A stretch of DNA of 61,815 bases, the filler included. It is 6 parts of 6 records of this genome, joined end to end, with 100 filler letters (N's around TTAATTAATTAA, not from the genome) between each part and the next. Parts side by side here need not be neighbours in the genome. Positions count along the whole stretch, not along the records: positions 54,354 to 61,815 come from SRR20825006_2155; 5 more parts are not named here. The stretch is one strand, 5' to 3'. The position numbers and the translations under genes are program-made. Numbering within the stretch: position 1 is the first letter of the stretch; each line of letters begins with the position of its first letter. Below are positions 1 through 61,815 of this stretch, piece by piece. Below the pieces are notes generated by a model. It worked only from the letters and a program-made list of their open reading frames with translations, was not told the DNA's origin and did not search any database.

Positions 1-1
1 C

Positions 2-193
2 GATATCGGCTGGGGCCACCAGATCCGTTCATACGTCCTGCAGCCTTACCAGTTGGTCAAGGATCTGAGAACCGGCGTTGAAAGCACGTCGCCCTCAGAT
101 GTTCTCGATGGTGCGGTCAGCCCATTCATGGAAGCAGCGCTTGCCCATCGTATCGACGGTTCGGCCGGTGGTGACGTTGATGATATCGACTGA
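2..193 (+). CDS. prfB: Peptide chain release factor 2, C-terminal fragment (5' truncated)
   Basis: Manual translation of frame 2: [25 protein letters not shown]...DDID*. The WGxQIRSYV motif is typical of RF2. Not in the ORF track. Confidence 0.95.
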
Positions 194-213
194 TCTTCAG
201 GTGTTGTGAAACT

Positions 214-251
214 AAAAACGCCGCGCCCCTGATCCGGAGCGCGGCGTTTTT
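214..251. terminator. Bidirectional rho-independent terminator
   Basis: AAAAACGCCGCGC...GCGCGGCGTTTTT inverted repeat with A/T tracts, between convergent prfB and the transglycosylase gene. Confidence 0.85.
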
Positions 252-272
252 ATTGGCGTGATTTTTCAAGGC

Positions 273-1466
273 TTACATCAGCGCCTGCAGAAGCGGCAGT
301 GTTGGCCAGCCGTCGGCGGGCATACCAAGACGGTTCTGCTCTTCGCGCACGGCGTTGCGTGTGCCGGCGCCAAGAATGCCATCAATATCTCCGACATCGT
401 ACCCCTTGCCGGCAAGAATGCGCTGGAGGCGCTTCATCTGGCTATCGGAAAGCCCTGTTTCCGGATTACCGGCTTTATAGGGCGGTGCGCCTTCAAAACG
501 CGTGGCGAAATAGGCGACCGATGTGGTGTAGATGAAGGACTGGTTCCATTTCAGATAAATGTCGAAGTTCGGGTAAGCGAGGAACGCCGGTCCGAAACGA
601 CCCTGCGGCATGAGAAGTGCAGCCGGGAGGTTTGAGTAACGGGTATTGCCGTCACGCGGCTGAACACCAAGCCGGAACCACTGGCCCGCTGTCATACCGC
701 CATCAAAGCCGGTCTTCATCCAGGGCAGATCCTGCGGAATAACGACTTCCTGTATCCACGGTTCATTCGGGCGCCAGCCGAGGCTTTGGATGAAATTGGC
801 AGCCGTCAGAAGCGCGTCCGGTGCGCTTTTCTTCACACGGACATGGCCGTCGCCGTCCCCATCAACGCCGAAGCGAATAATGTCTTCCGGCAGCATCTGG
901 ACCTGACCAAGCTCGCCGGCCCATGCACCGGTTTCGTTGTTAGGGTCGAAGTCGCCATGCTGGGTCATTTCAATGAGTGCGATCAGCTGCGGGCGGAAGA
1001 TTTCCGGACGTCGGCAATCATGTGCCAGCGTTACAAGCGCGTTACGCGTGTTGAAGCTACCCTGAACGGCGCCGAAGTCGGTCTCCATGGCCCAGAATGC
1101 TGTCAGCACTCCGGCAGGTACGCCATATTGCGATTTCGCCCGGTTGAATGTGCTGGCATATTGCTGGATTTTCTTGGCACCGATCTGAAGGCGGGAATTA
1201 CTGGCGGTGCGCTGCGAGAACTCAAGAAAGGTCTGCTTAAACACACCCTGCGCCCGGTCCATTTTCAGAACCTGATTACTGATCGAAGCGCCCGCCAGAA
1301 CGGCATCGGCAGCACTTGGCGAAAGGCCCTTTTGAACCGCTTCGCGTTTGACGCCATTCAGAAATTCGGAAAGAGGGCCGCCGCATTGCTGCGCCATTGC
1401 AGGGCTTGCTGCGAGTGATGAAAGTCCGGCGGCTACAATCGCCGCACGGATAGTCCTGGAAAACAT
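273..1466 (-). CDS. Lytic murein transglycosylase (MltB/SLT_2 family) with C-terminal peptidoglycan-binding domain
   Basis: Signal peptide; catalytic METDFG; GAWAGELGQVQMLP; DGDGDG calcium loop; C-terminal DGILGAGTRNAVR PG-binding motif. Confidence 0.92.
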   Translation of the reverse strand: MFSRTIRAAIVAAGLSSLAASPAMAQQCGGPLSEFLNGVKREAVQKGLSPSAADAVLAGASISNQVLKMDRAQGVFKQTFLEFSQRTASNSRLQIGAKKIQQYASTFNRAKSQYGVPAGVLTAFWAMETDFGAVQGSFNTRNALVTLAHDCRRPEIFRPQLIALIEMTQHGDFDPNNETGAWAGELGQVQMLPEDIIRFGVDGDGDGHVRVKKSAPDALLTAANFIQSLGWRPNEPWIQEVVIPQDLPWMKTGFDGGMTAGQWFRLGVQPRDGNTRYSNLPAALLMPQGRFGPAFLAYPNFDIYLKWNQSFIYTTSVAYFATRFEGAPPYKAGNPETGLSDSQMKRLQRILAGKGYDVGDIDGILGAGTRNAVREEQNRLGMPADGWPTLPLLQALM

Positions 1467-1535
1467 AGGCGTCTCCTCAAAGCTTGTGCCTGTTCGACAG
1501 AATATACTGGTCAGGGCAAGCCTAGCCTGATCCGC

Positions 1536-1550
1536 CTAAGCTTTCATTAA
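1536..1550. promoter_or_regulatory. CtrA-like binding site
   Basis: CTAA-GCTTTCA-TTAA, one mismatch to TTAA-N7-TTAA, about 70 nt upstream of the transglycosylase start. Confidence 0.4.
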
Positions 1551-1587
1551 AATCTGCGCTGCAACCCAACAACCGGAGCCGGTGGTT

Positions 1588-2247
1588 TCACCGGCGTGTC
1601 AGCACTGCCAACCAAGCATAGCCGCGATTGATCGAGGTGAAGGAGAATTTCGCGTCTGAATTCTGTGCATGTGACGACAGCACGTCATGCATGTCTGCGC
1701 GCGGCGTGACATTAAATTTCTCAAGCCAGCCTTGTAACCCGGCCTTAAACCAGCCGGGCAGGCCCTCCTGCTGACCAAAGTCAACGACATGAAGTGATCC
1801 TCCTGGATTGAGGGCATTAAGCGCGCATTCGGTTGCCTTCTCCCAGCCGGGGATCATCGAAATTGCATAGGAAATCATGATCCGGTCAAAGCCATGGATG
1901 CCGAAGTCTTCTGCGTGGAAATTACAGGCATCTACCGCCTTGAAGACCGGTTGGCGGTCTTCGTTTTTGAAAGCCGCACGGGCACTCACCAGCATTTCGG
2001 TGGAGATGTCGAAACCGTAAAGTCGTGCATCGGGATAGCGGCTTGCAGCCTGTTTCAGATTGCGGGCCGTGCCGCAGGCCACTTCCAGCAGGGAGCCGCC
2101 CGGCGGAACATCGAGACCTTCGATCATTCGGTCACGGCCGAAGAGGTAGTATTTCCGGGTCAGGTCGTAGATGTGTCGTTGATAACGATACATCGAATCC
2201 ATGGCGGCTGCGTGGCGGTCTTTGCCGGTTCCTTCATGATCTGTCAT
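1588..2247 (-). CDS. btaB: SAM:diacylglycerylhomoserine N-methyltransferase (betaine lipid DGTS synthesis)
   Basis: MYRYQRHIYDLTRKYYLFGRD N-terminus; SAM motif LEVACGTAR; lies directly downstream of btaA. Confidence 0.9.
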   Translation of the reverse strand: MTDHEGTGKDRHAAAMDSMYRYQRHIYDLTRKYYLFGRDRMIEGLDVPPGGSLLEVACGTARNLKQAASRYPDARLYGFDISTEMLVSARAAFKNEDRQPVFKAVDACNFHAEDFGIHGFDRIMISYAISMIPGWEKATECALNALNPGGSLHVVDFGQQEGLPGWFKAGLQGWLEKFNVTPRADMHDVLSSHAQNSDAKFSFTSINRGYAWLAVLTRR

Positions 2248-2249
2248 TT

Positions 2250-3491
2250 TCAGACCTTTTCATAGATATGGAAACCGCCGTAGATAGCGGAGCGATCCTT
2301 CCTCCCCAGTTCTTCGGACTGTTGGTCAAGGTAGCGCCACTGGCCTGCAATCTCTGGCCAGATACGTCCTGCGATCACGCTTGGTTCTCCGGCGGTGCGG
2401 AAAATGACCCGGGCGCCATCCCGCGCGGTGCGCGTGATTTCGGCCCAGAGCGCGTTGAGCTGATGATCATTCATCCAGTCCTGTGCGTCGAGAAGCACGT
2501 AGCGGTCGGTCGAGGCGGCCTCTTTGCCCGCAAGAAGCTCGGTAAAACCGGCATGATGTACATTCACCCGTGCTGCATTCTCGCGGATCGGGTTGAACGC
2601 GGTTTCCTGAAGGTAGGTCGGCATTGCGCCGTCACCTGCATTTGGGTAGCAGCGGCCAAAGGCCTGCCAGGCGAAATAGTTGTCTTTCAGCGGAAACTGG
2701 CAGGCAAGCTTCTCCAGCCTTGCGCGTAGCAAAGGGGCAAGTGTTCCGTCCGGGCTGGCTTTTGCCAGTTCCTCATATTGCTGGGGTGGGATACCCAGCC
2801 CGAATAAAGAGGATTTGCGTGAGGTCGTCCAGCGAATAAGCGGCTTGTCGAAAAGGGGGGCAATCTTCTCATCAAAGAAACGCCGTTGTTCGCGCAGCGA
2901 TTTGGTTTCGGTTAATCGGGAAATATTGACGCCGTGCATGCGGGCGATGGCGTGACCTGCGCCAATGAAGTTGCCAAGCAGGCCGGTGCGGTAAATGTTG
3001 CGCTCGAACACAGTGATGCGCCTGCGACCAAGCTTGTCCCGGCTGTCCCAATAGCTGCGTGTCGGCGGGTCAAGGTGATCGGCAATATGCAGGTCATATT
3101 CGCTTGCACCACCTTTTTCCCCGTTCCCGAATAATCGCAGAATGGATGCGTGATCAGGTGCGTGTCGAAACGCTGCCAGCTTCAGTCTGTTGAGGGCGAT
3201 ATGGTGTGTATTGAGGTCAACAACGTCAATTCGCTCTGGCGCGCATGTGAGATAAGCCAGAACATTACATCCGCCAGAACCGATGGTGACCACACGATGC
3301 CTTGCGCCCAGTTCCATAGCCTCGATATCGACATCTGGATCTTCCCATATCTGCGGGTAAACAAGACCAGAAAACAAAAGCCCGAAAAAACGCTCCGAAA
3401 GCCCGTCCCGCGAAAACGCACGATGTTGCAGCAAAGCAGTTTTTAACCGATTGCCGGTTGTTGGATCGTTTCGCCGCTCAAGGCTGCTCAT
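2250..3491 (-). CDS. btaA: SAM:diacylglycerol 3-amino-3-carboxypropyl transferase (DUF3419)
   Basis: LVYPQIWEDP, IGSGGCN, NYFAWQAFGR, LLDAQDWM and DRSAIYGGFH motifs. Start taken at MSSLE (3491); the ORF extends to 3539. Confidence 0.92.
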   Translation of the reverse strand: MSSLERRNDPTTGNRLKTALLQHRAFSRDGLSERFFGLLFSGLVYPQIWEDPDVDIEAMELGARHRVVTIGSGGCNVLAYLTCAPERIDVVDLNTHHIALNRLKLAAFRHAPDHASILRLFGNGEKGGASEYDLHIADHLDPPTRSYWDSRDKLGRRRITVFERNIYRTGLLGNFIGAGHAIARMHGVNISRLTETKSLREQRRFFDEKIAPLFDKPLIRWTTSRKSSLFGLGIPPQQYEELAKASPDGTLAPLLRARLEKLACQFPLKDNYFAWQAFGRCYPNAGDGAMPTYLQETAFNPIRENAARVNVHHAGFTELLAGKEAASTDRYVLLDAQDWMNDHQLNALWAEITRTARDGARVIFRTAGEPSVIAGRIWPEIAGQWRYLDQQSEELGRKDRSAIYGGFHIYEKV

Positions 3492-3590
3492 CGTCGCTGC
3501 CGTCCTCTGCGCTTGGGGGAAACAGGTCTGAACAGGCATGAATCATCTGCCAGTGTGCCGCCCTTGATATCAAGCACCTAGATGATCTCT

Positions 3591-3608
3591 GCTAAAGTTT
3601 GATGACGG
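3591..3608 (-). promoter_or_regulatory. Pho-box-like PhoB site upstream of btaAB
   Basis: Minus strand CCGTCAT-CAAA-CTTTAGC: first half-site close to CTGTCAT, second degenerate. btaAB are known PhoB targets in rhizobia. Confidence 0.55.
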
Positions 3609-3641
3609 AGAAAAATCGTTGGAGCGAACGTTGGACAGCGC

Positions 3642-4277
3642 TCAGGCGGCATCCTGACGGTAGCGGGCTGAAACGCGCGGCAAGCCGGAGCGCAACAGCT
3701 TTTCAATTCTCAGCTTGCGGTCCTGAGCATTTTCCTTGCGAACACGAGAGGCCAGAAGCCGCGATACAAGGGCATAGGAAATCAGTGAAAGGGCGGCCAT
3801 GCAGATGTAAAGAAGAGAGATTGTCTGTAAGGGGTCACGCGATAATGCGGAAGGTTCAAGAAAGAGAACCAGAACAGCAGCCGGAAGGGCCAGTTCCGTT
3901 GAAGGTCTGGCCTTGGCCACAACTGCATACCAGAAGATTCGATGGAGCTTCTGAACTGGTTTATTGTCATTGGAGGCGACGGGGAAAGAGCGCCTGGCTT
4001 GTATCAGTGTCCTGATTGACAAAATAAGCAGGAATGCAACTGCTACGATACGAGCCAGGACAATGCCATCCGGCATGGCCATGAGGAAGAAAAAGACCAA
4101 TCCGGCAGCCGCACAAAATGAGACGGCCCGGGCAACGAAAAGTCCGAGACCAGCGGCAAACCGCGCACTCAGGCGACGCTGAAACTGCCAGCGGGCAAAA
4201 CCAAGCATTCTGCCCGAGGGGAGCGACAGCACCACGAAAACCAGCGCCGAAAAGGCGATCATGGCTTCGACTGACAA
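3642..4277 (-). CDS. Divergent LysE-like membrane protein
   Basis: Several hydrophobic segments; TTG start at 4277 with AGGAGG upstream; N-terminus (M)SVEAMIAFSALVFVVLSLPSG resembles LysE starts. Confidence 0.55.
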   Translation of the reverse strand: MSVEAMIAFSALVFVVLSLPSGRMLGFARWQFQRRLSARFAAGLGLFVARAVSFCAAAGLVFFFLMAMPDGIVLARIVAVAFLLILSIRTLIQARRSFPVASNDNKPVQKLHRIFWYAVVAKARPSTELALPAAVLVLFLEPSALSRDPLQTISLLYICMAALSLISYALVSRLLASRVRKENAQDRKLRIEKLLRSGLPRVSARYRQDAA

Positions 4278-4329
4278 TTTATACCACCTCCTGCCAACAG
4301 GAACATAAAAGCCCCGGAGGGAGGAAAAA

Positions 4330-5550
4330 TCAATGAGAGGGACCGAAATCCTGCCCGATTTCGTCCATGACGGCTTCAAACCAGCTTGTTTTCAGGTCGA
4401 AATGACCACCGCCCTTGATCCGGTTGAATTCAATCGTGCGCAACTGGCCGTTGCGTTCGACATCGTGGCCCGTGACACCGGACACACCGTCCAACGCGCT
4501 TTCGACGGCCAGATCGACCATCGAATGGATCAGCCGAAGGTCATCGCTGTTGGCAGGCGCCGAGCGGGCGTAGTAGCCGGATTTCTGGACCATTGAGCGT
4601 TCGGCGCCGAGAAGCGCTGCAAACTGCTTGGCGAACCAGTCGCCGACGTTGATCTTGTCGAGCTTGACATGACCGAATGCATCACGGGAGACTTCCGCGC
4701 CTGCGGCTTCGCGTTCGGCAACAATGGCATCAAGGCAGGCGCCTTCCGAGACAAAAAGTGATACGGAGCCGTTCTTGTCCATCACATCTTTCAGCCGGGC
4801 AGCTTCGGTTTGAAGGTCGAACGCCATCTCCGGCAGATAAACGCCGTCGAGCATCTTCATTGCCGGGTCCATCAGCATACCTTCGACATATTCAACGGTG
4901 CGTTGACGTTCGAGATAGGCGCGTGCGGTGGCAGCCGTCAGCCAGCCGCAGTTACGGCCCATGACTTCATGAATAATGAGCGTGCGTGGTGCGGCGCTTT
5001 GCTCGTTTGCAATATTATCGAAGAAAGCAGCGCCATATTCGGCAGCCGTCCAGGCGCCGAGCGTCTGTCGGATCGGCTTGACGTCATTGTCGACCGTTTT
5101 GGGCAGGCCGACGACGGTCAGGTCGTAACCGTTATTCTTCAGATAGGCGGCAAGGTCAGCGGCCGTGGTGTTGGTATCGTCCCCACCAATCGTGTGAAGG
5201 ATGGTGATGCCATCCCTGGTCAGCTGTTCGGCGGCAATCTTCAGAGGGTCTTCACCGGGGCCGACAAGGCCGCGTTTTTCGCAGTCTTTCTGATTGGTCA
5301 GTTTCACACGGCTGTTGCCAATCGGCGACCCGCCGAATTTGTGCAACCGCGAGGCCTGTTCACGAATGGCCGGTGTGATGGCGAAGCTGTCACCCGTCAA
5401 AAGGCCGGCATAGCCTGAGCGGTATGCGATGATCTCCGTATCGGGCGCAATATCGGAATAGCGCTCGATCAGCCCACCCACGGCAGACGAGAGGCAGGGT
5501 GCAAGACCCCCGGCGGTCAGCATGGCAACCTTGTGGCTCGACATTTTCAT
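4330..5550 (-). CDS. pfp: Pyrophosphate--fructose-6-phosphate 1-phosphotransferase
   Basis: TAGGLAPC, TIGGDDT (PPi-type Asp), PKTVDND and EVMGRNCGWL motifs. Confidence 0.95.
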   Translation of the reverse strand: MKMSSHKVAMLTAGGLAPCLSSAVGGLIERYSDIAPDTEIIAYRSGYAGLLTGDSFAITPAIREQASRLHKFGGSPIGNSRVKLTNQKDCEKRGLVGPGEDPLKIAAEQLTRDGITILHTIGGDDTNTTAADLAAYLKNNGYDLTVVGLPKTVDNDVKPIRQTLGAWTAAEYGAAFFDNIANEQSAAPRTLIIHEVMGRNCGWLTAATARAYLERQRTVEYVEGMLMDPAMKMLDGVYLPEMAFDLQTEAARLKDVMDKNGSVSLFVSEGACLDAIVAEREAAGAEVSRDAFGHVKLDKINVGDWFAKQFAALLGAERSMVQKSGYYARSAPANSDDLRLIHSMVDLAVESALDGVSGVTGHDVERNGQLRTIEFNRIKGGGHFDLKTSWFEAVMDEIGQDFGPSH

Positions 5551-5994
5551 CCTTCCATCAAAACGGTGGAATTATTCATACAGTATGCGACATGGATGCG
5601 ACAGGAGCGCTGCCGCTGTAAAGCCTGCAGGTGAAGAAAATAGTCGTTCCGGGTCATGCCCAGCGCAGAAATCAATGATGCCGCAATGTTGCCGATGCGA
5701 TGAAGCCCGACCGGAAAACAGCCTGAATTACTGGCCTTCCTCCAGCTTTGAAACGCTTTTGTCTGGCGGCCTCCGCGTGAATGAAGATAATCGGTGTGCC
5801 GCGATTGGAAATTTTTGTAAGGGGTTGCCGGGGATACGAAGTCATGAAAAGAGCGCTGCGACGAAGGTTGGATCTCATGAAGTGGTCGCGGAAAGTTGAA
5901 ATTGAACCGATCGGTTCGACTTGCATAAAAACATAAAACTGTTCAATCTGATGGCGGGTTTTCTGCGTTAGACCAGAATGAAGGAGTGCGCCTG

Positions 5995-6705
5995 ATGTCT
6001 TTCTGGGAAAAGCTGGTGAATTTTGTGAGCCAGTCGGCCGGCAGTGTTCTGACCGGCGTGGTCGAGGCCGTGCGCACGCTTTTTGAAGGTGACCCCGAAA
6101 CGCGGCGCCAGGTTGCGTTCTCCGTCTCGCTGATTGCGCTTTCCGCCAAGATGGCAAAAGCCGATGGTTTCGTCACGATGGAAGAGGTCAACGCATTTCA
6201 CGAAATTTTTGAGATCCCGGACAAGGAGCGTGGCAACGTTGCCCGCCTTTACAATCTCGCACGGCAGGATGTTGCCGGGTATGAAGCTTATGCGCAGAAG
6301 CTCAAAGGTCTTTGTGCAGGAGGTGAAGAAGGTTGTCCTATCCTTGAGGAAGTGATCGATGGACTGTTTCACATCGCCAAGGCCGATGGCGCAGTGCACG
6401 AAAACGAACTGGAGTTCCTGGCCCGCGTTGCAGAAATATTCGGGATCAGTGAAGTCCGTTTCAAGGCGATCTGTGCACGGCACATTGATCGTGGCCCGAA
6501 TGACCCTTACCGGGTTCTGGGGGTTAAGCGCTCGGATGATTTCTCCACGATCCGCAGCCGTTATCGTTCTCTGGTGGCGGAAAACCACCCCGACAAGCTG
6601 ATTGCGCGGGGCGTACCGAAAGAGTTTCACGCCGCTGCCAATGATCGTATGGCGATGATCAATGCAGCTTATGAAGAGATCGAACGCGAGCGCAAGGCGG
6701 CCTGA
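5995..6705 (+). CDS. DjlA-like co-chaperone (TerB-like domain + C-terminal J domain)
   Basis: LSAKMAKADG TerB-like motif; DPYRVLG...NHPDK J domain with HPD; SD AAGGAG upstream. Confidence 0.88.
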   Translation: MSFWEKLVNFVSQSAGSVLTGVVEAVRTLFEGDPETRRQVAFSVSLIALSAKMAKADGFVTMEEVNAFHEIFEIPDKERGNVARLYNLARQDVAGYEAYAQKLKGLCAGGEEGCPILEEVIDGLFHIAKADGAVHENELEFLARVAEIFGISEVRFKAICARHIDRGPNDPYRVLGVKRSDDFSTIRSRYRSLVAENHPDKLIARGVPKEFHAAANDRMAMINAAYEEIERERKAA

Positions 6706-6706
6706 T

Positions 6707-7366
6707 ATGGTTCCCCTCAATAGAACTTTGGCGTTCCCGGTATTGCTTTCGGGCGCAGTTTTTTGCGGATTTGCCATTCCGGTTCTGGCCGAGGATGATG
6801 ACCTGGCGAGGGCGCGCGAGATCGTTGTCAGCGCAAACCCGGATATGTGCAATCTGGATATGTTTTCCGGCGATTCCGACCGTCAGTATTCTGTTTCCTG
6901 GATGGAAACCGATTACGACGGCGCGCCGGTGGAACGTCACGGAAAGCTATACGAAGTCAACTGTTATGCCGGTGCCTATAATCTTGTCGCGGCCTATGTG
7001 TTCGCCTCCGGGGCGGGAAAAGATAAGGATATGGCACTGGTCTCATTTGCCTCGCCAACCTATAGTGTTGAATATGCCGATGGCGATACCACAAACACCC
7101 GGCTGAAGACTGATCCGGCCGTCAGTGGCTTTCAGGCCGATACATTGCTGATCAATCCGGTTTTTGATGCCGAAACCAATACGATTTCGACGTTTGAGAA
7201 GTGGCGCGGACTTGGTGATGCCTTTTCTGCGGGACACTGGGAACTGAATGAAGGGCGGTTTGTGCTGAAGTACTACGCAATTGATCCGGTTTACGAGGCT
7301 AATCTTGATAATCCGGCGGAATCGCTTTCCGATACGATTTTCGTTCTTTACGATGCAGAGCGCTGA
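6707..7366 (+). CDS. Secreted DUF1176-like protein
   Basis: Signal peptide; CYAGAYN and KWRGLGDA...W...GRFVL motifs; starts 1 nt after the djlA stop. Confidence 0.7.
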   Translation: MVPLNRTLAFPVLLSGAVFCGFAIPVLAEDDDLARAREIVVSANPDMCNLDMFSGDSDRQYSVSWMETDYDGAPVERHGKLYEVNCYAGAYNLVAAYVFASGAGKDKDMALVSFASPTYSVEYADGDTTNTRLKTDPAVSGFQADTLLINPVFDAETNTISTFEKWRGLGDAFSAGHWELNEGRFVLKYYAIDPVYEANLDNPAESLSDTIFVLYDAER

Positions 7367-7456
7367 AACCAGGCAGCAGGGCCATTGCGGTTTTGAAAGG
7401 TGATCGTGTGTGCCCGGCAGAGGGTGGCGTCGATCCCGATTGGTGGGAAGGTGAGG

Positions 7457-8644
7457 ATGGCGCAACATTTCAGAATAATCATTATTGGTCGGGGGTTGAT
7501 GGGAAGCGCTGCCGCCCGGCACCTTGCATCCATGACGGACGGTGTAGCCGTTATCGGGCCTGATGAGCCACTGGACAAGGCCAGCCATGAGGGTGTTTTC
7601 GCGAGCCATTACGACGAAGGCCGTATCACCCGGACGATCGACCGCGATCCGGTCTGGGCCGAACTCGCCAACCGATCGATTGCGCGCTACCGGGAGATAG
7701 AGCATGAAAGCGGGATCGACTTCTACAGTGAGGTCGGCGCACTGATTGCTGCACCTTCGAGGTCGTGCAGTCGCTATATCGAGGCCGTGATCAGCGCGGC
7801 CGCAAGCTGCGGGGTGACGCCGGAAAGGCTGGACGAAACAGCACTTGCGCGGTGGTTTCCCTATTTCGAATTTGCAGGTGCCTCCGAAGGTCTCTATGAG
7901 ACGCAAAGTGCCGGACATATTTCGCCGCGCCGCATGGTGGCTGCTCAATCGCTTCTGGCCGGAAACGCCGGAGCAACGGTGATTGTCGAAACTGTGACGC
8001 AAGTGCACGAAAAAGCAGAGCATGTCGTTGTCGAGGTCGGTAGCGGTGCGGTTTACACGGCTGAGCATGTGCTGGTTGCCGCGGGTGGTTTCACCATCAA
8101 CGACAAGCTGCTGCCGCGTAAAGTCGATCTGCATGTGTTCGCCCGTACAGTGGCGTTTTTTGAAATTGATGAAGATGAGGCTGAAGCGCTCGCTGGTATG
8201 CCAAGCCTGATCTATAAGCCTGGCCCGAGCGACGGTGGTATTTATCTGCTTCCGCCGATCCGTTATCCCGACGGACGGCTCTATCTCAAGATAGGTGGTG
8301 ACCCCGATAACCTGCCTTTGAAGACAGAAGCGGCTGTCAGGCACTGGTTTCGCGCAGAAGGACAGAACGCGACGCGCGAACATCTGACGCGGATCATTTG
8401 CGATCTCATGCCCGGCATCCGTGTTCTCAATACCAAGACAGGTACCTGCGTGACATCCTATTCACCATCCGGCTATCCGATGATCGGCTTTGTGCCGTCA
8501 AGCCGTGTCGCAGTGTTGACCGCCGGGTGCGGGGCGGGGGCGAAAAGCTCTGATGAGATCGGCCGTCTCGGTGCCATTTTGATGCATCGTGGAACACTGA
8601 AAGATGAAAACTATCCGGTCGATTTCGCGCCGGCATTTCAGTGA
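7457..8644 (+). CDS. FAD-dependent oxidoreductase, monomeric sarcosine oxidase/DAO-like
   Basis: IIGRGLMGSAAA dinucleotide fold; SHYDEGRITR; GAGAKSSDEIGRLGA C-terminal motif. Confidence 0.85.
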   Translation: MAQHFRIIIIGRGLMGSAAARHLASMTDGVAVIGPDEPLDKASHEGVFASHYDEGRITRTIDRDPVWAELANRSIARYREIEHESGIDFYSEVGALIAAPSRSCSRYIEAVISAAASCGVTPERLDETALARWFPYFEFAGASEGLYETQSAGHISPRRMVAAQSLLAGNAGATVIVETVTQVHEKAEHVVVEVGSGAVYTAEHVLVAAGGFTINDKLLPRKVDLHVFARTVAFFEIDEDEAEALAGMPSLIYKPGPSDGGIYLLPPIRYPDGRLYLKIGGDPDNLPLKTEAAVRHWFRAEGQNATREHLTRIICDLMPGIRVLNTKTGTCVTSYSPSGYPMIGFVPSSRVAVLTAGCGAGAKSSDEIGRLGAILMHRGTLKDENYPVDFAPAFQ

Positions 8645-8715
8645 TCATTTCTGAGCAAGGATAAACGACGATATTGTGATGGTAATTCCCGGTCGTCTCG
8701 TATAGGAAAGCCGCA

Positions 8716-8835
8716 CCAGTTGGCCGGGCGGCCGCGCTTTGCCAATGCCGAAAGGCGGCAGGGTGAGGAAAGTCCGGGCTCCACGGAAACACGGTGCCGG
8801 AAAAAGTCCGGCGGGGGCGACCCCAGGGAAAGTGC
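8716..8835 (+). ncRNA. rnpB: RNase P RNA, 5' part (truncated by contig end)
   Basis: CCAGTTGGCCGGGCGGCCGCG...GAGGAAAGTCCGGGCTCCA...GGGGGCGACCCCAGGGAAAGTGC, the conserved class A RNase P signature. Confidence 0.96.
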
Positions 8836-8935
8836 NNNNNNNNNNNNNNNNNNNNNNNNNNNNNNNNNNNNNNNNNNNNTTAATTAATTAANNNNNNNNN
8901 NNNNNNNNNNNNNNNNNNNNNNNNNNNNNNNNNNN
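8836..8935. other. Artificial contig spacer 1
   Basis: 44 N + TTAATTAATTAA (stops in all frames) + 44 N. Confidence 0.99.
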
Positions 8936-8937
8936 AG

Positions 8938-9468
8938 GACCCCTACGGCTCGCTCAACCCGCGCCGCACCATTGGCGACCAGCTGGTCGAGGGGCCGGTG
9001 AACTTTGACGAAAACCGCGCCAAAGCCATGGAACGTGCCCGCGAGCTGATGAAGATCGTGCGGCTCGATCCCGAGGTGCTGAACCGCTATCCCAACCAGT
9101 TCTCGGGCGGTCAACGCCAGCGGATCTGCATCGCACGCGCCCTGATGGTCGAGCCGAAAATCCTGATTGCGGACGAGGCGGTTTCGGCCTTGGATGTCTC
9201 CGTGCAAAAGGAGGTGCTCAAATTGCTGAATGAAATCCGCGACCGGATGGGGCTGACGGTCCTGTTCATCACCCACGACCTGCGCGTCGCCGCACAGGTT
9301 TGTGACACGCTGATCGTCATGCAACAGGGCGATGTGGTGGAACGCGGCACCGTCGAACAGGTCTTTGGCGCGCCGTCGCACCCCTACACCCGGATGCTGC
9401 TGGACGCGCAGCCCGGCAAGCATTGGGTCGTGCCCGATGTCTCCACTCTGCCCCCGGCCGTCGCATGA
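8938..9468 (+). CDS. Dipeptide/oligopeptide ABC transporter ATPase, C-terminal fragment
   Basis: DPYGSLNPR, FSGGQRQR signature, IADEAVSALD Walker B, ITHDL, HPYTRMLL. Confidence 0.93.
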   Translation, partial: DPYGSLNPRRTIGDQLVEGPVNFDENRAKAMERARELMKIVRLDPEVLNRYPNQFSGGQRQRICIARALMVEPKILIADEAVSALDVSVQKEVLKLLNEIRDRMGLTVLFITHDLRVAAQVCDTLIVMQQGDVVERGTVEQVFGAPSHPYTRMLLDAQPGKHWVVPDVSTLPPAVA

Positions 9469-11054
9469 GCGGGTCGTTTTCGCGCAGCCAGCAGACCCGC
9501 AAGCCGGGTGTAACGGCCACCTCGGGCGGTGTCGTCGCAGCCCAGCATGTGGTTGCCGCCGAGGTTGGGGCCGAAGTCCTGGCCGCAGGCGGTGACGCGG
9601 TCGATGCCGCCGTCGCCGTAAGCTTTGCCATTGGCGTGGTCGAACCGTGGATGTCCGGCCCCATGGGCGGCGGTGCCATGATGCTGTGGCGTGAAGGCGA
9701 AAGCCGCGCCCATGCGCTGAACTATGGCATGCGCTCGTCCGCCACGCTGGACGTGTCGCATTATCCGCTGTCGGGTGCCGGCAAGGCATCGGACCTCTTC
9801 CCGTGGGAAGCCGTGGTCGAGGACCGCAACGTCACAGGTGCCACATCGGTGGCCGTGCCCGGCACGATGGCAGGCATTTCCGCCGCACACGGCCGCTTTG
9901 GCCGGATGCCGTGGGACACGCTGCTGGCCCCCGCCGTCGATCTGGCCAAACGCGGCTTGCACGTGGATTGGTACGCGGCCCTTGTCATCGCCTCCAGCGC
10001 CCGCGATCTGGCGTTGGACCCGGACGCGGCGGCGCTGTATCTGGACGATGGCCAATGGCCCAAAGGCTCCGGCTGGACCGCGCTGGCCGATCAGCGGCTG
10101 GACCAAAGCAAGATGGCCGAAACGCTGGAACAGCTGGCCCGCGAGGGCGAAGCGGCCTTCTATCGTGGCGACATCGCTGCGGCGCTTGTGCGCGATGTGA
10201 CCGACAAGGGCGGCTTCCTGTCCATGGACGACATGCGCGATTACAGCGTCACATGGTCCGACCCGCTGGCGATCCCCTTCCGCGATGGCACCATCCACGC
10301 CATGCCCGGCCTGACCGCAGGCCCGACGCTGGCCGACGCGCTTGCCCGCTGGCAGGATGGCTATGACGTCGCCGATGCCGACAGCCCCGCCGCCTATGTC
10401 GCCCGCGCCAACGGGCTGCGCGCGGCCTATGCCGACCGGCTGAGCAATATGGGCGACCACGAAAGCGCCAAGGCCCCCGGTTGCACCACGCATTTTTCCA
10501 TCGTGGACAGCGCCGGCAACATGGTGTCGATGACACAAACCCTGCTGTCGATCTTCGGCTCCAAGGTGGTGTCGCCCTCGACCGGGCTGAGCCTGAACAA
10601 CGGCATCATGTGGTTCGACCCCGAGCCGGGCAAGCCCAACTCTCTGGGTCCCGACAAAGCCTGTCTGATGAACGTCTGCCCCGTCGTCGGTGAAACCCCG
10701 ACCCGCCGCTTTGCGCTGGGGGCCTCGGGCGGACGCAAGATCATGCCCGCCGTGGCGCAGATCAGCGGTCACCTGATGGAACAGGGCATGTCGATGCAGG
10801 ACGCCATCGAAGCGCCGCGCATTGACGCCTCGGGCGGTGCGCAGGTTGTGGCAGACGAACGGCTTGCCGGTCCCGTGGCCGACGCGCTGGCGGACAATTT
10901 CCCGCTGGCGCTGGCGCAGCGACTGCCGTTCCCCTTTGCCTTTGCCTGCCCCGCAGGGGTGATGCGCGAGGGCACCACCAATTCCGGCACCACGGAAACC
11001 ATGTCCCCCTGGGGCGATGGCGTGGCTGAACCCGAAACCAAAAAGGCCCCTTGA
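9465..11054 (+). CDS. Gamma-glutamyltransferase family Ntn-hydrolase
   Basis: GGDAVDAAVA...VVEPWMSG, SVAVPG, nucleophile CTTHFSIVD, NNGIMWFDP, GASGG; ATGA overlap with the ATPase gene. Confidence 0.92.
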   Translation: MSGSFSRSQQTRKPGVTATSGGVVAAQHVVAAEVGAEVLAAGGDAVDAAVAVSFAIGVVEPWMSGPMGGGAMMLWREGESRAHALNYGMRSSATLDVSHYPLSGAGKASDLFPWEAVVEDRNVTGATSVAVPGTMAGISAAHGRFGRMPWDTLLAPAVDLAKRGLHVDWYAALVIASSARDLALDPDAAALYLDDGQWPKGSGWTALADQRLDQSKMAETLEQLAREGEAAFYRGDIAAALVRDVTDKGGFLSMDDMRDYSVTWSDPLAIPFRDGTIHAMPGLTAGPTLADALARWQDGYDVADADSPAAYVARANGLRAAYADRLSNMGDHESAKAPGCTTHFSIVDSAGNMVSMTQTLLSIFGSKVVSPSTGLSLNNGIMWFDPEPGKPNSLGPDKACLMNVCPVVGETPTRRFALGASGGRKIMPAVAQISGHLMEQGMSMQDAIEAPRIDASGGAQVVADERLAGPVADALADNFPLALAQRLPFPFAFACPAGVMREGTTNSGTTETMSPWGDGVAEPETKKAP

Positions 11055-12443
11055 ATGACCCTGCAAGACTCTGCCCGCGCCAATATCGAAACCTATTTCG
11101 ACGATGGTGATTTCCAACGCGAGCTGGCCACGCTGGTGTCCCGTCCCACAGAAAGCCAGGACCCGCGCGGCAAGCCGCACCTGCACGCCTATCTGCACGA
11201 CGACATGGCCCCGATGCTGGAAGCCATGGGGTTCACCTGTCAGTTCCACGACAACCCCGTGCCCGACGGCCCGCCCATCCTGACCGCCGAGCGGATCGAG
11301 GATGCAAACCTGCCCACGGTCCTGACCTATGGCCACGGCGACGTGGTCCGCGCGCAAGAGGGCCAGTGGCGCGAGGGGTTGACCCCGTTCGAGCTGATCG
11401 AGGAAGGCGACCGCCTGTACGGGCGCGGGTCGGCTGACAACAAGGTCCAGCACCTGATCAACCTGCGTGCAATGCAGGCGGTGCTGAAGGCACAGGGCCA
11501 CTTGGGCTTTAACGCCAAGGTCATCATCGAAATGGGCGAAGAGGCCGGATCGCCCGGCCTGAAGGAATTCTGCACCACCAACGCCGACCTGCTCAGCGCG
11601 GACGTGTTCATCGCGTCCGACGGCCCGCGCTTGCGCCCTGCGGCGCCCACGATCTTTACCGGATCGCGCGGCGGCGTCAGCTTTGATCTCGAGGTCAACC
11701 TGCGCGAGGGGGCCAACCACTCGGGCAACTTCGGCGGTCTGCTGGCGGACCCCGCGATGATCCTGTCGCACGCCCTGGCCAGCATCACCGACGCGCGCGG
11801 CCAGATCCGCGTGCCGGAATGGCGCCCGACCAGCCTGACCCCCCGCATCCGCGAGGTGCTGGCCGCCCTGCCCGCCCACGACACCGGCATCGACCTGGAC
11901 GCCGATTGGGGCGAGGCGGACCTGAGCCCCGCCGAGCGCGTGTTCGGCTGGAACAGCTTTGCCATTCTGGCAATGACCGCAGGCGTGCCCGCCGCACCCG
12001 TCAACGCCATCGCCGGATCGGCCCGCGCCACTTGCCAGCTGCGGCTCGTGGTCGGCACCGAGGTTGACGACATCCTGCCCGCCCTGCGCCGCCATCTGGA
12101 CCGCGAAGGGTTCGACAAGGTCAAGATCGTCGCGCACAGCCGCAACAGCTTTCCGGCCACACGGCTGGACCCCGACCACCCGATGGTCCGTTTCGCCACC
12201 GCGTCGATTGAAAAAAGCGTGGGCACAGCACCGGACATCCTGCCGAACCTTGGCGGCTCGTTGCCCAACGATTGCTTTGCCGAGGTACTGGGCCTGCCGA
12301 CGATCTGGGTGCCGCATTCCTATGCGGGTTGCTCGCAGCACGCGCCCAACGAACATATCCTGAAATCCCTGTCGCGTCAGGCGCTGGTGGCAATGACCGG
12401 ACTGTTCGCCGATCTGGCCGAACAAGGCCTGCCAAAGGATTGA
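11055..12443 (+). CDS. M20 family metallopeptidase (dipeptidase/deacylase-like)
   Basis: YGHGDVV, YGRGSADNK, EMGEE and QHAPNEH metal-ligand motifs. Confidence 0.92.
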   Translation: MTLQDSARANIETYFDDGDFQRELATLVSRPTESQDPRGKPHLHAYLHDDMAPMLEAMGFTCQFHDNPVPDGPPILTAERIEDANLPTVLTYGHGDVVRAQEGQWREGLTPFELIEEGDRLYGRGSADNKVQHLINLRAMQAVLKAQGHLGFNAKVIIEMGEEAGSPGLKEFCTTNADLLSADVFIASDGPRLRPAAPTIFTGSRGGVSFDLEVNLREGANHSGNFGGLLADPAMILSHALASITDARGQIRVPEWRPTSLTPRIREVLAALPAHDTGIDLDADWGEADLSPAERVFGWNSFAILAMTAGVPAAPVNAIAGSARATCQLRLVVGTEVDDILPALRRHLDREGFDKVKIVAHSRNSFPATRLDPDHPMVRFATASIEKSVGTAPDILPNLGGSLPNDCFAEVLGLPTIWVPHSYAGCSQHAPNEHILKSLSRQALVAMTGLFADLAEQGLPKD

Positions 12444-12447
12444 TCCG

Positions 12448-13758
12448 GTGCCCGTTGCCCCTCAGGACATGATCGCCCTACGCGACACCGTGCGTGCGGG
12501 GCAGTCGGCCCTGTGGGTCAATCCTGCCTATATGCCTGCCCCCGATCCCGTGGCGCGCGCCGATCTGGACAAGGCCCGCGATGACTGGGCCATGCTGGCC
12601 CCGCTGTTGGCGCGGCTGTTCCCTGAATTGGAAGCCTCGGGCGGGCGCATCGCCTCGGACCTGATCGCGGCCCCTGCCGGAGCCTTTGGCGATCATGCAG
12701 ACACCCTGCTGATCAAGGGCGACCACGCCCTGCCGGTGGCCGGGTCCATCAAGGCGCGCGGCGGTCTGTTCGAGGTGTTCATGTGCGCCGTCACCCAGGC
12801 CCGCGCCGCAGGAATACTTGGCCCTGACGATCCCGTAACCCGTCTGGCCGACATGCGCGATTTCTTTGCGGCCCGCACGATTGCTGTGGGGTCCACCGGC
12901 AATCTGGGCCTGAGCGTCGGCATCGCCGCGCGCGCGCTTGGGTATGCCTGTGTCGTGCATATGTCCAGCGACGCCAAGCCGTGGAAGGTCGACCGCCTGC
13001 GCAAGCTGGGTGTCGAGGTGGTGCTGCACACCGCGGATTACACCACCGCCGTTGCCGCCGCGCGCGATGCCACGGCGGACGATCCCGACAGCTATTTTGT
13101 CGATGACGAATCCTCGGAACTGCTGTTTCGCGGCTACAGTGCGGCAGCGGCGGAACTGGCCGCGCAACTGGACGCAATGGGCATTGCCATCGGCCCCGAC
13201 CGCCCGCTGTGCCTGTACCTGCCCTGCGGTATCGGCGGCGCGCCGGGTGGCATTGCCTATGGCGCGCGGGCGGTGTTCGGCCCCCACGCACACAGCTTTT
13301 TCGTCGAGCCGCAGCAATCTGCCTCGGCCCTGTGCCATATGGCGTTCGATGCGCCGTCCGTGCACGATCTGGGCCTCAGCAACCGGACCGAGGCCGACGG
13401 CATGGCGGTCGCGACCCTGTCCCCGCTGGTGCGCGCGCGCATGCACGACCGTTTGGCGGGCGTCTGCACCGTGGGCGACGCGGACATGCTGCGCTGGGTC
13501 GCGGCGGGACATGCGCACGGGCTGCAATTCGAACCCTCGGCCACTGCCGGTTTTGCCGGACCGCACCATCTGATGAACAGCGCGACCGGTGCAGCGTTTC
13601 GCACGGCTCACATGCCCCATGTCGCGCCCGAAAACATTGTCCACGTCGTCTGGGCCACCGGCGGCCTGTTCGTCCCCAACGCCGCGCACCGTGCCTTTCT
13701 GGAGGCTGCCGCAGCCATGCCCGCCGCCCTTGACCTGCCACAGGAGATCACCCCATGA
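12448..13758 (+). CDS. dsdA: D-serine ammonia-lyase (PLP fold II)
   Basis: LIKGDHALPVAGSIKARGG (PLP lysine), GSTGNLG, FVDDE, YLPCGIGGAPGG, VWATGG. Confidence 0.9.
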   Translation: MPVAPQDMIALRDTVRAGQSALWVNPAYMPAPDPVARADLDKARDDWAMLAPLLARLFPELEASGGRIASDLIAAPAGAFGDHADTLLIKGDHALPVAGSIKARGGLFEVFMCAVTQARAAGILGPDDPVTRLADMRDFFAARTIAVGSTGNLGLSVGIAARALGYACVVHMSSDAKPWKVDRLRKLGVEVVLHTADYTTAVAAARDATADDPDSYFVDDESSELLFRGYSAAAAELAAQLDAMGIAIGPDRPLCLYLPCGIGGAPGGIAYGARAVFGPHAHSFFVEPQQSASALCHMAFDAPSVHDLGLSNRTEADGMAVATLSPLVRARMHDRLAGVCTVGDADMLRWVAAGHAHGLQFEPSATAGFAGPHHLMNSATGAAFRTAHMPHVAPENIVHVVWATGGLFVPNAAHRAFLEAAAAMPAALDLPQEITP

Positions 13759-15245
13759 CCAACCCCGCCAGCCTTGGCGCCATCGACGCGCGCCGCCTGA
13801 TCGCGCGCAAACAACTGTCGCCGGTCGAGCTGGCCGAGGCGTGCATCGCGCGGGTCGAGACGCTGGACCACGCGGTAAACGCCCTGATCGCGCGCGACTT
13901 TGACGGGATGCTGGAGGGGGCGAAAAAGGCCGAAACCGCCGTGATGTCGGGCGCGCCCTTGGGCGCGTTGCACGGCCTGCCCTTTGCGGTGAAGGACATG
14001 ATTGATGTGACGGGCCTGCCCACCACCTTCGGGTCCGAAGCTTTTGCCAACAACATCGCCACAGGCGACGACGCCATTGTTGCCGCCATGCGTGCCGCAG
14101 GCGGTCTGCCGATGGGCAAGACCAATACTCCGGAATGGAGTGCGGGCGGCAACACCCGCAACCGCGTCAACGGTGTGACAGCCAACCCCTACGACCTGAC
14201 GCGCACTTGTGCCGGATCATCGGGCGGCTCGGCGGTGGCGCTGGCCTGTGACTATGCCCCGCTGGCCACCGGATCGGACACCGGCGGCAGCTTGCGCAAC
14301 CCGGCGGCCTATTGCGGCATCGTGGGCTACCGGCCCAGCCCCGGCGTGGTGCCGGGCAACACCCGCGCGGCAGGGCTGATCCCCATGCCCACCTCGAGTC
14401 CGATGGCGCGAAGTGTGGCCAATGCGGGGTTGATGCTGTCCGTGCTGGCCCGCCCCGACCGCAACGACCCGTTCACCACCGTGATCGACGGACGCACACC
14501 GTGGGATGCGGCAAGCTTTGCCAACCTGCCGCGCCGTGATCTGACATCCTTGCGCATTGCGGTCACCGAAGATTACGGTTTTGCCCCCACCGAAGCGCTG
14601 ATCCGCAACCACTTCCGCGCGATCCTGCCCAAGCTGGCACCGTTCCTGGGCGACATGATCGAAGCCACCCCTGATTGCACCGACGCCGACCGCATCTTTT
14701 CCGTCCTGCGCGGGGTGCAGTTCCTGGGCGTCCACGCAAAACTTTACGACGAAACGCCCGATCAGGTCGGCCCCAACGTGGCCGAGAACGTCCGCGAAGG
14801 CCGCAGCTATTCCGCCGAGGACGTGGCACAGGCGATCTTTGCCCAAGGGCGCTATCACCGCGATTGGCAGGCGTTCTTCGAGACGCACGACTTTATCATC
14901 TCGCCCGCCGTCACCATCAGCCCGCGCCCGTGGCGTGAACTGTACCCGACCGAAATCGACGGCACACCCACCAAAAGCTATTATCACTGGCTGGCGATGG
15001 CTTATGCCTCGACCATTCCGGGGCATCCGTCGATCACGATCCCCTGCGGGATGGACGCGAACGGTATGCCCTTCGGTCTGCAAATCGTCGGGCGTCGTCA
15101 CGACGATCTGGGCGTGCTGGCCGTCGCCGCCGAACTGGAAGCGATCATCGCAGGCACCGACCTGGCCGTGCCCGCCCCCGACTTTGCCGCCCTGCGCACC
15201 GCCCCGCCGCTGTCGCAGGCGGACGAATTCCTGACATTCAACTGA
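13755..15245 (+). CDS. Amidase signature family protein
   Basis: LHGLPFAVKD, GSSGGSA and GSDTGGSLRNPA (Lys-cisSer-Ser triad); ATGA overlap with dsdA. Confidence 0.93.
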   Translation: MTNPASLGAIDARRLIARKQLSPVELAEACIARVETLDHAVNALIARDFDGMLEGAKKAETAVMSGAPLGALHGLPFAVKDMIDVTGLPTTFGSEAFANNIATGDDAIVAAMRAAGGLPMGKTNTPEWSAGGNTRNRVNGVTANPYDLTRTCAGSSGGSAVALACDYAPLATGSDTGGSLRNPAAYCGIVGYRPSPGVVPGNTRAAGLIPMPTSSPMARSVANAGLMLSVLARPDRNDPFTTVIDGRTPWDAASFANLPRRDLTSLRIAVTEDYGFAPTEALIRNHFRAILPKLAPFLGDMIEATPDCTDADRIFSVLRGVQFLGVHAKLYDETPDQVGPNVAENVREGRSYSAEDVAQAIFAQGRYHRDWQAFFETHDFIISPAVTISPRPWRELYPTEIDGTPTKSYYHWLAMAYASTIPGHPSITIPCGMDANGMPFGLQIVGRRHDDLGVLAVAAELEAIIAGTDLAVPAPDFAALRTAPPLSQADEFLTFN

Positions 15246-15257
15246 AAGGCCAAAGCC

Positions 15258-15590
15258 ATGAACATCCCCCTCTCGAAAACACGCCGCATCGACAACACCC
15301 TGTATCTGTCGGGCGAGCTGGGCTTTGACGCCAACGGCAAGATCCCCGAAGGCATCACCGCCCAGACCGAAAACTGCATCGCCAACATCAAGGCGACGCT
15401 GGCCACCGAAGGGCTGGATTTGTCGCACGTGATCTCGGCCACCTGTTACCTGACCGATCCGGCGGATTTTGCCGACTTTAACGCGGTCTATGCCGCCGCT
15501 TTCCCGCAACCTTACCCCGTGCGCACAACCCTTGCCGCCGCGCTGATGATCGACGCCAAGGTCGAAATCACCGTGATCGCACAAGGCTGA
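15258..15590 (+). CDS. RidA family enamine/imine deaminase
   Basis: LYLSGELG, FNAVYA, PVRT (catalytic Arg), KVEITVIA. Confidence 0.9.
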   Translation: MNIPLSKTRRIDNTLYLSGELGFDANGKIPEGITAQTENCIANIKATLATEGLDLSHVISATCYLTDPADFADFNAVYAAAFPQPYPVRTTLAAALMIDAKVEITVIAQG

Positions 15591-15595
15591 CCGGA

Positions 15596-16816
15596 ATGGC
15601 CGATTTCCTTGTTCTGGGTGCCGGCATGGTCGGTATCGGCACCGCACTGGCCTTGCAGGCGCAGGGCCACGCGGTGCGCGTGATCGACCAGCGCGGACCG
15701 GGCGAGGGAACCAGCCATGGCAACGCGGGCGTCATTCAGACCGAGGCCCGCGCGCCCTATGCCATGCCGCGCGATCTGGCGACGCTGCTGCGTTACGGGC
15801 TGGGACGCAGCAATGATTTTCGGCTGGACCCCACGGTTCTGCCGGGGTCGGCACGGGCGCTGCTGGGCTATTTCCGCCACTCGGCCCCCGCCCGCTATGC
15901 CCAAGCGATCCCGCATTACGCCGCACTGGTCGCCCGCGCGACCGACGATCACGGCCCGCTGGTGGCCGACGCAGGCGCCGACGCCCTGATCCGCCGCACC
16001 GGACTGGGCGAGATTTACGAGACCGCGCAGGATTTCGACGCGCGTGCGCAGACCGCCACCGACTTTGCCAAAACCCACGGGTTGGCGCTGCGCTGCGTGG
16101 ACGGGTCCGACCTGCGCACCGAAGAACCGGCGCTGACCCGCAGCCCGGCGGGTGCCATCGTCTGGGACGAAAGCTGGAGCACATCCGACCCCGGCGCGCT
16201 GGTCCGCGCCTATGCCAAACTGTTCGAAACACGCGGCGGCACGATCCTGCAAAGCGCCGTTCACCAGATCACCGAGACCATCACAGGCTGGCGCGTGGAC
16301 CGCGATGGCGGCCACCTGAGCGCGGAACATCTGGTGGTGGCACTGGGGCCATGGTCGCCTGCGATGTTGAAACCGCTGGGCTACCGTGTGCCGATGGTGA
16401 TGAAACGCGGCTATCACGGGCACTACGATATGCAGGGGACGCTGGCCCGACCCTATCTGCTGGCCGATCACGGCGTGGTCATCTCGAATATGGCGCGCGG
16501 CCTGCGCATCACCACGGGCGCGCATCTGGCCCGCACGACGGCCCCGCAAAATCTGGCGCAACTGACCCACGGAGCAGCCGCGGCGGGCGCATTGGTCGGA
16601 TTGAACGGCCCGGTGCCTGACAGCCAGTGGCAAGGCGTTCGGCCCTGCCTGCCGCGCATGTTGCCCATGGTGGGCCGTGCGCCGCGTCACGACAAACTGT
16701 GGTTCAACTTCGGGCACGGGCATCAGGGCCTGACCCTTGGGCCGACCACCGGCGCGCTGCTGGCCGACATTGTGGATGGCCGGGACGATGCGCTGACGCG
16801 GGCGCTTGCGCCCTAG
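15596..16816 (+). CDS. D-amino acid dehydrogenase-like FAD oxidoreductase (DadA family)
   Basis: VLGAGMVG, TSHGNAG, KRGYH, WQGVRPC, NFGHGHQGLTLGPTTG. Confidence 0.88.
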   Translation: MADFLVLGAGMVGIGTALALQAQGHAVRVIDQRGPGEGTSHGNAGVIQTEARAPYAMPRDLATLLRYGLGRSNDFRLDPTVLPGSARALLGYFRHSAPARYAQAIPHYAALVARATDDHGPLVADAGADALIRRTGLGEIYETAQDFDARAQTATDFAKTHGLALRCVDGSDLRTEEPALTRSPAGAIVWDESWSTSDPGALVRAYAKLFETRGGTILQSAVHQITETITGWRVDRDGGHLSAEHLVVALGPWSPAMLKPLGYRVPMVMKRGYHGHYDMQGTLARPYLLADHGVVISNMARGLRITTGAHLARTTAPQNLAQLTHGAAAAGALVGLNGPVPDSQWQGVRPCLPRMLPMVGRAPRHDKLWFNFGHGHQGLTLGPTTGALLADIVDGRDDALTRALAP

Positions 16817-16826
16817 AACCGCCCCC

Positions 16827-16906
16827 TTAAAACGGCAGGGGCGCGTTGTCCTTGACCTCTTTCATCACGAAAAAGCTGCGGATCTGGCGCACGCCCGGCA
16901 GGGCGA
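16827..16906 (-). CDS. Lrp/AsnC family regulator, C-terminal fragment
   Basis: Manual translation ...ALPGVRQIRSFFVMKEVKDNAPLPF*, the typical Lrp/AsnC C-terminus. Absent from the ORF track. Confidence 0.8.
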
Positions 16907-17006
16907 NNNNNNNNNNNNNNNNNNNNNNNNNNNNNNNNNNNNNNNNNNNNTTAATTAATTAANNNNNNNNNNNNNNNNNNNNNNNNNNNNNNNNNNNNNN
17001 NNNNNN
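16907..17006. other. Artificial contig spacer 2
   Basis: N run + TTAATTAATTAA + N run. Confidence 0.99.
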
Positions 17007-18364
17007 ACGATCACCAGCACGATACCGATGAACGAGGTGATGCTGTGCAGCGGCAACTGTTCCAGCATGGTGAACAGCTTCAACTCAAGACCCGCATCCG
17101 CGATCTCCTGATGACCAGCCTGCAGAAGGGACAGGGCCGTCCCGCCGAACGCCGTCATCCAGAGCACGGAGACGACAGACGGGATGATCAGCACGCAGAA
17201 CAGGAACTCACGCACGGTCCGGCCACGGCTGACACGGGCAATGAACATGCCGACGAACGGTGACCAGGAAATCCACCAGGCCCAGTAGAACGAGGTCCAG
17301 CCCTGGGAGAAGTTCGCATCGGAACGCCCGAACGGGTTTGAAAGTGCCGGCAGGTATTCAATATATGCCAGCAGGTTCGAGAAGAACCCGGTCGCGATCG
17401 CAAGTGTCGGCCCGACGATGATGACGAAGCCAAGCAGCAGGATCGCCAGCACCATGTTGATCTCGGACAGCCGCTTCACACCAGCATCGAGACCCGCCAC
17501 GACGGAGATCAGCGCGAGGCCCGTGATCCCGGAGATCAGAATAACCTTGGACGTGTTGTTCACGGGAATGTCGAACAGGAAGTTGAGACCCGCTATTGCC
17601 TGCTCCGCACCAATACCAAGCGATGTCGCAAGCCCGAACAGGGTCGCGAAAACCGCCAGCGTATCGATGGCATGCCCGGTCCAGCCCCAGACCCGCTCTC
17701 CGAAAATCGGATAGAAGATCGACCGGATGCTGAGCGGCAGACCTTTATTGTAGGAGAAAAGCGCCAGGGATAGCGCCACAACGGCGTAAATCGCCCACGG
17801 GTGAAGCCCCCAGTGGAAGATCGTTGCCGCCATGCCAAGCCGGTGCGCTTCCGCCGGATCGCCTGCGGCCCCTGCAAGCGGTGCCCAACTCTCCGGAGAG
17901 CCGGCCCCTTCTGCGAGGGACGAGGAGAAATGGGAAATCGGCTCCGACACGCCATAGAACATCAACCCGATGCCCATGCCCGCTGCGAACAGCATCGAGA
18001 ACCAGCCCGCATAGGAATAGTCGGGTTTAGCCTCGGTCCCGCCCAGCCTGATCTTGCCGAGCGGCGAGACGATCAGCGCCAGCGTCAGCAGGACAAAGAT
18101 GTTACCCGCCGCCAGGAAAAACCAGTCAAAGCTGGAAGTCAGCGTCGGCCGCAGCCAGCCGAAGAATTCTCCTGCTTCCGTTGGCAGAGCCAACGCATAA
18201 AAGACCAGCAGCATGATGCCTCCGGCCGAGATGGCGAACACCGGGTTATGGATGTCCATCCCGAACGGGCCGATTTGTGGCTGCACATTGTGCTGACCTA
18301 TCTCATAGTCTGTATCGATAACATTCGCTTCCCCGTCGGGGCCGCGCTCTGTTACTTCGCTCAT
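17007..18364 (-). CDS. BCCT family transporter (3' truncated)
   Basis: WFSMLFAAGMGIGLMFYGVSEP, FHWGLHPWAIY, WTSFYWAWWISWSPFVGMFIARVSRGRTVREF. Confidence 0.95.
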
Positions 18365-18592
18365 AATGCCTCCCCTGGCACATACCTGCGACGGCGTGCC
18401 GGATTCATTGATGTCAAAGTCTTGTCCGGAAAGGGTTTCCGGGCCGACGCGTCGTTTTTCACGCGCTCTCTTTGCTATCTATTGTTGTCACACAGGATGA
18501 GTGAGAGCAAATCGGCCCAATGTCTGCTTTGCGACACAATCTCAATCCCGGGCGCCCAAAATACAGGCCGATATGAATTGACGTGGATCAGT

Positions 18593-19534
18593 TTAAGGCG
18601 CGAGAGCCTTGTCGGAGTAGGACGCTCCCCCGCTTGGTTGTGCGAGTTCTGCAAAAACCCAAGCCTCGAACGACTGGATCAGGGGATCTGACATTTTCGA
18701 GCGCGGATAGACCAGATAATATCCGGCATCCTCCTCGATTTTGACATCAGAGAGCGCAGCCAGCATTCCGCTGCCAAGCTCCGACTCGGCCAATGCAGGC
18801 CGCGCCAGGACCACCCCCTGCCCGGCAACGGCGACGTTCAGGATAGAGGCCGCGTCATGGAACACCGCGCCACGCCGGAACCGAAGCCCCGGAGCCCCCG
18901 CCTTCTCGAACCAGGTTCGCCAGAACTCCGTCGAATCCTCATGATGCAATGGCAACTCGGCAATCTGTTCCGGCGTCAGCGGCAGATCATCAAGTGTGTG
19001 GCCCGCGCTCTGTAGCAGGGCCGGGCTGGCGAAAGGCTGTGCGAACCCGTCCATGATCCGCTTCGAGATGGTGCCGGGCCAATCCCCCCTGCCGAAACGC
19101 ACAGCGACATCAATGCCGTCAGAGACAAAATTCGCCAGCGTCACGGAGTGATGCAGATGCACCTCGACATCCGGCTCCAGCGCCGCGAAGGAGCCGAGAC
19201 GCGGCACCAGCAGCTTGTAGGCGACCGACGGCGCGGCGGACACGGTCAGGACCTTCTGGTTCATATCCTCGCAAACCAGCTCCACAGCGCTCGCGATACC
19301 GTCGAAAGCCGCCGAGACCGGACCGAGCAGCTTGGCACCGGCTTCCGTCAGGCGGATCCGCCGGCCGGCCCTGTCGAAAAGGGATACCCCGAACCATTCT
19401 TCGAGCGCGCGGATCTGATGACTGACCGCCGCATGGGTCACGTGAAGCTCATCCGCCGCCTTCGAAACACCGCCCAGACGGGCTGCGGCCTCAAAGGCCC
19501 GGAGAGCAGTAAGAGGGGGAATCTGCCTACTCAT
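18593..19534 (-). CDS. LysR family regulator, GcvA-like
   Basis: PPLTALRAFEAAAR...AADELHVTHAAVSHQIRALE HTH; DVAVRFGRGDWPG. Confidence 0.93.
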   Translation of the reverse strand: MSRQIPPLTALRAFEAAARLGGVSKAADELHVTHAAVSHQIRALEEWFGVSLFDRAGRRIRLTEAGAKLLGPVSAAFDGIASAVELVCEDMNQKVLTVSAAPSVAYKLLVPRLGSFAALEPDVEVHLHHSVTLANFVSDGIDVAVRFGRGDWPGTISKRIMDGFAQPFASPALLQSAGHTLDDLPLTPEQIAELPLHHEDSTEFWRTWFEKAGAPGLRFRRGAVFHDAASILNVAVAGQGVVLARPALAESELGSGMLAALSDVKIEEDAGYYLVYPRSKMSDPLIQSFEAWVFAELAQPSGGASYSDKALAP

Positions 19535-19537
19535 TAT

Positions 19538-19556
19538 ATGTAAATATATCTAACAT
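19538..19556. promoter_or_regulatory. LysR recognition site (T-N11-A)
   Basis: ATGTAAATATATCTAACAT imperfect palindrome directly upstream of the LysR ATG. Confidence 0.65.
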
Positions 19557-19654
19557 AATGGGTGAGAATCAATCATTTGTCCCTGTCGTCACGAAAACCG
19601 ATATTCGGATGTAACAGCGAATTGTCTCCAGCAACCGACAAGTGAGGAAAAGTT

Positions 19655-19930
19655 ATGGAACACGCAATGTATCTGTTTCTGAACGGCGCCGGCGGCCTGA
19701 CCCACGATGTCGCCATCTGGAAAGACTATGCCCGGAACCAGACACGGACCCGGAACCATGCTGGGGAGCCCGAAGCAACTCCGGCGAAACATTCCGGTCT
19801 CAAGGATGCGGCCGAACAGCTTCGGCGTCTTTCCCGTCACGCAAAACTCAGCGCGCAGGAAGCGAAACTGCTCTGCAAGGCGCTGACAATCGTCGAAACC
19901 GAAGCCGGTGCCCGCGGCCAGGCAGCATAG
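19655..19930 (+). CDS. Small hypothetical protein (91 aa) divergent from LysR
   Basis: GAGG SD, ATG start, own terminator downstream; fills an otherwise empty gap. Confidence 0.7.
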   Translation: MEHAMYLFLNGAGGLTHDVAIWKDYARNQTRTRNHAGEPEATPAKHSGLKDAAEQLRRLSRHAKLSAQEAKLLCKALTIVETEAGARGQAA

Positions 19931-19954
19931 AGCCTCTTATGCCAGGCCGCATGA

Positions 19955-19991
19955 GCGGGCGGTGCCACGCAAGGCGCCGCCCGTCTTTTTT
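19955..19991 (+). terminator. Rho-independent terminator
   Basis: GCGGGCGGTGCC-ACGCAA-GGCGCCGCCCGT followed by a T run. Confidence 0.8.
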
Positions 19992-20004
19992 GCCGTGCTT
20001 GCGG

Positions 20005-20943
20005 TTAACGTTTCAGCGTGCGCAGCTCACAAAACGGCGAATGCTTGGCAACAACGGTTTCCGAGGAACGCGACAGGATATCCGCCTGCGCCACCGTATA
20101 GCCCTCCGCCTCGACCAGCTTGACGATTTCCAGCAGATAGTCGAGATCCGCCTCCACCCGGGAAAGCCTGCCCGCAGCCCTGACCAGGGCCGTCCCGGCC
20201 TCGCTCAGCCGGTAGCACGGTAATGTCAGATCCGCCGCAGGATCATCGTGACTAACCCGGACAACCTTGTCCGCATAGAGCAGATTGGTCGAGAAACGGT
20301 CTTTCTTCTGCGATGAGAAAACCTTGCTCAGATCCCGGTTGGTCCGGAGAAGGCCGTACTCTTCTAGCAGCAGGATGCAATCCCCGGTCAATTCGCGCTT
20401 ACCGAAAAACTCATCGGAAAGCCTCACCAGGAAATTATTGATCCGGAATTTGGCCAGGATCGCGACCCAACGGATCATGCTGCGATTGAGCGTGCTCATG
20501 ACCCGGAAGGTGACCAGCGGGACCGTTCCGCTTTCCTCCGCTTCCATGGTGAGCAGCGCGGCCCACATTTCCTGGCCGGCCTTGTCGCCGCAATCTGATG
20601 CCGCCTCGATAAAGCGCACGCACCAATCCGGATCTACATGCCCATCCTGTGGCGTATCGCTCTTGAGCAGTGTCAAGGCGAGGGAAAAGACAGCCTCTAT
20701 ATTGCGCTGACGCCGGATATCACGTTCTTCAATCCGGGACAGGGCGCGCTCCGCAAGCCCCGCATCCTCATGGTCATCGCCCTTGCGTACTGCGTCCAAC
20801 CAGGTTCGGCCGCTTGAGCCGAGCCCGTAGGCGAGCATCTCGCTAAAACGCAGACAGGCCGGATCATAGGCTTCTACATCCGCATTCTTGGCACGGCGCG
20901 ACCGTGATTTCGCGTGAGAATTCTCGCGGTTAACGTCTGTCAT
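20005..20943 (-). CDS. DUF2806 / TIGR03899-like protein
   Basis: RRQRNIEAV...VDPDW..RF...A.D......MWA.LL..E pattern. Confidence 0.7.
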   Translation of the reverse strand: MTDVNRENSHAKSRSRRAKNADVEAYDPACLRFSEMLAYGLGSSGRTWLDAVRKGDDHEDAGLAERALSRIEERDIRRQRNIEAVFSLALTLLKSDTPQDGHVDPDWCVRFIEAASDCGDKAGQEMWAALLTMEAEESGTVPLVTFRVMSTLNRSMIRWVAILAKFRINNFLVRLSDEFFGKRELTGDCILLLEEYGLLRTNRDLSKVFSSQKKDRFSTNLLYADKVVRVSHDDPAADLTLPCYRLSEAGTALVRAAGRLSRVEADLDYLLEIVKLVEAEGYTVAQADILSRSSETVVAKHSPFCELRTLKR

Positions 20944-20959
20944 TAACACCGCCTCTTAT

Positions 20960-21715
20960 TCATAAAGACGAGACTATCACGGTTTTTTCCGCCGCAATCA
21001 GAAATTCCTGATTTCCATCACTTCCGAATATAGGTGATTCCGCCTGCCCCAGAAGTGTCCATCCGGCGTCATTTTCGAGCCAGCTCACAACATCCCGCAG
21101 GGCATCGGCCCGCGCCGCCTCGTCCCGGACAATACCGCCCTTGCCAATGCGGGCCGCCCCGACCTCAAATTGCGGTTTCACAAGCGCTACCAGCCGGGCG
21201 CCCGGCAGTGCGCAGGAAAGCGCCTGCGGTAGTGCCAGCCTGAGAGAAATGAAGCTGACATCGGACACAACCAGTCCTACCGGCTCTCCAATGGTCTCCG
21301 GCGCCAGATGACGGGCATTCAGCCGCTCATAGACCCGGACCCGGTCATCCTCGGCAAGGCGCGGGATCAGTTGCCCGTGACCGACATCGACGGCATGCAC
21401 CCGGAGCGCGCCCCGGTCCAGCAACACATCGGTAAAACCGCCGGTCGATGCCCCTATATCGAGGCAAACCAGACCGGCCGGATCGATCTTGAAAATATCG
21501 AGGGCATGTTCAAGTTTCAGCCCGGCACGGGACGCCCATCTGAGCGCGCCGTCATCGAGCCTGATATCCTGGGATTGCGAGACTTTCGCCGCGGGTTTGA
21601 CTGCGGTAACGCCATCGACACTGACCTGCCCCGCCTCGATCAGATGCCGTGCCCGGCTGCGCGTTTCGGCCAGCCCCCGCTGTACCAGGGCAAGATCGAG
21701 ACGCTCCGATGCCAT
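20960..21715 (-). CDS. tlyA: TlyA family rRNA methyltransferase
   Basis: S4 domain RLDLALVQRGL; SRAGLKL, DIGASTGGFTD, DVSFISL, LVKPQFEVG. Confidence 0.95.
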   Translation of the reverse strand: MASERLDLALVQRGLAETRSRARHLIEAGQVSVDGVTAVKPAAKVSQSQDIRLDDGALRWASRAGLKLEHALDIFKIDPAGLVCLDIGASTGGFTDVLLDRGALRVHAVDVGHGQLIPRLAEDDRVRVYERLNARHLAPETIGEPVGLVVSDVSFISLRLALPQALSCALPGARLVALVKPQFEVGAARIGKGGIVRDEAARADALRDVVSWLENDAGWTLLGQAESPIFGSDGNQEFLIAAEKTVIVSSL

Positions 21716-21722
21716 CGGCCGG

Positions 21723-23642
<1,920 letters not shown>

Positions 23643-23664
23643 GGGTCCAATTCAGCCCTGAGGC

Positions 23665-24552
23665 TCAGTGCGTGCGGTCAACGACGTATGCGGCTACCTG
23701 TTTCAGAAGGTCTGCCCGCTCACCGAATAAATCAAGGGCGCGTGCCGCTTGTTCGGCCAGCAGACGGGCCTGCGACCGGGCCCGCTCTATGCCGAGCACG
23801 GAAACGAAGGTCGCTTTTCCGGCAGCGCCATCCTGGCCGACCGGCTTGCCTGTCGTATTGGAATCACCAACAGCGTCGAGCAGATCGTCGGCGATCTGGA
23901 ATGCCAGCCCCAGCTCTTGCGCGAAGGAATGCAGGGCGTGGATGTGACGGTCCGTGGCATGTCCCATGATCGCGCCGGATGTGGCGGCGAACGCGAAAAT
24001 CTCACCGGTCTTCATCCGCTGCATGCGGGTGATGGCGCCGATATCGAATTCCTGTTCTTCCGCCAACAGATCTATCATCTGACCGCCGACCATGCCTTCC
24101 CCACCCGCCGCCTTGGCGAGCTCGGAGACCAGTTTGGCCCGGACGAAAGCATCGGAGCTGGTTTCCTCCGCCGCGAGGACCTCGAAGGCCAGCGCCTGCA
24201 ATCCGTCGCCGGCAAGGATGGCCGTCGCCTCATCGAATTTTTTATGGCAGCTCGGCCGGCCCCGGCGCAGATCGCTATCGTCCATGGCAGGCAGATCGTC
24301 ATGGATCAGTGAATAGCAATGCAGAAACTCGACGGCCGCACCGACCCGCAAGGCGCACCGTTCATCGACGGCAAACATCTTGGCGGACTGCGTAACGATG
24401 AAAGGCCGCAACCGTTTGCCGCCGCCCAGGCAGGAATAGCGCATGGCCTGAAACACACGTGCTTCAGCGTCATCCGCTTTCGGCAGCAGGAATTCCATTA
24501 CGCGCTCAACCTCGCGCGCGGTCGTCGCGATCGCGTCTTCAAGCTGGGTCAT
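23665..24552 (-). CDS. ispA: Farnesyl diphosphate synthase / polyprenyl synthetase
   Basis: GGKRLRP, SLIHDDLPAMD, RRGRP, FQIADDLLD. Confidence 0.95.
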   Translation of the reverse strand: MTQLEDAIATTAREVERVMEFLLPKADDAEARVFQAMRYSCLGGGKRLRPFIVTQSAKMFAVDERCALRVGAAVEFLHCYSLIHDDLPAMDDSDLRRGRPSCHKKFDEATAILAGDGLQALAFEVLAAEETSSDAFVRAKLVSELAKAAGGEGMVGGQMIDLLAEEQEFDIGAITRMQRMKTGEIFAFAATSGAIMGHATDRHIHALHSFAQELGLAFQIADDLLDAVGDSNTTGKPVGQDGAAGKATFVSVLGIERARSQARLLAEQAARALDLFGERADLLKQVAAYVVDRTH

Positions 24553-24593
24553 GTGCGGTGGCGATCCTGATCTGTGTCGGGAGAATGTGCGGC

Positions 24594-24842
24594 TCAGGCT
24601 TCGAACGGCTCGGCGGACACGGCGCCGTCAGCATCCGATTTCCGGATCTTTTCGACCTTCATGCGCGCTTCGTCCAGCTTCTTCTGGCAGTGGGATTTCA
24701 GCTCCGCCCCGCGTGCATAGGCATTGATGGCGTCGTCCAAAGTCCCGCTGCCTGATTCGAGTTTGCCGACGATCTCTTCAAGCTGAGTCAGCGCCTCTTC
24801 AAAGCTGAGGCCTTTGATTTCAGGGGTAGGTGTCTCACTCAC
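24594..24842 (-). CDS. xseB: Exodeoxyribonuclease VII small subunit
   Basis: LSFEEALTQLEEIVGKLESG; GTG start with AAGGAG SD; upstream of ispA. Confidence 0.93.
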   Translation of the reverse strand: MSETPTPEIKGLSFEEALTQLEEIVGKLESGSGTLDDAINAYARGAELKSHCQKKLDEARMKVEKIRKSDADGAVSAEPFEA

Positions 24843-24921
24843 GTCGGTCTCCTTCGGGCCAGAGCCCGACAATAGGCGCGGGGAGCCCCCGATACAAGGG
24901 AGCCCCGCCCGCTTTTCAATG

Positions 24922-25851
24922 TCAGCCGGCGCTCATCAAACTGCGCACATGAGCCGCTGTCGACTCCGCCAATGCCTCAAGGTCATAACCGCCCTCAAGC
25001 GTGGAGACGATCTTGCCGTCGCAGACAAGGTCCGCCACCCGCATGAGTTCCTCCGTCACCCAGGAGAAATCCTCTTCCGTCAGGCAGAGCGAGGCCAATG
25101 GATCATCAATATGAGCGTCGAATCCGGCAGAAATCATCAAGAGCTCGGGCTGGAATTCGATCAGGGCCGGGGAAATGATCTCGGTAATGGCCGCCCGGAA
25201 CTGCTCGCTGCCGGACATCGGCGGCAGAGGGACATTCACGATATTACCGACACCGCGCTCGCTCTGATGACCGGTTCCCGGAAACAACGGCGCCTGATGG
25301 GTCGATGCATAGAAGACCCCGCCATCCGCCTCGAAAATCGCCTGGGTGCCGTTACCATGATGCACATCGAAATCGACAATCGCGACGCGCCGCAACCCGT
25401 GCGCCGCGCGAGCATGCTCGGCCCCGACGGCAATCTGGTTGAAAAAGCAGAAGCCCATGGGCGTACGCGGCTCCGCATGGTGACCCGGCGGACGCATGGC
25501 ACAGAATGCATTCTGTGCCTCGCCGCCGAGCACGGCATCGACGGCGGCGCAAACGGCCCCTGAGCTGCGCAGGATAGCCTCGCCGGTGCCCGGCGACATC
25601 ACCGTATCCCCGTCGATCGACCGCTCGCCGGTCTCGGGCACCGCCTCCAGAATGGCTTCCACATAATCGCGGGGATGCGCCCTGGCGATCTGATCGACGG
25701 TGGCTTTAGGAGACTCCCGGCGTTCAAGCCCGTTGAACTCCTCGGCGGACAGGGCTGTCAGCACGGCTTTCAGGCGCGCCGGATGTTCCGGGTGCATGCG
25801 GCCCGGGTCATGTCCAAAACTATCCGCATGGGTATACAGAATCGTCCCCAT
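24922..25851 (-). CDS. Histone deacetylase family (acetyl-lysine/polyamine deacetylase)
   Basis: HPEHPARL, RPPGHHA, GFCFFN, DFDVHHGNGTQ, SAGFDAH, LEGGY. Confidence 0.95.
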   Translation of the reverse strand: MGTILYTHADSFGHDPGRMHPEHPARLKAVLTALSAEEFNGLERRESPKATVDQIARAHPRDYVEAILEAVPETGERSIDGDTVMSPGTGEAILRSSGAVCAAVDAVLGGEAQNAFCAMRPPGHHAEPRTPMGFCFFNQIAVGAEHARAAHGLRRVAIVDFDVHHGNGTQAIFEADGGVFYASTHQAPLFPGTGHQSERGVGNIVNVPLPPMSGSEQFRAAITEIISPALIEFQPELLMISAGFDAHIDDPLASLCLTEEDFSWVTEELMRVADLVCDGKIVSTLEGGYDLEALAESTAAHVRSLMSAG

Positions 25852-26099
25852 GTCCTACCTCCCCAACTTTTTCCGGTCACCAGCGACGGATTTTATCTCG
25901 TCCTTCGTTCTTACCAAGAAGGCCGGAGCTGCATCCAGCATCAACTTGCCGCGAGATAGCTCAAATCCCTCATTGATTTAATTGCGATTGGAAAAGATAC
26001 CCGGCAAAATAGAGCCATCTCCGCTCCCTCCAGAGAAACCAGCCTTGATTTCACCGATGCGGACCTCGTGAGCTCTTGGCGTCAAAAGGCGTGCGCGAA

Positions 26100-27233
26100 A
26101 TGCCAGTACTGATGAAGAACCTTCGTTTTGGTCTCCTTTTCCCGGCACTCGCGGCCGTTCTGATTGCTTTGACACCAGCCCCGGCATCGGCTCAGGCCAA
26201 GACCAAGGCAAGCCCGGTTGAAGTCGATGAGGTTCGCGAGGACACGCTGACCCAGACGGCCCCATTCACTGCCCGCTTCGTTGCCGTGCAGCTTGGCCCC
26301 GTGGCGACGCGCATATCCGAACGGGTCGCCGATATTGAGGTCCGCGCCGGCGAACGGGTCGAAAAAGGCGCCGTCCTCGCCCGGCTTTCCGACAATCGCC
26401 TCAGGGCTGAGCGGCAGCTCAAGGCCTCCGAAGTGAAAAAGGCGGAAGCCCAGCGCGCCCGCGCAGCGGCCAACCGCGCCAAGGCACAGCAAACCCTGGC
26501 ACGGACAGAACAATTGCGCGGTTCGAACGCTTTCCGCATGAACGCGCTCGAAGATGCCCAGCGCGATCTGGAAGCCTCGGTTGCCAGTTACACAGAGGCC
26601 GAAGCCGAAACCGCGCGGGTTCGTGCAGAGCTGGAGCTGGCCGATATTGCCCTCGCCGACGCCTCCATTCTCGCGCCGTATAATGGCGTCATCCTCGCCC
26701 GTCATGTCGTCACGGGCGATTACGTTCAGGCGGGCGATGCCATCGTGACCCTGATGAACGACAGGGATCTGGAAATCGAGGCCGATATCCCGGCCCAGCG
26801 CCTGACCGGCCTCTATCCCGGCGTGCAGATCAAGGCAATGCTGCAAAACGGACAAGCGCTCGACGTCGCGGTCCGCGCGATCATCCCGGAAGAAAACCCC
26901 CGCACCCGCAGCCGCGCCGTTCGTTTCTCGGCGGCCTTGCCGGAGGATTCTGTCCGGATTGCAGAGAACCAGAGCGTCACGGTTCATATTCCGATCGGCA
27001 TGGTGCGGCAGGTCGTCAGCGTCCACAAAGACGCGCTGCTGCTCGATGGCCGCCAACCACGGGTTTATGTGGTGACGGATGGCACGGTGGAAATGCGTCC
27101 GGTCACGATCGGCGAATCTCTCGGCACCCGGTTTGAAGTGACGGATGGCCTCGCCATTGGCGAGGTCGTCGTGATCAAGGGGAATGAACGTCTGCGTCCC
27201 GGCGAGCCGGTGGCCGTTCAGGTCAAGGGCTAA
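26100..27233 (+). CDS. RND efflux periplasmic adaptor (membrane fusion protein)
   Basis: Signal peptide; lipoyl halves (GERVEKGAVLARL, ILAPYNGVI) around a coiled-coil hairpin. Confidence 0.92.
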   Translation: MPVLMKNLRFGLLFPALAAVLIALTPAPASAQAKTKASPVEVDEVREDTLTQTAPFTARFVAVQLGPVATRISERVADIEVRAGERVEKGAVLARLSDNRLRAERQLKASEVKKAEAQRARAAANRAKAQQTLARTEQLRGSNAFRMNALEDAQRDLEASVASYTEAEAETARVRAELELADIALADASILAPYNGVILARHVVTGDYVQAGDAIVTLMNDRDLEIEADIPAQRLTGLYPGVQIKAMLQNGQALDVAVRAIIPEENPRTRSRAVRFSAALPEDSVRIAENQSVTVHIPIGMVRQVVSVHKDALLLDGRQPRVYVVTDGTVEMRPVTIGESLGTRFEVTDGLAIGEVVVIKGNERLRPGEPVAVQVKG

Positions 27234-27237
27234 GCCG

Positions 27238-30200
27238 ATGGACACATTGATCCGGCACGCCATCCAGCGCCCCGTCGCGGTGCTGGCCATTGTCATGATG
27301 ATCGTGATGTTCGGCATCGTTGCCCTGCAAAGCATCCCGATCCAGCTGGCGCCCGATGTGAACAGACCGGTGATCACGGTCACGACCTACTGGAACGGAG
27401 CCGCTCCGGCAGAGATCGAACGCGAGATCATCAACCGGCAGGAAGACGAGCTGCGCGGCCTCGAAGCATTGGAATCGATGATTTCAAGCTCCGAAGATGG
27501 GCGCGGCCGGATCACGATGGAATTCTCGCCCGGCACCGACATGGACAAGTCGCTGCTGCTTGTCTCCAACCGGCTGGACCGGGTCGGCAATTATCCGGAC
27601 GAAGTGGATGAGCCAACATTCCAGACGGCCGGCTCCGAAGACAATGCCATCGCCTGGGCGGTAATCCTGCGCAAGGACGGCAACGACACTCCCATGCACA
27701 CTTACGGCGACTTCGCCGAAGATTATGTCAAAGCCCGGATCGAACGGATTTCCGGGATCGGTGAAGCCCGCATCTATGGCGGTGCCGAGCGGGAAATGAG
27801 GGTGGAAGTCGACCCGCAATTGCTCGCCCAGTACCAATTGACCATTCCGGATGTGCTCGGCTCCCTGCGCGCGGCAAACGCCTCGATTTCAGCCGGAGCC
27901 GTCGATGAAGGCAAGCGCCGTTACGTGGTCCGTACGGAAGGCGATTTCAAAAACATCGACAATGTCCGCGGCGTTGTCCTGCGCTCGATAGAAGACCCGA
28001 TGACCGGCCGCGTCGCCCGCGTTACCGTCTCCGACGTGGCCTCGGTCAGCATCGGCTATAAGGATCCTGTCGCGCGCATCCGGCAATTCGGCACACCGGC
28101 GCTCGCAGTGCCGATGTACCGGGAGACCGGGGCCAACGTGATCGAGGTAATGACCGAGGTCCGCAAAGCCATCGACGAGTTGAACAAGGGATATCTCGCC
28201 ACCCGGGACCTGGAGATGATCCAGGTCTACGACGAGACCACCTATATCAATTCCTCCATCGATCTGGTGCGCCAGAATATCTGGGTCGGCGGCATTCTGG
28301 CCGCGATGGTGCTCTATCTGTTCCTGCGCAGCGGCAACGCCACGCTGGTTGTCAGCCTGGCAATCCCGGTTTCCATCATCGGCTCGTTCGTCGCCATGGC
28401 CGCGCTTGGCCGCTCGATCAACGTCATCTCGCTGGCCGGTATCGCCTTCGCCGTCGGCATGGTGGTCGATGCGGCCATCGTCGTGCTGGAGAATATTTTC
28501 CGCCTGCGGCAACTCGGCCACTCTCCGAACGAGGCCGCCTATCGTGGTGCCCAGCAGGTCTGGGGCGCGGTGCTGGTGTCCTCCCTGACAACGGTCATGG
28601 TGTTCATTCCGATCCTGGTCATGGAACTGGAAGTCGGGCAGCTGTTCCGGGATATCGCCGTCGCCATCTCGGTCGCGGTCTGTCTTTCCCTGGTCGTCTC
28701 CGCAACCGTCGTCCCGGCCCTTGCCAGCCGTTTGCTGAAGAACGAAATCGGCGACCTGAGCGCGGCGCGGCGTCTGCCACTGGTTGATTCTTTTGCCCAT
28801 GCTTTCGTGGCCACCGTCATGAAGCAGACCCGCGCCGTGGTGAAAAACCGGGCCCTCGCCCTCACCGTCATTGCCGGAATGACCGTCGGCAGCATCGCCG
28901 CGACATGGGCCATGCTGCCCGAACTCGACTATCTGCCGGAAGGCAACCGCAACCTGATCATCGGCTTCGTCAAACCACCGCCCGGCTACAATCTCGACAC
29001 CATGTCCGCGATCGCCACGAAGCTGGAAAACGCGACCAAGCCGATCTGGGATTTCGACGGAACAAGACCCGTCGCCGAAGACGGCACACCGACCATGTCG
29101 CGCTTCTTCTTCGTCGCGCTACGCGCCAATGTCATCGTCGGCTCCGCGGCGTCCGACCCGACCCGGGCCAAAGAGCTGATACCGGTGCTCCGCCGCTCGC
29201 TTTTCACGGAACCCGGAACCTTCGGATTCTTCCGCCAGAGCTCCCTCTTCGGGCGTGGTGTCGGCGGGTCAAATTCGATCGATCTGGATATTTCCGGCGG
29301 CGAACTGGAAGAACTGACCGAGATCGCCCAGAAAACCTTCTTCAAGGTCAGCCAGGCCTTTCCCCAGGAGGAAGGCACACAGATACGTCCCCAGCCGTCC
29401 CTGTCGCTTGGCGCGCCTGAAGTGCGCGTGGTCCCCAACCGCACCCTGCTGGCGGACAATGGCGTCTCGGCCCGCGATCTGGGCTTTACGGTCGATGCCT
29501 ACAATGACGGCATCCGGGTGGCGGAAATCACCGTTCAGGGCGAGCGTATCGACCTGACGCTGACCGGTCCGGAAGACCATATCGTGCAAACCCAGGGCGT
29601 GGCGGACCTGCCTGTGGTGACCAGCGAGGGCAAGATCGTGCCGGCGGGCTCCCTTGCGAACGTCATGGTGACAACCGGCCCGACGGAAATCCGCCATGTC
29701 GCGCGCGAACGAACCATCACCCTCACCGTCTCGCCCCCCTCCGGCATGCCGCTGGAAGGTGCACTGAACAGGATGCGGGATGAAGTCATCACCCCGATGG
29801 AAGCGGACGGGCTGCCGCCGGGCGTGAGCATCCGCATGTCCGGAACGGCTGATAAACTGGCGCAGACCTGGAACGAGATGGTGGTCGATCTGGTGATGGC
29901 CCTGGTCATCGTCTACCTGGTCATGGCCGTCCTGTTCGAGAGCTTCTTCTATCCGTTGGTCATCATCTTCTCGGTTCCTCTGGCAACGGCCGGCGGCGTG
30001 GTCGGACTGGCGACCCTCAACGTCTTCATCCGTCAGAATCTCGACATGCTGACCCTGCTCGGCTTCGTCATCCTGATCGGCATCGTGGTGAACAACGCGA
30101 TCCTGCTGGTGCACCAGACACTTCATCACATACGCGAGGACGGCATGGAATCCGGCGCGGCGATCATCGAGGCGACACGAAACCGCATCCGGCCGATCTT

Positions 30201-30447
30201 CATGTCGACATTGACCAGCGTTCTCGGGATGCTCCCTCTTGTGGTGTTCCCCGGTGCCGGCTCGGAACTCTATCGCGGGCTTGGGTCCGTCGTGATCGGC
30301 GGCCTCTCTCTCTCCGCCGTGCTGACGCTCGCCATCATCCCACCCTTGCTGTCCCTCTGCCTTGCTCTCGTGGAACCCGGAAAACAGGTTACGGACGAAG
30401 CGTCCGGGCGCCCGGCAGACAAGCCGGACAGCCAGGCCGCAGAGTAA
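27238..30447 (+). CDS. RND efflux permease (AcrB/AcrD/AcrF family)
   Basis: About 1070 aa; INVISLAGIAFAVGMVVDAAIVVLENI; GIVVNNAILLV; RIRPIFMSTLT. Confidence 0.95.
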   Translation: MDTLIRHAIQRPVAVLAIVMMIVMFGIVALQSIPIQLAPDVNRPVITVTTYWNGAAPAEIEREIINRQEDELRGLEALESMISSSEDGRGRITMEFSPGTDMDKSLLLVSNRLDRVGNYPDEVDEPTFQTAGSEDNAIAWAVILRKDGNDTPMHTYGDFAEDYVKARIERISGIGEARIYGGAEREMRVEVDPQLLAQYQLTIPDVLGSLRAANASISAGAVDEGKRRYVVRTEGDFKNIDNVRGVVLRSIEDPMTGRVARVTVSDVASVSIGYKDPVARIRQFGTPALAVPMYRETGANVIEVMTEVRKAIDELNKGYLATRDLEMIQVYDETTYINSSIDLVRQNIWVGGILAAMVLYLFLRSGNATLVVSLAIPVSIIGSFVAMAALGRSINVISLAGIAFAVGMVVDAAIVVLENIFRLRQLGHSPNEAAYRGAQQVWGAVLVSSLTTVMVFIPILVMELEVGQLFRDIAVAISVAVCLSLVVSATVVPALASRLLKNEIGDLSAARRLPLVDSFAHAFVATVMKQTRAVVKNRALALTVIAGMTVGSIAATWAMLPELDYLPEGNRNLIIGFVKPPPGYNLDTMSAIATKLENATKPIWDFDGTRPVAEDGTPTMSRFFFVALRANVIVGSAASDPTRAKELIPVLRRSLFTEPGTFGFFRQSSLFGRGVGGSNSIDLDISGGELEELTEIAQKTFFKVSQAFPQEEGTQIRPQPSLSLGAPEVRVVPNRTLLADNGVSARDLGFTVDAYNDGIRVAEITVQGERIDLTLTGPEDHIVQTQGVADLPVVTSEGKIVPAGSLANVMVTTGPTEIRHVARERTITLTVSPPSGMPLEGALNRMRDEVITPMEADGLPPGVSIRMSGTADKLAQTWNEMVVDLVMALVIVYLVMAVLFESFFYPLVIIFSVPLATAGGVVGLATLNVFIRQNLDMLTLLGFVILIGIVVNNAILLVHQTLHHIREDGMESGAAIIEATRNRIRPIFMSTLTSVLGMLPLVVFPGAGSELYRGLGSVVIGGLSLSAVLTLAIIPPLLSLCLALVEPGKQVTDEASGRPADKPDSQAAE

Positions 30448-30692
30448 GATCGGGGCACCAGGAAACATAAACGCCCAAAAAACGTCTAGAATTTTTGAGT
30501 AAATTTTATCTACATTAACGTAAGGCACTAAATACGCAGTTCCATTTGGGAATGCGAAGGTGCTCCAGACTGCAGACTGGCTGATGGCGCTTCCACACAT
30601 GCCATCCGGCGGCTATTGTTCAGTGTGGAATTTTACATAAGTTTACACGCGCTCCCGCAAGAGCGTCTTGAACATGGACACGGTTCGCTGAA

Positions 30693-31949
30693 ATGACGCC
30701 TCAGGAAATCGCGAATATCCTGGACGAACACGAAAAATGGCTGAGCCGCGCCCATAGCGGATCTCGGGCAAATCTGGCACGCGCCAACCTTTCCGGTTTC
30801 ACGCTCGAAAAGGTAAACCTCAAATCCGCCAAAATGTCCGGTGCGAACCTGCAGAAGACGATCCTGGTCGGCAGCAACCTCAGCCATACGGATCTGTTCT
30901 GTGCGGTGCTTGATGGCGCCGATCTGAGGGATGCCGACCTGCAGAATGCCGATCTGCGCGGCGCCTCCATTCGTAACGTCGCCTTCAAGGGCGCCAATCT
31001 TGTCGGCGCCGATTTCCGCGGCGGCACGCTCATGTTCGGCACCGACGATGACGAGGGGCAGAGGGACGGGCCGACATCGAACCAGCAAGGCGCCGACCTG
31101 AGCTATTCGGCCATGCCGAATGCGAGCCTTGCGGGCGCGCATCTGGCCGGAGCGAACCTTTCCGGGGTGAACCTGCGCAATGCGGACCTGAAGGGAGCTG
31201 ATCTTTCCAACTGTGTGCTGGTTGAAGCAGACCTTTCCGGCGCGGACTTGCAGGATGCCAATCTGTCCGGCGCCCGGCTCGACAATACGATTCTCAAGCA
31301 TGCCAATCTGTCCGGAGCCAACCTGGACGGCTGCGACCTTTCCGGAGCGGATGTCACCGGCGCCAACATGGTTCGACACGAAGATTCCCTGCCTTTCGAG
31401 GTCCGCGAAGTCCTCAACATGCACTACGTCTGGATCCGGGAAGACGGACGCCTTGGCGACCGCGCGATCCTGAAGAATGCCGACCTGAGCTTTATTGATC
31501 TTGCCGCCGTGAATCTGTCCGGCGCGGATCTGCACGGGGCCAATATGAGCGGGGCCAACCTCTCGAACGTCCTGCTTGTGATGTCGGATCTGTCCGATAC
31601 GAACCTGAAGGGGGCGAACCTGAGTGGCGCGACGCTGGAGGGGATCAACCTCGCAAATGCCGACATGACGGATGCGGATCTTTCGCATGCGGGGATAGGG
31701 CCGGTCGACCTGAAGGATCAGAAAGGCCAGCTTACCGGACGGAAATGGCCCGCAAACCTTTCCGGCGCCAAACTGGTGAATGCAAACCTCAAGGATGCTG
31801 ACCTGCAAAATGCCAACCTGGCCGGAGCAGATCTTACAGGTGCGGATCTTTCCGGCGCGGATCTTACGCGCGCGAATCTTACGGATGCGGTCTTTAAGAC
31901 CGAGCAGATCTCAACCGCAAAAACCGGCGTGAACGCCGACAATAAATAA
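30693..31949 (+). CDS. Pentapeptide repeat protein 1 (two HxxW-capped modules)
   Basis: Extensive A(D/N)Lxx repeats; caps HEKWL...RANL and HYVWI...RAIL. Confidence 0.93.
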   Translation: MTPQEIANILDEHEKWLSRAHSGSRANLARANLSGFTLEKVNLKSAKMSGANLQKTILVGSNLSHTDLFCAVLDGADLRDADLQNADLRGASIRNVAFKGANLVGADFRGGTLMFGTDDDEGQRDGPTSNQQGADLSYSAMPNASLAGAHLAGANLSGVNLRNADLKGADLSNCVLVEADLSGADLQDANLSGARLDNTILKHANLSGANLDGCDLSGADVTGANMVRHEDSLPFEVREVLNMHYVWIREDGRLGDRAILKNADLSFIDLAAVNLSGADLHGANMSGANLSNVLLVMSDLSDTNLKGANLSGATLEGINLANADMTDADLSHAGIGPVDLKDQKGQLTGRKWPANLSGAKLVNANLKDADLQNANLAGADLTGADLSGADLTRANLTDAVFKTEQISTAKTGVNADNK

Positions 31950-32065
31950 CATAAACAAATTATGGAATTAAGCGATACAAACGGTATGACCGGCCCGTTT
32001 CAAAGGAAATTCTTCTTGACCCTTGGACATGGAAGCGTGCGAATGCTTCGTTCTAACGAAATTTA

Positions 32066-32461
32066 ATGTCTTACTCTGCAGACTGGCCATTCGGGGTTGC
32101 CTCCGCATTGACTGATGAAGCGCAAAAAACCGAACAACTCGACAAACTCAGCAACGAGATCGAAAAACTTATTGCTCGCGTTGCCGATGATGTACGGGAA
32201 CAACGAGGCGCGGAGGAAGAACGACGGGCGAGCGGATTTGTGATCTATCTGCTAAGAAACCCGGACAACACACCGATTCAGACACTTCTGCTCAAGAAAG
32301 CCGGTATTGCAACGAACGATATCGTCCAAACGCGCGGCTTTACGGCCCTCAAGAACCATTGTGAGCGTCTCAGCCTGCAGGCGCGCGTTGAGGATGCCGT
32401 GAGACCATCGCGGGAATACGTCAATCCCTGCCTTGGCATTATCGTGGATGGCTGGCCATGA
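32066..32461 (+). CDS. Hypothetical protein (131 aa; start uncertain)
   Basis: ORF fills the gap between two co-oriented genes; helical, charged N-terminal half; no recognised motif. Confidence 0.65.
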   Translation: MSYSADWPFGVASALTDEAQKTEQLDKLSNEIEKLIARVADDVREQRGAEEERRASGFVIYLLRNPDNTPIQTLLLKKAGIATNDIVQTRGFTALKNHCERLSLQARVEDAVRPSREYVNPCLGIIVDGWP

Positions 32462-32564
32462 TAAGTGTTGAGTTGAAACGAGCCTCCAAAGGTTCACTGC
32501 CCAGGGGGGCACTGCATTGTCTGCTTATCGGCAGCCCCGCGCTGATGGAAAGAAACCAGAGTCG

Positions 32565-33815
32565 ATGACGCCGGAAGATATTCTTCAAGCCATTGAGAGC
32601 CATCAGCGTTGGCTGAAACGCAAGCCGGGCGGCGTGCGTGCGGACCTGTCTGGACTTGACGTCGCGGGCTTTCAGCTGTCACGCGTGAACCTTCAGTCCG
32701 CACGTCTGTCAGGCGTCAATTTCTCGGGCACCTTCCTGTCCGCCGCCGATCTCAGTTATGCGGATCTGTTTTGCGCCAATCTGGATAATTCGGACCTGTC
32801 CAACGCCGTCCTGATGCGGGCAGACCTGCGCGGCGCAACCATCAGGGGGTCCAACCTCGGTGGCGCCAACCTGAAGGAAGCCGACATGCGCGGCGGCGCC
32901 ATCATCAACGACCTGGCGGATGAGCGCCCGACCTTTATCCGGGCAGACGTATCCTCCTCGACCATGGACGAGGCGGATATCAATAACGCCAATCTGTCCG
33001 GAACCAATCTGTCCAATTCCAGCATGATCGGCACCAACCTTGAGAACACCCTGCTTTGCGGTGCCAATCTCAGCGGGGTGAATCTCGAGAATGCAAACCT
33101 GACCGGAGCGGATCTGTCCGGCGCCAATCTGGCGAACGCAAAAATTATCGGGGCCAACCTCAGGGGCGCAAACCTGCGCGGCGCCCTGATATCCGAAACC
33201 AGCTTTGCCAAATCCGATCTCAGCAGCGCAATTCTCGAGCGGGTCAACCTGTCGACGGCCAATCTCACTGGCGCCCAGCTGGTGACCGAGAACGGGGACC
33301 GCAGCCGTTCCCTCCGGGATATCGTCAATGATCATGAACTGTGGATACGCGAGCAGGGTCGCGGCGGTACCCGGGCGCAGCTTGCCGGGGCCAATCTCAA
33401 GGATGTCGATCTGAGCGATATCAACCTGTCGGGCGCGGACCTGCGCGAAGTGGATCTGTCCGGCGCCAAGATGCGCCGCACCCAGCTGGTGATGACAGAC
33501 CTTACCGGCGCCAAGCTTCCCCGGGCCGATCTCAGGGATTCCGATCTGTCCGGCACCAAGCTGATCTCCGCCGACCTGACGGATGCGCAGATGAATGGCG
33601 CACTGTTTTATCCGGTCGAGCTGAAAGACGCCAATGGCAACCCGACCGGACGGTTCTGGCCGTCCGATCTGGAAGGTGCCTTGCTCCGCAATGCGGATCT
33701 TACCGGAGCCCGTTTCAAAGGCGCCAACCTCACCGGCACGGATCTGAAAGGTGCCCGGACCGCCGGCGCCCAGTTTACGGACACGGACCTCGACCAGGCA
33801 GTGACGGACGCCTGA
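32565..33815 (+). CDS. Pentapeptide repeat protein 2, paralog of 30693-31949
   Basis: Same architecture; MTPEDI aligns with MTPQEI of the paralog. An alternative TTG start exists at 32517. Confidence 0.93.
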   Translation: MTPEDILQAIESHQRWLKRKPGGVRADLSGLDVAGFQLSRVNLQSARLSGVNFSGTFLSAADLSYADLFCANLDNSDLSNAVLMRADLRGATIRGSNLGGANLKEADMRGGAIINDLADERPTFIRADVSSSTMDEADINNANLSGTNLSNSSMIGTNLENTLLCGANLSGVNLENANLTGADLSGANLANAKIIGANLRGANLRGALISETSFAKSDLSSAILERVNLSTANLTGAQLVTENGDRSRSLRDIVNDHELWIREQGRGGTRAQLAGANLKDVDLSDINLSGADLREVDLSGAKMRRTQLVMTDLTGAKLPRADLRDSDLSGTKLISADLTDAQMNGALFYPVELKDANGNPTGRFWPSDLEGALLRNADLTGARFKGANLTGTDLKGARTAGAQFTDTDLDQAVTDA

Positions 33816-33821
33816 CGCCGG

Positions 33822-34487
33822 TCAGGCGGCTCCCATCACAGCCTTGAGCGCAGTCAATGCCAGCTCAATCCCGCTGCGCGTGACATCGATATGGGTCACG
33901 GCACGCATCCGGCGCGGCCCCATCGGGCCAATCCGCACCTTATGCTCACGCATCAGACGCTCCGACAAACTCGCCGCATCGAAGGCCGGCGACTCAATGT
34001 CGAAATACACCATGTTGGTCTCGATCTCGTCGACCGCTACGGTCAATCCCGGGATCGATGCAATCCCTTCGGCAAGATACCGGGCATTGGCATGATCCTC
34101 GGCCAACCGGTCGATATGGTGATCAAGTGCATGAACCCCGGCGGCGGCGATAATCCCGGCCTGCCGCATCGCCCCTCCGAACTGGTGCTTGAAGAGCCAG
34201 CTTCGCTCGATGAATTCTGCGCTGCCGGCCAGCACGCCGCCAACCGGGCATCCCAGTCCCTTCGAAAGATCGATCCAGAGAGAGTCGCATAACGCGCCAT
34301 AGGACGAGGCCGGTGTTCCGGACGCGACCACCGCGTTCAGCAGCCGCGCACCATCCATATGAACCTTGAGGCCATGACTGCGGGCGCATTCGGCAACGCC
34401 GGAAACGGTTGCAAGCGGCCAGACAGCGCCCCCACCGAGATTGGCCGTGTTCTCGATATTCACCAGTTTCTGGCGCTGGCCATGGTG
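33822..34487 (-). CDS. ltaE: Low-specificity L-threonine aldolase (5' truncated)
   Basis: IENTAN..GG, HMDGARL, DLSKGLGCPVG (PLP lysine), GGAMRQAG. Confidence 0.9.
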   Translation of the reverse strand, partial: HHGQRQKLVNIENTANLGGGAVWPLATVSGVAECARSHGLKVHMDGARLLNAVVASGTPASSYGALCDSLWIDLSKGLGCPVGGVLAGSAEFIERSWLFKHQFGGAMRQAGIIAAAGVHALDHHIDRLAEDHANARYLAEGIASIPGLTVAVDEIETNMVYFDIESPAFDAASLSERLMREHKVRIGPMGPRRMRAVTHIDVTRSGIELALTALKAVMGAA

Positions 34488-34587
34488 NNNNNNNNNNNNN
34501 NNNNNNNNNNNNNNNNNNNNNNNNNNNNNNNTTAATTAATTAANNNNNNNNNNNNNNNNNNNNNNNNNNNNNNNNNNNNNNNNNNNN
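34488..34587. other. Artificial contig spacer 3
   Basis: N run + TTAATTAATTAA + N run. Confidence 0.99.
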
Positions 34588-34589
34588 GC

Positions 34590-34679
34590 TGCCCGACAGA
34601 GTGGCTTTCCGAACTCGCCCGGCTTGACGAGATCAAGGAAAGCATTGCGGAACTGGAAAAATTGCTCGCTAGGTCTTGA
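34590..34679 (+). CDS. 3' end of a truncated gene, possibly ADP-ribosylglycohydrolase family
   Basis: CPTEWLSELARLDEIKESIAELEKLLARS* resembles the P-x-x-W-L-x-x-L-A-R tail of ARH proteins; only 29 aa visible. Confidence 0.35.
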   Translation, partial: CPTEWLSELARLDEIKESIAELEKLLARS

Positions 34680-34841
34680 TACCCCATACCTCGTCTCACT
34701 ATAAGATTAGGAAATAGGTTGGATTTTATCTTGAGCTTATTCCATTCCACTATTCAATAAACTCAACCATTGTGCGCTTGCTGGGCTGTTAAAGATTCAT
34801 GGCCAACCACAATTTTTCGCTTTTGGGTAAAATGAAGCCGC

Positions 34842-36089
34842 CTACGCTGGGGATGCGTTAGTCCAAATACCACGCGTATCGATAACAATCTTTTCAGACT
34901 GTTTTCCATTGGAAACGCGCTTGAAAGGCTTGTGATCCACCAACACCACCAGAATATCGGCTTTCTCAATCGCGTCCGTCAGTTCCGCATGCTCCACTTT
35001 AAGTTTGGCAAGCTTCGGTGGAAGCACTTCGATATTGGGTTCAACTACCAGAATGCGGCAATCAAGTTCGCTGGCGAGCCGCTCAGTGATCATCAGCGCC
35101 GGACTGGTACGCAGGTCATCAATATCCGCTTTAAACGCAAGCCCAAAACAGGCAATAGTCGGCGCCTTGAATTTTTCGGCGGCCTTTTTTACCTTCTTGA
35201 TGACGTACTCCGGTTTGCAGTCGTTCACTTCCCGAGCCGTACGGATCAGTCGGGCCTCTTCTGGCGCACTGTCGACGATGAACCAGGGATCCACAGCGAT
35301 ACAGTGACCGCCCACGCCCGGCCCTGGCTGCAGGATATTCACCCGAGGGTGCCGGTTCGCAAGGCGGATCAGTTCCCATACGTCAATGTCCAGCCGGTCG
35401 GAGATCAGCGACAGTTCGTTCGCGAAGGCGATATTGACGTCACGAAAAGCATTTTCGGACAGTTTCGCCATCTCAGCCGTGCGGGCGTTCGTCAGGAAGC
35501 ATTCCCCTTTGACAAAAACATCATAGAGCGCCTCGGCCCTTACGGCACAGTCGATTGTAATACCGCCGACGATCCTGTCATTTTGCACAAGCTCGATAAG
35601 TACCCGGCCCGGCAGAACCCGCTCAGGACAGTGGGCCGCAAAGTATTTGGTGCCGCACCCGCCCTTGAGATCCGGCCGTTCCTCTTCGAGCCACGCAACC
35701 ATCTGGTCGGTTGCCCCGGGCGGCACCGTCGATTCAAGAACAATCAGGTTCCCTGCCTCAATATAGGGGGCGATCGAGCGCGTCGCCGCTTCGATATAAC
35801 TGAGATCAGGCGTAAGCGTGTCAGTAAAGGGAGTCGGTACAGCAATGATGAAGGCATCCGCTTTTTCCGGAACCGTCTGGGCCTTCAGCTGTCCGGCCGA
35901 GACCACGCCCTGCAGCAACCCGTCGAGATCAACTTCAACAATATGGGCCTTGCCCTTGTTGATGCTGTTCACGGCTTTCGGGTTCACATCGACGCCGGTC
36001 ACCTGAAGCCCGGCTTTGGCGAAAACCGCCGCTGTCGGCAGGCCGATATAGCCAAGCCCTACGATGCAGATTGACTTATAGGTATACAT
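34842..36089 (-). CDS. wecC: UDP-N-acetyl-D-mannosamine dehydrogenase
   Basis: [52 protein letters not shown]. Confidence 0.95.
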
Positions 36090-37197
36090 GCCTGATTGCC
36101 TCCAAGATTTGCTGTGCGGCAGTGCCGTCGCCATAGGGGTTATGTGCTTCTGCCATTGCCCCATAATGGGATGGATCGTCAAGCAGCCTCTCTACCTCTC
36201 CGGCAATCTTGTCGGCGTCGGTTCCCACTAGCCTGACCGTCCCGGCTTCAACGGCTTCCGGTCGTTCGGTCGTCTCGCGCATCACCAAGACCGGCTTTCC
36301 AAGCGACGGTGCCTCTTCCTGGACGCCGCCGGAATCGGTCAGAATGACATGGGAGCGGTTCATCAGATAGACGAAGCTGGGATAGTCCTGAGGCGCGATC
36401 AGGTGAACATTCTCAAGCCCCGCCAGCTTTGCATGTACGGGGCCTTTCACATTGGGGTTCAGGTGCACAGGATAGAGGATTTCAACGTCCGGCCGGGCGG
36501 CAACACGGGCGAGCGCATCGCAGATATCCTCGAAGCCCCGGCCAAAACTCTCACGCCGGTGACCCGTGACAAGAATGAGTTTCTTGCCGGCGTCAAGATA
36601 ATCGAACGTCTTGTCAAAGGACGCCGTCATCGCTTCGTCATGCACGATCCGGTCTCGCGCCATGAACAAGGCATCGACCACCGTGTTGCCGGTGATGTAA
36701 ATGCGCTGTTCAGGGATATTTTCCTTCAGGAGGTTTTTCCTGGATCCTTCCGTCGGCGCGAAACAAAGCGCGCTGAGGTTGTCTGTAATCAACCGGTTGG
36801 CTTCTTCCGGCCAGGGAGAATAAAGGTTGTAGGTCCTGAGGCCCGCCTCGACATGTCCGACGGGAATTTGCTGATAATAGGCCGCCAGCGTCGCCGACAT
36901 CGTGGTGTTTGTGTCACCATGCACCAGTACGAGATCGGGTTTTTCGGCTTCGAGTACTTTGGTAACACCGGTGAGGACCCGGGCCGTCACATCTGCAAGC
37001 CCCTGCGCCGCCTGCATGATATTCAGGTCGTGATCGACACGGATATCGAAGAAGCCAAGGACCTGGTCCAGCATATCGCGGTGCTGGGCAGTGATACAGA
37101 CCCGGTTTTCAATGCCCTCGGTCGCCTCGAAGGCAAGCACGACGGGCGCCATCTTGATGGCCTCTGGCCGTGTGCCAAATATCTGAAGAATTTTCAT
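36076..37197 (-). CDS. wecB: UDP-N-acetylglucosamine 2-epimerase (non-hydrolysing)
   Basis: [41 protein letters not shown]. Confidence 0.97.
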
Positions 37198-37258
37198 GCC
37201 TGATGTCTAATTTCTAAAAATAGATGCTGTATCAAGGTCCCGCCCCCGTAATTCGGGC

Positions 37259-38482
37259 CTATTCATAGCTTGTCCCCGCCAATATTACTATCCGATCCAG
37301 CATCTTTTTGGCCAGCGTTTTACGGTCATAGTCTGTTGATAGGGCTCGGCCGCCTGCCGCATAGGCCAACCGCAAGTCCGTGTCATTCTTGACAGTAGAC
37401 ACAGCCCGCCCGAAGGCCTGCACATTTTCAGGTTCGAAATACAGCCCGGCATTGTAACGCTCGACGATTTCGCGGGCTTGCCCATCCACCCCAAGCAGGA
37501 TGGGTTTCTCCATCGCTGCGGACTCGAAAATTTTCGACGGAATCACGGTCTTGAAGGTCTCAGACCTGCGGAGCGGCACCAGAACGGCGTCGAGAGCAGA
37601 AATATAGCTATACACCTGTTCCTTGGGCACAGGATCCAGGAAGGTCATGTTTGAAAGGCCCAGTTCGCGGGCTTTTTCCACCACTGCGGCTTTTCTGGCA
37701 CCATCACCAAGGCACAGGAGGTGAATGTCCGGATCGTCAAGTTGCGCCATTGCTTCAACAATGAACTCAAGGTTATGCGCCATTCCGTGGGTGCCGATAT
37801 AGCCGATCACGAACTTGTCCTGCAGTTTCAACTCGGAACGCAACGCCGCATTCAATGCCCCCACAGGAAACAACGTGGTATCGACGCCGTTCGTGACCAC
37901 ATGCATCTTGTGAACAGGGATACCGTATGTTTCCAGCCGTTGGTGAAAGGCGTCGGTCACCGGGACGATAAGGTCTGCCTTGCGGTACATGAACCGTTCG
38001 ACCCGTTCGAGCATCCGGATCGCCCGCCCCTTTTCCATCGCACCGACAGTTACGATGGACTCCGGCCACAGGTCCCGGAGTTCAAACACCCAGGGACGCC
38101 GTTTTAGCTTCGACAACGCAAAGCCCGCAAAGGTCGTAAAGAACTGCGGTGAAGTCGCAACAATGACGTCGGTCTTCTGGAACAGGCCGACCCAGAAGGC
38201 CATCATGGCGAAACTGACATAGTCGACAATGCGCTTTGCAAATCCGGCATTTGCAGCGATGTAGCTCCAAACACGAATAACTTTGATCCCGTCGATCAGT
38301 TCTTGCTGGAACAGCTTGTTCCGGTACCCTGGGAACACCTTGCCCTGTGGGAAATTGGGTGCGCAGGTCACAACCGTTACATCTGCGCCAAGCTCGGCCC
38401 ATTCCCGGCAGTGCTCGAATGTACGTGACGCCGGCGCGTTCACCTCGGGCGGAAAATTGTCGGTTATAAAAAGAATTCTCAT
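37259..38482 (-). CDS. GT4 glycosyltransferase (WbuB-like)
   Basis: MRILFITDNFPPEVNAPA, ELRDLWPES, PSKIFESAAMEKP. Confidence 0.92.
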   Translation of the reverse strand: MRILFITDNFPPEVNAPASRTFEHCREWAELGADVTVVTCAPNFPQGKVFPGYRNKLFQQELIDGIKVIRVWSYIAANAGFAKRIVDYVSFAMMAFWVGLFQKTDVIVATSPQFFTTFAGFALSKLKRRPWVFELRDLWPESIVTVGAMEKGRAIRMLERVERFMYRKADLIVPVTDAFHQRLETYGIPVHKMHVVTNGVDTTLFPVGALNAALRSELKLQDKFVIGYIGTHGMAHNLEFIVEAMAQLDDPDIHLLCLGDGARKAAVVEKARELGLSNMTFLDPVPKEQVYSYISALDAVLVPLRRSETFKTVIPSKIFESAAMEKPILLGVDGQAREIVERYNAGLYFEPENVQAFGRAVSTVKNDTDLRLAYAAGGRALSTDYDRKTLAKKMLDRIVILAGTSYE

Positions 38483-40065
38483 ATTTGAATATCGGTCCTG
38501 AGGTGTTCGCTGAAATGAACCTCGATGCATTTGGCCGATACTTGTTTATTAAACTCGGGCGAGTAATCATAGCCTGAAATGGCTATGCTGCTCGCATCCG
38601 AAAACGAAAACGTCACTCCCCCTGCTCGCACGGTATCGCCTCCAACCGAGACTTCCAGATCGGGATGCAGGTGAAAGCGCGCCACGGCACGCTCGGTACT
38701 GTTGCCGTTCAGATTGTCTTCCAATTGAATATAGTCTTCACTGAAGCGGAACGACCGCCGGTGCATGACTCCAAGGCGCTTGAACCCATCATGTACGGCC
38801 TCCACACTGTCGGGTGCTACATGTCGCTCGATGATCCGGGCACGTCGGCCAACGCGAAAAGCACCCCATATCTCGCTTTGCTCATGGCCGCCAAGCTGCA
38901 CCGTGTTGTGGGACGCGGTCGAACGCTCCAAAGCCCTGCGCACACCCAAGTCATAGGTTGATGTGCCGGTATCGACAACGACCGGCCTACCATGGGCGAA
39001 AAGCTCGAAATTGAACATGTCGCAGTGCGCGTGGCCTGGGATATAATCTGGGCCAATCTGGCCTGCGTCGCCCCAGAAGCTGTAGACTGATCCGTCATGG
39101 CGGAAATAGCCACTGTCCGGCAGGTCGGTCAAGGCAGACCGACCTGTTGGTTTCCACGCCAAGCCGAGTCGCTTCGCATAGCTCTCGAGTTCGCCAAATG
39201 TGGGACAAATACCGTAAGCGGCATCGTTGAAAAGCGGCGGCATGCCGTCCGGACGTGTCATCACCGCCAGCCAGGCCATGGCGCGAGCGGCCACCCTGAC
39301 CAGATCTTCGGGAATGTCGTGCCCATAGGCCTGAAGGATATTGCACAGGTCCAGAAGGTCTTCCGTGAGCGTCGCGTGATAGGTCGTACTGAGTTCAAAA
39401 TGAGCACCGTCCGACAGGAATTGGGCGCCCAGTTCCCTACGCAGCAAGGCCATGCCTTTCCCCAGCCAGATGCGCGGCATCGGCCCCTCAAAATGGAGCC
39501 CCGCGAAAACCAGCGCCTTGGCGTTGGCGAACAGATGGTTCCCAAGAAGATGGTACTCGATCGTATGAAAGAGCATGTGCGCCTGCTGGAACAGGCTTTC
39601 GTCCATTCCTTGAGGCTCTAGCGCATCGGACAATCGCCATTTTATCCAATTCACGATACGAAGGGATAAGGGGTAGGGCTCCCACCCATTGCCTTTGCCG
39701 AACGGGTTTTCACCGATCCAGCGTTCGACCAATCGCAGCTTGCGCTGGGCCGGTGTATCCCCAGAGCACAGACCATCATGGTAATGAAGGTTGTAGAGCC
39801 AAAGCTTAGGCAAGCCCGGGTGGTTCCAGCCTTCGGCTCCCGTTATTATTTCGGTACGGCTCAGGAAACAGAAGCGATCTTCAGCCTCAAGCGAGGCAGG
39901 CTTCACGATGGGGGTAGTCCATACCCCTGTTCGCTGGCTGGGGGCGAAGGTCGGCCCCGCCACAGGCTTTGGCCTGACAAACCGGCGCCGTATGCGGTTT
40001 GTCACCTGTATCGGTTTGAGATATTTCAGTGTCCGCCAATATAATCCAAATTTTGAGGCAGACAT
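38479..40065 (-). CDS. Heparinase II/III-family protein
   Basis: KLWLYNLHYHD, WEPYPLSLR, EYHLLGNH, GHAHCD, VDTGTSTY, RSTASHNT. Confidence 0.88.
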   Translation of the reverse strand: MSASKFGLYWRTLKYLKPIQVTNRIRRRFVRPKPVAGPTFAPSQRTGVWTTPIVKPASLEAEDRFCFLSRTEIITGAEGWNHPGLPKLWLYNLHYHDGLCSGDTPAQRKLRLVERWIGENPFGKGNGWEPYPLSLRIVNWIKWRLSDALEPQGMDESLFQQAHMLFHTIEYHLLGNHLFANAKALVFAGLHFEGPMPRIWLGKGMALLRRELGAQFLSDGAHFELSTTYHATLTEDLLDLCNILQAYGHDIPEDLVRVAARAMAWLAVMTRPDGMPPLFNDAAYGICPTFGELESYAKRLGLAWKPTGRSALTDLPDSGYFRHDGSVYSFWGDAGQIGPDYIPGHAHCDMFNFELFAHGRPVVVDTGTSTYDLGVRRALERSTASHNTVQLGGHEQSEIWGAFRVGRRARIIERHVAPDSVEAVHDGFKRLGVMHRRSFRFSEDYIQLEDNLNGNSTERAVARFHLHPDLEVSVGGDTVRAGGVTFSFSDASSIAISGYDYSPEFNKQVSAKCIEVHFSEHLRTDIQI

Positions 40066-40094
40066 ATCGCCCTCCAAACGCCGCTTCTGGACCA

Positions 40095-42224
40095 CTAGCC
40101 CTTAGCAATCAAATCCCTTGCCAAAATGCAGGCTCTTGACACTTCCATTAGTTCGTCAAAGGGAATTGGTGACGACTGGCCAGCTTGTAGCGCCTCGATA
40201 AATGCGGCGGCGCAACGGGCCTGGCCTTTATCCTGCCGAAAGGTTCTGGATTTCAGCCCCAGGACACCAAACCCCGAGAGCTTTCTGAAGTTATCAAGTT
40301 GAAATACCTTTCCGCCCTGAAACACCTCGATACGCTCCTTAGGGAACGCTTTGTTTCCATTGGCGAAATAATGGATTGTCGCCAGGCTACCATTCGCAAA
40401 GGTAAGGGTGATGGAGGCGGTATCGTAACAGTCGGCCGTCGGCTGAGACATTCGATTTGACTGCACCGATACTATTTCGGAGGCCGCGAGGTGCCGTGCA
40501 ATATCGATAAAGTGGCAGGTTTCGCCGATAATTCGACCACCGCCGCAACTCGGATTCTGAATCCAGCTGTCAGATGGTATCGCCCCTGCATTGCAGGTAT
40601 AGATAATGCTCATTGGCTGACTTGACCGCATCGTCTCACGCTTAAGCTTTTGCATCAGCGGGGCAAAGCGCCGGTTGAAGCCTACCATCAGTAACGGAGT
40701 TTGGCCCGTGGCTGCTGCAGCCCCGTATGCCGTTTCGATGGCGTTGAGTTCGTCCGTTGTCAGCGCAAGAGGTTTTTCGACGAAGGCGCTCTTGCCCGCC
40801 TTCAGGGCCTCAAGCACAAAATGTGCATGGCTGTTATGCTGCGTGCCGATGACGACTACGTCGACATCTGGGTCGGCGAAAACGGCTTCTGTATCGGTCG
40901 TGGAATGTTCGAAACCAAGCTTTTTGCCATAATGGCTACCGGAAACGCCACCGGCCGACGCGATAGTCTTCAGCCGAGCGGCAGTTTTCGCAAACGCTGG
41001 CAATAACGTGCGCCCCGCATAGTTCCCGGCGCCGATGGCTGCCAGCACAGGCGCGTCAACAGTAGCTTGTCGGGCGCCCGGAAGAGGCAGCGTAGTGATT
41101 TTTTTCTCGTCGGATGCAGATCCATAGGTCAACACCACTCCAAGCTGGCCCTTGTCGTTCAGCAACAGGTCGTAGGCCTGCTTCGCATCTTCAAGAGCGA
41201 AGGATTTCGTTTTCAGGGTATCGAGCGCAAGTTGCCCCGACGCCATAAGATCCAGCACCGCCTCAAAGTTTCGCTGCTCAGTCCAGCGCACGAAGCCCAC
41301 CGGGTAGTCCTGTCCGCCTTCTTCATAGGCGCTATCATAGCGGCCTGGGCCGTACGAGCAGGATACCTGGAAACTGAGTTCTTTTTCATAGAAGTCGGAG
41401 CGGTTCAACTCCAGCCCGGTTACGCCGACAAGGACGATGCGTCCTCGCTTGCGGCACATGATGGCCGCCTGGTGGATCGGGTCGTTGCTTTTGGTCGAGG
41501 CAGTCACCAGAACGGCATCCACGCCGCGTCCGCGTGAAAAGCGGTCGGCAGCTTCTATCGGGTCTTCCCCTGCCGACAGGTCGACCACCTCGGCACCGAA
41601 GACGCGGGCAAGATTGAGCTTGCCTTTGTCGAAATCAAGGCCAAGGACCCGGCAGCCATGGGCTCGTAAAAGCTGGATCGCCATCAGGCCGATAAGACCA
41701 AGGCCTGTAACCACGACACACTCACCGAGAGTCGGCTGCGCGAGCCGCATGCCTTGCAACGCGATGGCGCCGACAACGGTGAAGATCGCATCCTCGGCCG
41801 CCACATTGGCCGGGATCTTGGCGCACAGGTTTTTGGGTACAGATACGATCTCGGCATGGTTTCCGTTCGACACCACCAGGTCGCCCACCTTGAAACTTTC
41901 TGCACCCCGGCCGACCGCGATGACACGGCCGACATTCGAATAGCCCATCGGGATCGGTTGATCGAGCTTGGACCTGACCGCATCAATGGTCGGCATGAGG
42001 CCATCGGTCTTGATCTTCTCAAGTACCATCTTGACCTTTTCAGGTTGCTGACGAGCCTTCTCCAAGTAGCTGGACCGCCCGAAATCGACAAGCATACGTT
42101 CCGTGCCAGCAGAAATGAGGCTTGCCTGGGTTTCAATCAGCAAATGCCCAGCCTTCGCCCGCGGCATAGGGACATCTGCCACTATTGTCTGGCCTGAACC
42201 GAGGTCTTGGAGAATCTGTTTCAT
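40095..42224 (-). CDS. Bi-domain oxidoreductase (Zn-ADH/MDR-like + Gfo/Idh/MocA)
   Basis: ISAGTE, GLGLIG, SYGPGRYD; second domain IGAGNYA, FVEKPL, VGFNRRF, GETCHFID. Confidence 0.92.
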   Translation of the reverse strand: MKQILQDLGSGQTIVADVPMPRAKAGHLLIETQASLISAGTERMLVDFGRSSYLEKARQQPEKVKMVLEKIKTDGLMPTIDAVRSKLDQPIPMGYSNVGRVIAVGRGAESFKVGDLVVSNGNHAEIVSVPKNLCAKIPANVAAEDAIFTVVGAIALQGMRLAQPTLGECVVVTGLGLIGLMAIQLLRAHGCRVLGLDFDKGKLNLARVFGAEVVDLSAGEDPIEAADRFSRGRGVDAVLVTASTKSNDPIHQAAIMCRKRGRIVLVGVTGLELNRSDFYEKELSFQVSCSYGPGRYDSAYEEGGQDYPVGFVRWTEQRNFEAVLDLMASGQLALDTLKTKSFALEDAKQAYDLLLNDKGQLGVVLTYGSASDEKKITTLPLPGARQATVDAPVLAAIGAGNYAGRTLLPAFAKTAARLKTIASAGGVSGSHYGKKLGFEHSTTDTEAVFADPDVDVVVIGTQHNSHAHFVLEALKAGKSAFVEKPLALTTDELNAIETAYGAAAATGQTPLLMVGFNRRFAPLMQKLKRETMRSSQPMSIIYTCNAGAIPSDSWIQNPSCGGGRIIGETCHFIDIARHLAASEIVSVQSNRMSQPTADCYDTASITLTFANGSLATIHYFANGNKAFPKERIEVFQGGKVFQLDNFRKLSGFGVLGLKSRTFRQDKGQARCAAAFIEALQAGQSSPIPFDELMEVSRACILARDLIAKG

Positions 42225-42242
42225 AAATATCTAACTTAAAAT

Positions 42243-42602
42243 CTAGTCTGGTCGGTTGAATATAGCGTCTTTTTCCGCGCGCTGCGGATAATTGATCAAA
42301 ACTGCGCGATAAACGCCCTTGAACACAAATAAACTGCCAGCCGCCGCGCCGACAATACCATAATGGTCGATCAGAGACCGGATGTCGTGGAGGCTGCCCG
42401 CGCCGCCCAGAACAGTTATCGGTACGTTAGTTGCGTCGCGTACTTTTGCGATCAGCTTTTGGTCATAGCCATTCATCTTGCCGTCATGGTCGATGGAGTT
42501 GATGACAATCTCGCCAATCCCCGCTTCTTCAAGCTTCCGGCAATAGTCGACAAGGTCCAGCTTTGTCTTCCTTTGCCAGATATTTGAGGTATGCCACGGG
42601 CG
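42243..42602 (-). CDS. HisF2/WbuZ-like cyclase subunit (amidotransferase partner), 5' truncated
   Basis: GIGEIVINSIDHDGKMNGYD...LGGAGS...AAAGSLFVFKGVYRAVLINYP; located in a polysaccharide locus. Confidence 0.85.
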   Translation of the reverse strand, partial: RPWHTSNIWQRKTKLDLVDYCRKLEEAGIGEIVINSIDHDGKMNGYDQKLIAKVRDATNVPITVLGGAGSLHDIRSLIDHYGIVGAAAGSLFVFKGVYRAVLINYPQRAEKDAIFNRPD

Positions 42603-42702
42603 NNNNNNNNNNNNNNNNNNNNNNNNNNNNNNNNNNNNNNNNNNNNTTAATTAATTAANNNNNNNNNNNNNNNNNNNNNNNNNNNNNNNNNNNNNNNNNN
42701 NN
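42603..42702. other. Artificial contig spacer 4
   Basis: N run + TTAATTAATTAA + N run. Confidence 0.99.
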
Positions 42703-42987
42703 CGTGGCCGACTTTTGCACCGCCGTTCTCACCTTTTACCTCGGGGAAACTCGAAATCTTTCCGGTTTAAGCTTCTGTGAGAAATACGCAGACATGATTT
42801 TCTCTGCTGTTACAGACTGTCAACGGTCAATCCGGCTTTTTGGATTGCAGCAGTAAGGTCACGCTCTTCTGATAGAGACTTTTCCGGCGCGTTTGTTCTT
42901 GAGGGCGAATCAATTCTGAAAGCAGCAGGGCAAAGTGTGCGCTTCGTCAGGTTTGACTGAAACTAAACCCGGGAATGCATTTCCGGA

Positions 42988-44286
42988 TTAACCGACAAAA
43001 TCACTCTTCGCAGCGTCCACGAGAACAGCCTTGACTTTCTTCAAAGACAGCGACCGCAAAGCACCGTTTCCCGCCGACAAGGGTTGCCTGGAATCGGCTT
43101 CAAGTTGCGTCTTCATCAGATCAACTGTTGTTCTGGCAGCGGCTTCGTCCCGGTCCGGAAACAGAACCGCAAATACGCCATCTTCGATCCGGCTCGCGAT
43201 TTCACGACCGGCCAGCTGCCCCCGGATCAAAGTGGCTGCGGCCTCGATGTCATCTTCACTGACCATCTCCCCGATACGAAGAACCCCCATATAAAGCGGA
43301 CTATTCGCTCTGTCAGCTTCATCGCGCAATGTGTTCAGGGCCACAGCAAAGGCCTCGCGTGTCGGCAGCCCGGAATATTCGCCAGCAGCAAAACTATCCT
43401 GTGTCGGGATCTCCGCTTCGCCAAGAGCCGCAAGAAGACGACGACGACGCAAATGCAGAAGCGAGCGAAGAACCAGTTCATTCGCCTCGCCGTTCCAGGT
43501 CATGCAATCGTCGGCATTGCGCACGGCATCCCCGGAAACAGAGAAGCTACAACCAGGTCCGGTGAGCGCGATAAGCGGAACGAAGCGCATGTGCGAGATA
43601 CAACGAACCTGCCTGCAGATACGAAGTGCATCGGAAAGACTGTCTTCGCCATGCACCAACACGAGATCAAAAGTCTCACGCGCCGCCCGGTAAAGTGCCT
43701 CGGTAACATCACCTGTTGCAACGGTAGCGGTCAGCGACAGCATGGCTTTCAACAGTGAACGTCGCTCTGATCCGGATTCAGCAACCACAAGAACCCTCAC
43801 GGCCTGATCCGGCAACAATTCGGCCACCGGCGGATCATCGGCGATATCACCCAAACAACCAGCCTCTGTCTGCAGCGTTCGCAGGCGCAGCAACGCTGAC
43901 AATCTGGCAGCGGATATGCTGATGTTCTGATCCAGCCCGATAATGTCATCGGCGCCTGCCCGCAGGGCCGCAAGGCGCAATGCCGCATCCACAGGCTCAG
44001 CCGTTACAAGCGCTATCGGAGCAGGAACGCCCGAATCGGGTTCCTTGAGGATGCCGCAGCAGGCCAGTGCCGGCGCCGGGTCGTCCTCTATGGCAACGAG
44101 GATGACATTGGCCGCCTGCACAGCCGCCATTGTTCCGTCACCGTCGGAAAAATCGGCCTGATGAAACGCAACCGGCCAGCTTCCGAGCAATGTCTTCAGC
44201 GTCAGGGAAATCGTTCCCTCACCACCGATCAGAACGATGCTCTCCTCCGATTCCGTATTCAAAAGTGCCCCACTGCTACTATGCAT
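42988..44286 (-). CDS. Degenerate PleD-like protein (pseudo-REC, pseudo-REC, degenerate GGDEF)
   Basis: Overlaps the divK stop (pleD position); retains AGADD, LLRLRTL, FDLVLV, ALRIC.Q.R, RFVP; GGEEF site reads EDGVF. Confidence 0.8.
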
Positions 44287-44650
44287 CGCCAAGATACGAC
44301 TTCACTGTCTTTATAAAATTGGGAACCGAAACAGGTTTGGACATATAGGCATCACAGCCGGCTTCACGAATGCGCTCTTCATCGCCGCGCATGGCAAATG
44401 CAGTGACGGCGACAATCGGAATTTTTGCCAGATCCGGGTCCGCTTTCAATGATTTAGCGATATCAATACCAGACATTTCAGGCAACTGGATATCCATGAG
44501 AATCAGGCCGGGCCGAAACCGGCGGGCAAGTTCAAATGCATCCGTGCCAGTCTGAGATTCGATTGCTTCATAGCCAGACGCCTCTACGAGATCGCGAAAA
44601 AGCTTCATATTCAATTCGTTATCTTCGACAATCAGGACCTGTTTCGGCAT
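44279..44650 (-). CDS. divK: Single-domain response regulator DivK
   Basis: [40 protein letters not shown]. Confidence 0.92.
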
Positions 44651-44747
44651 TCGAGCCTTCCCCCTGCCCGGCTTGAAACATGCCGGTGAAGCGCTACAAT
44701 CTCGTTGCGCCCATCGCGGACGCACTATTAAATGAGTTTAGGACAAT

Positions 44748-44755
44748 TTGGTTAA
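44748..44755 (-). promoter_or_regulatory. CtrA half-site upstream of divK
   Basis: TTAACCAA on the minus strand (7/8 to TTAACCAT); divK is a known CtrA target in other alphaproteobacteria. Confidence 0.35.
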
Positions 44756-44770
44756 GAAACGGAAATCCGC

Positions 44771-45085
44771 TTGGAACAATTTCGAAAACAAACTGTGAAT
44801 GACCCGGCGGAAAATGATCTCGCGATCCTGATGTTTACATGGATCGCAGGCAATCCCGATCTGTTGAACCGGTTTTTAGGTCTGACGGGACTTGCAGCGA
44901 ACCAGTTGCGTGCATTCACTCAGGATACCGGCTTTGCGCCCGCTGTTATCGGTTTTGTGGCCGCCCATGAGCCTACGCTGATTGCGTTCTGTAGTGATAA
45001 CGATATCCAGCCGGAAACGATTCAGCGCGCCTGGCAGAAACTGGAAACAAGCCCTTTATACGCCAATCGTGAAGGTGATTCTTGA
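44771..45085 (+). CDS. DUF3572 family protein
   Basis: WIAGNPDLLNRFLGLTGL...LR pattern; conserved position divergent from divK. Confidence 0.8.
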   Translation: MEQFRKQTVNDPAENDLAILMFTWIAGNPDLLNRFLGLTGLAANQLRAFTQDTGFAPAVIGFVAAHEPTLIAFCSDNDIQPETIQRAWQKLETSPLYANREGDS

Positions 45086-45759
45086 CAGACGTGCGTGACG
45101 ATCCTTTTCAGGCTATTCGAGGTGCCGGTTTCTCCATTGGCAAACGGCCCCTGGTGGTCTGTGATGTTGATGAAGTCGTGCTGAAATTCGTTGAACCATT
45201 CAAGGCCTTTCTGAAGGCCAATGGCCATGAACTGGTTTTGCGCAGCTTCGCACTCAACGGCAACATTTTCTCACTTGAAAGCGGTCATCCTGTTTCGAAC
45301 GAAAAGGTCGGGCGGCTTCTGACGGCATTTTACGATGCGCAGGAACAATGGCAGGAACCCTTTGCCGAAGCCCGTCCGACGCTGATGGCGCTTCAAGATA
45401 TCGCCGATGTCATCCTCCTGACCGCAATGCCACCGCAACACCGCCCGATGCGGCAAAGGCTGCTGGAAAGGTTCAGGTTTACCTTCCCGCTGATTGCCAG
45501 CGAGGAACCAAAAGGCGAAGTGCTTTCAGCGCTTTTTGAAACGGCACCACCGGCCGTGATCTTTGTCGATGACATGCTCTACAACTGCCGCTCGGTGGCT
45601 AAAAACCTTCCCGAAGCGCTTTCCATCAACCTTCTGATCGATGATCACTACCGCGATACCGCACCGGCGACAGAACCACCCACCGTGCGCGCTGCTGGCT
45701 GGCGTGAGGCCGAACACCTGATTCGCTGCCATATCGATAGTCACCGTCCCCAAGCCTGA
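45082..45759 (+). CDS. HAD-like hypothetical protein
   Basis: VCDVDEV (DxD), LTA, K and FVDD HAD motifs. Confidence 0.75.
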   Translation: MTDVRDDPFQAIRGAGFSIGKRPLVVCDVDEVVLKFVEPFKAFLKANGHELVLRSFALNGNIFSLESGHPVSNEKVGRLLTAFYDAQEQWQEPFAEARPTLMALQDIADVILLTAMPPQHRPMRQRLLERFRFTFPLIASEEPKGEVLSALFETAPPAVIFVDDMLYNCRSVAKNLPEALSINLLIDDHYRDTAPATEPPTVRAAGWREAEHLIRCHIDSHRPQA

Positions 45760-45803
45760 CACCTGCATCTTGCCATTGACACCAAGCCGGACTATCTTCA
45801 GAT

Positions 45804-45818
45804 GTTCAATTTTTGTTC
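45804..45818 (+). promoter_or_regulatory. LexA SOS box upstream of dinB
   Basis: Exact GTTC-N7-GTTC, just downstream of TTGCCA-N17-TATCTT. Confidence 0.85.
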
Positions 45819-45827
45819 TGGCTCACC

Positions 45828-47156
45828 ATGACAATGAATGGTTCATCTGAAAACGGTTTCTGCCGGGATTGCCTGAAGGGTTTTTCCGGTGCCCAAAGGC
45901 GCTGTCATCATTGCGGCAGCCCACGGCTCTTGCGCCATGACGAGCTTTATTCCCTGTCTACCGCCCATATAGACTGCGACGCTTTTTATGCCGCGATTGA
46001 AAAACGCGACGATCCATCACTCAGAGACAAACCTGTTATCATTGGCGGCGGCAAACGCGGCGTTGTTTCCACCGCCTGCTACATTGCACGGATCCACGGT
46101 GTTAAGTCAGCCATGCCGATGTTCAAGGCGCTGGAAGCCTGCCCCAATGCCATTGTGATCCCTCCGAATATGGAAAAGTATGTGGCCGTCGGCAAACAAT
46201 TGCGTACCATGATGCTGGAGCTGACACCGCTGGTTGAACCACTTTCCATCGACGAGGCATTTCTGGACCTTTCCGGTACCGATCGCCTTCACAAAGCAGC
46301 GCCTTCCCGTACGCTCGCGGCTTTTGCCCGCCGTGTTGAAGCAGAGCTCGGTATTACAATCTCCATTGGATTGTCCTATTGCAAGTTTCTCGCCAAAATG
46401 GCTTCCGATATGAATAAACCCCGTGGTTTTTCGGTTATCGGCCAGGCGGAAGCCATTTCGTTTCTGGCCGATAAACCGGTAGGCATGATCTGGGGTGTCG
46501 GAAAGGCCTTCAACGAAACACTGAAACGCGACGGCATTACCACCATCGGCCAGTTTCAGCGCATGGAGAAAAATGAACTTCTGAAGCGTTACGGCACGCT
46601 CGGCCAGCGGCTCTATCATCTCGCCCGCGGCGAAGATACACGATCGGTAAAACCCGAGCGTGCGGTGAAGAGCGTTTCCAACGAAACCACATTCGCAACA
46701 GACATTTCAGACCTGGAAGAGTTGAGCGGTATTTTGCGACGTTTAAGTGAAAAGGCGGCCCACCGCCTGAAAGTGGCTGGCATTGCAGGACACACGGTCG
46801 TTTTGAAGCTGAAGACCGCTGACTTCAAAACCCGCACGCGCAACCGGCGTCTGGACGCTCCGACCCAGCTTGCCGACAGGATGTTTTTTCATGGCCTCGA
46901 CCTTTTGAAGCGGGAAGCAGACGGAACCCGATTCCGGCTGATCGGCATCGGCGTGACCGACCTTTGCGACCCGACCACCGCCGACCCGCCGGATCTCGTC
47001 GACCCGCAGGCAGCCAGACGCGCAGCCGCCGAAGGTGCCATTGACCGCCTCAGAGATAAATTCGGAAACGCGGCGGTTCAAACCGGCTACACCTTCCGCT
47101 CACATGAAAACCGGGAAAAGACGCCGGGCAGCGGCAGAAACCGCAAGCCCGACTGA
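45828..47156 (+). CDS. dinB: DNA polymerase IV with N-terminal CxxC...CxxC finger
   Basis: [39 protein letters not shown]. Confidence 0.96.
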
Positions 47157-47174
47157 AACGGATAGGTGCGTTAT

Positions 47175-48041
47175 TCAGGCATCAAAGGCGGGCGCGATAT
47201 AACGGCCATGCACCCATCCGCTCAGACTGCCTTCGCACCCTTGCGGATTAACCGGTGTAACGAAAACCCACTCCTTCTCACGCGCAAGAACCTTGATGCG
47301 GGTGTCCTTCAACAGCGTGCCAGGCGGAATGATCTTCTCAAAATCCACCCCTGGGCCACCACGGAGGTTGAGCCGTCCGGCCGTGACGATATGGGCACGC
47401 TCGCGGTCATCGACCTCGCCTGAAAGCGACCGGAACCGCTGAAGCGGAAAGGCTGGCCCCGGATCGGTTTTCCAGCCGCGGGTATCAATTTCCTCATGCG
47501 TGACAATCGCCCGGATAGGATAGGTTGCCATCAGCGCCTGCACGATTTCCATTCCCGTCTCGATCTGCGGCCTGGGAAAGATCGGCCAGGCAAACGACCC
47601 ACTTCCAACACGTTCATGCGGTGCCAGCATGTAACCGCCGAGTTTTTTAAGCGCACGGTCGGTAAAGCGTTTGCCGAAGGCATCCACAAACTCTCCCTTG
47701 CCCGTGGGCTTCAGCCACCCCGAATTGACGAACTCGATACCCACCGAAAAGGCGTTCAGACCTTCCAGCTTTCCCATCCGCGACGGTCCGGCGTGCCAGG
47801 CTGTGCGGTTGAACTCACCGATCTGCCAGGCTGTGCCGTCGCGGTCGATCACAATATGTGCGCTGGAGCCACGATTGGCGGTTCCGCCCGCCGCACCCAT
47901 CAGCCAGTTTCGACTGGCCTTCCCGTTCCAGCCGGCTGTGTAATGCAGCACAATGATAATCGGTGGCTTTTCCCGCACGGCGCCGAGATTGGAGGATCGG
48001 CCATACCAAAACTCCGGAATTTTATGATTTCTGATGCGCAT
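47175..48041 (-). CDS. N-acetylmuramoyl-L-alanine amidase (Amidase_2) with C-terminal SH3b domain
   Basis: IVLHYTAG, SAHIVIDRDG, AWHAG, SVGIE, THEEI, KTDPGPAFP; LNLRGGPG...GWVHGRYI. Confidence 0.9.
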   Translation of the reverse strand: MRIRNHKIPEFWYGRSSNLGAVREKPPIIIVLHYTAGWNGKASRNWLMGAAGGTANRGSSAHIVIDRDGTAWQIGEFNRTAWHAGPSRMGKLEGLNAFSVGIEFVNSGWLKPTGKGEFVDAFGKRFTDRALKKLGGYMLAPHERVGSGSFAWPIFPRPQIETGMEIVQALMATYPIRAIVTHEEIDTRGWKTDPGPAFPLQRFRSLSGEVDDRERAHIVTAGRLNLRGGPGVDFEKIIPPGTLLKDTRIKVLAREKEWVFVTPVNPQGCEGSLSGWVHGRYIAPAFDA

Positions 48042-48148
48042 GTCTGTTTCCTTCGAAAACATGTGGTATCTGCGCAAAGCCTAATGCGGTGGAAACCGGC
48101 GGGGATGGCCGGGGAAAAGCGGGAAAGAACGGGGAAAGGCAGGAAAAC

Positions 48149-48178
48149 AAAAAATGCGCCCGGAGTACCGGACGCATT
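48149..48178 (-). terminator. Terminator after wrbA
   Basis: Minus strand AATGCGTCCGG-TACT-CCGGGCGCATT followed by a T run. Confidence 0.75.
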
Positions 48179-48206
48179 CAATGTTTAAACTTCAGTCAGC
48201 CGAAGC

Positions 48207-48806
48207 TCAGGCAACCAGTTTGGCGGCAACCTTGGCAACGTGGCCCCCCTGGAAGCGGGCACCTTCAAGCTCAACATCAGAAGGCTGACGCGAACCGTCG
48301 CCGTCGGTGATCGTGGAAGCGCCGTAGGGTGAGCCACCCTTGACTTCATCAAGGCCATTCTGCCCGGCGAAGGTATAAGGCAGACCGACAACGACCATGC
48401 CGTGATGCAGCAAGGTTGGCAGGAAAGTCAGGATCGTCGATTCCTGGCCGCCATGCTGGGAAGCCGTTGCGGTAAAGATCGAACCAACCTTGCCAACGAG
48501 CGCGCCGGTGGCCCACAGACCGCCGGTTTGATCGATGAAGTTCCGCATCTGCGAAGCAATGTTGCCGAAGCGCGTGCCGGCACCGAAGATGATCGCATCG
48601 TACTCAGCCAGCTCGGCGGGCGTTGCAATCGGGGCCTCCTGATCCAGTTTAAAGTACGAAGCCTTGGCGACGTCTTCTGGAACCAGTTCGGGAACGCGCT
48701 TGATGGTGACATCGGCGCCTTCGGCCTTCGCACCCTCAGCGACAGCTTTGGCCATGGCTTCGACGTGACCATATGAAGAATAATAAAGGACAAGAACTTT
48801 TGCCAT
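48207..48806 (-). CDS. wrbA: NAD(P)H:quinone oxidoreductase, type IV
   Basis: [33 protein letters not shown]. Confidence 0.96.
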
Positions 48807-48967
48807 TTCGAAAACTCCTGATGCGGCAATGAATGTGCATTGCATTAAATGTTTCGCAGGTGCTTTGTCGAGGCGGGCAAACAGAGACGCACTGTTCACA
48901 CCTTTTCAGACAACGGGACGTGCGGTAGCGTCACATCCGCTCAAGACAATTATGGAAAAGAAAAATC

Positions 48968-49717
48968 ATGAGTAAGACAGATAACCCAACGGCCGCCATG
49001 CTGGCGATCGGTGACGAGCTTTTGTCGGGGCGTACAAAAGACAAAAACATCGCGCATCTGGCCGAAACACTGACACTGGCCGGTATCGACCTGAAAGAAG
49101 TGCGCATCGTCGGCGATGAGCAGGACGCAATCGTGGAAGCCGTCAACGCACTGCGTGCGCGTTATACTTATGTATTCACATCCGGCGGCATTGGCGGCAC
49201 CCATGACGACATCACGGCAGAGTCGGTTTCTGCCGCCTTTGACAGACATTGCATCTATAATGACACGGCAATGACGTTGCTGGGGGCACATTACGAACGC
49301 CGCGGGGTAGAATTCACACAATCGCGCAAACGCATGGCCCGCACCCCTGAAGGTGCGGAACTGATCGAAAACCCGGTCTCCGTCGCTCCGGGTTTTAAAA
49401 TCGGCAATGTGCATGTGATGGCCGGTGTACCGCAAATATTCGAGGCCATGCTGGACAAGATCATGCCAACGCTTGAAGGCGGCACCCCGATCATCAGTGA
49501 GACAATCCATTGCCCGTTTGGTGAGGGAGATATCGGTGTCGTTCTTGCGGAAATCCAGAAAGCCCATCCGGAGGTTTCGATCGGCTCCTATCCGCGTTTT
49601 TCTTCGGAGGGGTTTTATACCCAGCTGGTCGTGCGCGGGCGAGAAACCGGCAGTATCGCCGCTGCGGCAGAAGCCATCCGAAAGATGCTGGAAGACATGG
49701 CTGCCGCCAAAACCTGA
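48968..49717 (+). CDS. CinA-like (COG1058) molybdopterin-binding-fold protein lacking the PncC domain
   Basis: IGDELLSGRTKDKN, SGGIGGTHDDIT, MAGVP, IGSYP. Confidence 0.9.
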   Translation: MSKTDNPTAAMLAIGDELLSGRTKDKNIAHLAETLTLAGIDLKEVRIVGDEQDAIVEAVNALRARYTYVFTSGGIGGTHDDITAESVSAAFDRHCIYNDTAMTLLGAHYERRGVEFTQSRKRMARTPEGAELIENPVSVAPGFKIGNVHVMAGVPQIFEAMLDKIMPTLEGGTPIISETIHCPFGEGDIGVVLAEIQKAHPEVSIGSYPRFSSEGFYTQLVVRGRETGSIAAAAEAIRKMLEDMAAAKT

Positions 49718-49833
49718 ATCACACAGCAATGCGCCCAAAGGAGCGTTTCTGTCCTTCGTATTTTGTGGCAAAAGCGGTAGTATGAAGTTGCCGGTTTATA
49801 TTCGGCGAACCGTATGAGAGGAGGCTTTTCGCC

Positions 49834-50676
49834 ATGACCTACAAGACCATACTTTCTGTAATGGAGTCCCCGACCCAGGCCGGTGGCTTCCTCGACTATA
49901 CGTTCGAAATAGCCCGTACCTTCAATGCCCATGTTATCGGCCTTCATGCCGAATCGGTCAACGCAACGCCGATCATTGCGCCAATGGAAATCCCCGACCC
50001 AGTTTCCGTTCAGGCGCTTCAGGATGCCGCCGAAAAGCGGAGCGCAGAACTCGGCGACTTGTTCAACAAACGGGCCGCGCGCGATGATGTATCCTATGAA
50101 TGGCGCAAGATTATCAGCTCGGTCGGCTTTGCCAGCGCGAGTGTTGTTGACAGCGCCCGGTGCGCCGACCTGATCATCGCCCCGCAGGCAAGTCCCGATG
50201 CTCCGTCCGATGTGCGTTCGGACTTTGAAAGTTTTCTATTTGAAAGTGGACGGCCGGTTCTTCTGATCCCGCATACAGCAAAAACCGTAAAACCGTTCAA
50301 GAAAGTGTTGATTGCATGGAATGGCTCACGCGAAGCCGCCCGCGCCACATTTGATGCCCTTCCGCTTTTGAAACAGGCAAGTGAAGTTGAGATTTTCTCG
50401 GTAAACCCGCAGGACACAAACGCGCAATCCAGCGAAATGTCGGGCGCTGAAATTGCCACAACGCTTGCCCGCCACGGCATTAACGTCACAGCCGTCAGCG
50501 CCCACGCCGACCGGGCTTCTGCCGCAACGCTGATTGAAAATCGGATGTCGGACAGCTCCATCGATCTCCTGGTGATGGGCGCCTATACGCATTCAAGATT
50601 GTGGGAGCTTCTGTTTGGCGGGGTCACCCGGACACTTCTGGAATCCATGACCGCTGTAACACTGATGGCCCGATAA
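49834..50676 (+). CDS. Universal stress protein (tandem USP)
   Basis: SGRPVLLIP, IAWNGSREAARA, LVMGAYTHSR..E..FGGVT. Confidence 0.93.
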   Translation: MTYKTILSVMESPTQAGGFLDYTFEIARTFNAHVIGLHAESVNATPIIAPMEIPDPVSVQALQDAAEKRSAELGDLFNKRAARDDVSYEWRKIISSVGFASASVVDSARCADLIIAPQASPDAPSDVRSDFESFLFESGRPVLLIPHTAKTVKPFKKVLIAWNGSREAARATFDALPLLKQASEVEIFSVNPQDTNAQSSEMSGAEIATTLARHGINVTAVSAHADRASAATLIENRMSDSSIDLLVMGAYTHSRLWELLFGGVTRTLLESMTAVTLMAR

Positions 50677-50707
50677 CACCTTCAATCTGCTATATTTCGG
50701 AAATTGC

Positions 50708-50739
50708 GCCCACGACAGGGATCAACCCGTGTCGTGGGC
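50708..50739 (+). terminator. Hairpin after usp, probable terminator
   Basis: GCCCACGACA...TGTCGTGGGC stem with a weak T tail. Confidence 0.5.
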
Positions 50740-50883
50740 TTGCCAATTTATTGTGATTGCGGCTAATAGCGGTGGGCAACGGCATATGCCTGCTTACGCC
50801 AAAGCAAAGGCTTATGTTCCAGCGCCGCGCAAATCAAAGCATGGCGAACCGAGTTCAACATGCCCTTTCTTCGGAGCCCTGCC

Positions 50884-51384
50884 ATGTCTCTTCCCGAAAA
50901 AGCCTTTCCAGTCGCCTGGGATCAGTTTCACCGTGATGCCCGCGCGCTTGCCTGGCGCATTTCCGGCCTTGGAAAAAAGTTTCACGCGATTGTGTGCGTC
51001 ACGCGCGGCGGACTTGTCCCTGCTGCGATCATTTCGCGCGAGCTTGAAATCCGTCTGATCGAAACGGTCTGCATTGCCAGCTATCACGACTACACAAGCC
51101 AGGGTGAAACAGTTCTTCTTAAGGGTATTTCGGAAGAACTGAAAAAGGACGGTGGCGAAGGCGTTCTGATTATCGATGACCTGACCGACACCGGAAACAC
51201 GGCGAAAGAAGTCCGTGAAATGCTTCCGAAGGCACATTTGGCCTGCGTATATGCCAAACCGAAGGGCGTTGCGATGGTTGATACGTTCGTAACGGAAGTC
51301 AGCCAGGACACATGGATTTACTTTCCCTGGGACATGGGCTTCACCTATCAGGAACCGATCTCCAAGGGGCCGACACAGAGTTAA
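50884..51384 (+). CDS. gpt: Xanthine-guanine phosphoribosyltransferase
   Basis: [36 protein letters not shown]. Confidence 0.95.
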
Positions 51385-51389
51385 AACAC

Positions 51390-51433
51390 AAAAACGGCCC
51401 GGCACAACGTTCAGCACACCGGGCCGTTTTTTT
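51390..51433. terminator. Bidirectional terminator
   Basis: AAAAACGGCCCGG...CCGGGCCGTTTTTTT. Confidence 0.8.
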
Positions 51434-51460
51434 ACAAGGCGGTTTTGTTCCGGGGAACGG

Positions 51461-51673
51461 TCACGGCCTGCGGGAACCACTTTGTGTCCGTCCGCCAAAA
51501 AAACGGATCAGCGCCGGCATTGAAAGCCAGCCGACCAGAAACAGAGCCGGAAGTACAAATATTTCCACTTCGCGCAACGCCGGCATCACCATCATGAGCG
51601 ACACGGCGAACAATCCGCAGCCGCCAAGGGTCATCAGGGAATACAGCCGGGCTGACGTTTGTCGATTTGCCAT
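51461..51673 (-). CDS. Small two-TM membrane protein (70 aa)
   Basis: GGAGG SD, two hydrophobic segments, ECF promoter upstream, terminator downstream. Confidence 0.75.
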   Translation of the reverse strand: MANRQTSARLYSLMTLGGCGLFAVSLMMVMPALREVEIFVLPALFLVGWLSMPALIRFFGGRTQSGSRRP

Positions 51674-51699
51674 GACATTCCTCCACTCGTTTGAGCCAA

Positions 51700-51725
51700 A
51701 ACGCAGGAAGAGGAGTAATGGTTCC
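51700..51725 (-). promoter_or_regulatory. Sigma-EcfG (RpoE2/SigT) promoter
   Basis: GGAAC-N17-CGTT on the minus strand, about 27 nt before the ATG at 51673. Confidence 0.75.
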
Positions 51726-51753
51726 CGCAGGCAGCTTCAAAGATTTCGGCCCG

Positions 51754-53067
51754 TCAGCTGTTGTTGCGCTCGCGTCTCAGCCTGGCCCACCAGGCGAGGC
51801 GTTTATTGATATCGCGTTCAAATCCGCGATCAGGTGGATTGTAGTATTTCTGACGCCCCATTTCGGTGGGAAAATAGTCCTGTCCTGAAAACGCATCCGG
51901 CTGATCATGGTCATAGCGATACCCATCGCCATAACCTTCTTCGCGCATCAGCTTGGTCGGAGCATTGAGAATATGTTTCGGTGGCAGCAGAGAGCCGTGT
52001 TCCCGGGCCGCACGCATCGCCGCCTTGTAGGCGGTATAAACGCCATTCGATTTTGGTGCGGTGGCCAGATAAACACAAGCCTCGGCCAGTGCAAGTTCGC
52101 CCTCCGGCGAGCCAAGATATTCATAGGCATCCTTGGCGGCATTCGCAATCACGAGCGCTTGCGGATCAGCAAGACCAATATCTTCCGACGCCATGCGAAC
52201 CAGCCTACGGCCCAGATAAAGAGGGTCTTCACCGGCATCGAACATACGGGCAAGATAATAAAGCGCCGCATCCGGGTCCGAGCCGCGAACAGACTTATGC
52301 AAGGCAGAAATAAGGTTGTAATGCCCGTCCTGGCCCTTGTCATAGATCGGTGCACGCCGCTGAACGATATTCAGGAGACTTTGTGGATCAAGGCGTTCGT
52401 CGACACGCGCTGAACGCCAGATTTCTTCTGCAAGTGTCAGGATTGCACGGCCATCGCCGTCAGCCATCATCACAAGCGTTTCACGTGCCGCCTCATCAAG
52501 TGGCAACACCCTGCCTTCTGCTGTTTCTGCGCGGCCGATTAACTCAGTCAGGCTTCCAGCATCATGTGACCTGAACGTTAAAACCCGTGCCCGCGATAAA
52601 AGCGCTGCATTCAGTTCAAATGAGGGATTTTCCGTGGTGGCTCCCACAAGAATAATCGTTCCATCCTCCATCACAGGCAGAAAACTGTCCTGCTGTGCGC
52701 GATTGAAACGATGGATCTCATCAACAAACAACAGCGTCTGCCGCCCGTTTATCCGACGCGCGCGGGCGGCCTCAAAAACCTTTTTAAGATCAGCAACACC
52801 AGAGAAGATTGCCGAAATTTGTTCAAAGGCAAGATCCGCTTCTCCGGATAAAAGCCGGGCAACCGTGGTTTTGCCAGTGCCCGGCGGGCCCCAGAAGATC
52901 ATGGAACCGAGCGAGCCCGACTCAATCATACGGGTCAGCGCACCATCCGGCCCGGTCAGGTGCGCCTGACCGGTGACGTCGCCCAATTGCTGCGGGCGCA
53001 ACCGATCAGCCAGCGGCCGCCGCTGATGAACATTATCCGGAATATGGGGGGCAAAAAGATCACTCAT
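51754..53067 (-). CDS. rarA: Replication-associated recombination protein A (MgsA)
   Basis: PLADRLRP, GPPGTGKT, DEIHRFN, GATTENP, ISALHKSVRGSD. Confidence 0.97.
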   Translation of the reverse strand: MSDLFAPHIPDNVHQRRPLADRLRPQQLGDVTGQAHLTGPDGALTRMIESGSLGSMIFWGPPGTGKTTVARLLSGEADLAFEQISAIFSGVADLKKVFEAARARRINGRQTLLFVDEIHRFNRAQQDSFLPVMEDGTIILVGATTENPSFELNAALLSRARVLTFRSHDAGSLTELIGRAETAEGRVLPLDEAARETLVMMADGDGRAILTLAEEIWRSARVDERLDPQSLLNIVQRRAPIYDKGQDGHYNLISALHKSVRGSDPDAALYYLARMFDAGEDPLYLGRRLVRMASEDIGLADPQALVIANAAKDAYEYLGSPEGELALAEACVYLATAPKSNGVYTAYKAAMRAAREHGSLLPPKHILNAPTKLMREEGYGDGYRYDHDQPDAFSGQDYFPTEMGRQKYYNPPDRGFERDINKRLAWWARLRRERNNS

Positions 53068-54253
53068 CGGAACAACTGGGTTATCATCCTTCCACCGCGA
53101 TTGATACTGAGCTTCCAGTATCCGGGATTGTGATCCGCAACTTTTTCCATGGTTCTGGTCGTGTCAATATGATCATCGTTGACCGCAACGATGATATCAC
53201 CCCGAGAGAACCCGACACGGGCTGCCGGCGAACCCTTTTCTATACCGGAGACCACAACACCTTCGGCATCACCTGGAAGACGCATCTCTTCAATGACTCT
53301 GGGTGAAATGTTTTCCACCGTCAAACCGGCAAACGGACTATTCCCGGAGATTTCACGGGTGTCGCGAGGCGGATCCTCCGGCGCAAGCTGCAAAGGCAGC
53401 GAGATATCGGAAAGCTCGCCATCGCGATCAATCTTGAGATCGGCTTTCTGTCCAACGCCCAGTACAGTCAGGCGGTAAAGCAACGCATCGGGATGCTGTA
53501 CCGGAATGCCATTCACCGCGACAACAACCGACCCCGGTTTGAGGCCCGCCTTATCCGCCGGGCTATCCGGCACAACATCGGAGACGATTGCACCACGTGC
53601 GGCGTTAAGCCCGAGTGCCTCTGCCATATCCGAAGTGACCGGCCCGAAGGTGGCGCCAACATAGGGCCGCTGGAAGCGCTTCTGTCCGCTTTCCGCAGAC
53701 GCGAGAAACACTTTCACCATATTGGCAGGGATGGCAAAGCCAATGCCGTTCGAACCTCCGCCCTTGGAAAAGATCGCAGTGTTGATACCGATCAGTTCAC
53801 CATTCATATCCAGCAGTGCACCGCCGGAATTGCCGGGATTAATCGCCGCATCGGTCTGCAGGAAAAAGCCGAACTCGCCATCGGTGATCGAATTTCGTGC
53901 CGTGCCCGAAACAATTCCGCTGGTCACTGTCTGACCAACGCCGAAAGGGTTGCCAATCGCCAGCGCAATATCTCCGACCTCAACACCGTCGGAATTACCG
54001 ATCGGCACAGTCGGGAAGGTTTCATCCGACTGAATCTTCAGTACCGCCAGATCATATCGTTCATCCTTCAGCAGCACTTTGCACGGAAACTCCCGCCCGT
54101 CAGAAAGCGCCACCTTCACCTCATCAGCACCGGATATGACGTGGTTATTGGTAATGACGACACCGTCATCGGCCACGATAACGCCGGACCCAAGAGACAC
54201 CTGCTTCTGTGAACGCCCCTGTGGCGTCTGCCGCCCGAAGAACTGGCCGAAAA
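53064..54253 (-). CDS. HtrA/DegQ serine protease with two PDZ domains (5' truncated)
   Basis: GSGV, TNNHV, DLAVL, QTDAAINPGNSGG. Confidence 0.95.
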
Positions 54254-54353
54254 NNNNNNNNNNNNNNNNNNNNNNNNNNNNNNNNNNNNNNNNNNNNTTA
54301 ATTAATTAANNNNNNNNNNNNNNNNNNNNNNNNNNNNNNNNNNNNNNNNNNNN
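54254..54353. other. Artificial contig spacer 5
   Basis: N run + TTAATTAATTAA + N run. Confidence 0.99.
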
Positions 54354-54495
54354 CCCGCGGTCAGGCGCTGCCCTCAGTGGCAAAGTCACAGAAGGCTCTA
54401 AGCAGCCCTTCGCCAAGCGATGCACGAATCCCCGCTTCGGGCGGCCCTGCAAAACAAGACGGCACCAGCAACTGGACCCATAAACAGGTCCAGAG

Positions 54496-55266
54496 CTACC
54501 CCTTCTCCGGCGCGAAGTAATCAGGAAAGGCGGCGCGCTTCTCGGCGATGCGGTCCACCGTGCGCTGCAGGTGGCGGCGCAGAGCGTCCATGGCGCGGGC
54601 GGCGTCTCCGGCCTCGATGCCATCGACCACCTGTGTGTGCCCTTCGACCACCTGCTGGTTGTTGTGCATCCGGCCCGCGTCATCCGTGTCGGACAGGTGC
54701 AGGCGGCGCAGCCGTTCCAGGTGGCCTGCGTGGCTGCGCAGGATGCGCTGGGTCTGTACGTGGCGGGCGGCGACGAACAGGGTCTGGTGGAATGCTTCGT
54801 CCAGTTCCTGAAAGGTCGGCACATCGCCTGGGTTCTGCGCGATCCCGGACTGAAGCGCCACGATGCTCCGCAGCCGCGCCAGATCCTCGGGGGCAATCTG
54901 CCCTGCCAGCTCGCGCACCACTTCGGTTTCCAGCGCGATGCGCATGAACTGGGCCTCGCGGATGGCAGTCACGTCGATGGGCGTGACCAGCGTGCGCGAC
55001 TGCGGGAAAATATGCACCAGCCCCTCTTTGGCCAGTTGCTGCAAGGCATCGCGCAGGGGGGTCAGGCTGACGCCATAGGTCTCGGCCAGCTCGGCCCGCA
55101 ACAAGGGCGTGCCCGGTGGCAGGTCCAGCTTGACGATCTGCTCGCGCAGGCTGTCATAGACGCCGCGCCCGGTCGGCCCACCCTCGAACAGCGCCATGCC
55201 GGCGCTGCGCATGGCCTTGGGAAGCAGGCTCATCGCCGGGCCTTGTGATTTGCTGGATTCATTCAT
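54496..55266 (-). CDS. GntR family regulator (FCD domain)
   Basis: LREQIVKLDLPPG...LAETYGVSLTPLRDAL HTH; DEAFH, H and H FCD metal ligands. Confidence 0.92.
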   Translation of the reverse strand: MNESSKSQGPAMSLLPKAMRSAGMALFEGGPTGRGVYDSLREQIVKLDLPPGTPLLRAELAETYGVSLTPLRDALQQLAKEGLVHIFPQSRTLVTPIDVTAIREAQFMRIALETEVVRELAGQIAPEDLARLRSIVALQSGIAQNPGDVPTFQELDEAFHQTLFVAARHVQTQRILRSHAGHLERLRRLHLSDTDDAGRMHNNQQVVEGHTQVVDGIEAGDAARAMDALRRHLQRTVDRIAEKRAAFPDYFAPEKG

Positions 55267-55293
55267 TGCGAGGGCACTTTGTTCCTGTTAATC

Positions 55294-55305
55294 CTAATAT
55301 ATCAG
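55294..55305. promoter_or_regulatory. Probable GntR operator
   Basis: Near-palindrome CTAATATATCAG in the short divergent intergenic region. Confidence 0.55.
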
Positions 55306-55357
55306 TTTGCTTCCCAAACCCGAAGTCTTTTTTCAGCCAACCGAAAGCACACAGTCG

Positions 55358-56905
55358 ATGGACAGCCCCACCTTAGACCGAAACGCCACCGCAAGGGTAC
55401 TCTTGCTGTCGGGTGGCGACAACGTGGTGGTTGCCACCGGACCGATTGCCCAAGGGACACCGCTGCCCGACCACGGGGTGACCGCCAACCACGACACGCC
55501 GCAGGGCCACAAGATCGCCATCCGCCCGATCCAGAGCGGCGCGCCGATCCTGAAATTCGAGACGGTCATCGGCTATGCCGCCCATGACATCGCACCGGGC
55601 GACTGGCTGCACAGCCACAACATCAAGTTCGACGCGGTGGACAAGGATTACGCCTTTGCCCGCGATTATGTCCCGACCGACATCCTGCCCGAGGACCAGC
55701 GCGCCACCTTCATGGGCATCCGCCGCGCCAACGGTCAGGTCGGCACGCGCAACTATATCGGCCTGTTCGTCACCGTGAACTGTTCCGCCACCGTGGCGCG
55801 CAAGATCGGCAATTATTTCGACGAAGAGCGCATGGAAGACTGGGCCAATGTCGACGGGGTGATCCCGTTTATCCACGAATCCGGCTGCGGCATGGAAATG
55901 ACGGGCGAGCCGATGGACCTGCTGCGGCGCACGCTGGCGGGCTATATCCGGCACCCCAACATGGCCGGCGCCGTAGTGCTGTCGCTGGGCTGCGAGCGGA
56001 ACAATCTGGCGCAGTTCTTCGAGGAACAAAGCCTGGCCGAAGGCAAGATGCTGAAAACCATCACCATGCAGCATGTGGGCGGCACCGCGCGCGCCATCAC
56101 CGAAGGCAAGGCCGCCGTGCGCGACATGCTGGACGCCGCCAATCAGGTGCAGCGCACCCCGTGCAGCGCCGAACACATCACCATCGGGATGCAATGCGGC
56201 GGCTCGGACGGGCTGTCGGGGCTGTCGGCCAACCCCGGTCTGGGGGCGGCGGCGGATATTCTGGTGCGCAACGGTGGCACCGCGATCCTGTCCGAAACGC
56301 CCGAGATCTTTGGCGTCGAACACCTGCTGACCCGCCGCGCGCAGTCCGAGGCCGTGGGCCGCAAGCTGGTTGACCGCATGGACTGGTGGCTGGATTATAC
56401 CAAGGGCCGCGACACCCAGATCAACGGCGTCGTCAGCCCCGGCAATCAGGCAGGCGGGCTGGCCAACGTGTTGGAAAAATCGCTGGGCGGGGCCAAGAAA
56501 AGCGGCAGCACCGGATTGATGGAGGTCTATCGTTACGCCGAGCCGGTGACCCAGAAGGGGCTGGTGTTCATGGACACCCCCGGCTTTGATCCGGTGTCTG
56601 CCACGGGGCAGATCGCGGGCGGGGCCAACCTGATCTGTTTCACCACCGGGCGCGGTTCTTGCTTTGGGTCGTATCCGTCGCCCACGATCAAGCTGGCGTC
56701 GAACACGCCGATGTTCACCCAGATGCAGGACGATATGGACATCAACTGTGGCACGGTGATTGATGGGGACAAGACCATTGCCGAGCTGGGGCAGGAGATT
56801 TTCGACCATATCCTGGCCGTGGCGTCAGGGCAGGCCAGCAAATCCGAAGCACTGGGCGTCGGAGAAGAAGAATTCGCACCCTGGCCGATTGGCGTGACGG
56901 GCTGA
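55358..56905 (+). CDS. UxaA/GarD family dehydratase (SAF + GD_AH_C fused)
   Basis: DNVVVA, GHKIA, GTRNY, HESGCG, SLGCE, QCGGSDG, LSETPE, FTTGRGS. Confidence 0.93.
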   Translation: MDSPTLDRNATARVLLLSGGDNVVVATGPIAQGTPLPDHGVTANHDTPQGHKIAIRPIQSGAPILKFETVIGYAAHDIAPGDWLHSHNIKFDAVDKDYAFARDYVPTDILPEDQRATFMGIRRANGQVGTRNYIGLFVTVNCSATVARKIGNYFDEERMEDWANVDGVIPFIHESGCGMEMTGEPMDLLRRTLAGYIRHPNMAGAVVLSLGCERNNLAQFFEEQSLAEGKMLKTITMQHVGGTARAITEGKAAVRDMLDAANQVQRTPCSAEHITIGMQCGGSDGLSGLSANPGLGAAADILVRNGGTAILSETPEIFGVEHLLTRRAQSEAVGRKLVDRMDWWLDYTKGRDTQINGVVSPGNQAGGLANVLEKSLGGAKKSGSTGLMEVYRYAEPVTQKGLVFMDTPGFDPVSATGQIAGGANLICFTTGRGSCFGSYPSPTIKLASNTPMFTQMQDDMDINCGTVIDGDKTIAELGQEIFDHILAVASGQASKSEALGVGEEEFAPWPIGVTG

Positions 56906-56921
56906 CAAGGAAGACCACGAT

Positions 56922-58238
56922 ATGACACCGAATTATGTGAAACTGGTGCAGGACACGGTGCTGCCGCGCATCGCGCTGTGCCGCCAGACCTTTGCCGCCA
57001 CCCGCGCCGGCGACCCCGCCGCCGCCGTGCGCGACGCGATGGCGCGCGCCGCCTGCACGGACAAGGTCAAGCCGGGCATGTCCATTGCCATCACCGCTGG
57101 CAGCCGGGGCATCGCGGATTTCCCCGAACTGCTGACCGCCATCGTGGCCGAGGTCCGCGCACGCGGGGCCGATCCCTTTGTCGTGCCCTCCATGGGCAGC
57201 CACGGCGGCGCCACCGCCGAAGGACAGACCGCCCTGCTGGCCAAGCTGGGCGTGACAGAGGATGTGATCGGCTGCCCGATCCGGTCGTCCATGGACACCG
57301 ACGAAATCGGCGTTCTGGACAACGGCATGTCGGTGCGCATGGACCGGTTTGCCAATGCCGCCGACGGCATCATCCTGTTCAACCGGATCAAACCGCACAC
57401 CTCTTTCCGCGCGCCCAACGAAAGCGGTCTGGCAAAGATGCTGTCGATCGGGCTGGGCAAGCAATCGGGTGCCGAAAACTGCCACGCGCGCGGCATCGAC
57501 AACGTCGGTATCTTTGTCGCCAAGATGGCGCGGATGAAGCTGGAACGCTGCAAGGTGATGTTCGGCATCGGCACCATCGAAAACGCCTATGACGAACTGG
57601 CGCGGGTCGAGGTTCTGGACAGCGCCGGCTTGCTCGAGGCCGAGGCACCGCTGCTGCAAGAGGCGATGGCCAACATGCCGCGCCTGCCGGTTGGTCCGCT
57701 GGACCAGCCCACCGCTTCGGGCACGCTGGACGTGCTGGTGGTGGACGAGATCGGCAAGGAGTTTTCCGGCACCGGCATGGACCCCAACATCACCCACCGC
57801 TTTTCCAGCCCCAAGATGCAGGTGCACCTGCACATCGAACGGCTGGTGGCACTGGGGCTGTCGCCGCGCAGCAATGGCAACGGCAACGGGGCCGCGCGGG
57901 CCGATGTGATCACCGCGCAGATCGAAGAGAATTTCGACCGCGAGGCCGTCTATGCCAACTGCCTGACCTCGCAAGTGCTGATGCAGGCCAAGCTGCCGAT
58001 GGTCATGCCCTGCGCGCGCTCGGCCATTCAAACAGTGGTGAAAACCTGCGGCGCCGAGGACATCACCAAGCCGCGTCTGCTGCGCATTCCGAACACGCTG
58101 AAGCTGGAATACCTTTATGCGTCCGAGGCGATGCTGCCCGAGCTGCGCGACCGTCCGGGGTTCGAGATCATCGGCGATCTGGAAGAGATGCAGTTCGAGG
58201 ATGGCCGGCTGGTCAACCCCTGGCCGGACGCACACTGA
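56922..58238 (+). CDS. LarA-like (lactate racemase domain) nickel-pincer-dependent isomerase
   Basis: MGSHGGAT; RIKPHTSF...ESGLAKM...GKQSGAENCH parallels the LarA His/Lys/His arrangement; coupled to larC. Confidence 0.8.
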   Translation: MTPNYVKLVQDTVLPRIALCRQTFAATRAGDPAAAVRDAMARAACTDKVKPGMSIAITAGSRGIADFPELLTAIVAEVRARGADPFVVPSMGSHGGATAEGQTALLAKLGVTEDVIGCPIRSSMDTDEIGVLDNGMSVRMDRFANAADGIILFNRIKPHTSFRAPNESGLAKMLSIGLGKQSGAENCHARGIDNVGIFVAKMARMKLERCKVMFGIGTIENAYDELARVEVLDSAGLLEAEAPLLQEAMANMPRLPVGPLDQPTASGTLDVLVVDEIGKEFSGTGMDPNITHRFSSPKMQVHLHIERLVALGLSPRSNGNGNGAARADVITAQIEENFDREAVYANCLTSQVLMQAKLPMVMPCARSAIQTVVKTCGAEDITKPRLLRIPNTLKLEYLYASEAMLPELRDRPGFEIIGDLEEMQFEDGRLVNPWPDAH

Positions 58239-59416
58239 TGGGGCTGCATCTGCATCTGGACCCCGTCGGCGGGGCAGCGGGCGATATGTTCATTGCCGCC
58301 ATGCTGCACGCACGTTCCGACCTGACCGACCGCGTTCTGGCCGATGTCGCCGCCGTTTTGCCCGCCGAGGTGGGCAGGCCCGAGCTGACCGAACATGTGG
58401 CATCCGGCATCATGTCGCGCCAGTTCAAGCTGGTGCTGGCCAAGGGTGGCATAAATGCGCGGCACGGGGCGGAAACCACCTACAAGGCGATGCGCGCGCT
58501 GCTGGAAACCGCGCCGCTGTCCGACGGCACGGCGGACGCCGCCTGTGCCATCCTGCACCGCATCGCCGAGGCCGAGGCGCAGGTCCACAACATCCCCATC
58601 GACCGCGTGCATTTCCACGAAATCGCCGATTGGGACGCGCTGATGGACGTGACCGCCGCGGGCAGCATTTGCGCCGCACTGGACGGGGCGACCTACAGCC
58701 TGGCACCGCTGCCGCTGGGTGGCGGTCTGGTCGATACGGCGCATGGCAAACTGCCGGTGCCGGCGCCTGCGACGGCGCTGATCCTGCAAGGCTATGACTG
58801 GCACGACGACGGCATCGCGGGCGAACGGGTGACGCCGACGGGGGCCGCGATCCTGGCCCATGTCACCGGCGGCAGCCACGGCACCCGCCCGCCCGGTCGG
58901 CTGTCGGGCGTGGGTTCGGGCGCGGGCACGCGCGTGATGAAAGGTCTGCCGAATATCCTGCGCGTCACGATGTTCGACACCGCCGAAAGCGGCATGATGC
59001 ACGACCCGCTTGTGCAACTGTCCTGCGACATCGACGACATGACCGGCGAGGAACTGGGCGCTGCCACCGACACCCTGCGCGCAACGGCGGGTGTGGTCGA
59101 TGTGCTGCTGCTGACCGCCATGGGCAAGAAATCCCGCCCCGTGGTGCGCATAGACCTGCTGGTGCAACCAGACGCCGCCGAGGCCGTGGCCGCACGGATG
59201 TTCGACGTGACCTCGACCCTGGGCCTGCGCCGCAGCGTGGTTGACCGGCTGATCCTACCCCGCAGCATCGAGACAACCCCCGACGGCACCCGCCGCAAAC
59301 GCACCCGCCGCCCCGCAGGGCATGACACGCTGAAAGTGGAAAGCGATGATCTGGACGCCAGCCCGACACTGGCCGACCGCCGGACAGCGGCGCGGAAGGG
59401 CGAAACCGAGGGATAA
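58238..59416 (+). CDS. larC: Nickel insertase for the NPN cofactor
   Basis: GGAAGDM, EAEAQVH...VHFHEI..WD, HGKLPVPAPAT, TPTGAAIL, IDDMTGE, KKSRP, TSTLGLR. Confidence 0.93.
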   Translation: MGLHLHLDPVGGAAGDMFIAAMLHARSDLTDRVLADVAAVLPAEVGRPELTEHVASGIMSRQFKLVLAKGGINARHGAETTYKAMRALLETAPLSDGTADAACAILHRIAEAEAQVHNIPIDRVHFHEIADWDALMDVTAAGSICAALDGATYSLAPLPLGGGLVDTAHGKLPVPAPATALILQGYDWHDDGIAGERVTPTGAAILAHVTGGSHGTRPPGRLSGVGSGAGTRVMKGLPNILRVTMFDTAESGMMHDPLVQLSCDIDDMTGEELGAATDTLRATAGVVDVLLLTAMGKKSRPVVRIDLLVQPDAAEAVAARMFDVTSTLGLRRSVVDRLILPRSIETTPDGTRRKRTRRPAGHDTLKVESDDLDASPTLADRRTAARKGETEG

Positions 59417-59509
59417 AGCGCCCTTGATTTATACCCTATAATACGGATTATGTAATCATCAGCCGCACAAACCAAAGCCCCCGGGTTCACACACACACGC
59501 AAAGCAAAA

Positions 59510-59541
59510 CGCCCCCGATCAAGCTGATCGGGGGCGCATTT
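59510..59541. terminator. Bidirectional terminator
   Basis: Perfect 12-bp stem CGCCCCCGATCA-AGC-TGATCGGGGGCG with A/T tracts on both sides. Confidence 0.85.
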
Positions 59542-59565
59542 TGCCAAATCTGATATGCAACGCGA

Positions 59566-60249
59566 TCAGTTGGACGATTTAGTTGTGGTGTCTTCCGGCT
59601 TGGCCGCATCACCGGTTGCCGTGTCGGCTGTCGCATCTGCACCTGCTGCAGGTGCGGCATCCGTGGCAGTGCCAGCCGCGCTGTCGTCAGACATCGTGCT
59701 GCTGGACGAATCCGTCGCAGCGCCTGTGCTTTCGGTCGAATCCGCGGGCGCGATTGCCGCAGGGGCAGTCGTGTCAGCAGGCGCAGCCGTATCGTTGGCC
59801 GCCATCAGCGTGCTCAGCTGGGTTTCGTCCGGCAGGCTTTCGACATCGCTTTCGTCGAACTCAGGCAGCGCTTTCAGCGCTTCCTTTGTCGTGTCCATCT
59901 GAACATTTTGCGACTCTGCGTCCAGGCTCAGTTCGTCAAGCGGGACAGCGACGGTGTATTCGCCCAGGCCCAGGAAGCCGCCGATGCCAATCACCACGTT
60001 CGCGCTGCCTTCGCTGCCCAGAACATAGTCGACGTCACCGATGGAATCGCCGTTCGGGTCATGAACGCTTTTGCCCAGCAGATCGCCGACGGTCATCTCG
60101 TCAATCGACATGAATGTCGGTGCGATAGCTTGCTCGGTTGTGGTTGCCGCGTTCGGGTCTGCTTCGGGCGCGGTGCTCGTTTGAGCGAATGCGCCTGTTG
60201 CCATGACAGCGGATACCGCGGTGGTCATCATGATTGCCTTGAGTTTCAT
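59566..60249 (-). CDS. Secreted PRC-barrel protein with acidic low-complexity tail
   Basis: Signal peptide; LLGKSV..PNGDSIGDV, IGIGGFLGLGEYTVAVP; GGAGG SD. Confidence 0.9.
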   Translation of the reverse strand: MKLKAIMMTTAVSAVMATGAFAQTSTAPEADPNAATTTEQAIAPTFMSIDEMTVGDLLGKSVHDPNGDSIGDVDYVLGSEGSANVVIGIGGFLGLGEYTVAVPLDELSLDAESQNVQMDTTKEALKALPEFDESDVESLPDETQLSTLMAANDTAAPADTTAPAAIAPADSTESTGAATDSSSSTMSDDSAAGTATDAAPAAGADATADTATGDAAKPEDTTTKSSN

Positions 60250-60285
60250 TTTCAGTTCCTCCTTCAAGGTGGGTTATGCGAGGGC

Positions 60286-60311
60286 AACACTCGGACAGAC
60301 GCGGTTGTTCC
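60286..60311 (-). promoter_or_regulatory. Sigma-EcfG-like promoter
   Basis: GGAAC-N17-TGTT on the minus strand, about 36 nt before the PRC-barrel ATG. Confidence 0.6.
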
Positions 60312-60540
60312 CCGCCCCTTTGGAGCGCTCGGGAAAATGGGCGATCTCTTGCCACCTATGGGTGTAAATTGACGGATTCTTGCCGAAACCGTGCATTACT
60401 GAGGAAAAAAACAACGGATAAACATAGGTTTACCCGGAACCGCCAAGAGGATGCCCTGGCACCCCGTCCGCTGTGCGGGCCGGTTTTGCCACGCGATCAA
60501 TGGCAGATCGGCAGGTGCGGGCGCGAAACCGGCGCGGCCC

Positions 60541-61419
60541 TCACGCCCCTTCGTCGCAAATATCCATCAGGTATTGCCCGTAAGCATTCTTGGCAAAGGC
60601 CGCCGCCCGCGCGCGCAGCGCCTCGCGGGTGATCAGGCCCATGCGGTACGCCACCTCGTCCGGCGATCCCACCTGTTGCCCCTGCCGCATGGTCAGCGTG
60701 CGCACGAAATTGCTGGCGTCCAGCAGGCTGGCGTGGGTGCCGGTGTCCAGCCAGGCATAGCCGCGCCCCATGGTCTCGACCGTCAGGCTGCCCTCGGCCA
60801 GATACAGCGACAACAGGTCCGCAATCTCCAGCTCGCCACGCGCCGACGGCTGCACCTGCTTGGCCAGCTCCGGCGCGCGCCCGTCCAGAAAATACAGCCC
60901 CGTGACCGCGTAATTCGACGGCGGCACCTGCGGCTTTTCCACGATCTGCTGCACGCGCCCCTGCGCGTCAAAGCCCACCACGCCGTACCGCTCGGGATCG
61001 GACACCCGATAGCCGAACACCGTGCCGCCCTGCGCCTGCGCATCCGCTGCCTGCAACTGCTCGGGCAATCCGTGCCCGAAAAAGATGTTGTCGCCCAGCA
61101 CCAGCACCGACGGCGCACCGGCCAGAAAATCCTCGGCCAGCAGATAGGCCTGCGCCAGCCCGTCCGGCGACGGCTGCACGATATAGTCGAACGACAATCC
61201 CCATTGGCTGCCGTCCCCCAACAGCCGCTTGAACTGGTCCTGATCCTCGGGCGTGGTGATGATCGCGATCTCGGTCACGCCGGCCAGGATCAGCACGCTC
61301 AGCGGGTAATAGATCATCGGCTTGTCATAGACAGGGATTAGCTGTTTCGACAGACCCATGGTGATCGGATAGAGCCGCGTGCCCGACCCGCCTGCCAGAA
61401 TGATGCCCTTGCGTTTCAT
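60541..61419 (-). CDS. rfbA: Glucose-1-phosphate thymidylyltransferase
   Basis: GIILAGGSGTRLYP, SKQL.PVYDKP, GDNIFFG, SARGELEI, WLDTGT. Confidence 0.97.
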   Translation of the reverse strand: MKRKGIILAGGSGTRLYPITMGLSKQLIPVYDKPMIYYPLSVLILAGVTEIAIITTPEDQDQFKRLLGDGSQWGLSFDYIVQPSPDGLAQAYLLAEDFLAGAPSVLVLGDNIFFGHGLPEQLQAADAQAQGGTVFGYRVSDPERYGVVGFDAQGRVQQIVEKPQVPPSNYAVTGLYFLDGRAPELAKQVQPSARGELEIADLLSLYLAEGSLTVETMGRGYAWLDTGTHASLLDASNFVRTLTMRQGQQVGSPDEVAYRMGLITREALRARAAAFAKNAYGQYLMDICDEGA

Positions 61420-61815
61420 GTCGCTGCCTTTCCTGTGGATGTGCCCAGCCGAACGCCCACACCCTCGCGCGCCAGCAGCGGTTGCCACCAGTCCGCATTG
61501 TCCAGATACCACCGCACCGTCCGCGCGATCCCCTCTTGCAGCGTGACCGAAGGCCGCCAGCCCAGCTCGGTGCGGATGCGCGTGGGGTCGATGGCATAGC
61601 GGCGGTCGTGGCCGGGACGGTCGGTGACAAATGTGATCAGATCGGCATGCGGGGCCGCGTCAGGGCGCAGGCGGTCCAGTTCGGCACAGATCATGCGCAC
61701 CAGATCAATATTCGTCGCCTCGTTCTCGCCGCCGATGTTATAGGTCCGGCCCACCGCCCCCTGCCCCAGCACACACAGCAGCGCGTCGGCGTGATCCTCG
61801 ACATAGAGCCAGTCG
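61416..61815 (-). CDS. rfbB: dTDP-glucose 4,6-dehydratase, C-terminal part
   Basis: DWLYVEDHA, YNIGGENE, DRPGHDRRYAID; ATGA overlap with rfbA. Confidence 0.95.
   Translation of the reverse strand, partial: DWLYVEDHADALLCVLGQGAVGRTYNIGGENEATNIDLVRMICAELDRLRPDAAPHADLITFVTDRPGHDRRYAIDPTRIRTELGWRPSVTLQEGIARTVRWYLDNADWWQPLLAREGVGVRLGTSTGKAAT

Follow-up and report, generated by a model that had tools for sequence, protein, structure and literature searches.

The window, a stretch of 61,815 nucleotides, is a concatenation of six contigs separated by N44-TTAATTAATTAA-N44 spacers. One of these spacers (54254–54353) forms the junction with a separate 7.46-kb contig (54354–61815) that carries the operon described here; the sequence to its left belongs to another contig and has a GC content of 55.2%, against 64.4% to its right. 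Since the operon stands on its own contig, the genes upstream of it in the window are not its neighbours, the contig break falling 142 nt past the end of gntR. The host is a marine Sulfitobacter-like bacterium of the roseobacter group. The gntR gene, on the minus strand, is followed by genes for a UxaA/GarD-family dehydratase, a LarA homolog (larAH) and LarC, all on the plus strand, with the stop codon of larAH and the start codon of larC sharing one base (TGATG). Gene order, strands and this 1-nt overlap are as the original prediction of a three-gene operon had them.

The divergent gene (54496–55266, − strand) encodes a GntR-family regulator of the FadR/FCD subfamily, with both an N-terminal GntR winged helix (Pfam GntR, 1.2e-16) and a C-terminal FCD ligand-binding domain (1.9e-21), and orthologs 74–97% identical occupy the same position in related loci. 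In the divergent intergenic region (55267–55357), a block, TTAAnnCTAATATATCAnTT / TTAAtcCTAATATATCAgTT (about 55287–55307), is kept in 3/3 aligned Sulfitobacter intergenic regions. Inside the block lies a 12-nt AT-rich element, CTAATATATCAG, 10 of whose 12 positions match its own reverse complement by eye; a palindrome search returned it as overlapping 9-nt arms with 89% complementarity. No sigma-70 consensus match was found in the 55267–55357 region. The divergence of GntR from the operon had been described correctly, and the 'operator-like palindrome' reported with it comes down to this imperfect element, albeit one within a conserved block; it could be an operator, and a promoter element is equally possible.

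The first gene of the operon (55358–56905, + strand) encodes a 515-aa sugar-acid dehydratase of the UxaA/GarD superfamily in fused form, the Pfam domains SAF (1.6e-10), GD_AH_second (5.2e-41) and GD_AH_C (6.2e-96) all lying in a single chain. Its reading frame opens at 55307, and the ATG at 55358 is the start conserved in three Sulfitobacter loci. The structure of E. coli GarD (PDB 6u7l) matches the protein over residues 29–511 (4e-91), which together with the three family domains bears out the family assignment made earlier. Its motifs VNCSAT, SGCGME, LGCERN and MQCGGSD line up with motifs of 6u7l that contain Cys, a comparison made against that chain and not against the numbered residues of the D-arabinonate dehydratase C785_RS13685. 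In PMC6336799, four conserved cysteines are proposed as the iron ligands of UxaA/GarD dehydratases and are described as kept in dehydratases, not in sulfolactate sulfo-lyase. The same paper places D-idonate, D-arabinonate and L-galactonate dehydratases in the family, which makes incomplete the original list of altronate, galactarate and (R)-sulfolactate as substrates. By tblastn the window dehydratase is 34–35% identical to E. coli UxaA and GarD, and in a tree it falls into a separate clade (98/97 support) with no characterised member. It is an ortholog neither of GarD, scoring 359.8 bits against the GarD equivalog TIGR03248 (cut-off 730.85) and lying outside the 100/100-supported clade of E. 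coli GarD, nor of UxaA (E. coli b3091), whose 100/100-supported clade also excludes it. As a single fused chain with its Cys motifs retained, it does not match the (R)-sulfolactate sulfo-lyase SuyAB either.

The second gene (56922–58238, + strand) encodes a LarA homolog of group 22, a putative NPN-dependent 2-hydroxy-acid epimerase. It scored 471.8 bits against NF052515 ('nickel pincer cofactor-dependent isomerase, group 22'; cut-off 400), spanning model positions 1–390 of 392. What had been taken for an uncatalogued LarA subgroup is already on record: Desguin et al. (2020, Sci Rep, PMC7583248) list it as Group 22, with 'unknown function', and NF052515 is a dedicated NCBIfam model for it; the group numbers at least 7995 homologs at E ≤ 1e-10. 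The AF2 model of the protein (pLDDT 90.1, pTM 0.89) was compared with known structures by Foldseek, in which all listed matches with E ≤ 1e-8 were LarA-family chains (1.6e-11 to 9.4e-9, TM about 0.42–0.58) and the next listed match came at 1.5e-3. At the level of sequence, the protein scores weakly against Pfam Lar_N (25 bits), no match to any solved LarA was significant, and the family profile paired GsHGg with GFHRG and ikPH with IEPH of chain 2yjg only at E 0.17; many relatives also carry precomputed DUF362 matches.

The motifs AGSRG, GSHGG, KPH, GLAKM and ENCH place in this protein R62, His94 (GSHGG), His159 (KPH), Lys172 (GLAKM) and His188 (ENCH). All four residues named in the original prediction (His in SHGG, His in KPH, Lys in LAKM, His in ENCH) are present, and this His/His/Lys/His set, like R62, is invariant in 24/24 aligned homologs. 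H94 and H159 stand at the places of the LarA catalytic residues H108 and H174; K172 would correspond to the NPN-tethering K184, H188 to the nickel ligand H200 and R62 to LarA R75, assignments taken from the published Group 22 signature and from spacing, not from a solved structure. That signature, A-R-H-H-T-(D/S)-K-H, keeps equivalents of LarA R75, H108, H174, K184 and H200 (Desguin 2020, PMC7583248), and the motifs of its listed members Rxyl_2987, Bcoa_1745 and Cagg_0419 are common to the window protein. At the positions of LarA Y294, Q295 and K298, Group 22 residues differ from LarA in the same dataset, so substrate handling is not readable from LarA.

The third gene (58238–59416, + strand) encodes, as a LarC1+LarC2 fusion, the CTP-dependent enzyme LarC that inserts nickel into the NPN cofactor (Pfam Ni_insertion, 7.8e-86; NCBIfam LarC1, 162.6 bits, cut-off 90; LarC2, 92.3 bits, cut-off 50). 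Neither larB nor larE is present on the 7.46-kb contig, the only contig searched for this host; in the Sulfitobacter dubius copy both lie 10–12 kb away. Genes of the lar set occur near group-22 larAH in 11/11 Rhodobacteraceae loci, within the stretch fetched around each, and at least one was found in 29/80 wider group-22 loci (the best 80 of 597 relatives). Family score, modelled fold, residues and the link to lar genes together make the LarA homolog look like a genuine nickel-pincer enzyme. Where larC converges on a PRC-barrel gene, the space between the two holds a hairpin with a 13-bp GC-rich stem (59509–59537) and a T-tail on the minus strand, which is likely a terminator.

The neighbourhood survey upheld the conserved pairing of uxaA with the LarA homolog, a linkage far above chance frequency. 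Of 19 loci orthologous at ≥82% identity (the window being among the sources), 17 have uxaA directly upstream of larAH. Among the best 80 of 597 group-22 relatives, a UxaA-family gene was found within about 8 kb in 23/80 loci, and in 8/80 it is an immediate neighbour in the same orientation; these counts are not independent, since the loci are the best of 597 and include several metagenome loci that nearly duplicate one another. The uxaA-linked loci span Pseudomonadota, Planctomycetota, Chloroflexota and Bacillota, and in the LarAH tree they are concentrated in two subclades (12/15 and 11/20 rows). Two orthologous loci (L088 and L100) keep larAH-larC, gntR, IlvD/Edd and DHDPS genes without uxaA, and therefore the epimerase is not strictly dependent on the UxaA-like dehydratase; nor does the dehydratase depend on the epimerase, since group-22 LarAH is absent from 6/8 genomes with the closest UxaA relatives outside the window clade.

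Longer copies of the operon lie in an island with IlvD/Edd, DHDPS (KdgD-like) and aldehyde dehydrogenase (ALDH) genes, so that the three genes are not a pathway complete in itself but one arm of this island. In a 99% relative of the window's scaffold (L098) the arrangement is ALDH, IlvD/Edd-DHDPS, gntR and uxaA-larAH-larC. The KdgD-like DHDPS gene stands beside the operon in 14/14 loci with enough flank; in one locus (L001) the operon is kept and the DHDPS gene has shrunk to a 124-aa remnant. The island DHDPS gene has its best scores against KdgD models, yet under their cut-off, and the ALDH gene scores under the KGSADH equivalog cut-off. In relatives, the neighbouring IlvD/Edd gene passes the equivalog cut-off for L-arabinonate dehydratase (1085 bits against 882), which points to aldonates. 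No sugar-acid kinase or KDPG-type aldolase was seen in the Sulfitobacter island, and among the annotated genes of the S. dubius island there was no sulfite exporter or sulfite dehydrogenase.

The closest relative from outside, L003 (59% identity), belongs to a true glucarate/galactarate cluster and is flanked by GudD (871.8 bits, cut-off 828.7), GarR (523, cut-off 397) and GarD (896, cut-off 731), with TTT transporter genes, and in two further loci (L006 and L016) GarD equivalogs lie directly downstream. L003 and L006 are the nearest members outside the window LarAH subclade, and both have GarD and/or GudD equivalogs and TTT transporters, which are predicted to import galactarate/glucarate (PMC5507952). 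Paralogous modules without LarAH occur in eight Rhodobacteraceae genomes, where a UxaA 63–71% identical is found with IlvD/Edd, and with DHDPS (7/8), an adjacent RraA-like gene (7/8), ALDH (5/8) and L-talarate/galactarate dehydratase (4/8; the two copies scanned scored 609 and 600 bits, cut-off 500). Other group-22 loci adjoin genes for SDR, FGGY kinase, UxaC, UxuA, GntP, or UxaB-like protein plus PfkB kinase; the SDR, FGGY, UxaC, UxuA and UxaB–PfkB neighbourhoods are hexuronate/aldonate settings.

An epimerase feeding a stereospecific dehydratase, as originally proposed, is still the best reading of the family evidence and gene linkage, and it stands as a predicted reaction. We put at about 0.6 the probability that a nickel-pincer 2-epimerase feeds the UxaA/GarD-type dehydratase here, with an aldarate as favoured substrate and an aldonate second. 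Controlled by the divergent FCD-type GntR regulator, the operon would encode a sugar-acid dehydratase, an NPN-dependent 2-epimerase and the nickel insertase needed to complete the epimerase's cofactor. In a sugar acid that the cell could not otherwise dehydrate, the epimerase would invert the alpha-hydroxy carbon, and the UxaA/GarD-type dehydratase would accept the resulting stereoisomer and convert it to a 2-keto-3-deoxy acid, or to a 5-keto-4-deoxy acid if the substrate is an aldarate. In the longer copies, a DHDPS-family enzyme resembling KdgD/L-KDA dehydratase and the aldehyde dehydrogenase would then yield alpha-ketoglutarate semialdehyde followed by 2-oxoglutarate. We infer the reaction, its direction and its substrate, the last from the neighbouring genes only; we favour a hexaric acid as substrate, such as an epimer of galactarate or glucarate of the talarate/altrarate, mannarate or idarate type. 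Among the reactions offered earlier as examples, altrarate/talarate to galactarate, on an aldarate, agrees best with the comparative evidence, and the sulfolactate one agrees least. A narrower and more tentative proposal is that the window protein's group-22 subclade may be a nickel-pincer hexarate (aldarate) 2-epimerase. It would give hexarates for which no catabolic route is known, be they of talarate/altrarate, mannarate, idarate or allarate type, access to dehydratases of the GarD/UxaA type and to the KdgD route. In roseobacters the nickel enzyme may take the place of the enolase-type L-talarate/galactarate dehydratase of sister modules.

Rather unlikely, in our estimate, is that the pair comprises an aldonate 2-epimerase (acting, for example, between D-allonate and D-altronate or D-ribonate and D-arabinonate) and a UxaA-like aldonate dehydratase, the 2-keto-3-deoxy product of which would enter a Weimberg-type route through the DHDPS enzyme and aldehyde dehydrogenase. 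The known GntE enzymes are aldonate 2-epimerases, PMC6336799 names altronate, D-idonate, D-arabinonate and L-galactonate dehydratases in the UxaA/GarD family, and the published top context COGs of Group 22 (SDR, IlvD/Edd, LarE, TRAP, sugar kinases, IclR and glucuronate isomerase; PMC7583248), the L-arabinonate dehydratase score of the IlvD/Edd neighbour and the neighbours of other group-22 loci described above are also in its favour. However, the GarD/GudD and TTT transporter clusters of the nearest outside loci, the L-talarate/galactarate dehydratase of the paralogous modules and the failure to see a kinase or KDPG-type aldolase in the Sulfitobacter island all count against it. That the epimerase instead acts after the dehydratase is quite improbable. 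Here the UxaA-like enzyme would dehydrate a non-standard aldarate and the LarA homolog would invert the remaining 2-hydroxy centre of the keto-deoxy-aldarate, yielding the isomer accepted by the KdgD-like enzyme; on chemistry alone a 5-keto-4-deoxy-aldarate should retain a 2-hydroxy-acid end, and both the order uxaA then larAH and the conserved DHDPS gene are compatible with this, but our literature search found no LarA homolog acting on a keto-acid intermediate, and L001 keeps the operon with its DHDPS gene in remnant form.

Still less probable is a sulfolactate racemase, by which (S)-sulfolactate would be racemised by the nickel enzyme and desulfonated by a SuyAB-like UxaA-family protein. 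The roseobacter group, to which the host belongs, is known for organosulfonate use. According to PMC6336799, SuyAB belongs to the UxaA/GarD superfamily and is heteromeric, whereas the window protein is one fused chain that aligns with GarD over residues 29–511 and keeps four Cys motifs; the conserved neighbours are IlvD/Edd, DHDPS and ALDH, and the S. dubius island showed neither sulfite gene annotation. Least credible of all is that the LarA homolog is a DUF362-like iron-sulfur protein, or another that merely resembles LarA. The low Lar_N score, the DUF362 matches of its homologs and the insignificant sequence match to solved LarA structures would fit such a protein, but larC is translationally coupled to its gene, lar genes recur in the neighbourhoods, all listed fold matches at E ≤ 1e-8 are LarA-family chains, and none of the 24 aligned homologs departs from the His/His/Lys/His set.

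In comparison with known systems, GntE1 and GntE2 (LarAH19 and LarAH20), which are NPN-dependent D-gluconate/D-mannonate 2-epimerases, likewise invert C2 of a sugar acid by nickel-pincer chemistry, are encoded among sugar-acid catabolic genes and follow the same logic of funnelling an epimer into an existing route. They belong, however, to another LarA group with no detectable pairwise sequence similarity to the window protein, whose predicted substrate is more likely a diacid and whose partner is a UxaA/GarD-type dehydratase. L-talarate/galactarate dehydratase (NF047820, enolase superfamily), found in the paralogous modules, and GudD, found in L003, have epimerase side activity and allow two C2- or C5-epimeric hexarates to be used via one keto-deoxy intermediate. 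Their fold is unrelated and their chemistry acid/base, epimerisation being a side reaction of the dehydratase, whereas in the window operon a separate hydride-shuttling nickel enzyme would perform the inversion. The window dehydratase shares a three-domain architecture and conserved Cys motifs with GarD, UxaA and C785_RS13685, and differs in its sub-cut-off GarD score and its own clade. The oxidative glucarate/galactarate route (KdgD, alpha-ketoglutarate semialdehyde dehydrogenase) also has a dehydratase, a DHDPS-family enzyme and an aldehyde dehydrogenase encoded together; the island differs in that its DHDPS and ALDH fall below the KdgD and KGSADH cut-offs and in the addition of IlvD/Edd and the nickel enzyme.

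The original claim that no known pathway has this pairing needs qualification, as an NPN sugar-acid epimerase inside a sugar-acid pathway is already known (GntE) and linkage of a LarA homolog to COG2721 'altronate dehydratase' is already tabulated for Group 5 (19/19), together with TctA/TctC (Table S1, PMC7583248). Group 5 includes Mar1 of Desulfitobacterium hafniense, whose Km for malate is 55 mM, so that its authors doubt malate as the native substrate; it is a separate phylogenetic group, with the window protein outside, and the COG2721 pairing is tabulated without explanation. COG2721 is not among the published top context COGs of Group 22, and the UxaA/GarD and aldarate-cluster linkage of two group-22 subclades is reported here and not in Desguin 2020.

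Among the orphan groups of the nickel-pincer superfamily, Group 22, which has no reaction assigned to it, is one of the larger, and the comparative evidence narrows its substrate search to sugar diacids first and aldonates second. If the hexarate 2-epimerase proposal is true, the operon would belong to the first physiological pathway with an NPN enzyme acting on sugar diacids. Confirmation would bring a new substrate class to nickel-pincer chemistry, explain the use of rare sugar-acid stereoisomers by marine roseobacters and provide a cofactor-dependent epimerase with which rare aldaric acids could be made. The culturable S. dubius strain DSM 16472 has the complete island as well as larB, larC and larE.

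The operon lies on the last of the six contigs (54354–61815), where three plus-strand genes diverge from a minus-strand gntR (54496–55266) whose domain matches identify a GntR/FCD regulator. The first of the three encodes a dehydratase of the UxaA/GarD superfamily with SAF, GD_AH_second and GD_AH_C domains; its reading frame opens at 55307, and alignment of the window with two Sulfitobacter loci places the conserved ATG start at 55358. A 16-nt spacer containing AAGGAAG separates its stop codon from the start of the gene for the LarA homolog, LarAH (56922–58238; NCBIfam NF052515), which in turn shares one base (TGATG) with the start of a full-length larC (58238–59416, assigned by domain and family matches), larC being translationally coupled to larAH. 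The gntR–uxaA spacer of 91 nt holds a single, AT-rich palindrome, CTAATATATCAG; 10 of its 12 positions agree with the reverse complement (computed by the search as overlapping 9-nt arms, 89% complementary), and it is enclosed by a block, TTAAnnCTAATATATCAnTT, identical in all three aligned loci. This conserved block may serve as an operator, as a −10 region or in both roles; a sigma-70 consensus scan of the spacer found no promoter. A search of the operon contig against Rfam returned no RNA family at E≤0.1. The convergent larC and PRC-barrel genes probably share a terminator, a hairpin between them (59509–59537) whose stem is 13 bp long and GC-rich and whose T-tail falls on the minus strand.

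Five N44-TTAATTAATTAA-N44 spacers (8836–8935, 16907–17006, 34488–34587, 42603–42702 and 54254–54353) split the window into its six contigs, and gene neighbourhoods that span them are artificial. The DegP and RarA genes to the left of the spacer at 54254–54353 are therefore not neighbours of the operon, whose contig breaks 142 nt past the end of gntR. The gene order beyond this break is revealed by a 99%-identical metagenome scaffold (L098), which carries an aldehyde dehydrogenase gene (−), IlvD/Edd and DHDPS-family genes (+), gntR (−) and uxaA-larAH-larC (+), followed, as in the window, by PRC-barrel and rmlA genes.

LarAH scores 471.8 bits against NF052515 (‘nickel pincer cofactor-dependent isomerase, group 22’; cut-off 400), and its match to Pfam Lar_N is weak (25 bits). 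A single-sequence search against solved structures gave nothing meaningful and a profile search a sole LarA match at E 0.17, and membership is therefore judged from the NCBIfam model, from the fold and from a published alignment. According to the supplement of Desguin et al. 2020 (PMC7583248), Group 22 comprises 20 proteins of ‘Unknown function’, and with the members printed there (Rxyl_2987, Bcoa_1745 and Cagg_0419) LarAH shares the motifs PGM..A.TAGSRGI, PF.VPAMGSHGGAT..GQ, RIK.HT.F and ESGL.KM..(I/V)G(L/M)GK. The Group 22 signature given in that source for LarA positions D72, R75, H108, H174, F175, F176, K184 and H200 is A R H H T D/S K H, to which A59, R62, H94, H159, T160, S161, K172 and H188 correspond in LarAH, the equivalence being based on the published alignment and motif spacing rather than on an inspected superposition. 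The 24 aligned homologs all carry R62, H94, H159, K172 and H188; they vary at residues 59, 160 and 161. An AlphaFold2 model built on the 24-homolog alignment has a mean pLDDT of 90.1, and the matches listed by Foldseek against the PDB at E≤1e−8 are all LarA-family chains (2yjg, 6d6z, 7s91, 9eia, 9eid, 9q3j, 9q3k, 8ezf, 8ezh, 5huq and 6c1w), the next match listed having an E value of 1.5e−3.

The family score, the motifs and the fold, together with the invariant residues and the linkage to lar genes, make it unlikely that LarAH is an iron–sulfur protein of the DUF362 type, the case named in the original prediction as one that would refute it. This linkage extends well beyond the window: larB and larE lie 10–12 kb from the operon copy in S. 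dubius, lar genes occur in the fetched stretch of all 11 Rhodobacteraceae group-22 loci, and at least one lar gene lies within ∼8 kb in 29 of 80 wider group-22 loci, these being the best 80 of 597 relatives (one genome per species) fetched with ±8 kb. The portions available of PMC7583248, PMC11770544 and PMC12611868 assign no reaction to Group 22: in the first, no Group 22 protein is among those tested, the second does not mention the group in its abstract or sections 4 and 6, and the third covers single-histidine subfamilies. The nickel-dependent aldo-keto-reductase family described in PMC13524815 is, from the part of that paper available, unrelated to LarAH.

The pairing of LarAH with the dehydratase had been expected to be conserved, and this held in part. 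Among 19 orthologous loci (LarAH at least 82% identical; the window, L001, L002, L088 and 15 metagenome loci, several of which are near-copies and not independent events), uxaA stands directly upstream of larAH in 17. The other two, L088 from Pseudooceanicola lipolyticus and the metagenome locus L100, with LarAH 82% and 88% identical to that of the window, keep gntR, larAH, larC, IlvD/Edd and DHDPS and have no uxaA; at its position in L088 (G002:C406, 13782–16299) and L100 (5829–8311) there is a gap of only 400–530 nt. The P. lipolyticus genome holds two group-22 LarAH clusters, L088 and L089 (82% and 50% identical to the window's LarAH), each with its own larB, larC and larE copies. Across the best 80 of 597 group-22 loci, in which, as in all relatives, open reading frames were called by a simple longest-ORF rule that produced some antisense artefacts, a UxaA-family gene lies within ±8 kb in 23. 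In 8 of the 80 it is the immediate neighbour of larAH on the same strand: two from Sulfitobacter, two from Ktedonobacteraceae, and one each from Planctomycetota, Lachnospiraceae, Acidaminococcus and another bacterium. In a FastTree phylogeny of 95 LarAH sequences with a midpoint root, uxaA linkage is found in 12 of 15 rows of the window's subclade, in 11 of 20 of a second, mostly Bacillota subclade and in none of a 27-row Bacillales subclade. Since a rough estimate puts the chance of a UxaA-family gene in a random 16-kb stretch below 1% (4-Mb genome, one or two such genes), the linkage is real, and it is a property of subclades rather than of group 22 as a whole.

Relatives of the dehydratase also occur in modules without LarAH. 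The closest of those outside its clade (63–71% identity) are found in eight Rhodobacteraceae genomes (loci L114–L121), six of which have no group-22 LarAH at all, in the order TRAP, IlvD/Edd, (enolase-superfamily gene), DHDPS, RraA-like, UxaA and ALDH. IlvD/Edd is present in 8/8 of these modules, DHDPS and an adjacent RraA-like gene each in 7/8, ALDH in 5/8 and the enolase-superfamily gene in 4/8; the two enolase-superfamily copies scanned score 609 and 600 bits as L-talarate/galactarate dehydratase equivalogs, above the cut-off of 500. The module seems to be a so far undescribed roseobacter island for sugar acids with several dehydratases. No L-talarate/galactarate dehydratase was found with a TalrD query in the LarAH-bearing loci of the window's clade. 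The idea that LarAH simply replaces this enolase-type enzyme is only half supported, as four of the eight LarAH-less modules have neither. Group-22 LarAH is rare in Rhodobacteraceae (9 of 401 genomes searched). Neither protein strictly needs the other, since uxaA is missing from two orthologous loci and most of the close UxaA relatives occur without LarAH. Our preferred view of the epimerase is that of an accessory, which would widen the range of stereoisomers usable by the island.

In S. dubius DSM 16472 this island runs LysR, larC-larAH-uxaA, gntR, RraA-like, DHDPS, IlvD/Edd, HpcH-type aldolase, aldehyde dehydrogenase, D-2-hydroxyacid dehydrogenase, NIPSNAP, gntR, larB, larE, gntR and a TRAP-TAXI transporter. 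With 1085 bits, the IlvD/Edd gene exceeds the equivalog cut-off for L-arabinonate dehydratase (882), the best models for the DHDPS gene are 5-dehydro-4-deoxyglucarate dehydratases, below cut-off (144 versus 278), and the aldolase matches HpaI and GarL best, again below cut-off. Both IlvD/Edd and DHDPS are present in all 14 orthologous loci with at least 2.3 kb past gntR; neither was seen in the 1.5-kb flank of L107, and a 95%-identical Sulfitobacter MAG contig (L001, 724–1098) has IlvD/Edd and a DHDPS gene of which a C-terminal remnant of 124 aa is left (Pfam DHDPS E 5.6e−5). The RraA-like gene of S. dubius has no match in the loci of the window's species (L098, L099), and a 131-aa ‘unknown ORF’ next to the S. 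dubius gntR is read from its antisense strand.

Outside this clade, the nearest relative of the window's LarAH (59% identity; L003) sits on a Geopsychrobacteraceae chromosome in a canonical aldarate cluster of LacI, GudD, GarR, TTT transporter genes, LarAH, more TTT genes and GarD, in which glucarate dehydratase GudD (871.8 bits, cut-off 828.7), tartronate-semialdehyde reductase GarR (523/397) and galactarate dehydratase GarD (896/731) all pass their cut-offs. A Planctomycetota locus has TctCBA, gntR, LarAH and a GarD equivalog (794 bits), and in another locus (L016) LarAH is followed by a GarD equivalog (750 bits). In Halomonas, uptake of galactarate/glucarate has been predicted for TTT transporters that a GntR-family regulator controls (PMC5507952). 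In a tree of the UxaA-family neighbours that includes E. coli UxaA and GarD, 10 loci group with GarD and three with UxaA, among them L054, where UxaB-like and PfkB genes are also present; seven rows are short split forms, and no characterised member falls in the clade of the window's dehydratase (11 rows, support 98/97).

Drawing every functional statement from homology and gene order, we consider that LarAH most likely epimerises a sugar acid at C2 with the NPN cofactor and acts together with the co-transcribed dehydratase. The two together would form one entry arm of the island, whose route would pass through the DHDPS-type enzyme and the aldehyde dehydrogenase, most likely to alpha-ketoglutarate semialdehyde and 2-oxoglutarate. 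We favour a hexarate over an aldonate as substrate because GudD, GarD and GarR surround the nearest outside LarAH relatives, because L-talarate/galactarate dehydratase occurs in the sister modules and because the DHDPS gene is KdgD-like. An aldonate is nonetheless a live alternative in view of the L-arabinonate-dehydratase-like IlvD/Edd gene of the island, the hexuronate-type neighbours in other group-22 subclades and the printed context of Group 22 (PMC7583248); moreover, the UxaA/GarD family is described as holding D-arabinonate, D-idonate, L-galactonate and altronate dehydratases (PMC6336799). Sulfolactate, offered as an example in the original prediction, is unlikely: the window's dehydratase is a fused chain whose alignment to GarD covers nearly the full protein and in which the four Cys motifs reported lost in SuyAB (PMC6336799) are retained, and no gene in the S. 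dubius island is annotated for sulfite handling. The hexarate reading provides a concrete, testable substrate hypothesis for LarAH.

NPN-dependent sugar-acid epimerases within catabolic operons are already known from GntE1 and GntE2, and the authors of PMC7583248 speculated on glucarate/mannarate epimerisation by GntE1; C2 epimerisation of D-arabinarate epimers has also been reported (PMC11770544). For LarA Group 5, linkage to COG2721 is in print (19/19, with TctA/TctC; PMC7583248). Literature searches linking nickel-pincer enzymes to altronate/UxaA or aldarates gave nothing relevant beyond PMC7583248. In the literature searched (supplements: PMC7583248 only) we found no mention of Group 22 subclades being linked to GarD/UxaA-family dehydratases or lying inside glucarate/galactarate clusters, nor of a roseobacter island with uxaA-larAH-larC, nor of an assay of any Group 22 protein.

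The GC contents of the six contigs are, in order, 55.8, 66.7, 60.6, 55.4, 55.2 and 64.4%, and the set may be a mixed bin. On the fifth, the match of a DegP/HtrA-type protease reading frame (53064–54200, −) to its family model begins only at about position 60, and to the DegP model at 112, and the contig ends at 54253, immediately upstream of the listed start; the N-terminal part may thus lie off the contig. The 66.7% GC contig carries a 1013-aa open reading frame with no Pfam match (9384–12425, −), adjoined on the opposite strand by a PALP-amidase-RidA-DAO gene row. This reading frame could be a genuine orphan gene or else an antisense artefact due to the high GC. Finally, two adjacent genes for pentapeptide-repeat proteins of 418 and 432 aa (30693–31949 and 32517–33815, +) lie downstream of an AcrB-type efflux pair.
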